Assembly: GCA_964448645.1 (NCBI GenBank)
Contig: CAYUZY010000001.1
Span: 1-46,673 of the forward strand
Source: an uncultured Flavobacteriaceae bacterium
GTDB lineage: Bacteria > Bacteroidota > Bacteroidia > Flavobacteriales > Flavobacteriaceae
Length of the DNA: 46,673 nucleotides
Reading direction: 5' to 3'
The notes below the pieces were generated by a model. The model was not told where the DNA came from. It did no database searches and saw nothing but the letters and a program-made list of their open reading frames with translations. Positions 1 through 46,673 of the stretch are shown one piece after another (the first letter of the stretch is position 1; each line of letters starts with the position of its first letter). The translations under genes were made by a program, and so were the position numbers.

Positions 1-4
1 TCGG

Positions 5-78
5 TGGTCCCACCTGGGCTCGAACCAGGGACCAACTGATTATGAGTCAGCTACTCTAACCAACTGAGCTATAGGACC
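5..78 (-). tRNA. tRNA with anticodon CAT, elongator type; probably tRNA-Ile2 (lysidine-modified) rather than tRNA-Met
   Basis: The reverse complement folds as a cloverleaf. Acceptor is GGTCCTA/TGGGACC, D arm GCTC..GAGT, anticodon stem GCTGA/TCAGT with loop CTCATAA (anticodon CAT), T arm CCTGG-TTCGAGC-CCAGG, discriminator A. The CCA end is not fully encoded. There is no C1:A72 mismatch and no GGG/CCC anticodon stem, so it is not an initiator. C4-G69, C5-G68 and G27:T43 match E. coli tRNA-Ile2. Confidence 0.88.
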
Positions 79-88
79 AATGTTCGTG

Positions 89-96
89 CAAATATA
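89..96 (-). promoter_or_regulatory. Bacteroidota -7 promoter box (TATATTTG) for the CAT tRNA
   Basis: Reverse complement of 89-96 is TATATTTG, matching TAnnTTTG. There are 10 nt between its G and the mature tRNA 5' end at 78. Confidence 0.45.
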
Positions 97-438
97 CAAT
101 TTAGAGACAACTTTTTTGCAACTTTCCAACAAAGGATCATCCTTATGTTTTTTGAAAAAAAAGCCCTCTCTGTAATCGATAAACCTCTGAATGATGAACA
201 TTCTTTTCAACAATTACTAGTGTTTTTTTCACAAAAAAAATTTCTTCCTGACTTTAAATTTCTTTTTAACCCTAAGAAAATTTCTGCTCAATTCTTCTAA
301 TTTAAAATTATATCATAATTCCATTTCATTCAATGGTTTAAATCTAAATATTATCATTTTGCTTTATATTATAATTCGCGATAAAGACAGGTATATCTTG
401 ATTCTCTTTTTATTATATTTACGAATAAAGATATTATT

Positions 439-945
439 ATGTTAAACCTCAAACCGCTTTCCAAAGACTTAATTCCCAAAGCTTTAGTTAAAGCAAACCA
501 TTATCGTTTATTAAATGACGCTTGGCAGGCTGAAAGCATTTGTCGTGATATTTTACAAGTAGACCCAAATCATCAACTTGTCCTTTTGTGCCTAATTTTA
601 GCTATTACTGATCAATTTGAAAATGAAAAAGGTCGTGCGAAATCAGAAGAAGCAAAGGAACTTTGCGAACAACTAAACAGTAAATTTGAGCGAAAATATT
701 ATCAAGGTATTATTTCCGAGCGGCTAGGTATAACCGCATTATTGAGGAATACGCCTCGTGTTAAGTATATTGCTTATGAGCATCTAAGAACTGCTATGGG
801 CTTTTTTGAAGATGCGGAAAAGATTCAACCAAAAGGCAATCAAGATGCTGTTTTAAGATGGAACGCCTGCATAAGACGAATTGAAGAGTTTGACCTAAAA
901 AGCTCTCCAGGGGATAATTCTTTTCAGCCATTTTTGGATGTTTAA
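439..945 (+). CDS. hypothetical protein, 168 aa, soluble, helical/TPR-like appearance
   Basis: Intact ATG ORF with no recognisable catalytic motif. It uses more CGN Arg codons than neighbouring genes. It ends 1 nt from the convergent sdhB stop. Confidence 0.6.
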   Translation: MLNLKPLSKDLIPKALVKANHYRLLNDAWQAESICRDILQVDPNHQLVLLCLILAITDQFENEKGRAKSEEAKELCEQLNSKFERKYYQGIISERLGITALLRNTPRVKYIAYEHLRTAMGFFEDAEKIQPKGNQDAVLRWNACIRRIEEFDLKSSPGDNSFQPFLDV

Positions 946-946
946 T

Positions 947-1720
947 TTAAGGTTTCAAAGGGGGAAATTTCTTCTTTTTTTTGCCAAATATTTTACGAAT
1001 TAAAATAGTGAAAGGGTCATAAAATCTGTCAACTACTCGTTCCTTTAGTGGAATTATTCCGTTATCGGTAATATTAATATGTTCAGGACAAACATCTGTA
1101 CAACACTTGGTGATATTACATATTCCTGACCCAAATTCATTTTTTAATTCTGGAATTCTATCTTCAATATCTAATGGATGCATTTCTAGGCTAGCAACAC
1201 GAATCATAAATCGAGGGCCAACAAATTTATCTTTTTTGTCATGGTCGCGAAGAACATGACATACGTTTTGACATAAATAGCACTCTATACATTTTCGAAA
1301 TTCTTGAACTCTATCAACATCTTTTTGATACATGACATAGCCCTTTTCTGTTTTAGATTTTGAAGAAAGTTTAACAGGCTTTATTCGTTTGTTTTGAGTA
1401 TAATTCCATGAAACATCTGTAACCAAATCTTTAATTACAGGAAAAGTTTTCATTGGGGTAATTATAATGGTTTCGTCTTGTTTATATTCATTCATTCTTG
1501 TCATACAAGACAGCTTTGGCTTGCCATTAATTTCCATACTACAAGAACCACATTTTCCAGCTTTACAATTCCATCGGACGGCTATATCATTAGCTTGTTC
1601 AGCCTGAATTTTGTGAATTACATCAAGTACTACCATTCCTTCTTTGACTTCTGTCTCAAAATTTACCAACTCTCCATTTTTATTATCACCTCTATAAATT
1701 TTAAATTTTCGTTTTACCAT
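947..1720 (-). CDS. sdhB: succinate dehydrogenase/fumarate reductase iron-sulfur subunit
   Basis: Cys clusters CKAGKCGSCS (2Fe-2S), CIECYLCQNVC and CNITKCCTDVCP (4Fe-4S/3Fe-4S). It lies immediately downstream of sdhA. Confidence 0.93.
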   Translation of the reverse strand: MVKRKFKIYRGDNKNGELVNFETEVKEGMVVLDVIHKIQAEQANDIAVRWNCKAGKCGSCSMEINGKPKLSCMTRMNEYKQDETIIITPMKTFPVIKDLVTDVSWNYTQNKRIKPVKLSSKSKTEKGYVMYQKDVDRVQEFRKCIECYLCQNVCHVLRDHDKKDKFVGPRFMIRVASLEMHPLDIEDRIPELKNEFGSGICNITKCCTDVCPEHINITDNGIIPLKERVVDRFYDPFTILIRKIFGKKKKKFPPLKP

Positions 1721-1737
1721 AGTCTATTAGATAATTA

Positions 1738-3606
1738 TCAAAATTGTTGTTTGTTAATTTGAGTTCTTTCTTTTTCTATCTCCTTTTCAAGATCTTCAAT
1801 AGAAGATTCTGCAATTCGAACCAATTCGGTATTTGCAGTTTGACGTTTTACTTTATTCAAATACATTTTACCATTGTCTCCTTTTAAGGAAACTATATTG
1901 TAATCAAGCCACTCTTTTTGTTCTCCAGGAAAATCTGCTCGGGTATGCGCTCCTCTACTTTCTTCACGAAGTTTTGCTGCTCGAGCTACTGCTTCTGAAG
2001 TAATTAAAAGATTTCGTAATCCTAATGCCTCATGCCAACCGGGATTAAATTGTGATGCTCCTTTTGCTTTTACAGTTTTATATTCCTCTTGGATTTTTTC
2101 TATTTTACTTATTCCTTTTTCAAGTTCTTTTTTTGTTCGAATAATCCCAACATTTATTTGCATATTTTGTTCTAATTGCTCGTGTAAAAGATATGGATTA
2201 GCTCCAGATTTACGATTTAAAATGTCTGTTGCATTACGAATTATTTTTTTTGCTTGATCTTTATTAAAATTAGAATTATCTCCCTTTTTCTTTGCAAATT
2301 CAGCTGCATTTTTCCCTGCTAGGTAACCAAAAACTAAAAGATCAGACAAGGAATTTCCTCCCAAGCGATTAGCTCCATGCATTCCTGCTGCACATTCTCC
2401 ACAGGCAAATAATCCAGGAACTGAGCTCATTGCTGTATTTGCATCCACACGAATTCCCCCCATAAAATAATGACAAGTAGGGCCTACTTCCATAGGCTCT
2501 TTAGTAATATCCAATTCTGCTAAAACCATAAATTGATGGTACATAGAAGGAAGCTTTTTTTTAATATCCTCTGGAGTTCTTTGTGAGGCAATATTTAGAT
2601 AAGCTCCTCCATGCTTTGATCCTCTTCCGGCTTTAACCTCTTCATTAATTGCTCTAGCTACAACATCTCTAGTTAATAATTCTGGAGGGCGTCTAGCGCT
2701 AGGGTCTCCTGCCAACCATCCTGCGGCTTCTTCTTCATCTTTTGCCGTTTCTGAACGAAATCGTTCAGGAATATAATTAAACATAAATCGAGTGCCTTTT
2801 TTATTCATAAGTATTCCTCCTTCTCCTCTAACACTTTCAGTAACTAAAATCCCTTTTACTGACAATGGCCAGACCATTCCAGTAGGATGAAATTGATTAA
2901 ACTCTAAATCCATCAGTTCTGCTCCTGCCTCATAAGCCAAAGCATACCCGTCACCAGTATATTCCCAAGAATTTGATGTAACATCCCATGCTTTTCCAGC
3001 TCCTCCAGTTGCTAAAATGATAGACTTTGCTTTAAATATTGCAAAAGATCCTGTTTCCCTCCACATACAAACTACACCACACACTTTGCCTTTTTCGTCC
3101 TTTAATAAGTCTAAGGCTGTACATTCCATATAAGTTTCAATTCCTTTATGAATGCCATGATCTTGAAGTGTTCGAATCATTTCAAGTCCAGTACGATCTC
3201 CAACATGTGCTAATCGGGGATATCTATGTCCTCCAAAATTTCTTTGATTAATCAATCCTTTATTAGTGCGATCAAAAACTGCTCCCCATTCTTCAAGAAG
3301 ACGCACACGTTCTGGGGCAAGTTTAGCATGAAGTTCAGCCATTCTCCATACATTAAGAAATTTTCCGCCTCGCATTGTGTCACGAAAGTGAATCTTCCAA
3401 TGATCACGCTTGTCAACATTACCCAATGCAGCTGCCATTCCTCCTTCAGCCATAACAGTATGAGCTTTTCCTAAAAGCGATTTCATAACAATACCGGTAC
3501 TCATGCCATGACTTGAAGCTTCAATTGCAGCACTTAATCCTGCTCCGCCAGCTCCAACAATTAACACATCATGTTCAAAAGTTTTAATTTTAGATATATC
3601 TAACAT
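1738..3606 (-). CDS. sdhA: succinate dehydrogenase/fumarate reductase flavoprotein subunit
   Basis: FAD fold DVLIVGAGGAGLSAA, plus HPTG, RGEGG and ESRGAHTR motifs. 622 aa, in an sdhC-A-B operon. Confidence 0.95.
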   Translation of the reverse strand: MLDISKIKTFEHDVLIVGAGGAGLSAAIEASSHGMSTGIVMKSLLGKAHTVMAEGGMAAALGNVDKRDHWKIHFRDTMRGGKFLNVWRMAELHAKLAPERVRLLEEWGAVFDRTNKGLINQRNFGGHRYPRLAHVGDRTGLEMIRTLQDHGIHKGIETYMECTALDLLKDEKGKVCGVVCMWRETGSFAIFKAKSIILATGGAGKAWDVTSNSWEYTGDGYALAYEAGAELMDLEFNQFHPTGMVWPLSVKGILVTESVRGEGGILMNKKGTRFMFNYIPERFRSETAKDEEEAAGWLAGDPSARRPPELLTRDVVARAINEEVKAGRGSKHGGAYLNIASQRTPEDIKKKLPSMYHQFMVLAELDITKEPMEVGPTCHYFMGGIRVDANTAMSSVPGLFACGECAAGMHGANRLGGNSLSDLLVFGYLAGKNAAEFAKKKGDNSNFNKDQAKKIIRNATDILNRKSGANPYLLHEQLEQNMQINVGIIRTKKELEKGISKIEKIQEEYKTVKAKGASQFNPGWHEALGLRNLLITSEAVARAAKLREESRGAHTRADFPGEQKEWLDYNIVSLKGDNGKMYLNKVKRQTANTELVRIAESSIEDLEKEIEKERTQINKQQF

Positions 3607-3618
3607 AAGTCATTGATT

Positions 3619-4476
3619 TTATAACCCCCATGTATTTGGATCGTTAATATATCCCATCGAAACCATTCGAATATATAAATCAGCTATCATTATCCATATT
3701 AAACTAAGCCATGCAAATAATTCATGCCGACGATTAAGCCAGCCAACTATTTTTCCGTTTTGATAAGATATCTTTCCATTCAACCCACATGAATAGCAAT
3801 CCCTGCTTCCTCCTATAAGATGACGAATTGAATGACAACCAAAAACATAACTCGATAATAAAACAGGATTTCCTAATATAAGTATGCTTCCAAGACCAAC
3901 GCCAAATTCACCTCCTCTAAAAAAAGATAAATAAGCGTCATAAAAAAAGACTATAATATAAATTACTGCAAAATAGACTGTAATGCGGTGTATATTTTGG
4001 ACAACCATAAGTCCCGTTTCTCCTTTATATCCTTCTTTTCTTTTGCGTGGTAAAGCCCCCACAGCACATGCTGGAGGTGTTCCAGAAAATGCCCTATAAT
4101 AAGCTTTTCTATAGTAATAACAAGTGAATCTAAATATTCCAGGAACTGCTAAAATTAATAAAGATGGAGATGGAGGAATCCAACTAGGCCACCAAGTAGG
4201 CCAGGGCCCAAAAATTGAATGAGCCATTGGGGCAGCGCCTTCAACACCTTCTTTAATAAAAAGAAGTGGAGAATAAAAAGGAGCAAGATATCCGCCAAAA
4301 CCTTCTTTTCCATTACTGTACCAATAAAAATCAGCTTGCCAAGCAGACCAAAATCCGTAAATTAGAAAAACAGTTAACCCAAAAACTACCAACGCCGGAT
4401 AGAGCCACCAATTATCATTACGTAAAGTTTTTATAAATCCTTTGTCATTAATGGCAAAAGAAGTTTTTCTATACAT
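3619..4476 (-). CDS. sdhC: succinate dehydrogenase membrane anchor subunit (single large anchor, about 285 aa)
   Basis: First gene of the sdh operon. Multi-TM, Trp/Tyr-rich, with a GCHSIRH...DCYSC Cys/His patch. I moved the start from TTG 4506 to ATG 4476 (MYRKTSF) because the TTG is part of a TATTTTTG -7 box. Confidence 0.75.
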   Translation of the reverse strand: MYRKTSFAINDKGFIKTLRNDNWWLYPALVVFGLTVFLIYGFWSAWQADFYWYSNGKEGFGGYLAPFYSPLLFIKEGVEGAAPMAHSIFGPWPTWWPSWIPPSPSLLILAVPGIFRFTCYYYRKAYYRAFSGTPPACAVGALPRKRKEGYKGETGLMVVQNIHRITVYFAVIYIIVFFYDAYLSFFRGGEFGVGLGSILILGNPVLLSSYVFGCHSIRHLIGGSRDCYSCGLNGKISYQNGKIVGWLNRRHELFAWLSLIWIMIADLYIRMVSMGYINDPNTWGL

Positions 4477-4503
4477 TAAATAAAATTTATTATAGATAGT
4501 TCC

Positions 4504-4511
4504 CAAAAATA
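4504..4511 (-). promoter_or_regulatory. -7 promoter box (TATTTTTG) of the sdhCAB operon
   Basis: Reverse complement of 4504-4511 is TATTTTTG. There are 27 nt between its G and ATG 4476. Confidence 0.45.
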
Positions 4512-4571
4512 AACAATTATTAAATGAACCTGTCCCAACAAAATAAAAAAAAATAAAAATTATTAAATACC

Positions 4572-4579
4572 TATTTTTG
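4572..4579 (+). promoter_or_regulatory. -7 promoter box (TATTTTTG) abutting the rbfA start; leaderless candidate
   Basis: TATTTTTG at 4572-4579. Only 4 nt (CTAT) separate it from ATG 4584. Confidence 0.45.
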
Positions 4580-4583
4580 CTAT

Positions 4584-4982
4584 ATGTTTAAAAATGAATC
4601 TCCCAGGCAAAAAAAATTTAACACCCTTCTTCAAAAAGAATTGGCAATTCTATTACAAAATTATATTAGAAAAGGGGCGTTCTCTAATTTTATTGTTTCT
4701 GTAACAAAAGTATATATTACAGCTGATCTTTCGTTAGCTAAAATTTATATTAGCGTTTTTCCTTCAAATAAATCATTAATTCAAATAGAGAATCTTTCAA
4801 GTAATAGTTCAAAAATAAAACATGCCCTTTCACAAAAATTAAAAAATCAACTTAGAAAAATTCCTGAACTTAAATTTATTTTGGATGATTCTTTAGATTA
4901 TATTGAGGGAATTGAAAAATCGTTAAAACAAAGTAAAGACTCCGAATACAATAAAAATATATTAAAAAATAAAAAAACATGA
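4584..4982 (+). CDS. rbfA: ribosome-binding factor A
   Basis: 132 aa. The N-terminal RQKKFNTLLQKELAILL pattern is typical of RbfA. Its TGA stop overlaps the next ATG (ATGA). Confidence 0.85.
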   Translation: MFKNESPRQKKFNTLLQKELAILLQNYIRKGAFSNFIVSVTKVYITADLSLAKIYISVFPSNKSLIQIENLSSNSSKIKHALSQKLKNQLRKIPELKFILDDSLDYIEGIEKSLKQSKDSEYNKNILKNKKT

Positions 4983-6190
4983 CACATGTTTTTAAAATAG
5001 CATTTAGATATTTCTTTTCTAAAAACGAACAAACAGTAATTAACAGAATAAATTTCTTGTCTTTAATTCTTATAATAATATCCTCTGCCTCATTATTTCT
5101 TGTTCTTAGTGCTTTTGATGGGTTAAAAACCTTTGGACTTTCATTTTCAAATAAATTTGATGCAGATTATGAGTTAAGTCCAATAAACGGGAAATATTTG
5201 ACTCTTTCATCTAAAAAAATTTCAGAAATAAAAAATATAGATGAAGTAATTGAAATTGCTCCCCAAATTGAAGAAAAAGTTTTTTTATCCTTTAAAGAAA
5301 AAAATCAAGTTGCTGTATTAAAAGGAGTTGATTCTACTTATAATAAAGTAATCCCAATAAAAGATCTTGTTTTAATTGGAGATTGGATTGATTATGATAC
5401 TTCTAAAACAGTAATAGGTTATGGAATTTCAACAAAATTAGGTCTTGGTGTATATGATTATTCTTCTTTTCTTAAAATTAGTGTTCCACAAAATAAAACT
5501 TCAAGTGTTTTAAATCTTAACCCATTTAAAAGTCTGCCATTAATTGTTGTTGGTCTCTATCAGATTAATGAAGAATTGGACAACAAGTACATTTTTACAT
5601 CTATCTCTTTTGCCAAAGACCTTCTCAACTTAAAAGAAAATCAATGCAGTAATATAATTCTTAAAACAAACAATACTGAAAACAAAAAACAGCTTGAAAA
5701 AAAAATAAACTTAATTGTTGGAGAAAAAATAAAACTTACATCTAGACTAGAAAAAAATGCAGCCTTATATAAAATGCTTAATACAGAAAATATAGCTGTT
5801 TATTTTATTTTCTCATTAGTTATGATCGTTTCTTTATTTAATTTAATTGGCTCTTTAATTATGATGATTCTCAATAAGAAAAAGGAAATGAAAATATTAA
5901 TTGCAATGGGAATGTCAAATAAAAATCTTAGTCAAATTTTTTATTTAATCGGATTAATTATCTGTTTTATTGGTGGGGTTACAGGAATTTCTTTGGGTGC
6001 TTTTTTAGTCTTTATTCAAAAATATTCTTCTATAATTTATGTACCCGGAACAAATCTTGCTTATCCTGTTGAGTTTAACTTGAAAAATGTAATCATTGTT
6101 TTCTTAACGCTTATTATTTTAGGATCAATAAGCAGTCTTTGGTCGATACGAGGAGTAAAAAACCTTTCTAATCAAGCTATAAATTCATAA
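4979..6190 (+). CDS. FtsX-like / LolC-LolE family ABC transporter permease
   Basis: 403 aa. One N-terminal TM helix, a large periplasmic domain, then three C-terminal TM helices (the FtsX/MacB architecture). The rbfA-permease pairing is common in Flavobacteriia, from memory. Confidence 0.8.
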   Translation: MTHVFKIAFRYFFSKNEQTVINRINFLSLILIIISSASLFLVLSAFDGLKTFGLSFSNKFDADYELSPINGKYLTLSSKKISEIKNIDEVIEIAPQIEEKVFLSFKEKNQVAVLKGVDSTYNKVIPIKDLVLIGDWIDYDTSKTVIGYGISTKLGLGVYDYSSFLKISVPQNKTSSVLNLNPFKSLPLIVVGLYQINEELDNKYIFTSISFAKDLLNLKENQCSNIILKTNNTENKKQLEKKINLIVGEKIKLTSRLEKNAALYKMLNTENIAVYFIFSLVMIVSLFNLIGSLIMMILNKKKEMKILIAMGMSNKNLSQIFYLIGLIICFIGGVTGISLGAFLVFIQKYSSIIYVPGTNLAYPVEFNLKNVIIVFLTLIILGSISSLWSIRGVKNLSNQAINS

Positions 6191-7167
6191 TTATAATACT
6201 TTTCTAAAACTTCTTCCAATATTTCAAAAACTTCAATTGAAGAATTAGACGTAACTAATCTTGTTCTAATAGATTTAAAATTTGATATTCCCTTAAAATA
6301 ATTATAATAATGTCTTCTAGTTTCTAATATTCCCAAAACTTCGCCTTTCCAAGATATAGACATTTTTAAATGTCTTTTAACAGCTTCTACTCTTTCAAAA
6401 ATTGAAGGAGGTTCCAAATAAGAATTTTCTTTTAAATAATACTTTACTTGATTAAAAAACCATGGATTTCCAATACATGCCCTTCCTATCATAGCCCCAT
6501 CTAAACCATAATAATCTCTCATTAATTTTGCTTTTTCCGGAGAGTTAATGTCCCCATTTCCAAAAACAGGAATCTTCATTCTAGGGTTATTTTTAACCTC
6601 AGCTATTTTATTCCAATTAGCTTCTCCTTTATACATCTGAGCTCTTGTTCTTCCATGAATAGAAATTGCAGAAATCCCTACATCTTGTAATTTTTCAGCA
6701 ACCTCAACTATTCTAATAGATTTTTCATCCCAGCCTAATCTTGTTTTTACGGTAACTGGCAATTTTGTTCTTTTTACCATTTCTTTAGTTAACTTAACCA
6801 TTAAAGGAATATCTTTTAATATACCCGCACCCGCTCCCTTACATACAACTTTTTTTACAGGACATCCAAAATTTATATCTATAATATCTGGTTTTGATGC
6901 CTCAACAATATCAATTGATTTTAACATTGACTCAATATTAGATCCAAAAATTTGTATTCCCACAGGTCTCTCTTTTTCATATATGTCAAGTTTTTGAACA
7001 CTTTTTATAGCATCCCTTATTAAGCCTTCGCTTGAAATAAATTCAGTGTAAACAATATCCGCTCCATTTTCTTTACACAAAGCTCGAAATGGAGGATCAC
7101 TGACATCTTCCATTGGTGCTAACAAAAGAGGAAATGAACTAAATTCAATTTTTCCTATTTTAACCAT
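6172..7167 (-). CDS. dusB: tRNA-dihydrouridine synthase
   Basis: LAPMEDVSDPPFR, INFGCP and HGRT motifs of the Dus family. 331 aa. Confidence 0.9.
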   Translation of the reverse strand: MVKIGKIEFSSFPLLLAPMEDVSDPPFRALCKENGADIVYTEFISSEGLIRDAIKSVQKLDIYEKERPVGIQIFGSNIESMLKSIDIVEASKPDIIDINFGCPVKKVVCKGAGAGILKDIPLMVKLTKEMVKRTKLPVTVKTRLGWDEKSIRIVEVAEKLQDVGISAISIHGRTRAQMYKGEANWNKIAEVKNNPRMKIPVFGNGDINSPEKAKLMRDYYGLDGAMIGRACIGNPWFFNQVKYYLKENSYLEPPSIFERVEAVKRHLKMSISWKGEVLGILETRRHYYNYFKGISNFKSIRTRLVTSNSSIEVFEILEEVLEKYYNYEFIA

Positions 7168-7186
7168 GATTAAATAATCTTTTTTG

Positions 7187-7194
7187 CAAAATTA
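7187..7194 (-). promoter_or_regulatory. -7 promoter box (TAATTTTG) for dusB
   Basis: Reverse complement of 7187-7194 is TAATTTTG. There are 19 nt to ATG 7167. Confidence 0.4.
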
Positions 7195-7233
7195 ATCTTT
7201 TTAAAGGATTATAAATCTCGAATTCAAATGACT

Positions 7234-7241
7234 TATCTTTG
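7234..7241 (+). promoter_or_regulatory. -7 promoter box (TATCTTTG) for lepA
   Basis: TATCTTTG with 17 nt to ATG 7259. The extended 14-mer TATCTTTGTAATTT is identical to the one upstream of ybeY (26167). Confidence 0.5.
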
Positions 7242-7258
7242 TAATTTCAAAACAATTA

Positions 7259-9055
7259 ATGAAAAACATTCGTAATTTTTGCATAATAGCTCATATTGAT
7301 CATGGAAAAAGTACATTGGCTGATCGCCTTTTAGATATTACTGGTTCTATTTCTGAAAGAGAAAAAAAAGATCAATTATTGGATAATATGGATCTTGAAA
7401 GAGAAAGAGGAATCACAATAAAATCTCATGCTATTCAAATGAATTTTAACCATAATAATGAAGATTATATTCTAAACTTAATTGACACTCCAGGCCATGT
7501 TGATTTTTCATATGAAGTTTCAAGATCTATTGCTGCATGTGAAGGAGCTTTGTTAATTGTTGATGCTTCGCAAAGCATACAAGCGCAAACTATTTCCAAT
7601 TTATATTTAGCCCTTGAAAATGATTTAGAAATAATTCCTGTTTTAAATAAAGTAGACCTTCCTTCTGCAAATTTAGAAGAAGTTACAGACGACATTATAA
7701 ATTTATTAGGCTGTAAAAAAGAAGATATTATTAAAGCTTCTGCTAAAACCGGTGAAGGAGTAGAAAAAATTCTTAAAAATATTGTCAATAAAATTCCTTG
7801 CCCAAAAGGAAACGCTAATCTCCCTTTAGAAGCATTAATTTTTGATTCTGTCTACAATCCCTTTAGAGGAATAGAAACTTATTTTAGAATTATAAATGGC
7901 AAAATATCAAAAGGTCAAAAAATTAAATTTATGTCAACTAAAAAAGATTATTACGCTGATGAAATTGGAACTTTAATGTTAAATCAATTGCCAAAAAAAG
8001 AAATCTTTGCTGGAGATGTAGGTTATTTGATTACAGGTATAAAAGAGGCCAAAGAAGTTAAAGTGGGAGATACAATTACTGCCTCTGATAATCCAACTAA
8101 AAAAGCAATTGAAGGCTTTGAAGAAGTTAAGCCTATGGTTTTTGCTGGAATTTATCCTGTAGACACAGATGATTATGAAGAATTAAGAAATAGCATGGAA
8201 AAACTACAATTAAATGATGCTTCTTTAGTTTTTATTCCTGAAAGCTCCGCTGCATTGGGTTTTGGATTTAGGTGTGGTTTTCTTGGTATGCTTCATTTAG
8301 AAATTATTCAAGAAAGACTTGAAAGAGAATTTAATATGCCCGTAATAACTACTGTCCCGAATGTTTCTTATCAAGCTTTTACAAAAAAAAGGCCTTCGGT
8401 TTCAATTATAGTAAACAACCCTTCAGATCTTCCTGATCCTTCATCACTAGAAAAAGTTGAAGAACCTTATATAAAAGCAAGTATAATTACTAAATCTGAT
8501 TTTGTTGGAAATGTAATGACTCTTTGTATTGAAAAAAGAGGTCAAATAACAAACCAAACTTATATTACTACTGATAGAGTAGAACTTTCTTTTGATATGC
8601 CTTTAGCAGAAATTGTTTTTGATTTCTATGACAGGCTTAAAAGTGTTTCTAAAGGATATGCTTCCTTTGATTATAGCCCCATAGGATTTAAAAAATCTTC
8701 TTTAGTTAAATTAGATATCCTTTTAAACAGTAATCCTGTAGACGCACTATCTTCATTAATTCACTCTCAAAATTCATATACAATTGGAAAAAAAATGTGT
8801 GAAAAACTAAAAGAACTAATTCCTCGTCAACAATTTGATATTCCAATTCAAGCTGCAATTGGAGCCAAAATTATTTCACGTGAAACCGTAAAAGCTTTAA
8901 GAAAAGATGTTACAGCAAAATGTTATGGAGGAGATATTACTAGAAAAAGGAAACTTCTAGAAAAACAAAAAAAAGGAAAGAAAAAAATGAGACAAGTAGG
9001 AAATGTAGAAATTCCACAACAAGCTTTCATGGCGGTACTTAAACTTAATGAATAG
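7259..9055 (+). CDS. lepA: translation elongation factor 4
   Basis: GTPase motifs [14 protein letters not shown] and NKVD, plus the LepA-specific C-terminal domain. 598 aa. Confidence 0.97.
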
Positions 9056-9835
9056 ATGAAAAAAAAATTTGCATTTTTTGTTTTATTCTCTTTTTCGTCT
9101 ACTTTGATTGGACAAGATTATCTTAAAAAATTATTTAAAAAAAATAATGATTCTATTCCTTACAGAATTTTACTTCCAAAAAACTTCAGCCCAAACAAAG
9201 AATATCCATTGTTAATATTTCTTCACGGTGCTGGAGAAAGAGGAAACGATAATGAAAATCAATTATATCATGGGAGTAATTTTTTTTTAAGCTATGACTT
9301 TAGAAATACTTTTCCTTCTATAATTGTTTTCCCTCAATGTCCAAAAAATTCTTATTGGGCTAAAATAAAAGGGATTCCCAACCCAAAATATCCAACCGAA
9401 AAAGAAAGTTTTTCAAATAGCTTGCCTAATAATCCTCAATTATTAATAGTTGAATCTTTAATTTCTAATCTTGAAAAAATATATAAAATTAATCCTAATA
9501 AACGTTACATAGCTGGTTTATCAATGGGCGGAATGGGGGTCTTTGAACTAATCGCAAGAAACCCTAATTACTTTGCAGCAGGAATAGCTATTTGTGGGGG
9601 AGCAAATCTTAAATGGGCAAAGTTTTTTAAAAACACACCTCTTTGGATTTTTCATGGAATGAAAGACAATGTAGTGCCGCCAGAATTATCTATAACAATG
9701 TTTGATGTTATAAAAGCTTATAATCCTAAATCTAAATTAACCCTTTATAAAAATGTTGGGCATAATAGTTGGGACCCTGCATTGAAAGAACCTGAAATAA
9801 TGAGCTGGTTATTTAACCATAAAAAGAAAAAATAA
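9056..9835 (+). CDS. secreted alpha/beta-hydrolase (carboxylesterase / predicted peptidase family)
   Basis: Signal peptide, LIFLHGAGERG, nucleophile elbow GLSMGG, and a C-terminal HGxxD...GH pattern. Confidence 0.75.
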   Translation: MKKKFAFFVLFSFSSTLIGQDYLKKLFKKNNDSIPYRILLPKNFSPNKEYPLLIFLHGAGERGNDNENQLYHGSNFFLSYDFRNTFPSIIVFPQCPKNSYWAKIKGIPNPKYPTEKESFSNSLPNNPQLLIVESLISNLEKIYKINPNKRYIAGLSMGGMGVFELIARNPNYFAAGIAICGGANLKWAKFFKNTPLWIFHGMKDNVVPPELSITMFDVIKAYNPKSKLTLYKNVGHNSWDPALKEPEIMSWLFNHKKKK

Positions 9836-9847
9836 GCATCCCTTTCC

Positions 9848-11767
9848 TTATGATTCTAATTTAAACCTAACATTGTCAACGCTTTCCTTGGTTCCAACCA
9901 AAGTCACAATATCCCCTAATCTAAGTCTTGTGAATCCATGGGATATAAGAACTTGCCCTGCTCTCATAACTGATAAAACAATAACATCTGTAGGAAATCT
10001 CAAATCTCTTAATGTCATACCATGAATATCTCTATTTCTTATAACAACATCCACGGAATCTTGATTTTTATATAGTCCTAATAAAATAGATGTAGCATTC
10101 GGAGATCTAACAAAATGATCTAATAAATTTATCATTGCAAGTGATGGATCAATAATTCTCACTCCTAAATCAACTAATTTATCATAAATTTCTCTTTCTC
10201 CGTTATATCTAACTATAATATCTTTTGTCCCATATGAATCATATATTATTTTAGACACATCATAATTTTCTTTATCTGATAATAAACAAACAATCGCATC
10301 TGCTTTTTTAAGAGATAACTTCTCAAATGACTCTAAAGAAATATTTTTAATACTTGTAATTTCTAGATCGGAATTTTTTTCTTTATCTAAATCTGCTAAA
10401 GAAATAATTGTAGGAACCCATCCTCCTTTTTTTAAATTCATTGCAAGAGCAATTGATTGACTTTCTAAACCAAAAATCATAACATCCTTAATTCCATCAA
10501 ACTCTGGAGTTTTATGTTTTAAATGGCTTTCATTAGTAAAATTAATTGACCATTTAAACAAAGGGTCTCCAACTAATTGATTAATTACAATTATTCCTAT
10601 AATTATTGTTTGAAATTCTAAACCCCATATTGGAAATTCGGAAGCTATAATAGTTGTTAGCCCCAAAGCAACTCCTGCTTGAGAAACATATGGCATCCAA
10701 GAAATAAACAAATATGATTTGTTATCATTAGAGGCTAATACTCCAAATATTCCCCCTAGAAACATAGTGAAAATTCTTAACGAAAAAAGAGCAATAGCAA
10801 TCCAAAAAACTTGAATTAAAGTTTGAAAAGACAAAGAGGCTCCAATTAATGTAAAAAACACTATATAAATAGTTGGGCTAATAGTATGAAGAAGTTCAAT
10901 AAATTCAATTCTGTTTTTAGAATAGTTCGTTATATAAAAACTTCCAATTATACATATTAATAAAGGTTCTAATAAAATTTCATGAACAAAAAATTCTCCT
11001 GTTTTTTCTTTTACATAAAAAGAAAAAACATAGACTCCATAGCCTATAACAAGAATAAAAACACCTTTTAATAAATTAAAGGCTTCAATAGATAGAATTA
11101 AATTCAAAACTCTTCCTACTAATATCCCTAAAATAAATGAAAGGATTAATTCAGAAAAAAGAAATAGTAAAAAAATAATTCCAAATTCATCGCCATTTAG
11201 AACTGATTTAGAAACTGTAAAACAAACAGAAAATAAAATTATTACTAATACATCTTTTACTACAGTTACACCTATGGCTGTTTTCGTAAAAGGCCCATTA
11301 GCTCTTAGCTCATTTATTACCGCAATAATTGATGATGGAGATCTTGCAACAAAGATAACTCCAAATAAAATAGAAACTACAACTTTAGTGTTTTCATCTA
11401 AACCATTCATAAAAGGGATATTTGAAGCAAAAAAATAAATAACCCCTGCGCTTAATATTAGTGTAACAAAAAGCTGGCCAATAGTCATCCATTTTATACT
11501 TGAAATTCTACTTCTTAAATCTTTTATATATAATTCTGCTCCTGCTGAAAAAGCAATTATTGCCAAAGCAATGCTGTTAAGAAAATTTAGTTTTGGTAAT
11601 GTTTCAGATGGAATAAAATTTAAAAAAGATGAGCCTGCGATTATTCCTGTAACTATTAAACCTGTTACTAATGGGAATTTAATCTTTTGGAAAAATTTTG
11701 CTATTTGATTCCCCGCTATGGCAACCATTCCAAAACCAATTAAAAGAATCAAAAACTCTAAATACAT
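9848..11767 (-). CDS. cation:proton antiporter (Na+/H+ exchanger family) with C-terminal RCK/TrkA-C regulatory domains
   Basis: About 400 aa of 11-13 TM helices followed by a soluble region with a TrkA-C-like ending (LRLGDIVTLVG). 639 aa. Confidence 0.8.
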   Translation of the reverse strand: MYLEFLILLIGFGMVAIAGNQIAKFFQKIKFPLVTGLIVTGIIAGSSFLNFIPSETLPKLNFLNSIALAIIAFSAGAELYIKDLRSRISSIKWMTIGQLFVTLILSAGVIYFFASNIPFMNGLDENTKVVVSILFGVIFVARSPSSIIAVINELRANGPFTKTAIGVTVVKDVLVIILFSVCFTVSKSVLNGDEFGIIFLLFLFSELILSFILGILVGRVLNLILSIEAFNLLKGVFILVIGYGVYVFSFYVKEKTGEFFVHEILLEPLLICIIGSFYITNYSKNRIEFIELLHTISPTIYIVFFTLIGASLSFQTLIQVFWIAIALFSLRIFTMFLGGIFGVLASNDNKSYLFISWMPYVSQAGVALGLTTIIASEFPIWGLEFQTIIIGIIVINQLVGDPLFKWSINFTNESHLKHKTPEFDGIKDVMIFGLESQSIALAMNLKKGGWVPTIISLADLDKEKNSDLEITSIKNISLESFEKLSLKKADAIVCLLSDKENYDVSKIIYDSYGTKDIIVRYNGEREIYDKLVDLGVRIIDPSLAMINLLDHFVRSPNATSILLGLYKNQDSVDVVIRNRDIHGMTLRDLRFPTDVIVLSVMRAGQVLISHGFTRLRLGDIVTLVGTKESVDNVRFKLES

Positions 11768-11900
11768 AAAATTTTTTATTTTCTAAATATAAGCAAAGCT
11801 TAGATAAATTATTATAATAAAAAATTAAGAATTCATTTTATAATTGCTGTTATTAATTTGTTTAAATAGTTAATATTAAATTAGCAAAAAAAACGATCTT

Positions 11901-12893
11901 ATGATGTCAAATAAATCTTTATTAATTTTTCTTTCTTTTTTTATATTATCAAATTGTAATACCAATTCAACTAAGCATATAGGGTCAATTGAAGTTTTAG
12001 ATGATAACGCTTCTCATTTTATTTCTTCATCAAATAAAATTGAAGTTCTAGCGTCTGGGTTCAGTTGGTCTGAAGGTCCTGTTTGGTCCTCAAAACTAAA
12101 TGGAGTTATTTTTACTGATGTTCCTGAGAATAAAGCTTATTTATGGACAGAAAAAAATGGCTTAAATATATTTTTAGACCCTAGCGGAAAAACTGGTTAT
12201 CCAAAAAATTCTGCTAACGGTGGGGCTAATGGATTAATAATTAATTCTGCCGGGGATTTAATTATCTGTCAGCATGGAGATCGTAGAATAGCTAAATTAA
12301 AAGATTGGCCCTCTGATAATCCTGTATTTGAAACCATTGTTGACAACTACAAAGGTAATACTTTTAATAGCCCTAATGATCTTGCTATATCTAAAGACGG
12401 CTCTATTTATTTTACAGATCCTCCATATGGATTACCCAATCAAGACCTTGACAGTTTAAAAGAAATTAATTTTAATGGCGTTTATAAGTTCAAAGACAAT
12501 AAAATTAAATTATTAATTAATAATTTAACCCGGCCAAATGGCATCGCTCTTTCAAAAGACGAAAAGCTTCTTTATGTTGCAAATTCTGACAAAAATATTC
12601 CTATAATCAATGTTTATGAAATTTCTAATGACACTTTAGTTAATGAAAAGATATTTTTTGACGGATCGAAACTTGCTAAAACAAAAAAAGGATTATTTGA
12701 TGGTTTAAAAGTGCATTCCTCGGGAACAGTTTTTGCCACTGGCCCAGGAGGTGTTTTAATAATTGATTCTAATGGAAAACATCTTGGAACAATAAACCCA
12801 GGGAGTAGAGTTGCTAATTGCGCTTTTGATGAAAAAGAAGATTTTCTTTATATGACTTCTGATAATAATTTAACCCGAATTAAAATCAATTAA
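11901..12893 (+). CDS. SMP-30/gluconolactonase/LRE family protein, lipoprotein
   Basis: Lipobox LSNC, then WSEGPVW, SPNDL, FTDPPYG and RPNGIAL beta-propeller motifs. Confidence 0.8.
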   Translation: MMSNKSLLIFLSFFILSNCNTNSTKHIGSIEVLDDNASHFISSSNKIEVLASGFSWSEGPVWSSKLNGVIFTDVPENKAYLWTEKNGLNIFLDPSGKTGYPKNSANGGANGLIINSAGDLIICQHGDRRIAKLKDWPSDNPVFETIVDNYKGNTFNSPNDLAISKDGSIYFTDPPYGLPNQDLDSLKEINFNGVYKFKDNKIKLLINNLTRPNGIALSKDEKLLYVANSDKNIPIINVYEISNDTLVNEKIFFDGSKLAKTKKGLFDGLKVHSSGTVFATGPGGVLIIDSNGKHLGTINPGSRVANCAFDEKEDFLYMTSDNNLTRIKIN

Positions 12894-13744
12894 TGACACT
12901 TTATCCTATTGAAGCTGGAAATTTTAAATTGGACGGTGGGGCTATGTTTGGAGTAGTTCCCAAGTCTTTATGGGAAAAAACCAATCCTGCCGATAATAAC
13001 AATAAAATTGAGATGGCAACAAGATGTTTGTTGATCGAAGATGGAAAAAGCTTAATATTAGTGGATACTGGATTTGGAAATAAACAAAGTGAAAATTTTT
13101 TTAGTTACTATGATTTATGGGGAAACTACTCCATTGATAATTCATTAAAAAAATATGGGTTTAATAAAAATGACGTTACTGATGTTTTCTTTACTCATTT
13201 ACATTTTGATCATTGTGGAGGAGCTATTGAAAGAAAAAAAGACGGAACCCTTTCTCCTAAATTTAAAAATGCTGTTTTTTGGGTTCATGAAGATCATTGG
13301 AATTGGGCTAAAAATTCAAATGCAAGAGAAAAAGTGTCTTTTATTCCCGAAAACATTAATCCAATTAAAGACAGTGGTCAGCTAAAGTTTATTCAAGGTA
13401 AAGGTCCAATAATAAAAAATGAAAATTTTTCATTTGATATTCTTACTTTTGACGGGCATACTGAAAAACAAATGCTTCCATTATTAAACTATAAAAATAA
13501 AACTTTGGTTTTTGCTGGTGATCTAATTCCAACCGCTGGACATATTCCAGTCCCATACATAATGGGTTATGACACAAGGCCCTTGAAGACCCTTGAGGAA
13601 AAATCTCTTTTTCTTGAAAAAGCTTTAAAAAACGATTATCTTTTGTTTATGGAGCATGATGCAAACAATGAATTAATCTCTTTAAAAAAAACTGAAAAAG
13701 GAGTTCGTTTTAAAAAGAGTTTTAAATTTGATTCTTATTTCTAG
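12893..13744 (+). CDS. MBL-fold metallo-hydrolase
   Basis: HLHFDHCGG zinc motif. 283 aa. Its start overlaps the previous stop (TAATG). Confidence 0.85.
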   Translation: MTLYPIEAGNFKLDGGAMFGVVPKSLWEKTNPADNNNKIEMATRCLLIEDGKSLILVDTGFGNKQSENFFSYYDLWGNYSIDNSLKKYGFNKNDVTDVFFTHLHFDHCGGAIERKKDGTLSPKFKNAVFWVHEDHWNWAKNSNAREKVSFIPENINPIKDSGQLKFIQGKGPIIKNENFSFDILTFDGHTEKQMLPLLNYKNKTLVFAGDLIPTAGHIPVPYIMGYDTRPLKTLEEKSLFLEKALKNDYLLFMEHDANNELISLKKTEKGVRFKKSFKFDSYF

Positions 13745-13757
13745 AAATATAATTGTT

Positions 13758-15317
13758 ATGTATAATAATCTGTACGCCCTTCTTTTTTTATTTTTATTTA
13801 TAAAATGTGGCACATTAAAGCTTTCCAACGAACCTTTAATAATAAATCCTCAAAATCCTGGCAAAGAACAAATAGATGAAAACCAAAAAAAGAATTGGTT
13901 TCTTTTAGATTTAAATAAAGATAGTATTCCAGGAATGAGTGTTAATAGAGCAAAGGAAGAGCTGTTAAAAGATAATAAAGGAGCTTCTGTTATAGTTGCT
14001 GTTATAGATTCAGGTGTTGATATAGAGCACCCTTTAATTTCTGGGTCTACATGGATAAATAAAAAAGAAATTCTTGAAAATAATATTGATGATGATAAAA
14101 ATGGATATATAGATGACATAAATGGATGGAATTTTTTAGGAAAATCTAATAAAGAGAACATGGAATATGTTAGGCTTATTAAAAACACTTCCAAAAATGA
14201 CTCTCTTTACAATATTTATTTAAATGAAATCGATGAAGTAAGGAATACTTCAAATCAAAGAATTGAAAGAAGTAAAGATCTTTTAAAAAAACACACTAAA
14301 TATGATAGCATAATCCGTTCCGCTTTAAATAAAAGTTCATATTCTATAAATGAAGCTGAAAAAATAAATTTTAAAACATTAGATGTTCTTGATGCAATTG
14401 ATTTTATGAAATTTTTTGAAAAAAACAGTTTGAGTATTGAAAGGTTAGAGGGTGCAATTAAATATTATAAAGACAGATTAAAATATCACATAAATTTAGA
14501 TTTCGAAGGCAGATCAATTGTAGGCGATGATCCAAATAATATTTATGATTCAAATTATGGAAACCAAAACGTTATTGGTCCAAATAAAGATTCTGCAGAT
14601 CATGGGACACATGTTAGCGGTATTATTGTATCTATTTATGATAACGTAAAAATTATGCCCTTAAGAGCGGTTCCTGATGGAGATGAATATGATAAGGATA
14701 TAGCTTTAGCAATAAGGTATGCTGTAAATAATGGTGCTAAAATTATAAATACAAGCTTTGGCAAATCATATTCCCCCCATTCTAATTGGGTATATGACGC
14801 TATTAAATATGCTTCAAAAAAAGATGTTTTAATTGTAAATGCCTCAGGAAATGATTCTGAAAATATAAACCCCGGGTTAAATAAAACCTTTCCTAATGAT
14901 GAAATTAATGGAAAAGAAATTTCAAACAATCTGATTAATGTTGGAGCTTCTACATATATGTATAATGAAAAGCTTCCTGCTTACTTTACTAATTTTGGGT
15001 CTATTAACGTAGACCTTTTTGCTCCTGGTTATCAAGTTTACTCTTCTGTTCCAAATAATAATTATAAATATAACAGTGGTACTTCTATGGCTGCACCAAG
15101 TGTTTCTGGCGTTGCAGCTATAATTAGATCTTTCTATCCTAATCTTAAAGCTTCAACAATTAAAAAAATTCTTCTTGAATCCGGAATACCTATGTACAGA
15201 TCTTTATATAGCCCGGAATCTCAAGAAATAGTTTCTCCAGAAGCTTTATCTAAATCAGGAAAAATTGTTAATTTGTATAATGCTTTATTGCTTGCTTCAA
15301 TAACAAAACAAAAATGA
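13758..15317 (+). CDS. S8 family (subtilisin-like) serine peptidase, lipoprotein
   Basis: Catalytic triad contexts AVIDSGVD, HGTHVSG and SGTSMAAP. I prefer ATG 13758 (MYNNLYALLFLFLFIKCG, a signal peptide with lipobox) over the overlapping TTG 13728. Confidence 0.88.
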   Translation: MYNNLYALLFLFLFIKCGTLKLSNEPLIINPQNPGKEQIDENQKKNWFLLDLNKDSIPGMSVNRAKEELLKDNKGASVIVAVIDSGVDIEHPLISGSTWINKKEILENNIDDDKNGYIDDINGWNFLGKSNKENMEYVRLIKNTSKNDSLYNIYLNEIDEVRNTSNQRIERSKDLLKKHTKYDSIIRSALNKSSYSINEAEKINFKTLDVLDAIDFMKFFEKNSLSIERLEGAIKYYKDRLKYHINLDFEGRSIVGDDPNNIYDSNYGNQNVIGPNKDSADHGTHVSGIIVSIYDNVKIMPLRAVPDGDEYDKDIALAIRYAVNNGAKIINTSFGKSYSPHSNWVYDAIKYASKKDVLIVNASGNDSENINPGLNKTFPNDEINGKEISNNLINVGASTYMYNEKLPAYFTNFGSINVDLFAPGYQVYSSVPNNNYKYNSGTSMAAPSVSGVAAIIRSFYPNLKASTIKKILLESGIPMYRSLYSPESQEIVSPEALSKSGKIVNLYNALLLASITKQK

Positions 15318-17143
15318 AATATAATTTCTTTTTATTAATTCTTTTATTTTTTTCTCTTTTTACTTTATCAGGACAAACATACTGGCAACAAAAGGCTGAT
15401 TATAAAATGTCTGTAAAAATGGATGTTAAAACATTTCAATATAAAGGGAACCAAATAATTAATTACACAAATAATTCCCCCGACACATTAAATAAAGTTT
15501 TTTTTCATCTTTTTTTTAATGCTTTTCAGCCTGGGAGTGAAATGGCGGTTAGAATTAAGTCTGGGGCAGATGCTAACGCTCGTTTTAAAGTAGATATAGA
15601 CACTCTTAAACCAAAGGATTTTGGAAGATTATCCGTTTTAAACCTTAAACAAGACGGCGTTTTAATTGAGCCCGAATTATCTGGCACAATCCTTGAAGTC
15701 CCATTAAATAAGCCAATTAGCCCAAATCAATCAACCCTTTTCTCAATGGATTTTTCTGGACAAGTCCCTTTCATGGTTAGAAGAGCAGGAAAAAACTCAA
15801 AAGAAAATGTGGCGCTTTCAATGGCTCAATGGTTTCCTAAATTAGCTGAATATGATTATGATGGTTGGAATGCTGAACCATACTTGGGCAGAGAATTTCA
15901 CGGTGTTTGGGGAAACTATGATGTTGAACTTTTTATTGATAAAAAATACACTGTTGCGGCAAGCGGTATTCTTCAAAATCCTGAAGATGTTGGTCACGGA
16001 TATTCTAAAACTAAAAAAGGCAAATCTAAAAAAGGGTTATTAAGGTGGCATTTTATAGCAAATAATGTTCATGATTTTACTTGGGGGGCAGACCCCGATT
16101 ACATTCATGATATATATCCTGGGCCAAATAATGTTACCCTTCATTTTTTCTATAAAAATGACAAAGAAATTATTGAAAACTGGAAAAACCTTCAACCAAA
16201 AACTGCAGAGTTAATGAATTTTTTTAATAATACTATTGGGCCCTACCCTTACGATCAATATAGTGTTGTTCAGGGCGGAGATGGTGGTATGGAGTATGCT
16301 ATGTTAACTTTAATAACTGGAGGTAGCGATTTTGATGGCCTTTTAGGGGTTACCTCTCATGAACTTGCCCATTCTTGGTTTCAACATGTCCTCGCTACTA
16401 ACGAAATGAAACATGAGTGGATGGACGAAGGGTTTACATCATATATTGCTACAATTGCAAAAAATGTTGTAAATGAAGAGAGTAATTATTTTCCTCTAGA
16501 AAGGTATTATGTTGATTACATAGACCTTGCTTTATCTGGCAAAGAAGATCCTCAAATGACAAATGCTAACAGGTATAAATATAATATAGGTTACGAATAT
16601 AGTGCTTATAGAAAAGGTGCTGTTTTTCTTAGTCAGCTTGGTTATATAATTGGAGAAAAAAATTTAGCTAAAACCTTAAAAGAATATTATAAAGAATTTA
16701 AATTTAAACATCCTACTCCAAACGATTTTAGAAGAGTTGCCGAAAGAGTTTCTCAAATTCAACTTAAATGGTATTTAACTGACTGGACTCAAACAACAAA
16801 AACTATTGATTATAATATTAAGAGTGTCATTAATAAAGAAAACACCTCAAAAATTACTCTAGAAAGGATTGGTGAAATCCCAATGCCTTTAGATTTACTA
16901 ATAAATTTTGATGACGGCAGTCAAGAAATTTATTATATTCCTATTCCTTTAATGAGAGGAGAAAAAGAAAACCCATACTTAATTGAATGGTCTATATTAA
17001 AAGATTGGCCTTGGGCTTTTCCCGAATACAGTTTTGAAATTAATACCAAAGAAAGAAAAGTTTCTTCTATAATTATTGACCCCACAATGCTAATGGCTGA
17101 TATAAATAGAGAAAACAACCTTTACCTTTCAGAAAAACAATAA
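15314..17143 (+). CDS. M1 family metallopeptidase (aminopeptidase N-like), secreted
   Basis: Signal peptide, HELAHSWF followed by WMDEGF (HEXXH-18-E). 609 aa. Confidence 0.88.
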   Translation: MKYNFFLLILLFFSLFTLSGQTYWQQKADYKMSVKMDVKTFQYKGNQIINYTNNSPDTLNKVFFHLFFNAFQPGSEMAVRIKSGADANARFKVDIDTLKPKDFGRLSVLNLKQDGVLIEPELSGTILEVPLNKPISPNQSTLFSMDFSGQVPFMVRRAGKNSKENVALSMAQWFPKLAEYDYDGWNAEPYLGREFHGVWGNYDVELFIDKKYTVAASGILQNPEDVGHGYSKTKKGKSKKGLLRWHFIANNVHDFTWGADPDYIHDIYPGPNNVTLHFFYKNDKEIIENWKNLQPKTAELMNFFNNTIGPYPYDQYSVVQGGDGGMEYAMLTLITGGSDFDGLLGVTSHELAHSWFQHVLATNEMKHEWMDEGFTSYIATIAKNVVNEESNYFPLERYYVDYIDLALSGKEDPQMTNANRYKYNIGYEYSAYRKGAVFLSQLGYIIGEKNLAKTLKEYYKEFKFKHPTPNDFRRVAERVSQIQLKWYLTDWTQTTKTIDYNIKSVINKENTSKITLERIGEIPMPLDLLINFDDGSQEIYYIPIPLMRGEKENPYLIEWSILKDWPWAFPEYSFEINTKERKVSSIIIDPTMLMADINRENNLYLSEKQ

Positions 17144-17472
17144 TTATAGCATTAAATAAGTTAAAAAAAAAGACTTCTTTTGATATCCTATTTAAGTTAG
17201 GTAAGAGATTTAATGCTAAACATCTTTCTGTTATTTCTTTAAAAAACAAAAAAAAATCATCTTTTTATTACGCTGTAACAGTGTCAAAAAAAAATATTTC
17301 TCTTGCTATAAATAGAAATAAAATAAAAAGAAGAATGAGGCAGGCTATTATAGAATTATATTCAAACTTTAACCTGAGCCATAGTTCAAACATCTTTATC
17401 TATAATTCAAAAGAAACTTTAGAGTTCAAGGAAATACAAAAAGAAATTTACCTTTTATTAAAAAAATTATAA
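17143..17472 (+). CDS. rnpA: ribonuclease P protein component; no canonical start codon (ATT/ATA start or coupled reinitiation inferred)
   Basis: The frame is open from 17110. Translation of 17161 onward gives LKKKTSFDILFKLGKRFNAKHLSVISL...VSKKNISLAINRNKIKRRMRQ, the full RnpA pattern. The track ORF (GTG 17281) keeps only the C-terminal half. The only start-like codons upstream are ATA 17140, ATT 17143 and ATA 17146. Confidence 0.7.
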   Translation: MIALNKLKKKTSFDILFKLGKRFNAKHLSVISLKNKKKSSFYYAVTVSKKNISLAINRNKIKRRMRQAIIELYSNFNLSHSSNIFIYNSKETLEFKEIQKEIYLLLKKL

Positions 17473-17475
17473 ATT

Positions 17476-17928
17476 TTACGAAAAATACATAGCGCAATGA
17501 GGAATTCCGTCTTCTAAATAATTCTCTCCTTTAAAGACAAAGCCGCAATTTTCATAAAATTTTTGCAAATGTTTTTGTGCTGATATTTTAATTGTTTTTC
17601 CTGCATACTTTTCTTTACAAACTTCTATTAGTTTTTTTACTAATTTATATCCTAATTTTTTTTCTCTATCTTTTTTTCTAATAACAATTCTTGTAATTGA
17701 AGTATAGCTTTTATAGTAATCATTAGGTTTTAATATTCTCCCATATGCTATACAATTATGACCCTCGTCTAAAGAATATATATGTGTTGCTTTTTTGTCT
17801 TTTTCATCAATATCTAAATACGCGCATTTTTGTTCTAAAACAAATACTTCCGATCTAAGTTTTAAAATTGAATATAAAATATTAGCATCTAATTGATTGA
17901 AGTTTTTTATATTCCAAATTATTGACAT
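17476..17928 (-). CDS. GNAT family N-acetyltransferase (ElaA-like)
   Basis: 150 aa. LRSEVFVLEQKCAYLDIDEKD and the acetyl-CoA site region RKKDREKKLGYKL. Confidence 0.8.
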   Translation of the reverse strand: MSIIWNIKNFNQLDANILYSILKLRSEVFVLEQKCAYLDIDEKDKKATHIYSLDEGHNCIAYGRILKPNDYYKSYTSITRIVIRKKDREKKLGYKLVKKLIEVCKEKYAGKTIKISAQKHLQKFYENCGFVFKGENYLEDGIPHCAMYFS

Positions 17929-18350
17929 GGTATTTTTTCTATTCTTTTTTGATGCCTCCCTCCTTCAAATTCTGTAGTTAAAAAAACTTCTATAATTTCT
18001 ATAGTCTTTTTAATAGACAAAAACCTTGCAGGCAAACTTATAATGTTTGCATCATTATGTAGCCTTGATAATTTTGACAATTCTACATTCCAACATAACG
18101 CTGCTCTTATTTTTTTATGCTTATTTGCGGTCATCGCAGCCCCATTTCCACTTCCACAAATTATTATCCCTTTTAAAGCTTTTTTTCTATTTACATCACT
18201 TGCAACAGGATGAATATAATCTGGATAATCTACACTTTCTTCTGTATTCGTTCCATGATTAATTATTTCTATTTTTTTATTTTTTAAGTAATTTATAATT
18301 TCTTTTTTATGCTCTACTCCTGCATGATCATTTCCTATACTTATTGTCAT
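17919..18350 (-). CDS. rpiB: ribose 5-phosphate isomerase B
   Basis: 143 aa. IGNDHAG, ICGSGNG and RLHNDANI motifs of RpiB/LacAB. Confidence 0.9.
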   Translation of the reverse strand: MTISIGNDHAGVEHKKEIINYLKNKKIEIINHGTNTEESVDYPDYIHPVASDVNRKKALKGIIICGSGNGAAMTANKHKKIRAALCWNVELSKLSRLHNDANIISLPARFLSIKKTIEIIEVFLTTEFEGGRHQKRIEKIPCQ

Positions 18351-18809
18351 TTTTTTTTTTTAGTAAGTTAATAACATCTGTTCAATTGTTTATCTCTTTT
18401 TTATTTTATGTTAATACTTTTTTATTTTATTTTTTTTTTGTTTTTGTTTTTTTTTTAATAATCTTTTTATTTAATTCCTTGTTATTTTATTTTTTTTTCT
18501 TTTTACATTTTAGTAACAATAATTTAATGTTTCTTAACATTTTTTTTTCTTTTTAAATAAAAAGTTATCTTCTTTTTTTTTTATAAACTAATGTTTATAT
18601 CTCTTTTAATCTTTTGTTTTTTAGATATTTAAATTGTTTATTATAATAGATAATCTGTTATTAATATATAATTAATTAATAATACAATTTTTTGTTATGA
18701 TTTTTATATATGATTTTAACACCCCACTATATATATACATCTATTTTATTAATAATATATAATAAGTTAAATATGTTTAAATGTTATTAAGATCATCTTT
18801 ATTGTAAAT
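18351..18809. other. 459-bp non-coding, extremely AT-rich divergent spacer; the first ~250 nt are strongly T-biased on the + strand
   Basis: Runs of 8-12 T with almost no G/C from 18351 to about 18600, then mixed AT. The only ORF here (18344-18556) is a poly-Phe translation artefact. Confidence 0.8.
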
Positions 18810-18812
18810 TTG
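18805..18812 (+). promoter_or_regulatory. -7 promoter box (TAAATTTG) for rnr
   Basis: TAAATTTG at 18805-18812. The TTG 18810 used as the start in the ORF track is the end of this box. Confidence 0.4.
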
Positions 18813-20777
18813 ATTTTAAAAAAAAATAATAGCATAATCTTGAAATCAAAAAATAAAAACGGCTTAATTAAAGGGATTATAAAAATACAACCCTCTGGTA
18901 AAGGTATTTTTGAATACAAGAATGAAGATTATAAAATTGATAGAAAAAAAATTAATAAAGCATTAGATAAGGATATTGTTTTAATAAAAATATTAAAAAG
19001 AAAAAAGAAAAATAAAGCAGAGGTTATTAAAATAATAGAAAGATCAAATCAAAAATATTTAGGGATACTAGAAAAAGGAAATAAATATGGATTTGTTATA
19101 ACTAAAAATAAAAATATATATACTGATTTTTTTATAGAAAAACATAATTTAAATAAATATAAAAATGAAGAAAAAGTATTAGTGAAATTTAAATATTGGA
19201 ATAATAATGAAGAATCACCAACTGGCGAAATAATAGAATCAATAGGAAAAGCTGGTGAAACAAACACAGAGATTCATTCTATTTTACATGAATATGGATT
19301 AGCATATAAATTTGAAAAAGAAATATTAAAAGACGCAACTAATGTAAAAGGAGAAATTTCTGAGAAGGAAATTAAGAATAGGAAAGACTATAGAAAAAAA
19401 TTAACTTTTACGATTGATCCAAGAGATGCTAAAGATTTTGATGACGCGATATCTTTTGAACAAATTGATGAGAATAAATTTGAGATAGGAATTCATATAG
19501 CAGACGTAACACATTATGTAAAACCAAATACTATTTTAGATAAAGAAGCAAAAAACAGAGGAAATTCTACATATTTAGTGGATAGAGTTATACCTATGTT
19601 ACCAGAAAAACTTTCTAATAATCTTTGTTCTTTAAGACCAAATGAAAACAAATTATGTTTTTCTTTTATAGTTATATTAAATGAAAAAGGAAAAATAATT
19701 AAAGGAAAATTTGAAAAAACAATTATTAATTCTAATTATAGATTTGCTTATGAAGAAATTCAGGAAATAATAGAAAATAAAACAAAAAAAGTTTCTAAAA
19801 AAAGCTCTTTAACAGGAAAAGAATATGAAGTAAATGAAAAAGTTTATAAATCTGTTATAATACTAAATAAACTAGCTAAAAAACTGAGAAAAAAAAGAAT
19901 AAAAAAAGGGGCAATAAATTTCGAAAAACAAGAACTAAAATTTATACTTGACAAAAACAATAAACCAATAAATGTTTTTTTTAAAGAATCAAAAGAGTCT
20001 CATAAATTAATAGAAGAATATATGCTAATTGCAAATAAATATTTAGGAGAATTAATAAAAAAAACAAGAAGAGAATTTGTTTACAGAGTTCATGATAGAC
20101 CAGATAAAGAGAAGGTAGAAAACTTAAAAATAATAGTAGAAAAATTAGGTTATAAATTAAATACAGAAGACAAGAAATTAGGAGAGTCTTTAAATACATT
20201 GTTGAAAAAAACAAAAGGAAAAAAAGAACAAAATTTAATAGATAAATTGGCTTTAAGGTCTATGAGTAAAGCGGAATATTCAAATAAAAATATTGGGCAC
20301 TATGGGTTATGTTTTGAAAGTTATACTCATTTCACCTCTCCAATAAGAAGGTATTCAGATATTTTAACTCATAGGATATTAGAACAAGAGATAAACAATA
20401 AGCATAATCATAAAAATAACTTAGAGAATATTTGTAAACACATATCAAAAACGGAACAAATATCTGTAAAAGCAGAAAGAGCTTCAAATAAATTTATGCA
20501 AGTGCTTTATATGAATAATAAAATAGGGAACAGATATAAAGGAATAATTTCAGGAGTAACAGAACGAGGAATATATGTAGAAATAATTGAAAATAAATGC
20601 GAAGGAATGATTAATGTAAAAAACATGATAGGCGATTATTATATATATGAAGATAAAACACATTCCTTAATTGGGGAAAGAACAAAGAGGAGATTTCAAC
20701 TAGGAGATGTCGTTTACATAAGGGTTAAAAGAGTTAATGTTTTAAAAAGACATCTTGATTTTCAATTGTTAAAATGA
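18810..20777 (+). CDS. rnr: ribonuclease R (minimal form: CSD-CSD-RNB-S1); exact start uncertain
   Basis: RNB motifs TIDPRDAKDFDDA, HIADV and RPNENKL, plus a C-terminal S1 domain. There is no ATG near the N-terminus. If the -7 box is real, the start is ATA 18834, ATC 18837 or TTG 18840. Confidence 0.9.
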   Translation: MILKKNNSIILKSKNKNGLIKGIIKIQPSGKGIFEYKNEDYKIDRKKINKALDKDIVLIKILKRKKKNKAEVIKIIERSNQKYLGILEKGNKYGFVITKNKNIYTDFFIEKHNLNKYKNEEKVLVKFKYWNNNEESPTGEIIESIGKAGETNTEIHSILHEYGLAYKFEKEILKDATNVKGEISEKEIKNRKDYRKKLTFTIDPRDAKDFDDAISFEQIDENKFEIGIHIADVTHYVKPNTILDKEAKNRGNSTYLVDRVIPMLPEKLSNNLCSLRPNENKLCFSFIVILNEKGKIIKGKFEKTIINSNYRFAYEEIQEIIENKTKKVSKKSSLTGKEYEVNEKVYKSVIILNKLAKKLRKKRIKKGAINFEKQELKFILDKNNKPINVFFKESKESHKLIEEYMLIANKYLGELIKKTRREFVYRVHDRPDKEKVENLKIIVEKLGYKLNTEDKKLGESLNTLLKKTKGKKEQNLIDKLALRSMSKAEYSNKNIGHYGLCFESYTHFTSPIRRYSDILTHRILEQEINNKHNHKNNLENICKHISKTEQISVKAERASNKFMQVLYMNNKIGNRYKGIISGVTERGIYVEIIENKCEGMINVKNMIGDYYIYEDKTHSLIGERTKRRFQLGDVVYIRVKRVNVLKRHLDFQLLK

Positions 20778-21469
20778 GATTAAAGATTATAATATATATA
20801 TTTTTTTTAAGTATTATAAATTACACATATCCTCAAAAAGGATATGATGTTGATCGTAAAGCAATTTCAATTAAAGAGTTTAAGTCTTTAAAAGTTTACT
20901 CAGGATTAGACGTTAAACTAATACCTTCAAACAAAAACATGGTTTATGTGTACGGAGACAATATAGAAAAAGTAGTTGTTAATTTAAAAAGAGAAACCTT
21001 AAAGATTAAGCTTTCAGTAGAATCTATTTTTAATCCTGGATATAATTACATTGAAGTTTTTTTTAAGAAAAAAATTGAATTTCTTTCTGCATATCAGGGC
21101 TCAATAATTAGCAATAAGAAAACTATCAAATCGGATCAATTATATATTAAAGCAAAAGAAGGATCTAGAGTTTCAACTAAAATAAATGTAAAAAACATTA
21201 AAGCTAATGTTAGCTCTGGAGCAAAGATTACTTTTAAAGGGTCTTCAAATCAGCTCAACCTAAAAGTTAGCACTGGAGGATTAATTAACGCGAAAGGATT
21301 GGAATCAAATAAAGCCAAAGTTATTTCAATAGCCGGAGGGTTTTCATCAATCAGAGTAAGAGAGTTAGCTAATTTAAAAATTAATGCGGGCGGAAAAATT
21401 GAAGTATATGGAAATCCAAAAAGGGTAATTTCAAAATACACTTTGGGAGGAAAAATTTTATTTAAATAA
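20774..21469 (+). CDS. DUF2807 / head-GIN domain protein (putative beta-helical surface protein)
   Basis: Signal peptide followed by repetitive beta-strand pattern (VSSGAKITFKGS, VSTGGLINAKG, AGGKIEVYGNP). The family assignment is from memory. Confidence 0.6.
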   Translation: MRLKIIIYIFFLSIINYTYPQKGYDVDRKAISIKEFKSLKVYSGLDVKLIPSNKNMVYVYGDNIEKVVVNLKRETLKIKLSVESIFNPGYNYIEVFFKKKIEFLSAYQGSIISNKKTIKSDQLYIKAKEGSRVSTKINVKNIKANVSSGAKITFKGSSNQLNLKVSTGGLINAKGLESNKAKVISIAGGFSSIRVRELANLKINAGGKIEVYGNPKRVISKYTLGGKILFK

Positions 21470-21473
21470 AAAG

Positions 21474-21544
21474 AGGCATCGAGCGGATTCGAACCGCTGT
21501 AAAAGCTTTTGCAGAGCTCTGCCTAGCCACTCGGCCACGATGCC
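21474..21544 (-). tRNA. tRNA-Cys (GCA)
   Basis: The reverse complement folds with acceptor GGCATCG/CGATGCC, anticodon stem GAGCT/AGCTT with loop CTGCAAA (anticodon GCA), T arm AGCGG-TTCGAAT-CCGCT, and discriminator T (U73 is a Cys identity element). 71 nt. Confidence 0.9.
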
Positions 21545-21552
21545 ATAGCGAA

Positions 21553-21560
21553 CAAAAATA
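21553..21560 (-). promoter_or_regulatory. -7 promoter box (TATTTTTG) for tRNA-Cys
   Basis: Reverse complement of 21553-21560 is TATTTTTG. There are 8 nt to the mature tRNA 5' end at 21544. Confidence 0.45.
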
Positions 21561-21568
21561 ATAAATAT

Positions 21569-21934
21569 TTATTTTAAAGATCTTTTTCTTTTTCTCTTAA
21601 TACTGACTTCTTTTACATCGCCATCAATTGGAGGGTTTAATTTTGAAATTTGCAAGGAAGCTTTAGTTATAGAGGGAAAAGATTTAAAAAGAGCATTAAG
21701 AATTCTTTCACATACACTTTCCATTAAAGAAGAAGTAATACTCATTTCTTTTTCAATTAATTTATATAAAGAAGAATAGTCTATAGCGTCTATTAAATCA
21801 TCACTTTTAGCGGGTTTTTCCATATTAGTTTTAACCATTAAATTTATTTTATAATTGCCCCCTATAATATTTTCTTCTTTTAAGCAACCATGAAAGGCAT
21901 ATATTTTTATGCCTTTTAAATAAATTTTTCCCAT
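21569..21934 (-). CDS. folB: dihydroneopterin aldolase
   Basis: IYAFHGCLKEENIIGGNYKINL is typical of FolB. I moved the start to ATG 21934 (MGKIYLKG) because TTG 21943 is the end of a TATCTTTG box. Confidence 0.85.
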   Translation of the reverse strand: MGKIYLKGIKIYAFHGCLKEENIIGGNYKINLMVKTNMEKPAKSDDLIDAIDYSSLYKLIEKEMSITSSLMESVCERILNALFKSFPSITKASLQISKLNPPIDGDVKEVSIKRKRKRSLK

Positions 21935-21940
21935 ATTTTT

Positions 21941-21948
21941 CAAAGATA
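21941..21948 (-). promoter_or_regulatory. -7 promoter box (TATCTTTG) abutting the folB start; leaderless candidate
   Basis: Reverse complement of 21941-21948 is TATCTTTG. There are 6 nt to ATG 21934. Confidence 0.45.
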
Positions 21949-21986
21949 TAAACTCTATTTATAAAAGGTTTAAAAAACCAAATCAA

Positions 21987-21994
21987 TATATTTG
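21987..21994 (+). promoter_or_regulatory. -7 promoter box (TATATTTG) for glnS
   Basis: TATATTTG with 15 nt to ATG 22010. The track start TTG 21992 lies inside the box. Confidence 0.45.
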
Positions 21995-22009
21995 TTGAGG
22001 TTTTATTTT

Positions 22010-23671
22010 ATGAAAAAAGGGATAAATTTTATAGAGCAGATTGTTAAACAAGATCTATTAAGCGGTTTTAATAAAAAAAACTTAAAATTTAGATTTCCTC
22101 CTGAACCAAATGGGTTTTTACATATTGGACACGTAAAAGCGATATGTTTGAATTTTAATCTTGGAAAAAAGTATGGGGCACCTGTAAATCTTCGGTTTGA
22201 CGACACTAACCCTGTTAAAGAAGATAAAAAATTTGTGGATGCAATAAAAAAAGATATTTCGTGGTTAGGATATAAGTGGGAAAAAGAATGTTATGCATCT
22301 GATTATTTTGAGCAGTTATATAAATGGGCACATTATCTAATTGAAAACAATTTAGCATATATTGATTCTCAAAACTCAGAACAAATAGCCTTACAAAAAG
22401 GAACGCCTACAAAATCAGGAACAAACAGTCCATACAGGAATAGAAGTGTAAAAGAAAATAAAGATTTATTTACAGGAATGTTTAAAGGGGAGTTTAAGGA
22501 AGGAGAACATGTCTTAAGAGCTAAAATTGATATGGCATCATCAAATATGCTTTTAAGAGATCCAGTAATTTATAGGGTTCTTTATCAAGAACATCATAGA
22601 ACAAAAAATCTGTGGTGTATATATCCTTTATATGACTGGACCCATGGCCAATCTGATTATATTGAGCAAATTTCACATTCGCTTTGCACTCTAGAATTTA
22701 AACCTCATAGAGACTTATATGACTGGTTTCTAGATTCAATATCTCCTTTAAAAAAATTAAGACCAAAACAAAGAGAATTCGCTAGATTAAACCTTTCATA
22801 TACGGTAACCTCAAAAAGAAAATTATTTGAATTAATTGAAAAGAAATATGTTAATGGATGGGATGATCCAAGAATGCCAACGATTTCTGGTTTAAGAAAA
22901 AGAGGTTATACGCCAGAGTCTTTAAGAAAATTTGTAGAATTAGCAGGGGTATCAAAAAGAGAAAACTTAATAGACCTTTCTCTTCTGGAATTTTCAGCTA
23001 GAGAACATCTTAATTTAGTTTCCCCAAGGGTAATGGCTGTATTAAACCCCGTTAGATTAATTATAAAAAATTATCCTGAGAATCAGGATGAAATTTTAGA
23101 GGGAGAGATTAATCCTGAAAAGCCAGAACTTGGAAAAAGAAAAATGCCTTTTTCAAAAGAACTTTATATTGAAAAAGAAGATTTTAAAGAAGAGGCCAAC
23201 AGAAAATTTTATAGACTTTCAATAGGAAAAGAGGTTAGGTTAAAAAATGCTTATATAATAAAAGGAGAGACTGTAGTAAAAAATAATGATGGAACAATTA
23301 AAGAAATTATATGTTCATATGATCCTAAAAGTAAAAGCGGAAGTGGATCTGAAGAAAGCAAAAGAAAAGTTAAAGGAACAATTCATTGGGTTACAGTTAA
23401 ACATTCTTTAAATGCAGATGTTAATGTTTATGATAGGCTTTTTATGGTCCCTTCTCCAGATCAGAATAAAGAAATTGATTTTAAAGAGTTTATTAACCCT
23501 AATTCATTAAAAACTGTTAATGGTTTCGTCGAACCAAGTTTATCTATGGCTTTAAAAGGAAATCATTTTCAATTTCAAAGATTAGGGTATTTTATTTTAG
23601 ATGAAATTAATAATGAAAAATTAATTTTTAATAAAACGGTAGGATTAAGAGATAATTGGTCTAAGAAATAA
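22010..23671 (+). CDS. glnS: glutamine--tRNA ligase
   Basis: Class I motifs HIGH (FLHIGHVKA) and KMSKS-like (VTSKRK), with GlnRS-type length and C-terminal beta-barrels. Confidence 0.93.
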   Translation: MKKGINFIEQIVKQDLLSGFNKKNLKFRFPPEPNGFLHIGHVKAICLNFNLGKKYGAPVNLRFDDTNPVKEDKKFVDAIKKDISWLGYKWEKECYASDYFEQLYKWAHYLIENNLAYIDSQNSEQIALQKGTPTKSGTNSPYRNRSVKENKDLFTGMFKGEFKEGEHVLRAKIDMASSNMLLRDPVIYRVLYQEHHRTKNLWCIYPLYDWTHGQSDYIEQISHSLCTLEFKPHRDLYDWFLDSISPLKKLRPKQREFARLNLSYTVTSKRKLFELIEKKYVNGWDDPRMPTISGLRKRGYTPESLRKFVELAGVSKRENLIDLSLLEFSAREHLNLVSPRVMAVLNPVRLIIKNYPENQDEILEGEINPEKPELGKRKMPFSKELYIEKEDFKEEANRKFYRLSIGKEVRLKNAYIIKGETVVKNNDGTIKEIICSYDPKSKSGSGSEESKRKVKGTIHWVTVKHSLNADVNVYDRLFMVPSPDQNKEIDFKEFINPNSLKTVNGFVEPSLSMALKGNHFQFQRLGYFILDEINNEKLIFNKTVGLRDNWSKK

Positions 23672-23673
23672 AA

Positions 23674-24618
23674 CTATTTTTCTTCTTTTTTATTCGGGTT
23701 TTGTTCTTTTTTATTTTGTTTTTTCATTTCTTCTCCAATTTGATTACTTGCTGTAAAAGAAGCAACCATATTATTTAACATTTCACTTCCTGCTTGAGGA
23801 GAGTTAGGGAGTAAAATTAAATTACTATTGGTGTTTTCTCCAACAGCTTGTAGAGTGTCATAATGCTGAGTTACAACAATTAAAGCAGATGCTTCTTGAG
23901 AATTTATACCAACCTTATTTAAAACATCTACAGATTCTTCAAGCCCTCTAGCAATTTCTCTTCTTTGGTCAGCAATCCCTTGTCCTTGTAGCCTTTTACT
24001 TTCAGCTTCAGCTTTTGCTTTTTCTACAATTCTAATTCTTTCTGCATCTCCTTCGTATTGTGCTGCTACTTTTTTTCTTTCAGCAGCATTAATTTTATTC
24101 ATAGCGGATTTAACTTCAGTATCTGGATCAATATCTGTAACAAGAGCTCTTATTATATCATAACCATAGTTAGTCATAGCGTCATTTAATTCTCCTTTAA
24201 CAGAGTTAGCTATTTCGTCTTTTTTTTCGAAAACATCATCTAATTTCATTTTTGGCACAACAGCTCTTACAACATCAAAAACATAAGAAGTAATTTGATC
24301 TTGAGGAAAATCTAATTTATAAAAAGCTTCATATACTTTGTTTTCTATTACTTTATATTGGACAGAAACTTTTAATTTAACAAAAACATTATCACTTGTT
24401 TTGGTTTCAACTGTTACGTCTAGCTGAAGAACCCTTAAACTAATTCGCCCTATAATTTTGTCTATAATTGGAATTTTAATCTGAAGTCCTGAATGTCTTA
24501 TGCTTGAAAATCTACCAAATCTTTCGATTATTGCAGCTGTTTGCTGTTTGACCATAAAAAAGGACAAAAAAAGTAATAGAATAATTGCGCCAATAATTAT
24601 TGAAGTTGATGTAGACAT
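23674..24618 (-). CDS. SPFH/Band 7 (stomatin/prohibitin-like) membrane protein
   Basis: N-terminal TM helix, SPFH core, a coiled-coil AERKKVAAQYEGDAERIRIVEKAKAEAE region and a charged tail. Confidence 0.85.
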   Translation of the reverse strand: MSTSTSIIIGAIILLLFLSFFMVKQQTAAIIERFGRFSSIRHSGLQIKIPIIDKIIGRISLRVLQLDVTVETKTSDNVFVKLKVSVQYKVIENKVYEAFYKLDFPQDQITSYVFDVVRAVVPKMKLDDVFEKKDEIANSVKGELNDAMTNYGYDIIRALVTDIDPDTEVKSAMNKINAAERKKVAAQYEGDAERIRIVEKAKAEAESKRLQGQGIADQRREIARGLEESVDVLNKVGINSQEASALIVVTQHYDTLQAVGENTNSNLILLPNSPQAGSEMLNNMVASFTASNQIGEEMKKQNKKEQNPNKKEEK

Positions 24619-24622
24619 AGGT

Positions 24623-26110
24623 TTAAGAGTTTAATTTAGACATGAGTTTTTCAATTCTTTTTAAAGATACATTTTTTCCAATTATTTTAATTATTGAAAA
24701 AAGATCAGGGCCTTTTAATTCACCAACTATTGCTATTCTTAAAAGCTGCATTAAAAATCCAAGTTTAATATTATTTTTACTTCCATAATTGACAATTTCA
24801 GTTTTTATTTTTCCAGACTCTTCTGATGAATAAAAGATTTGTTTAAAATCTTCTAATATTTTTAAGGAAGCTTTATTTTCAATTATTTTTTCATTTAAAT
24901 TATTATAATCAGGGTTTTCAGAAAAAAACAAAGTTTCTTTTTTTAAATCAGTTATGAGCGTAAGTCTGTTTTTAACTAGTGAAATAATAGTTAATATTTC
25001 CTCTTTTTTAAATAAGTTATTTAAAGGTTCTAAATTTTTTTTTGAAATTTTTAAAAGACTTTCACTTGGAAGGGTTTTAATATGATTGTGGTTTATCCAT
25101 TTAGCTTTTTCATAATCAAATTTTGCGCCGCTTTTTTGAATTTTTTGAAAGTCAAAAACATTTTCTAGTTCTTTTAAAGAGTAGATTTCTTTTTCAGTAT
25201 TGTCATTCCATCCTAAAAGAGCAAGGTAGTTTATTAAACCATTTGGCAAAAATCCAATTTCTTTATATCCCATTTTTTCTTTTTTCCAGGATAAAGGAAA
25301 AACAGGAATACCCATTTTTTCAGAATCTCTTTTTGAAAGTTTCCCCTTTCCTGTGGACTTAAGAATAAGAGGAAGATGCATAAAGTCTGGACAATTCCAT
25401 TTAAAGGATTGATATAATAATTTATGAAAAGGTAGTGAAGGGAGCCATTCTTCACCTCGAATTACAGTAGTAATTTTCATTAAACGATCATCAATTACGT
25501 TAGCGAAATGATAAGTTGGCATTCCATCACTTTTAATTAATACTTTATCATCTAAAGTATTAGTATTAACTTTTATATATCCTCTTATTTTGTCTTCTAC
25601 AGAAACTATTTTATTTGGATCAACTTTTAGTCTTATTACAAATGAATTTTTTTGTTTTAATTTCTCGCTTTCTTGATTAGATAGGGTTAGTGAATTTTTA
25701 AGTTTTTTCCTGCTTAGATGATCATATTTAAAAGTTTCCCCTTTTTTTTCATATTCTGCTCTAAGATGATTTAATTCTTCATCACTATCAAAAGCATAAT
25801 AAGCTTTTTTATTTTCAATTAATTTTAAAACATAACTATTGTAAATTTTTTTTCTTTCACTTTGTCTATACGGGCCATAATTTCCTTCATTGTTTGGACT
25901 TTCGTCTGGATTAATTCCAGCCCATTTAAGAGATTTGTTTATATACTCTTCACTTTCTTTAATATATCTACTTTGATCGGTATCTTCTATTCTAAGGATA
26001 AAAGAGCCTTTATTTTTTTTTGCAAAAAGATAATTGTATAATGCTGTTCTAAGCCCACCTATATGAAGAGGGCCCGTAGGACTTGGTGCAAATCTAACTC
26101 TACAACTCAT
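24623..26110 (-). CDS. gltX: glutamate--tRNA ligase
   Basis: RFAPSPTGPLHIGG (HIGH) and KLSKR (KMSKS) motifs. 495 aa. Confidence 0.95.
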   Translation of the reverse strand: MSCRVRFAPSPTGPLHIGGLRTALYNYLFAKKNKGSFILRIEDTDQSRYIKESEEYINKSLKWAGINPDESPNNEGNYGPYRQSERKKIYNSYVLKLIENKKAYYAFDSDEELNHLRAEYEKKGETFKYDHLSRKKLKNSLTLSNQESEKLKQKNSFVIRLKVDPNKIVSVEDKIRGYIKVNTNTLDDKVLIKSDGMPTYHFANVIDDRLMKITTVIRGEEWLPSLPFHKLLYQSFKWNCPDFMHLPLILKSTGKGKLSKRDSEKMGIPVFPLSWKKEKMGYKEIGFLPNGLINYLALLGWNDNTEKEIYSLKELENVFDFQKIQKSGAKFDYEKAKWINHNHIKTLPSESLLKISKKNLEPLNNLFKKEEILTIISLVKNRLTLITDLKKETLFFSENPDYNNLNEKIIENKASLKILEDFKQIFYSSEESGKIKTEIVNYGSKNNIKLGFLMQLLRIAIVGELKGPDLFSIIKIIGKNVSLKRIEKLMSKLNS

Positions 26111-26166
26111 TTATGTAAAGATAAGAGCTTATTTAAAATGAATTCTAATTAAAATCACATTTCGAC

Positions 26167-26174
26167 TATCTTTG
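26167..26174 (+). promoter_or_regulatory. -7 promoter box (TATCTTTG) for ybeY-mnmG
   Basis: TATCTTTGTAATTT is identical to the lepA promoter 14-mer. There are 13-22 nt to the ATC/ATA/ATT/ATT run at 26188-26199. Confidence 0.5.
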
Positions 26175-26187
26175 TAATTTAAATTAT

Positions 26188-26619
26188 ATCATAATTATTA
26201 CAATAAACGACATACCAGCTATTATTGATTTAAAAAAGATAAAACTTTTAATTATAAACTTTGTTTTTAATGAAGGGTATGAGGTAAAAAAAATTGATTA
26301 CAACTTTGTTTCAAAAACTAAAATTTTAAAAATTAATTCTAAATATTTAAATCATAAATCAGAAACAGATATTTTAACATTTGATTATTCAACATCAAAA
26401 AAAATCGAAGCAGAAATTTATTTGTGTTATTCAGTTATCAAAAAACACGCAAAGGAAAACAGACAAAGGGTTGAAAATGAGCTAGTTAGAGTCATGATAC
26501 ATGGTGTTTTACATTGTATGGGTTATAATGATAAAGTAGATAATGAAAAAATGTTGATGGCGGAGAAAGAGGATCTTTTTTTAAAAATGTTCCACGTGAA
26601 ACATTATAATCATGTTTGA
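26188..26619 (+). CDS. ybeY: rRNA maturation RNase YbeY; no canonical start codon (ATC/ATA/ATT start inferred)
   Basis: The frame is open from 26149. It translates to ...IIIITINDIPAIIDL...IDYNFVSKTKILKINSKYLNHKSETDILTFDY...HGVLHCMGYND, a full-length YbeY of about 143 aa. The track ORF (TTG 26422) keeps only the last 65 aa. There is no ATG/GTG/TTG between 26149 and 26422. Confidence 0.75.
   Translation: MIIITINDIPAIIDLKKIKLLIINFVFNEGYEVKKIDYNFVSKTKILKINSKYLNHKSETDILTFDYSTSKKIEAEIYLCYSVIKKHAKENRQRVENELVRVMIHGVLHCMGYNDKVDNEKMLMAEKEDLFLKMFHVKHYNHV
26586..26603 (+). repeat. copy A of an 18-nt motif, AATGTTCCACGTGAAACA (inside the ybeY 3' end, 8 nt before the mnmG ATG)
   Basis: 17 of 18 positions are identical to 28486-28503. 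The offset is exactly 1900 nt. Confidence 0.8.
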
Positions 26620-28483
26620 GAAAAAATTCGATGTTATTGTTGTAGGTGGAGGTCATGCTGGATGTGAGGCCGCCGCAGCCTCTGCTAATCTTGGTTCAAA
26701 GACGTTATTAATAACTATGAACTTGCAAACTATAGGCCAAATGTCTTGTAATCCGGCTATGGGAGGCATAGCTAAAGGCCAAATAGTTCGAGAAATAGAT
26801 GCGTTAGGGGGTTATAGCGGAATTGTTTCTGATAAAAGCGCGGTTCAATTTAAAATGCTAAATCAATCAAAAGGACCTGCTATGTGGAGTCCACGAGTTC
26901 AATCGGATCGACAATTATTTTCTGCAAAATGGCGCCAGACACTTGAAAACACAAAAAATTTAGATTTTTATCAAGAAATGGTAACGGATGTCATTGTAAA
27001 AAAAAATAAAATTACAGGAGTCGAAACAAGTTTAGGAATAAAAATTTATTCTGATACAGTAATTTTAACAAATGGGACATTTTTAAATGGCAAAATCCAT
27101 ATTGGAGAAAAAAATTTTCAAGGAGGTAGAGCTGGAGAAAAATCTTCTTTAGGACTTACGAGTAGCCTCTTAAAATTAGGTTTTGTTTCTGGAAGAATGA
27201 AAACAGGAACGCCTCCTAGAGTTGATGGAAGATCATTAGATTATAATAAAATGGAAGAACAGCCTGGAGATAAAGATCCATCAAAATTTTCATTTTCAAA
27301 TAAAACTAAACCATTAAAATCTCAAATTAGCTGTCATATTACTCATACAAATGAACGTGTACATGATTTATTAAGAGAAGGTTTTGACAGGTCACCTATG
27401 TTTAATGGGAATATTGAAAGCATAGGCCCCAGATACTGCCCTTCTATTGAAGATAAAATTAATCGTTTCAGTGATAAATCAAGTCATCAAATTTTTGTTG
27501 AACCAGAAGGGTGGAATACGATAGAAGTATATGTTAATGGATTTTCAACCTCTTTACCGGAAGATATTCAGTTTAACGCTCTAAGAACAATTTCTGGTTT
27601 TGAAAGGGTTAAGCTTTTTAGACCGGGATATGCTATAGAATATGATTTTTTTCAACCTACTCAACTTTTTAACACCTTAGAAACCAAATTAATTAACGGA
27701 TTGTATTTTGCAGGGCAAATAAACGGAACAACTGGTTATGAAGAGGCTGCTGCACAGGGACTGATTGCAGGAATTAATGCTAGTTTAAAGACAAACAATA
27801 AAGATCCTTTTGTTTTAGATCGAGACGAGGCCTATATTGGCGTTTTGATTGATGATTTAATTTTAAAAGGAACAGAGGAGCCATATAGAATGTTTACTTC
27901 TAGAGCAGAGTATAGAACTTTATTAAGACAAGACAACGCTGATCAAAGGTTATCTCCTAAAGGATATAAACTAGGATTAATTTCTTCAAAAAGAATGACC
28001 GCATTAGAAAATAAAATTAAAAAAAAGGAAATTGTAACTAAATATTTATATTCTACAAGTTTTGAAATTAAATCTGTAAATTCATTTTTAGCTTCTAAAG
28101 ATGAAGTCTTAGTTAAGCAGCCAGATAAATTTTCTAAATTACTTGCAAGGCCTAATGTAAAAAGAAAGGATATAAAAACCCTAAAACCATTAAAAGAATA
28201 TTTAATAAAAGAAAAAATCTCTGATGATATTTTAGAGCAAGTAGAAATAGATATTAAGTATTCTGGTTATATTGAAAAAGAAAAAAGAAACGTTGAGAAA
28301 TTAAGTAGACTAAAGAATATAATAATTCCAAAAAAATTTAATTTTGACGAATTACCTTCTTTGTCTTTTGAAGCCAAAGAAAAGCTAAATAAAATTAGAC
28401 CTGAAACACTTGCGCAAGCATCAAGGATAAGCGGAATTAAACCAAGTGATATAAGTGTTTTATTAGTCTCAATGGGAAGATAA
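26612..28483 (+). CDS. mnmG: tRNA uridine-5-carboxymethylaminomethyl(34) synthesis enzyme MnmG (GidA)
   Basis: FDVIVVGGGHAGCEAA FAD fold, NPAMGG, GPRYCPS and GQINGTTGYEEAAAQG motifs. 623 aa. Confidence 0.97.
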   Translation: MFEKKFDVIVVGGGHAGCEAAAASANLGSKTLLITMNLQTIGQMSCNPAMGGIAKGQIVREIDALGGYSGIVSDKSAVQFKMLNQSKGPAMWSPRVQSDRQLFSAKWRQTLENTKNLDFYQEMVTDVIVKKNKITGVETSLGIKIYSDTVILTNGTFLNGKIHIGEKNFQGGRAGEKSSLGLTSSLLKLGFVSGRMKTGTPPRVDGRSLDYNKMEEQPGDKDPSKFSFSNKTKPLKSQISCHITHTNERVHDLLREGFDRSPMFNGNIESIGPRYCPSIEDKINRFSDKSSHQIFVEPEGWNTIEVYVNGFSTSLPEDIQFNALRTISGFERVKLFRPGYAIEYDFFQPTQLFNTLETKLINGLYFAGQINGTTGYEEAAAQGLIAGINASLKTNNKDPFVLDRDEAYIGVLIDDLILKGTEEPYRMFTSRAEYRTLLRQDNADQRLSPKGYKLGLISSKRMTALENKIKKKEIVTKYLYSTSFEIKSVNSFLASKDEVLVKQPDKFSKLLARPNVKRKDIKTLKPLKEYLIKEKISDDILEQVEIDIKYSGYIEKEKRNVEKLSRLKNIIIPKKFNFDELPSLSFEAKEKLNKIRPETLAQASRISGIKPSDISVLLVSMGR

Positions 28484-28485
28484 AT

Positions 28486-28503
28486 AATGTTTCACGTGAA
28501 ACA
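28486..28503 (+). repeat. copy B of the 18-nt motif, AATGTTTCACGTGAAACA; contains the perfect 14-nt palindrome GTTTCACGTGAAAC (28489-28502)
   Basis: Lies in the 22-nt mnmG/methyltransferase spacer and ends 2 nt before ATG 28506. Confidence 0.8.
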
Positions 28504-28505
28504 AT

Positions 28506-29357
28506 ATGAAGTTAAAAAAAGACATTTTTCTGTTTTCTGCAAAGGATAACCTTATCTCTAACAAAAAATTTAATATATATTGGGATTCCAAAAAGCATAT
28601 GGCTTGGACTGACATTATAAATGAAAAAAGCTTGTCAAAATATTATATATCAGATAGTTATGATTCTTTTAAAGAGAAACCTTCAAAGCGTATAGATTAT
28701 ATTTATTTTTATATTCAAAATTTAATGCTTAGTTATAAATGGTCAATAACAAAGCAATTTATTCTTAAAGACAGCAATACACTTGATGTAGGTTCTGGGA
28801 TAGGTGTTTATGCGGAGTATTGTTTAAAAAAAGGACTTAACCAATCAGTTGTTGAGAATAATGTAAAGGCATTAAACATTTGCAGCAGAAAAGGATTAAA
28901 AACCTTTAATTCTTTAGAAATAATCCCATCTCATTCTAAATTTAGGATAATAACTTTTTGGCATTCTTTAGAACACATTATTAATTTAAATAAAACTTTA
29001 GCTAAAACTTCTTTATTAATAGATAAAGAAGGTTATTTAATAATTGCCCTTCCTAATATAAACAGTTTTGATTCTAAATATTATAAGCATAAATGGTCAG
29101 CACTTGATGTGCCAAGACATATATGGCATTTTACTAGAAAAGGAATAGAATTATTATTAAAAGAAAAAAATTTTAGATTAATTAAATCATACCCATTATT
29201 TATGGATGCTTTTTATATATCATATTTATCTGAAAAACAAAACAGGTCATATTTCCCTTTATTTAAGGGAATTATTTTAGGAATAATCTCCAACATAAAA
29301 GCTTTATTTAGCAAAGAGTATTCTTCTATAATTTATGTTTTTAAAAAAAGAAGTTAA
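28506..29357 (+). CDS. class I SAM-dependent methyltransferase
   Basis: Motif I LDVGSGIGVY and a Methyltransf_23-like layout. 283 aa. The substrate is unknown. Confidence 0.75.
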   Translation: MKLKKDIFLFSAKDNLISNKKFNIYWDSKKHMAWTDIINEKSLSKYYISDSYDSFKEKPSKRIDYIYFYIQNLMLSYKWSITKQFILKDSNTLDVGSGIGVYAEYCLKKGLNQSVVENNVKALNICSRKGLKTFNSLEIIPSHSKFRIITFWHSLEHIINLNKTLAKTSLLIDKEGYLIIALPNINSFDSKYYKHKWSALDVPRHIWHFTRKGIELLLKEKNFRLIKSYPLFMDAFYISYLSEKQNRSYFPLFKGIILGIISNIKALFSKEYSSIIYVFKKRS

Positions 29358-30469
29358 TTTTTAGAAAGGGATAATAATTTCTTTGTTTTTATAACAATCT
29401 CGGTTAAGAGCATTTTTTTATTAGCATTTTGCTGAATGTAATTTTGTGATTTTTCAAATAAAACAACAAATTTTTTGAAGTTTCCTTTATTAATATATGG
29501 GGAAAGATTTTTTATACTAAAATTAGTAGAACTTTCAAAAGGAGCAATTTTTTCTAAATTATAATTGACAAGAAAAGCTGATCTAAAAAAATCTACTGAA
29601 TAATATAAAAAGGCTTTAATTTTTTCATTACCCATCAGAGACACTTTATTAACCCAATCGAATAATTGGATTGTGTCTTCTTTTTTTTTATTAGAACTAA
29701 ATGAAAGTCTTAATAATTCAATTATTAGAGATTCGTACTTAGAAAAAAAGTCATTATTTAATATTGTATTTATATTTCTTAAACTCCCTAAAGCGGTATT
29801 AAAATTTATTTTTTCAATATTATTTTTTTTAAGATATTCTTTAATGTATGAATCTTCAATTGGCTTTAAATAGGTAGTTTGACATCTGGAATAAATTGTT
29901 GGTAATAAACTTAAAGAGTCTTCTGCCACCATAATAAAATATGTTTTCTTTGGCGGTTCTTCTAATAATTTAAGGATTTTATTTGAAGCAGATAAATTCA
30001 TTTTGTCAAGACCCCAAATTAAGACCACTTTATTTCCGCCAAAAAAAGATTTTAAATTAATTTGATTTTGTAGATTTTCAATTTCAGTTACCCCTATTAT
30101 TCCTTCTTTATTTTCATCACCAATTTCTTTAAGCCAATCTCCATAGGAACCATATATATTTTTTTCTATAAATAATAACCATTCTTTTAGATAATCACTT
30201 GATAATTTATTTTTATTAGAGTAAACGGGGTATATAAACTTTAAATCAGGATTTTGAAGAAGTGTTTTTATATCACTTCCTTTTAAAATATGTCTTTCTA
30301 GAATTTTTTTTCCATAAATTAATTGGAGACAAAAGTAAAGCGCTAAACCTAATCCGCCACATCCAATTTTATCAATAAAAAGCTGACAATGAGGGACATA
30401 CATTTTTTTACACATTTCATCAATAGTCTTTTTAATTTTATCTTGACCAATTATATTATTGAAGTACAT
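29354..30469 (-). CDS. holB: DNA polymerase III delta-prime subunit-like AAA+ clamp-loader protein
   Basis: SASNKILKLLEEPPKKTYFIMVAE and LPTIYSRCQ (sensor 1 / SRC motif). The P-loop is degenerate, as is typical for delta-prime. Confidence 0.8.
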   Translation of the reverse strand: MYFNNIIGQDKIKKTIDEMCKKMYVPHCQLFIDKIGCGGLGLALYFCLQLIYGKKILERHILKGSDIKTLLQNPDLKFIYPVYSNKNKLSSDYLKEWLLFIEKNIYGSYGDWLKEIGDENKEGIIGVTEIENLQNQINLKSFFGGNKVVLIWGLDKMNLSASNKILKLLEEPPKKTYFIMVAEDSLSLLPTIYSRCQTTYLKPIEDSYIKEYLKKNNIEKINFNTALGSLRNINTILNNDFFSKYESLIIELLRLSFSSNKKKEDTIQLFDWVNKVSLMGNEKIKAFLYYSVDFFRSAFLVNYNLEKIAPFESSTNFSIKNLSPYINKGNFKKFVVLFEKSQNYIQQNANKKMLLTEIVIKTKKLLSLSKN

Positions 30470-30473
30470 TTAT

Positions 30474-30481
30474 CAAATATA
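30474..30481 (-). promoter_or_regulatory. -7 promoter box (TATATTTG) abutting the holB-like start; leaderless candidate
   Basis: Reverse complement of 30474-30481 is TATATTTG. There are 4 nt to ATG 30469. Confidence 0.45.
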
Positions 30482-30542
30482 ACATTACTTTTTTTTAATT
30501 TTTTAATTTTAATTTCTCTATTTATTTGGATAATAATTATAG

Positions 30543-30550
30543 TATTTTTG
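30543..30550 (+). promoter_or_regulatory. -7 promoter box (TATTTTTG) abutting the pgk start; leaderless candidate
   Basis: TATTTTTG at 30543-30550. There are 5 nt (AGATC) to ATG 30556. Confidence 0.45.
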
Positions 30551-30555
30551 AGATC

Positions 30556-31743
30556 ATGAAAACATTATCAAACCAATCTTTTAAAAATAAAAAAGTATTA
30601 ATTAGGGTTGATTTTAATGTGCCATTAAATGACAAATTACAAGTAGTTGATAATACTCGCATTTATGCCGCAAAACCAACTATTGACCATGTAATAAATT
30701 CTGGGGGAAGCTGTATTTTAATTTCTCATATGGGAAGGCCAGAGGGTTTTTCTTCAAAATTATCTCTTAAAAATATAGTTTCAGAGGTTAGTAAAGTTAT
30801 TAATAGACCGGTTGACTTTTATTCTAATTGTGTAGGAGAAGAAGCTGAAAAAAAATCTAAATCACTTAAACCAGGACAAATTTTATTATTAGAAAATTTA
30901 AGATTTTATAAAGAAGAATCTGAAGGAGATATTGATTTTGCTAAAAAGTTATCAAAGCACGGTTCAGTATTTATTAATGATGCTTTCGGATCAGTTCATA
31001 GAGCACATGCATCTACGACTATAATTTCAAGATTTTTTAATAATAATAAGTTTTTTGGAAAACTATTAGAAAAAGAAATTTTAGCAATTGATAAAGTTTT
31101 AAAGTCAGGAAAAAAACCTGTTTTAGCAATAATAGGAGGTGCAAAAATCTCATCAAAAATTCCCATTATTGAAAGTATCTTAGATAAAATAGATCATTTA
31201 ATTATTGGAGGAGGGATGGTTTATACTTTTATATATGCTTTAAAAGGAAAAATAGGGAATTCAATTTTTGAAAAAGATTATGCAAATTTAGCTTTGGAGA
31301 TAATTGACAAAGCTGAATCAAAAAATGTTTTATTGCATTTGCCTATTGATGTAGTTGCGGGGAATAATTTTTCAAATAATGCAAATCAAAAAGTTTTTGA
31401 TGTAAAAAACATTAAAAATGGATGGGAAGGGATGGATGCTGGACCAAAATCTTTAAAGCATTTTGAAACAATCATTTTGAAATGTAATACAATACTTTGG
31501 AATGGCCCTTTAGGTGTTTTTGAGTTTGAAAATTTTGCTAAAGGAACTATTCAAATAGGCGAATTTATTGCAAAAAAAACTAAGCAAGGAGCTTTTTCTT
31601 TAGTTGGAGGAGGAGATTCTGTTTTCGCTGTTAAAAAATATGGTTTAGAAGATAAAATGAGTTATGTTAGCACTGGAGGGGGTGCAATGTTAGAAAGTTT
31701 AGAGGGCAAAACTCTTCCAGGAATAAAAGCATTAATTGATTAA
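30556..31743 (+). CDS. pgk: phosphoglycerate kinase
   Basis: VLIRVDFNVP, SHMGRP, FGSVHRAHAST and STGGGA motifs. I moved the start to ATG 30556 (MKTLSNQSF) because TTG 30526 lies upstream of the -7 box. Confidence 0.95.
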   Translation: MKTLSNQSFKNKKVLIRVDFNVPLNDKLQVVDNTRIYAAKPTIDHVINSGGSCILISHMGRPEGFSSKLSLKNIVSEVSKVINRPVDFYSNCVGEEAEKKSKSLKPGQILLLENLRFYKEESEGDIDFAKKLSKHGSVFINDAFGSVHRAHASTTIISRFFNNNKFFGKLLEKEILAIDKVLKSGKKPVLAIIGGAKISSKIPIIESILDKIDHLIIGGGMVYTFIYALKGKIGNSIFEKDYANLALEIIDKAESKNVLLHLPIDVVAGNNFSNNANQKVFDVKNIKNGWEGMDAGPKSLKHFETIILKCNTILWNGPLGVFEFENFAKGTIQIGEFIAKKTKQGAFSLVGGGDSVFAVKKYGLEDKMSYVSTGGGAMLESLEGKTLPGIKALID

Positions 31744-31752
31744 ATAAGTTTT

Positions 31753-32709
31753 TTGAAGTTTAAAATTATAATTATAGCTTTTTTAATTTTTTCTTGTAAT
31801 AAAAGAAAGAATCAAGTGTATATTCCAGAATCTAATGGAAGAATAAATGATGTAATGATAGTTATGAATAAGAATGATTGGGAAAATTCTTTAGGAAAAA
31901 CAATAAGAGAAGGATTAAGTCAGCCATATGAAGGCCTTCCAACTGATGAGCCAAAGTTTAACTTATTTTATTTAAATCCAAAGGCATTTTCTGGATTTAC
32001 AAAAAAAAGCAGAAATATTTTATGGTTTGTAAATAGTGATTTAAATGAATTTAAATTGATGGAAAATCCATTTTCTAAACCTCAAATTGTTGTTAAAAGT
32101 GCTTTTGAGGATAATGATTTACATAAATTTTATTTTAAAGAAAATGTTAATCTGATAATAAATTTAATTTTTAATAATGAGAGAAAAGAAAAATTAAGAC
32201 GAATTAATAAATCTTTATCTAGATCTAAAGATTTAGAAAATCGATTTGGAATTAAATTAAAATACCCCTCTGCATATAAAACAGTTAAGGATACTTCTAA
32301 TTTTATATGGATTCAAAAAGACATTCAAAAAGGGCATATGAATATTATCTCATATTCTATTCCAATAAAAGATTTTAACTCTTTTAATAGTAAAAGAATT
32401 GTTAGTATTAGGGATTCAATTGGAGAATTATATATTCCAGGAAGATTGAAAGAATCATATATGATTACTGAAAAAGCGTATAAACCATTCTTTTATAAAT
32501 CAAAAAAAGAAACTAAAACTTTATATATAACAAAAGGAACTTGGGAAGTTTATAATGATTTTATGGCTGGACCATTTATTAATTTTTTTATTGAAGATAT
32601 TAATAATAAGAGATGGATTGTTATTGAAGGTTTTGCTTTTGCTCCTTCAACTAAAAAGAGAGATTATATGTTTGAACTAGAGACTATTTTGAATACAATA
32701 AAATTCTGA
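31753..32709 (+). CDS. DUF4837-like lipoprotein (Bacteroidota-specific, function unknown)
   Basis: TTG start, signal peptide and lipobox (LIFSCN), 318 aa. The DUF4837 assignment is from memory of the N-terminal GRINDVMIVMNKNDWENSLG pattern. Confidence 0.6.
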   Translation: MKFKIIIIAFLIFSCNKRKNQVYIPESNGRINDVMIVMNKNDWENSLGKTIREGLSQPYEGLPTDEPKFNLFYLNPKAFSGFTKKSRNILWFVNSDLNEFKLMENPFSKPQIVVKSAFEDNDLHKFYFKENVNLIINLIFNNERKEKLRRINKSLSRSKDLENRFGIKLKYPSAYKTVKDTSNFIWIQKDIQKGHMNIISYSIPIKDFNSFNSKRIVSIRDSIGELYIPGRLKESYMITEKAYKPFFYKSKKETKTLYITKGTWEVYNDFMAGPFINFFIEDINNKRWIVIEGFAFAPSTKKRDYMFELETILNTIKF

Positions 32710-32717
32710 AAAAAGGA

Positions 32718-32885
32718 TTATTGGTTTTTTTCATCAATTTTTTTTTCTTCATTATCTTCTTTAGTTGCTTTTTTAAACTCTTTAATTCCGCTTCCTAAGC
32801 CTTTCATTAGTTCAGGAATTTTTCTTCCTCCAAATAGTAAAAGCACTACGGCAATTATAAGAATAATTTGTGGGGCTCCAATCAT
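32718..32885 (-). CDS. tatA: twin-arginine translocase TatA/TatE family subunit (55 aa); absent from the supplied ORF track
   Basis: The reverse complement translates to [55 protein letters not shown]. This is the canonical TatA TM helix, FGG hinge and amphipathic helix. Confidence 0.9.
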
Positions 32886-32921
32886 AACTATATTTAAATT
32901 AATTTTAATTAATTCTTATAA

Positions 32922-32929
32922 CAAATTTA
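32922..32929 (-). promoter_or_regulatory. -7 promoter box (TAAATTTG) for tatA
   Basis: Reverse complement of 32922-32929 is TAAATTTG. There are 36 nt to ATG 32885. Confidence 0.35.
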
Positions 32930-32993
32930 CTCAAATATTTTAGTTATTCTATATCATTTAATATAATTGATATTTTATACTTTGAGTAATCCT

Positions 32994-33001
32994 TATATTT
33001 G
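32994..33001 (+). promoter_or_regulatory. -7 promoter box (TATATTTG) for the M23 peptidase/GH3/GT operon
   Basis: TATATTTG with 8 nt to ATG 33010, giving a very short leader. Confidence 0.45.
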
Positions 33002-33009
33002 AATACAAT

Positions 33010-33882
33010 ATGTCAAAAAAAAATAAATCATCAAATAAGATAATAAAAAAATTGACTAGCCACTATCGTATGTTGGTAGTGAATGAGGAAACATTTGAAG
33101 AACAATTCCAGTTTAGGTTATCAAGATTAAACGTTATTATATTTTCAGTTTTTATATTTTCAATTTTTAGTATTGGGTTATTTTTTATAATTGCATATTC
33201 ACCAATAAGAGAGTATATACCTGGTTATGATTCAAGTGAGATTAGAAAAAATGCTATAGAAAACTTATTTATTACAGATTCTCTAATTAATATTTATCAG
33301 AAAAACGCTCGTTATTTAAAATCGGTTAAAAAGGTTCTAACTGGAAAGAATCTGGATGAATCTTTTTTTAAAAATATTGATTTAGAGAAAGATTCATTAG
33401 GTGAAAAATTTAATAAAGTAATAAAAGGAAATAAAGCGGATTCGATTTTAAGAAAAGTAGTTGACCAAGAGGACAAATATAATTTTGATCAAAAATCTAT
33501 CTTAAATTCAAATGTATTTTTAAATGCTCCTGCAAAAGGTCCAATCTCACAAAAATTTAATATCAAAGAAGAACATTTTGCTGTTGATATAGTACTGGAA
33601 GAAAATTTTCCAGTTAAATCTATAGCTGATGGAACTGTAATTTTTTCAGAATGGACAGCACAGACTGGCTATGTAATAATCGTTAGACATAATTATGGCT
33701 TTATGTCGGTATATAAGCACAATTCTAGTTTAAGTAAAAAACAAGGAGAGTTTGTTTTAGCTGGAGAAGTTATTGCTGCTGCTGGAAATACAGGGGAGTA
33801 TTCTACTGGATGGCATTTGCATTTTGAATTATGGCTTGAAGGATATCCAATAGATCCTGAAGAATTTTTTAATTTTGATTAA
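33010..33882 (+). CDS. M23 family metallopeptidase, membrane-anchored
   Basis: N-terminal TM helix and a C-terminal LytM domain with HFAVD...NTGEYSTGWHLHFEL. Confidence 0.88.
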   Translation: MSKKNKSSNKIIKKLTSHYRMLVVNEETFEEQFQFRLSRLNVIIFSVFIFSIFSIGLFFIIAYSPIREYIPGYDSSEIRKNAIENLFITDSLINIYQKNARYLKSVKKVLTGKNLDESFFKNIDLEKDSLGEKFNKVIKGNKADSILRKVVDQEDKYNFDQKSILNSNVFLNAPAKGPISQKFNIKEEHFAVDIVLEENFPVKSIADGTVIFSEWTAQTGYVIIVRHNYGFMSVYKHNSSLSKKQGEFVLAGEVIAAAGNTGEYSTGWHLHFELWLEGYPIDPEEFFNFD

Positions 33883-33888
33883 AATATA

Positions 33889-35391
33889 ATGAAAGGTTTT
33901 TTAGCTAAACTTTTTTCAAAGTATATATATTATAAGAATAAGGGTTGGAGAAAAAATCCAATAAAATATCAAAATTTAATTTTTAAGGAATTAATAAAAA
34001 AAGGATTAAAGACTAGATTTGGAATAGACAATGATTTTAAAAACATAAAATCATATGATGATTTTGTTAGAAAAGTTAAAGTTAGGGATTATGAAGACAT
34101 CAAAATATATATAAAAAAAATATTAGCTGGCGAAAAAAATATTTTATGGCCTGGAAAACCATTGTATTTTGCAAAAACTAGTGGAACAACTTCTGGGATT
34201 AAATATATTCCTATAACAAATGATTCAATAAAAACTCACATTAATTCTGCAAGAGACTCTATATTAAATTACATTCATAAAAGTGGTAATACTAAAATAG
34301 CTTATGGGAAACATATATTTATTCAGGGATCTCCTATTTTAAAAACTATAAATGGAATTTTGTTAGGTAGACTTTCTGGCATAGCTGCTCATTACGTTCC
34401 AAAGTATATGTTAAAAAACAGAATGCCTAGTTGGGACACAAATTGTATTAAAGATTGGGAAAAAAAGGTAGAAGTAATAGTTAAAGAGACATTAGATAAG
34501 GATATGACTATAATTGCAGGAATTCCTTCTTGGGTTCAAATGTATTTTGAAAAAATTTTAACTGAATCAAATAAAAATATAGGGGATCAATTTCCAAATT
34601 TTAGCCTTTTTGTATATGGAGGAGTAAACTTTGAACCATATAAACCTATTTTTGATAATTTAATTGGAAGACATGTTGATACTGTTGAAGTTTATCCTGC
34701 TTCCGAAGGATTTATTGCATATCAAGATCAATTAAACGATACAAGTCTATTATTATTAGTTAATAATGGAATTTTTTATGAATTTATTGAAGCATCAAAG
34801 TTTTACGATAAATACCCCAAAAGATATAACTTAAATCAGGTAAAAAAAGGAATAAATTATGTAATAATTCTTTCTACAAATGCTGGTCTTTGGGCCTATA
34901 ATATTGGAGATACAATTGAATTTACTTCATTAAATCCATATAGAATTAAAGTAACAGGAAGAATTAGTCATTTTATTTCAGCTTTTGGAGAGCATGTAAT
35001 AGGATCTGAAATAGAGAAAGCCATAGGTGTTGGGTTAAAAAAACATAAGACTGAAGTTTTTGTTAGAGAATTTACAGTTGCACCTAAAATTGATTCTAAA
35101 AGAGGTTTTTCTTATCATAAGTGGTTTATTGAATTTGATAGAATTCCACCAGACTTAAAATCTTTAGAGAAGGATATAGATATTTCTCTTCAAGATCAAA
35201 ATATATATTATAAAGATTTGATAAAAGGCAAAATATTAAGAAGATTGGTTATTAAAGCGGTTGAAAAAAACAGCTTTTCAAAATATATGAAAAAGGAAGG
35301 AAAATTAGGAGGTCAAAATAAAGTTCCCAAATTATCAAATGACTATAAAATTGCAAGTTTTTTAGAAAAATATGTTATAAATAAGGATTAG
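33889..35391 (+). CDS. GH3 family (acyl-adenylate-forming, auxin-responsive-promoter-like) protein
   Basis: 500 aa. FAKTSGTTSGIKYIP and YGGVNFEPYK are typical of the bacterial GH3 family seen in Bacteroidota. Confidence 0.8.
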   Translation: MKGFLAKLFSKYIYYKNKGWRKNPIKYQNLIFKELIKKGLKTRFGIDNDFKNIKSYDDFVRKVKVRDYEDIKIYIKKILAGEKNILWPGKPLYFAKTSGTTSGIKYIPITNDSIKTHINSARDSILNYIHKSGNTKIAYGKHIFIQGSPILKTINGILLGRLSGIAAHYVPKYMLKNRMPSWDTNCIKDWEKKVEVIVKETLDKDMTIIAGIPSWVQMYFEKILTESNKNIGDQFPNFSLFVYGGVNFEPYKPIFDNLIGRHVDTVEVYPASEGFIAYQDQLNDTSLLLLVNNGIFYEFIEASKFYDKYPKRYNLNQVKKGINYVIILSTNAGLWAYNIGDTIEFTSLNPYRIKVTGRISHFISAFGEHVIGSEIEKAIGVGLKKHKTEVFVREFTVAPKIDSKRGFSYHKWFIEFDRIPPDLKSLEKDIDISLQDQNIYYKDLIKGKILRRLVIKAVEKNSFSKYMKKEGKLGGQNKVPKLSNDYKIASFLEKYVINKD

Positions 35392-35394
35392 TTT

Positions 35395-36453
35395 ATGTCG
35401 AGATTTAAGGTGACATTTGTTTATAGTGTTCTTAATCCTTTTGTTAAAAAGGATATAAAAATTTTAAAAAACCTTGGTGTTTCATTAAGTCAAATTAAAT
35501 CTCCTCCTAATAAAGATTTTTTTAATTTTTTAAGAAATAGATTTAAAGAGTTGTATAAATCTATTTTATTTATTCCTAAATCTCAAGTAGTTATTTGTTG
35601 GTTTTGTGATTATCATGCTTTAATTCCTTTAATACTATCAAGACTATTTAAAAAAAGATTTGTTGTAATAGTTGGAGGATATGATGCTATATCATATAAA
35701 GAATTAAATTATGGAGTTTTTCAAAAAAAAAATATAAGAAGTAAAATAGCTTCTATAATTTATCATTCTGCTTCAGAAATATGGGCCGTTCATAAAAGTC
35801 TTATATATGGTTGTAAAAACTCAAAAAAGGGATTAAATATTGATTCAGGGATAAAATCGTTTTTAAAAAATCTTAAAACCGAAATTAAAGAAGTTCCAAC
35901 TGGTTATGATTTCTCTTTTTGGAAATCTAAAAATAAACGAAGGAATAAAAACACCATTCTTACAGTAGCTAATATTGATAATTATCAGACTTTTAAAAGA
36001 AAAGGATTACCTCAATTTATTGATTTAGCAAAAAAGCTCAATAATTTTAGCTTTACAATTGTAGGTTTCTCAAAAAAAATGATTTTAGAAATTGATAAAC
36101 CAAAAAATGTAACTTTAATTGGAAAACTTAATTCAAATCAGTTAGTTAAATTATACTCTAAAAATTATTATTATTATCAGGGCTCTATAATTGAAGGTCT
36201 TCCTAATGTTTTATGTGAAGCTATGTTATGTGAGTGCATACCAATAGGGAACAATGTTTTCGGAATTTCTGATGCTATTGGTAATACGGGTTTTATTTTT
36301 AAGGGGTTTAAAGAAATGGATAAAGTAAAAGATTTTTTAGAATCAAAGATTGTTTTGAATGGAAAAAATGCTAGAGAAAGAATAAAGACTAAATACCCTT
36401 TGTCTAAAAGAGTTTATAGATTTAATAATTTATTAAGTGAAACAGAATTATAA
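35395..36453 (+). CDS. glycosyltransferase family 4 (GT-B, retaining)
   Basis: C-terminal EGLPNVLCEAMLCECIPIG (E-x7-E region). 352 aa. Confidence 0.8.
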   Translation: MSRFKVTFVYSVLNPFVKKDIKILKNLGVSLSQIKSPPNKDFFNFLRNRFKELYKSILFIPKSQVVICWFCDYHALIPLILSRLFKKRFVVIVGGYDAISYKELNYGVFQKKNIRSKIASIIYHSASEIWAVHKSLIYGCKNSKKGLNIDSGIKSFLKNLKTEIKEVPTGYDFSFWKSKNKRRNKNTILTVANIDNYQTFKRKGLPQFIDLAKKLNNFSFTIVGFSKKMILEIDKPKNVTLIGKLNSNQLVKLYSKNYYYYQGSIIEGLPNVLCEAMLCECIPIGNNVFGISDAIGNTGFIFKGFKEMDKVKDFLESKIVLNGKNARERIKTKYPLSKRVYRFNNLLSETEL

Positions 36454-37402
36454 AACAGCTGTAATTTCTTATCCTAATTCTAATAATTTAGGAGATTATA
36501 TTCAAAAAATAGCTGTTAAGCAATTTTTAAAGGAAAATATAAATGAAATTGATCGGGACAATTTAAAAAATTATTTTGGAGAAAAAATTAAGCTAATTAT
36601 TAATGGTTGGTTTATGGAAAAACCCAAGAATTGGCCTCCATCAGAAAGTATTATTCCTTTATTTATTTCTTTTCATATAAATCCTATAATAAAGTCATAT
36701 ATTTTAAATAAAAAGGGAGTTGAATATTTAAAGCAACATGAACCTATTGGTTGTAGAGATTTATATACCAAGTTAATTCTTGATAAAAAGGGAATAAGAG
36801 CATACTTTTCGGGTTGTCTTACACTAACTTTAGATAGAAAAAAATTAAAAATTAAAAATAATTTCAAAAAAGGGATATTAGTAATTAACTTAATTGATAG
36901 AATATTGCCTAAATTTTTATTTTTAAAAAGCCCATCTATTAGAAACCTTTTTAAAGATAGTATTCAACTCATTAAGTATCCTTATAAGAAAATTATTTAT
37001 GTTATTTCAAAAAGAAGAATTAATTTTTTTTTAGATAATCAAAAAAAAGAGATTAAGTTTCTATCTCAAATAATAGATGCTAATGATACAAGTGTTTTAA
37101 AAAGAGAGAAATTAGCATATGAACAATTGTATGCAATTGCTAATTCTGAGCTTGTATTAACCTCAAGAATACATTCTGCACTTCCTTCAGTGGCTCTAGA
37201 AGTACCAACTATTTTTATTTCAGATGGACTTGATCATATTAATCAAAAAAGCAGATTAGCAGGATTAGATAAATTTATTACTATTATAAAATCTAAAGAG
37301 CTTAATAAAATATCTATTGAAAAAATTAAATTGAACAATCATAAAACTTTTGTTGAAAAAATGAAAACTAAAATCACAAATTTTATTAATTATAAACAAT
37401 AG
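36437..37402 (+). CDS. polysaccharide pyruvyl transferase family protein
   Basis: GTG start overlapping the GT4 end by 17 nt. N-terminal NLGDYIQ, IGCRD and TSRIHSALPSVALEVPTIFI motifs. Confidence 0.75.
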   Translation: MKQNYKTAVISYPNSNNLGDYIQKIAVKQFLKENINEIDRDNLKNYFGEKIKLIINGWFMEKPKNWPPSESIIPLFISFHINPIIKSYILNKKGVEYLKQHEPIGCRDLYTKLILDKKGIRAYFSGCLTLTLDRKKLKIKNNFKKGILVINLIDRILPKFLFLKSPSIRNLFKDSIQLIKYPYKKIIYVISKRRINFFLDNQKKEIKFLSQIIDANDTSVLKREKLAYEQLYAIANSELVLTSRIHSALPSVALEVPTIFISDGLDHINQKSRLAGLDKFITIIKSKELNKISIEKIKLNNHKTFVEKMKTKITNFINYKQ

Positions 37403-37445
37403 AATTATTAGCTTCACATTATCATAATTATTTTACTTTTAGTAT

Positions 37446-38717
37446 ATGAATATATTGGTTTTAGGTGGAGGGGGAAGAGAAAATGCTTTTTGTTGGAAAT
37501 TATCAAAAAGTAAATTAGTAAATAAAATTTTTGCTGCACCTGGAAATGCAGGCACAGAACTTTATGCTGAAAATTATAATATTTCTGTTAATGATTTTAA
37601 AAAGATTAAGTCTTTAGTCATAGATAAAAAAATTAAAATGGTTCTAGTAGGGCCAGAAGAACCTCTTGTTAGAGGCATTCATGATTTTTTTTTAAATGAT
37701 GATTTTCTTAAAGACGTACATTTAATTGGTCCTCAAAAACAAGGAGCACTTTTGGAAGGGAGTAAATCATTTGCAAAAGAATTTATGAAAAGAAATAATA
37801 TTCCTACAGCAAAATATTTAAAAGTCAATGAGAATAATATTGATGAAGGAAATCTTTTTCTAGAGAATTTATTTCCTCCCTATGTTTTAAAAGCAGATGG
37901 ACTTGCAGCTGGCAAAGGGGTCTTAATTATAAATAATTTGGATGAAGCTAAAATAGAATTAAAAAGAATGTTAATTGATCAAAAATTTGGCGAAGCATCA
38001 AAAAATGTTGTAATAGAGGAGTTTCTTGATGGCATTGAATTATCTTGTTTTGTTCTTACTGATGGAAAAAATTATATAACCCTTCCCATGGCAAAAGATT
38101 ATAAAAAAATAGGAGAAGGTGATATTGGATTGAATACTGGGGGAATGGGAGCTATTTCTCCAGTTCCTTTTGTTTCAAAAGTATTTAAGAATAAAATTGA
38201 TAAAGAAATTATAAAACGAACTATTAAAGGATTTAATAAGGAAAAAATACCTTTTAGAGGGTTTCTTTTTATTGGTTTAATTAAGGTTAAAGACAAGCCA
38301 AAAGTTATAGAATATAATGTTAGAATGGGAGATCCTGAAACGGAGGTAGTTTTACCAAGAATTAAAAATGATTTTGGAGAAATATTAACCTCTCTTGTTA
38401 CAAATAAATTAAAATTTGTTAAAATGGAGTTTTTTAATGATTCTGCGGCTACTATAGTTTCTGTATCTCAAGGATATCCTGGAAAATATGAAAAAGGTAA
38501 AGAAATAAAGGGTCTTGATAAAAACACTGAAAGTATTATATTTCATTGTGGAACAATAAAAAGCTCAAAAAAGGTTTTAACTAGTGGAGGAAGAGTTTTA
38601 GCTGTGACCTCTTTTGGAAAAGATTTTAAATTAGCGTTATCTAAATCTTATTCATTTCTAAAAAACATTAAGTATGAAGGTATTTACTATAGAAAGGATA
38701 TAGGTTTTGATTTGTAA
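37446..38717 (+). CDS. purD: phosphoribosylamine--glycine ligase
   Basis: MNILVLGGGGRENA, ATP-grasp core, NVRMGDPETEV and TSGGRVLAV motifs. 423 aa. Confidence 0.96.
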   Translation: MNILVLGGGGRENAFCWKLSKSKLVNKIFAAPGNAGTELYAENYNISVNDFKKIKSLVIDKKIKMVLVGPEEPLVRGIHDFFLNDDFLKDVHLIGPQKQGALLEGSKSFAKEFMKRNNIPTAKYLKVNENNIDEGNLFLENLFPPYVLKADGLAAGKGVLIINNLDEAKIELKRMLIDQKFGEASKNVVIEEFLDGIELSCFVLTDGKNYITLPMAKDYKKIGEGDIGLNTGGMGAISPVPFVSKVFKNKIDKEIIKRTIKGFNKEKIPFRGFLFIGLIKVKDKPKVIEYNVRMGDPETEVVLPRIKNDFGEILTSLVTNKLKFVKMEFFNDSAATIVSVSQGYPGKYEKGKEIKGLDKNTESIIFHCGTIKSSKKVLTSGGRVLAVTSFGKDFKLALSKSYSFLKNIKYEGIYYRKDIGFDL

Positions 38718-38745
38718 GATTTTTATAAATTTTCTATTTTTTTAA

Positions 38746-39681
38746 ATGATAGCTGAAGTTTTTCAAAAAACAACTTTAAAATCATACTTTGCCAGTATTA
38801 TTTTAAGTTTTCTGACGATTATTTTTATTCATTATTGTAAAAATAATGGAACTATAAGTATAGACCTTTTTCCTAAAATAATTATTTTTTGGATTTTATT
38901 TTCAGGAATAATTTTTTTAATTGGTTATTTAGAAAACAAAAACGCTGTAAATACTTTTAGGGCGATTCATTTATTATCTTTTCCCTTATTATATTTGTTC
39001 TTTCCACATGGAAAAGAATTAGTTTTTTCTAAAGTTTTAATTGCTGTTCTTATAATTTTTTCAAAATATAGTTATAGTAGAATTTTTAATGAAAATAAAT
39101 CTTATCTACGCTTATTTGATTTGTCTTTTATAATAGTCTTGTTGATTTTATACAATAAATATTTTAGTCTATTTTTGATTATACCAATAACAGTGCTTTT
39201 TTATCAAAAAAATAGAGATTTAAAACATTTAGTTTCGTTTTTGATTCCATTAATATCTTTGCCTCTAGTTACAGAAATTTTTTATAAAGTATTTTTTTAT
39301 GATAATAATTTTTTTTTAAATTTTAATTATTTGATAAATACATGGAAAATTCAAGAAAATCATTATTATTCAGAAGTTGTTTGGTTTTTCTCAATTTTTA
39401 TTGCGATTCTTTCAAGTATTTTATTTATGCCTAGAAGATTTGAAAAAATTAAATATCAAGGCTTTATTTTTATGATGTTTTGGCTTTATATAGCTATAAT
39501 TATGGGACTTTTTGATCTACATAAAGGAGACGGAAAGTGGTTTTTAAGTTTTATTCCTGTTGCATATTTTTGTGGAATATTTATTGAAAAAATAAAATTA
39601 ATTAAAATTAAAAATATGATAATTTATTTATTGTTTTTTATTGGTGTTATTTTTAAATTGATTGAAAATAATATTATATAG
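38746..39681 (+). CDS. integral membrane protein, about 8-9 TM helices, function unknown
   Basis: 311 aa, highly hydrophobic and Phe/Ile-rich, with no catalytic motif recognised. It sits upstream of DUF4254 and GT9. Confidence 0.6.
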   Translation: MIAEVFQKTTLKSYFASIILSFLTIIFIHYCKNNGTISIDLFPKIIIFWILFSGIIFLIGYLENKNAVNTFRAIHLLSFPLLYLFFPHGKELVFSKVLIAVLIIFSKYSYSRIFNENKSYLRLFDLSFIIVLLILYNKYFSLFLIIPITVLFYQKNRDLKHLVSFLIPLISLPLVTEIFYKVFFYDNNFFLNFNYLINTWKIQENHYYSEVVWFFSIFIAILSSILFMPRRFEKIKYQGFIFMMFWLYIAIIMGLFDLHKGDGKWFLSFIPVAYFCGIFIEKIKLIKIKNMIIYLLFFIGVIFKLIENNII

Positions 39682-39690
39682 TTTAAGTAA

Positions 39691-40299
39691 ATGAAATATT
39701 TAAGTAATAAAGCTTTAAAGATTTTTAGAGAATCAGTTGATAAATATCATATAATTAATAAAGTTGATCAAAAATTTAATAATCCATATAGTGATAAAAG
39801 TTTATCTAATTTATTATATAAAAAAAACTGGATTGATACTGTTCAATGGCATCTAGAGGATATAATTAGGGATCCTTCAATTGATTCAAAAAAAGGGATG
39901 GAGATAAAAAGAAAAATTGATTTATCAAATCAAAAAAGAACAGATTTGGTAGAATATATTGATGACTATTTTTTAAATGTATTTAAAAAGATAAAAATTA
40001 AGAAAAATGCAACTTATAATTCAGAAACATTGGCATGGGCTTTAGATAGACTTTCTATTTTAGTTTTAAAAATATATCATATGAATGAAGAAGTGGAAAG
40101 AGATGAGGCATCTATTGAACATAAAGAAAAATGTAAGAATAAATTAGAAATATTAAATCTTCAAAAAGAAGATTTGTCAAAGGCTATTGATCAATTAATT
40201 TTTGATATTCAAAAAGGAATAAAATACATTAAAGTATATAAACAAATGAAAATGTATAATGATATTTCTCTTAATCCAATACTATATAAAAAAAAGTAG
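39691..40299 (+). CDS. DUF4254-like protein (function unknown, usually paired with a GT9 gene in Bacteroidota)
   Basis: 202 aa, soluble. The NWIDTVQWHLEDIIRDP motif and the pairing with the downstream GT9 match my memory of DUF4254. Confidence 0.6.
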   Translation: MKYLSNKALKIFRESVDKYHIINKVDQKFNNPYSDKSLSNLLYKKNWIDTVQWHLEDIIRDPSIDSKKGMEIKRKIDLSNQKRTDLVEYIDDYFLNVFKKIKIKKNATYNSETLAWALDRLSILVLKIYHMNEEVERDEASIEHKEKCKNKLEILNLQKEDLSKAIDQLIFDIQKGIKYIKVYKQMKMYNDISLNPILYKKK

Positions 40300-40311
40300 T
40301 TTTAAATTTAA

Positions 40312-41364
40312 ATGAAAAAAAATGAGAATATATTAGTTATTCGCTTTTCATCACTTGGAGACATTGCAATAATGGTTCCCCTTTTTAGAGTTCTTTTTAA
40401 AACTTATCCAAATCTTAATGTTACAATATTATCAAATAAAAAAACAGCTCCTGTTTTTTATGAATTTAAAAGACTAAAATTTTTTAATGTTGATTTTAAT
40501 AATAAACATAAAGGATTAATTGGTTTATGGGATCTATTTAAAGAGTTAAGAGTTTTGAATATTAACTGTATTGCTGATTTACATGCTGTAATTCGTTCAT
40601 ATATAATCGGCGGGTTCTTTAAATTTAATTTTTTTAAATTAAAAAGAATTAATAAAGGAAGAAGAGAAAAAAATGCCTTAACTAGACAAAAAAATAAAGT
40701 TTTTAAACCATTAACATCTACTTTATACAGATATTCTGATGTTTTTGGAAAATTAGGTTATCCAGTTGATTTTGTTAATCATGAATTTCCTGACAGACTA
40801 TCTATGCCAGAAAAATTAATTGACAAATATGATCAAAAAGAAAAATCTTTTATTGGTATTGCACCATTTGCTGCTCATGTTGGAAAAATTTATCCTCTTG
40901 ATTTAATGCAAAAGGTTATTGGTTATCTTGAAAAAGATTATAAAATTTTTCTTTTTGGTTTTGGTAAAAACCAAACAGCTAAATTAAATTTATGGGAAAA
41001 TGCTTTTTCAAATGTATACAATTGTTCAGAGAGACTTAATCTATCAGATCAGATCAAATTGATTTCGAATTTAAGTTTAATGATTTCAATGGATTCATTT
41101 AATGGTCATTTAGCTGCTAATGCAGGAATACCCGTGATAACTATATGGGGCATGACTCATCCTTTTTTGGGGTTTTCTCCTTTTTTACAGTCTGATTTAA
41201 ATCAAATAGTAATAGATAGAAATAAATTTAATTTAATTCCTACCTCAGTTTATGGAAATAAAATTCCGAAAGGATATGAAAACGTATTTAGGTCTATCTC
41301 TCCTTTAACTATTATAGAAAGAGCAAATAAAATATTAAATACTAAACATCATCAAAATCAATAA
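40312..41364 (+). CDS. glycosyltransferase family 9 (heptosyltransferase-like)
   Basis: NILVIRFSSLGDIAIMVP N-terminus and C-terminal MDSFNGHLAANAGIPVITIWG, typical of GT9. Confidence 0.85.
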   Translation: MKKNENILVIRFSSLGDIAIMVPLFRVLFKTYPNLNVTILSNKKTAPVFYEFKRLKFFNVDFNNKHKGLIGLWDLFKELRVLNINCIADLHAVIRSYIIGGFFKFNFFKLKRINKGRREKNALTRQKNKVFKPLTSTLYRYSDVFGKLGYPVDFVNHEFPDRLSMPEKLIDKYDQKEKSFIGIAPFAAHVGKIYPLDLMQKVIGYLEKDYKIFLFGFGKNQTAKLNLWENAFSNVYNCSERLNLSDQIKLISNLSLMISMDSFNGHLAANAGIPVITIWGMTHPFLGFSPFLQSDLNQIVIDRNKFNLIPTSVYGNKIPKGYENVFRSISPLTIIERANKILNTKHHQNQ

Positions 41365-42373
41365 CAATATTTTTTGACTTAGGAATAGATTGACATGTTA
41401 ATATTAATCCTTCTTTAATTTCTTGATCAGTTAATATTTGATTAGTTTTCATTTCTATTTCCCCTTTTTTAATTCTTGCAATACAAGAAGAGCAAATACC
41501 GCCTTGGCAAGAATAAGGGACATCAATATTATTATTCAAAATAGAATCTAACAGTATTTCAGAGGATTTAAAATTAATTTTATAAGAAGAACTATCATAA
41601 ATTATTTCTATCTGGCCTTCATTTAAAGAAGAAGATGTTATTTTAGAAACTTTATTTTCAAATAGTTCGGAAAAGATTTGTTCTGGATTTACCGTATTAT
41701 TAATTAGAATTTTTTTTAAAAATTCATTCATATTACCAGGGCCACATAAGTAATATAAATTATTTGAATATTGATTTGATATTACTTTAATTATATCAGA
41801 TTCATTAACTCTTCTGTTTTGAGAATTTTGAATTTTTACTTCAGTAAAAAACCAACTTATTTCAAATCTTTTTTTGTTTTTAAATTGTAATGATTTTAAT
41901 AATTCAAAGAACATTGTTTTCTCAGGAGATTTATTAACATATATTAAATGAATTTTATTTGAGTTTTTTTTGTCGAGAATAGATTTGATTATAGAAAGAA
42001 TAGGTGTAATTCCACTACCAGCAGCAATTGCAATTATTGAACTATTATATTTTTTTTTATATACAAATTTTCCTTCAGGATTTGAAACTCTTATATAATC
42101 TCCAGCTTTTAAGTTTTTATTTGCATAAGTTGAAAAAAGCCCTCCTTTAACTTTTTTTATTCCCACTTTTAAGAGATTCTCATCTGGTGATGAGCATATT
42201 GAATATGGTCTCCTTATAATTTTACCATTAATTTTCTTTTCTAGTGTAATATATTGACCTGGTTCAAAACAAAAAGTGTTTTTTAAATTTTCGGGAATTT
42301 CGAATGATAGAATGACTGAATCCGAAGTATTTTTTACAATGGATAGAATTTTCAAATCATTTAAAATGTTCAT
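41342..42373 (-). CDS. ferredoxin-NADP reductase-type flavoprotein fused to a plant-type 2Fe-2S ferredoxin domain (PaaE/PaaK-like)
   Basis: RPYSICS FAD motif, AAGSGITP NAD(P) motif and C-terminal CQGGICSSC...LTC cluster. I moved the start to ATG 42373 because TTG 42382 is the end of a -7 box. Confidence 0.85.
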   Translation of the reverse strand: MNILNDLKILSIVKNTSDSVILSFEIPENLKNTFCFEPGQYITLEKKINGKIIRRPYSICSSPDENLLKVGIKKVKGGLFSTYANKNLKAGDYIRVSNPEGKFVYKKKYNSSIIAIAAGSGITPILSIIKSILDKKNSNKIHLIYVNKSPEKTMFFELLKSLQFKNKKRFEISWFFTEVKIQNSQNRRVNESDIIKVISNQYSNNLYYLCGPGNMNEFLKKILINNTVNPEQIFSELFENKVSKITSSSLNEGQIEIIYDSSSYKINFKSSEILLDSILNNNIDVPYSCQGGICSSCIARIKKGEIEMKTNQILTDQEIKEGLILTCQSIPKSKNIVIDFDDV

Positions 42374-42379
42374 TAAAAG

Positions 42380-42387
42380 CAAAAATA
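42380..42387 (-). promoter_or_regulatory. -7 promoter box (TATTTTTG) abutting the reductase start; leaderless candidate
   Basis: Reverse complement of 42380-42387 is TATTTTTG. There are 6 nt to ATG 42373. Confidence 0.45.
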
Positions 42388-42459
42388 ATAATAATAGAAT
42401 TTTTAACTATAAAACATACTAAAAAAGACCTTTTTTAGTTATTAGGGTAAAGAATTAAA

Positions 42460-44910
42460 TTGCAGAATAAGACATCTTTATTATTAGTATTTTTTATTTT
42501 AATTTCTTGTTCAACTTCAAAAGACAGGTTTTTAAACAGAAAATACCATAAAGTAACTACAAAGTATAATGTTTTGTATAATGGAAAAGAGGCTTTTAAA
42601 ATTGGCAAAAAGATTTTAGAAGATGTATATGAGGATGATTTTTTTAATTTAATTTCTGTTGAACCAATTTTTTTAAGAGGTGAAAATATTGACAATTCAA
42701 CAATTATTCCAGGATTTCAAAGAGCTGAAGAAAAAGCTGTTAAATCAATTCAGAAACATTCAATGAATATAAAGGGCTACCAAAAAAATCCGTTGATAGA
42801 TGATTCATATATTCTTTTAGGCAAGGCAAGATATTTTGACAGAAGGTTTTTTCAGGCTTTAGAATCTTTTAATTACATAATGGAAAATTACTCTAATCCA
42901 AAAACTTATCTTGAAGCTAGAATCTGGAGAGAAAAGACAAATATAAGATTGAATAATAATGAATTGGCAATAAATAATCTTAGAGGAATATCCGAAAAAT
43001 TGATAAATAAAAGTAGTTTTTCTGGAATGTTAAATGCTTCATTAGCTCAAGCTTTTCTAAATAATAAAAGATTAGATTCGGCAAAATTTTTTATTAAAAA
43101 AGCAGCTATTAATGAAAAAAGTTTTAATTATAAATCAAGGTATTTTTTTATTACAGGACAACTTTTTGAAAAACTAAATAAAAAAGATTCTGCAATTTGG
43201 GCTTACAATAAGATCAAATTAATGAAAAGAAAAATTTCAAGAAAATTTTATATTAATTCTATATTAAAGCTTTTTATTTTAGATGAAAATGAAATTTTAG
43301 AAAATAAAAAAAATAAGATTAAAAGAGAACTAAAAAATTTTCAAAATCGTGAATTTAAACATTATTTATATTCAGGTTTAGCAAAAATTTTAAATAAAAA
43401 TGGACAGGACTCTTTGGCAAATAGATATTATTTGTTGTCTCAAAACTCTTCAAACATAGACATTTATACTAAAATTAATAATTATAACTCTATAATAGAT
43501 TACAATTTCAATAAAGGAGATTTTATTAATACGGGAAAATATATAGACAGTTTGATTGAACTATATAATCCAGAAGAAATAGAAAGAAAAATATTAAAAA
43601 GAAGAAAAGAAAGCTTATCTGATGTAATTAGATATGAAAAGATCATTAATGAAACAGATAGCATAATAAAATTGATTAAAATGAATCCTGAAGATAGATT
43701 TTCTTTTTTTTCATCATTAATTAAAGAAAGAAAAGAAAACGAGTTAGATTCTTTACAAAAGATTAAAAACAAAAAGAAGATTGGTTTTTTAAATTTTACT
43801 GATAAAAACAAATTTTATTTTTATAATTCTAATTTAATTCTTGCTGGGCAACAAAAATTTAGATCATTTTGGGGAAATAGACCCAATATAGATAATTGGA
43901 GAGTGATAAGTGATATTGCATCTTTAAAAACATATGGGAAAAAGATTAATAAAATTTTAAAAGAAAATAAAATAGCTTATGACACACCGGAATATTTAAT
44001 TTCTACTATTCCAACAAATAAAATTAAAATAGATAGTATAAATCAAATTAATGAAAATTCTTATCTGCAATTAGGCCTTATCTATAAACAAAGGTTTGAA
44101 AAGAATTTATTAGCAAGTGAAAGATTAGAAACCTTACTTAAAAAAACCCCATCGTCTAAGATTAAAGTTCAGGCACTATATCATTTATATAAAATTTATC
44201 AAAACAAAAATGATTCTTTAGAAAATTATTATAAGAGTATAATAGTTAATGAGTTTTCCAATACACCTTTTGCAATTTTATTAATAGATTCAAAGAATTA
44301 TAAGAATTTAGAAAAGGAAACCGTTGAAGGTTTATATAATAATTTATATCAGATGTATACTCAAGGAGAATATTTAGATTTATTGATAAAGATAAATCAA
44401 ATTAGCGCATTTATTAGTGGAACAAAATTTGAACCTAAACTTTCTCTTTTAAAAGCAAATGTTATTGGAAGAATATATGGAGTTTCTAGGTGGAAAAAAG
44501 AATTAGAAGTATTATCATTAAGTTATCCTGAATCAATTGAAGGAAAGTTTTCAAAAAAATTATTATTGAAGATTTCTAGTTCAAATGATTTAAAGGAAAA
44601 AAAAGTAAGTTATAAAAACTATAAATGGATTTTTGTTTTTAATAATAATGAAATTGATAGATTAAATATTTTTTATTCTAAAATAAAAAAAGTTTTAATT
44701 GATTCAAAAGTTGGATGGACTTTAAGTAAAGACTTTTATAATATTGAAAACTCTTTAATTGTAATTCATGGAATAAAAGATAAAAAGGAAAAAGATAAAT
44801 GGATAGCTGATTGGGTGGAAGAAACTAAATTTGTGTTAGAATCAAATAATTTTGTAGCTTTAGCGTCCGATTACAGAAATTGGATGAAAAATAAGATTTC
44901 TTTAAAATAA
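42460..44910 (+). CDS. large TPR-containing lipoprotein, probable type IX secretion component PorW/SprE
   Basis: TTG start and lipobox (LISCS). The N-terminal RFLNRKYHKVTTKYNVLYNGKEAF pattern is what I recall for SprE/PorW. 816 aa, TPR-like helical repeats, positioned upstream of bactofilin, atpZ and atpB. Confidence 0.65.
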   Translation: MQNKTSLLLVFFILISCSTSKDRFLNRKYHKVTTKYNVLYNGKEAFKIGKKILEDVYEDDFFNLISVEPIFLRGENIDNSTIIPGFQRAEEKAVKSIQKHSMNIKGYQKNPLIDDSYILLGKARYFDRRFFQALESFNYIMENYSNPKTYLEARIWREKTNIRLNNNELAINNLRGISEKLINKSSFSGMLNASLAQAFLNNKRLDSAKFFIKKAAINEKSFNYKSRYFFITGQLFEKLNKKDSAIWAYNKIKLMKRKISRKFYINSILKLFILDENEILENKKNKIKRELKNFQNREFKHYLYSGLAKILNKNGQDSLANRYYLLSQNSSNIDIYTKINNYNSIIDYNFNKGDFINTGKYIDSLIELYNPEEIERKILKRRKESLSDVIRYEKIINETDSIIKLIKMNPEDRFSFFSSLIKERKENELDSLQKIKNKKKIGFLNFTDKNKFYFYNSNLILAGQQKFRSFWGNRPNIDNWRVISDIASLKTYGKKINKILKENKIAYDTPEYLISTIPTNKIKIDSINQINENSYLQLGLIYKQRFEKNLLASERLETLLKKTPSSKIKVQALYHLYKIYQNKNDSLENYYKSIIVNEFSNTPFAILLIDSKNYKNLEKETVEGLYNNLYQMYTQGEYLDLLIKINQISAFISGTKFEPKLSLLKANVIGRIYGVSRWKKELEVLSLSYPESIEGKFSKKLLLKISSSNDLKEKKVSYKNYKWIFVFNNNEIDRLNIFYSKIKKVLIDSKVGWTLSKDFYNIENSLIVIHGIKDKKEKDKWIADWVEETKFVLESNNFVALASDYRNWMKNKISLK

Positions 44911-44921
44911 AAATTTATCAA

Positions 44922-45299
44922 ATGAATGATACAAATGGTCAATATAGTAGAATAGAAAAAGCAACAAGTGTCAATGGAAATATTATTTCAGAAACTGATC
45001 TTAGGATTGATGGTGTAATGGAGGGTACAGTTACTACAAAAGGGAAAATCATTATTGGCAAAGAAGCCAAAGTAAAGGGTGTTTTAAATTGTCAAAATGT
45101 TGAGATTGAAGGGTTTTTTAATGGCAATATTAATGTAATTGATAGTTTAAATTTAAAATCCACGTGTCAAATAGAAGGAGAGGTTAAGGTTGGAAAGTTA
45201 ATTGTTGAAGCCGGAGCTATTTTTAATGCAACTTGTTCTATGAGTAATGATTATGAGGGGGTAAAAACTTTAACAGAAAACCATGAAAAAACAGCCTAA
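44922..45299 (+). CDS. bactofilin family polymer-forming protein
   Basis: 125 aa with repeating beta-helix pattern (DLRIDGVMEGTV, KVKGVLNCQNVEIEG, QIEGEVKVGKLIVEAG). Confidence 0.85.
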   Translation: MNDTNGQYSRIEKATSVNGNIISETDLRIDGVMEGTVTTKGKIIIGKEAKVKGVLNCQNVEIEGFFNGNINVIDSLNLKSTCQIEGEVKVGKLIVEAGAIFNATCSMSNDYEGVKTLTENHEKTA

Positions 45300-45486
45300 T
45301 AAATGGTTAGTTTTTTCTTCTCTTTTTTTCCAGATTGCTATTATAATGTATGTTTTCATTAATATCGGGTCTTTTATTGACTCAAAATATAGCCCACATC
45401 AAAATTTTTATTCTTTAATTTTTTCTGCATTAGGAATAGTATTAATTTTATTTTTGATTTCAAATCAATCAAAAAGATTAAAATAG
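45283..45486 (+). CDS. AtpZ/AtpI family small membrane protein
   Basis: 67 aa with two TM helices. KQPNKWLVFSSLFFQIAIIM is typical, and the gene precedes the ATP synthase operon. Confidence 0.75.
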   Translation: MKKQPNKWLVFSSLFFQIAIIMYVFINIGSFIDSKYSPHQNFYSLIFSALGIVLILFLISNQSKRLK

Positions 45487-45849
45487 TTGATGTTAAAAGG
45501 TTTGCTGCCAGTCTCAATAAATTTGTTAATTATAATGGGAGTTACATTTATAATTCACATTTCTATAAGCTACAATTTTCAACCTAATTTTCTTTTAATT
45601 CAAAGTTATTTAATAAATACTTTTCTGGTTTTTATAAGTTTTTGGTTGTTACGGATTTTACATAAAAAAATAAACATCATTATTACTTATTTATCAACTA
45701 TTATAATTAAAGTTTCAGTATATTTTATTTTTTTTTATCCAATTTTTTATCAAGATACAGTTTTAAATAAAAAAGAATTTATGATTTTTTTTATACCTTA
45801 TTTTGCGGGATTAATTTCTGAAATATTTTCTTTTAAAAAAATATTTTAA
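45487..45849 (+). CDS. small 4-TM membrane protein of unknown function in the atp leader region
   Basis: 120 aa and hydrophobic. The start is TTG 45487 or the adjacent ATG 45490. Confidence 0.6.
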   Translation: MMLKGLLPVSINLLIIMGVTFIIHISISYNFQPNFLLIQSYLINTFLVFISFWLLRILHKKINIIITYLSTIIIKVSVYFIFFYPIFYQDTVLNKKEFMIFFIPYFAGLISEIFSFKKIF

Positions 45850-45917
45850 GTATAGAATTAGTTAAAAAAATTAAATAAAAAATTGTAACAATCATTTTAT
45901 TTTTTAACCTAATGCAT

Positions 45918-45925
45918 TACATTTG
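45918..45925 (+). promoter_or_regulatory. -7 promoter box (TACATTTG) for atpB
   Basis: TACATTTG with 24 nt to ATG 45950. Confidence 0.45.
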
Positions 45926-45949
45926 CGTTTTTCAACACAAATTGTATAA

Positions 45950-46363
45950 ATGACTGTGGTCAGAAGTAGATTTTTTATTTTTATTTTATTAATTATTAGT
46001 CATTTTGATGTTTATTCTAATGGATTAGAAAAAGACATTCAAGAGCTAGAAAAAGAAATAAAAGAGTATATAAATCATCACGTATTAGATTCACATGATT
46101 TTAATTTATTGAGCTATACTAGAGAAGATGGTTCCAAATTTTATTTTGGAATTCCCCTTCCTGTTATTTTATGGGATGAAGGATTAGTGATATTTTCTTC
46201 ATATAAATTTAATCATGGTGAAACTATAGCAAAATCAGGGACTAATTATTATAAGCTTTACCATGGCAATATATATAAAACTGATTCTTCTGGAAAAATA
46301 TATTATGATAAAGATAACCATGTTCAGAATAATTCTCCGCTTGATTTTTCTATTACAAAATGA
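45950..46363 (+). CDS. atpB: F0F1 ATP synthase subunit a, N-terminal (signal-anchor plus periplasmic) segment, ending at an in-frame TGA
   Basis: HHVLDSHDF...GIPLPVILWDEGLVIFSS...PLDFSITK matches the Bacteroidota-specific N-terminal extension of AtpB. The TGA is at 46361-46363. Confidence 0.8.
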   Translation: MTVVRSRFFIFILLIISHFDVYSNGLEKDIQELEKEIKEYINHHVLDSHDFNLLSYTREDGSKFYFGIPLPVILWDEGLVIFSSYKFNHGETIAKSGTNYYKLYHGNIYKTDSSGKIYYDKDNHVQNNSPLDFSITK

Positions 46364-46673
46364 GTTGTAAGAATAATATTTGTATCAATTATAATGTTTT
46401 TATTATTTAGAAATTTGGCTAATTCTTATAAAAAAAATGGAATGATGGCAAAAGGCATTGGAAGATTTTTTGAACCAATAGTTTTATATGTTAGAGATGA
46501 AATAGCTATTCCAAACATAGGGCAAAAACATTATAAAAGATATATGAGTTTTTTATTAACGTTGTTTTTCTTTATTTGGATTTGTAACATGATTGGATTG
46601 ACCCCATTTGGAATTAATGTAACAGGGAATATTGCGGTTACATTTTGTTTAGCTTTATTGACTTTTATTATAA
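46364..46673 (+). CDS. atpB: F0F1 ATP synthase subunit a, membrane core, in the same frame directly after the TGA; truncated by the window end
   Basis: Translation gives VVRIIFVSIIMFLLFRNLANSYKKNGMMAKGIGRFFEPIVLYVRDEIAIPNIGQKHYKRYMSFLLTLFFFIWICNMIGLTPFGINVTGNIAVT. This corresponds to TM helix 1 through helix 3 of subunit a. The first in-frame ATG is at 46394. Confidence 0.8.

Follow-up and report, generated by a model that had tools for sequence, protein, structure and literature searches.

An in-frame TGA in a flavobacterial atpB opens the divergent last 313 bp of its contig and is most probably an assembly artefact

Subunit a of the Bacteroidota ATP synthase (AtpB) joins an N-terminal extension specific to this phylum, DUF8433 (PF28541 in the precomputed annotations of AtpB homologues), to the universal membrane core ATP-synt_A (PF00119). 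An in-frame UGA within such a conserved gene calls to mind the known recoding systems, in which UGA is read as selenocysteine, as Trp (translation table 4) or as Gly (translation table 25); UGA is also the leakiest of the stop codons. A further described system concerns the ends of metagenomic contigs. Assemblers keep non-unique sequence at scaffold ends and halt where strains vary, and an ORF put together from strains that differ by microvariation may be a chimera (Chen et al., 2020, Genome Res, PMC7111523).

The stretch of DNA analysed here (the window) coincides from end to end with one NCBI contig (46,673 bp), and its last gene, atpB, can be compared with each of these systems. Like other Bacteroidota AtpB, the window copy matches AtpB profiles in both of its halves, and the same operon order is seen in contigs of the same strain; unlike them, it has TGA at codon 138, Arg at codon 141 and Phe at codon 220, and it ends at codon 241. 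With the recoding systems it shares an in-frame UGA in a conserved gene and, with table 25 in particular, the residue replaced, since Gly is that table's meaning for UGA. It departs from them in that UGA serves as a normal stop in six other genes of the window, no SECIS-like structure accompanies it, the codon is GGA elsewhere in the strain, and the host belongs to the Flavobacteriaceae, which is not a lineage known for recoding. With chimeric contig ends it has in common that the anomaly occupies the last 313 bp of the contig, that it begins exactly where the contig leaves all other assemblies of the strain, that several assemblies break in the same conserved gene, and that other contigs carry equivalent tails; it differs from them in that no donor of the window tail was found in the collections searched. 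We favour, with a probability of about 0.85, the reading that the TGA belongs to non-representative sequence at the contig end, an assembly artefact, and not to the organism's atpB. The features concerned are the following, in window coordinates.

45950..46360, + strand: atpB codons 1-137, with a signal-like N-terminus and the Bacteroidota-specific extension; 0 mismatches to same-strain contigs L024 or L025
46361..46363, + strand: in-frame TGA at codon 138, which is GGA (Gly) in the 7 same-strain contigs covering it and in all sister lineages; opens the divergent tail
46364..46673, + strand: atpB codons 139-241, from TM helix 1 onward, ATP-synt_A (PF00119, NF009953); truncated by the contig end
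46361..46673, no strand: the last 313 bp of the contig, which diverge from the same-strain consensus by 11 substitutions
46361..46378, + strand: variant cluster A, comprising G138* (GGA>TGA), S141R (AGC>AGA) and a synonymous change at I143 (ATT>ATA)
46588..46636, + strand: variant cluster B, comprising 8 third-position substitutions in 49 bp, 7 of them synonymous and the other L220F

The initial annotation of this DNA had claimed that an in-frame TGA splits atpB just ahead of TM helix 1, and the profile matches bear this out. The frame opens at ATG 45950 on the + strand, reads ...PLDFSITK, meets the TGA at 46361-46363, and past it stays open as VVRIIFVSIIMFLLF... up to the last base of the window. 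When the two halves are joined, one NCBIfam AtpB profile runs through both of them, TGA included (NF009953; residues 34-241 against profile positions 70-216, E 4e-30), while the downstream piece alone matches Pfam ATP-synt_A (PF00119, E 2e-22). For the intact AtpB of the same strain the match to PF00119 has an E value of 3e-55, and ATP-synt_A starts at residue 140, which places codon 138 two residues ahead of that domain, at the junction of the N-terminal extension and the membrane core. The first in-frame ATG, GTG or TTG after the TGA is the ATG at 46394, by which point TM helix 1 has run for 10 residues. Judged as a member of the AtpB family, the window copy has the profile matches and the location in the atp operon, and what it lacks is a single uninterrupted frame; the window fragment is identical to the intact same-strain protein at 238 of 241 residues.

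Contigs of the same strain were found in ENA/SPIRE, JGI and Logan metagenome assemblies by exact identity to proteins encoded in the window (PurD, an 816-aa protein, a 119-aa protein, the product of the first gene, an M1 peptidase and GidA). At 46361, seven of seven contigs (L024/L027, L025, L028, L029, L030, L031 and L032) read G, giving GGA, and they come from seven different assemblies: ERZ23498633, SRR8062339, ERZ23498581, JGI 3300009104, 3300009126, 3300008629 and ERZ23498701. The whole uninterrupted gene is present in L024, L025 and L030. Translation of L024 and L025 yields an intact AtpB of 357 aa, a protein recorded from JGI, Logan and ENA, and downstream of atpB both contigs carry atpE, atpF and atpH, followed in L024 by atpA and atpG, for an operon order of atpI-like, atpB, atpE, atpF, atpH, atpA, atpG. 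The real atpB of this strain has GGA (Gly138) and encodes an ordinary, single 357-aa subunit a in a standard atp operon. It had been proposed beforehand that finding a sense codon at 46361-46363 would expose the TGA as an assembly error, and such a codon is indeed what is read there, in independent assemblies as opposed to raw reads of the source assembly. Among the four explanations that the initial annotation had listed, the one that we favour is accordingly its first, an assembly or sequencing error, given that seven assemblies read GGA and that three of these hold the gene entire.

Upstream of the TGA, window and same-strain contigs agree closely. No base differs between the window and L024 or L025 over the 13,901 bp from 32460 to 46360. 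Longer comparisons took in 45,315 window bases against scaffold_510 of ERZ23498633 (84 kb) and 42,336 against Ga0117902_1001264 of JGI 3300009104 (47 kb); over the ~45 kb compared with scaffold_510, a single base substitution lies outside the tail, at 17662. At this position, within an acetyltransferase gene on the minus strand (17476-17928), the window has T and six loci from four other same-strain contigs have G, with codon 89 going from GAC (Asp) to GAA (Glu). Either a real SNP or an error may lie behind the difference.

All the other substitutions, 11 of 12, fall within the last 313 bp, the first of them being the T of the TGA, which stands 313 bp from the 3' end of the contig. Substitutions thus occur at 1 per 28 bp in the tail, as opposed to 1 per 45 kb outside it, and under a uniform model clustering of this kind has a P of about 2e-24. 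Because the TGA opens this aberrant tail and seven other assemblies of the strain read a sense codon there, it is almost certainly an assembly artefact. No divergent tail is seen at the 5' end of the contig, where window and same-strain contigs agree at every base from the first onward.

The composition of the tail is informative as to its origin. Ten of the 11 differences are third-position changes (P = 1.3e-4 for random placement) and eight are synonymous, which argues that the tail is mostly a natural variant or foreign allele, moulded by selection, and not noise. Transitions and transversions stand at 4 to 7, against about 31 to 10 for close-strain divergence in atpB, and this excess of transversions is not what an allele from a close strain would show by itself; nor, with such a bias toward third positions, is the tail what random error alone would give. 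The three non-synonymous changes strike residues common to all homologues aligned or read, apart from codon 138 in two distant ones (see below); at L220F, for example, Leu is kept in 20 of 20 aligned homologues. Nine of the 11 tail states are absent from all 25 other loci that align there, and those found elsewhere among these loci are only the states at 46630 and 46636. In an exact-pattern scan of JGI metagenome contigs, the cluster A pattern, with the first base of codon 138 left free, was not found, and neither was the cluster B pattern over five sites at 46588-46609, with the L220F base (46609) left free.

Breaks and aberrant ends of this sort recur in assemblies from the same population. 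Four other same-strain contigs end inside atpB, L029 at window position 46476, L028 at 46569, and both L031 and L032 at 46616. The last 86 bp of L028 (window 46484-46564) hold 13 substitutions, several of which match a clade of 85% identity (L002) when compared by eye, and the last 60 bp of a further contig, L047 (window 23594-23645), hold 13 substitutions together with indels. L028 and L047 thus give two independent cases of a chimeric contig end within the population. Internal errors are seen as well, in scaffold_510 (L041, L045, L049), where a deletion of ~40 bp at about window 2412-2451 splits sdhA into 214 and 397 aa and ~100 extra bases at about window 23120-23132 split glnS into 438 and 41 aa; the window and the JGI contig have unbroken copies of both genes. 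With the L028 and L047 tails and the indels of scaffold_510 in hand, non-representative ends and local errors are demonstrably common in the assemblies of this population. In the case of the window, three marks of such an artefact are present, namely an anomaly near a contig end, a mismatch confined to the terminal stretch, and a recurrent break point with similar tails elsewhere. A tRNA-Met (CAT) gene (window 3-78, minus strand) is cut by the start of the contig, as atpB is by its end, so that both contig ends lie in conserved sequence shared by multiple strains.

The homologues tell the same story for codon 138. Each of the ~140 that we examined has a sense codon at the site, and none has a TGA or separate genes there. 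The best 120 are long proteins that run across the site, nearly all of 321-391 aa, the closest being 96% identical; among GTDB species representatives the closest relatives reach <=85% identity (MAG SP3040 and SAG AG-390-P11). In an alignment of 20 homologues all close relatives have Gly at codon 138 and two distant ones have Asn, with neither Cys nor Sec at the homologous residue in any of them. At the DNA level the codon is GGA in five close relatives, from which the window differs by a single G>T. The 137-aa product of the window, which has no entry in the gene-position index but is recorded from one NCBI contig of 46,673 bp, exactly the length of the window, belongs to a 90%-identity cluster of 30 sequences; among the 15 members listed it is the sole truncated one besides a 298-aa fragment, and the 13 members read at the sequence level all have Gly at codon 138. 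The expectation of the initial annotation that orthologues would carry a sense codon here was therefore right, but its choice of Asn or Ser holds only in part, close relatives having Gly (GGA) and distant ones Asn. Its proposed alignment of the two pieces to AtpB homologues shows that both are halves of one AtpB, which is a single gene in all relatives examined, and its proposed search for TGA at the same codon in relatives returned none, GGA being present in all sister lineages.

Two other substitutions in the window copy might be taken for further damage to atpB. At S86Y (window 46203) Tyr86 replaces a Ser kept by all other homologues aligned or read, and at E192Q (window 46523) Gln192 replaces the Glu usual in AtpB. 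Both are common to all same-strain assemblies, L024 among them, and are rejected as damage; they are fixed, strain-specific substitutions. Long-term pseudogenisation of atpB is likewise rejected. In polarised counts taken over the last 10.7 kb of the window, the figures for atpB are 4 N to 15 S on the window branch, compared with 3 N to 8 S on the sister branch, and most of the changes counted as private to the window branch turned out to be common to the whole strain.

A tail with these properties could arise as follows. The marine Flavobacteriaceae population would coexist with close strains that share a nearly identical, highly conserved atpB; the assembly graph would then presumably branch within this gene, and contigs would stop there. 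The window contig would have run for 313 bp along a minor or foreign branch, probably one of low coverage, and then ended. Such a branch would bring with it the 11 differences, most of them third-position and mostly synonymous, as in a natural variant allele, while the G>T that makes the TGA may be either an uncorrected read error in the thin tail or a private mutation of the rare variant. How the 11 differences divide between true variants and errors is something that we infer.

The same assembly pattern would be given by a real recombinant minor allele bearing a genuine nonsense mutation, and this is the alternative that calls for the closest comparison with an artefactual contig end. Here a minor strain would have a short recombined tract in atpB and, at codon 138, a genuine and recent G>T nonsense change. 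In that subpopulation or single lineage atpB would be null or strongly hypomorphic, and the allele would be either on the point of being purged or kept alive by the basal leakiness of UGA. The natural-sequence signature of the tail, with its bias toward third positions and synonymous changes, suits a real allele, which would likewise make the assembly branch and stop; so do S141R and L220F, damaging-looking changes at sites where all other sequences in the 21-sequence alignment agree, as lost function would allow. On the other hand, the TGA is seen in one assembly only, against GGA in seven others of the same strain, and neither variant cluster turns up in the JGI metagenome contigs even with 46361 left free. 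Eight synonymous as against three damaging changes are unlike a decaying pseudogene, and a contig that ends 313 bp on, with the stop as its very first variant base, is more simply explained as a thin tip of the graph. We regard such an allele as unlikely. The nonsense mutation in an essential gene that the initial annotation had entertained is thus at most a rare private allele, seen in one assembly, and not a property of the lineage.

Far less probable still are the explanations in which the window sequence is taken as functional. Were the UGA at codon 138 decoded, by read-through, as selenocysteine, or as Gly or Trp, a full-length subunit a would result. The leakiness of UGA lends this some plausibility, as does the ancestral Gly at the site, for UGA=Gly exists (table 25) and would restore the wild-type protein; this match to table 25, however, is coincidental, GGA>TGA being a change of one base. 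Seven same-strain assemblies have GGA at the codon, such that the TGA is not conserved even inside the strain, which refutes recoding as a feature of the lineage, and the homologous residue is never Cys or Sec. Nor does the rest of the window speak for recoding. Its 41 tabulated ORFs end with 25 TAA, 9 TAG and 7 TGA (atpB included), Trp has 150 TGG codons, and, atpB apart, no two long ORFs in one frame are parted by a TGA as the halves of a split gene would be. The one other such candidate, 31753-32709 followed by 78 open codons, is rejected, as tatA on the opposite strand explains it. Between 46350 and 46450 the predicted RNA structure is unexceptional (MFE -11.8 kcal/mol, where shuffled sequences average -11.3; z = -0.18), and a search for an Rfam recoding element or SECIS gave only a spurious, below-threshold lncRNA match. 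With six other ORFs ending in TGA, 150 TGG codons and no other in-frame TGA, we reject global or local UGA recoding. The initial annotation was correct in its view that global recoding is no explanation, TGA being a stop for those six ORFs and TGG the codon for Trp; its option of site-specific read-through finds no support, GGA being present in the same strain and TGA in no relative, and the scan that it advised for other genes with an in-frame TGA came back empty within the window. We consider decoding of this UGA extremely improbable. Equally hard to credit is a genuinely split atpB, in which a secreted 137-aa N-terminal domain would be followed by a separately initiated membrane core. The stop does fall at the boundary of the Bacteroidota-specific extension and the universal ATP-synt_A, the place at which one would look for a viable split. 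Against this, two genes are found in none of the homologues examined, nor in any same-strain contig; no canonical in-frame start precedes ATG 46394 inside TM helix 1, and there is no ribosome-binding-site spacer; and the split state is confined to one contig tail. Reinitiation at a split atpB, as the initial annotation had suggested, is therefore unsupported, the same strain having an intact gene and no relative having separate ones. Taken more broadly, the notion that the tail is genuine and that a rare strain with a recombined atpB tract and a true UGA at Gly138 makes a functional subunit a, whether by read-through or as two polypeptides that part at the boundary of extension and core, strikes us as barely conceivable; if it were true, the N-terminal extension of Bacteroidota AtpB would be a separable module.

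On the favoured reading of an artefactual contig end, the TGA in atpB is not a real biological feature. Were it real, a free-living marine flavobacterium would carry a null allele of a near-essential gene, and nothing supports that. The lesson is one of quality control, in that the appearance of an essential gene split by a stop codon dissolves once other, independent assemblies of the strain are set beside the contig. Disrupted conserved genes that lie within a few hundred bases of the end of a MAG-type contig are best presumed artefacts pending read checks. Pseudogene or recoding calls made at such ends would overstate how often genes decay or are decoded in an alternative way.

Some neighbouring genes deserve separate mention. 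Upstream of gidA, at about window 26200-26619 on the + strand, the ybeY frame is open for ~160 codons, of which gene callers give 65 aa. No ATG, GTG or TTG occurs early enough for a full-length YbeY, and its start may be non-canonical. Between the bactofilin gene and atpB (window 45283-45849, + strand) lie two small membrane-protein genes that are conserved in all relatives. The 67-aa gene upstream of atpB has a faint ATPase_gene1/AtpZ-like match and the 119-aa gene has no family match; the two are probably accessory genes of the atp operon.
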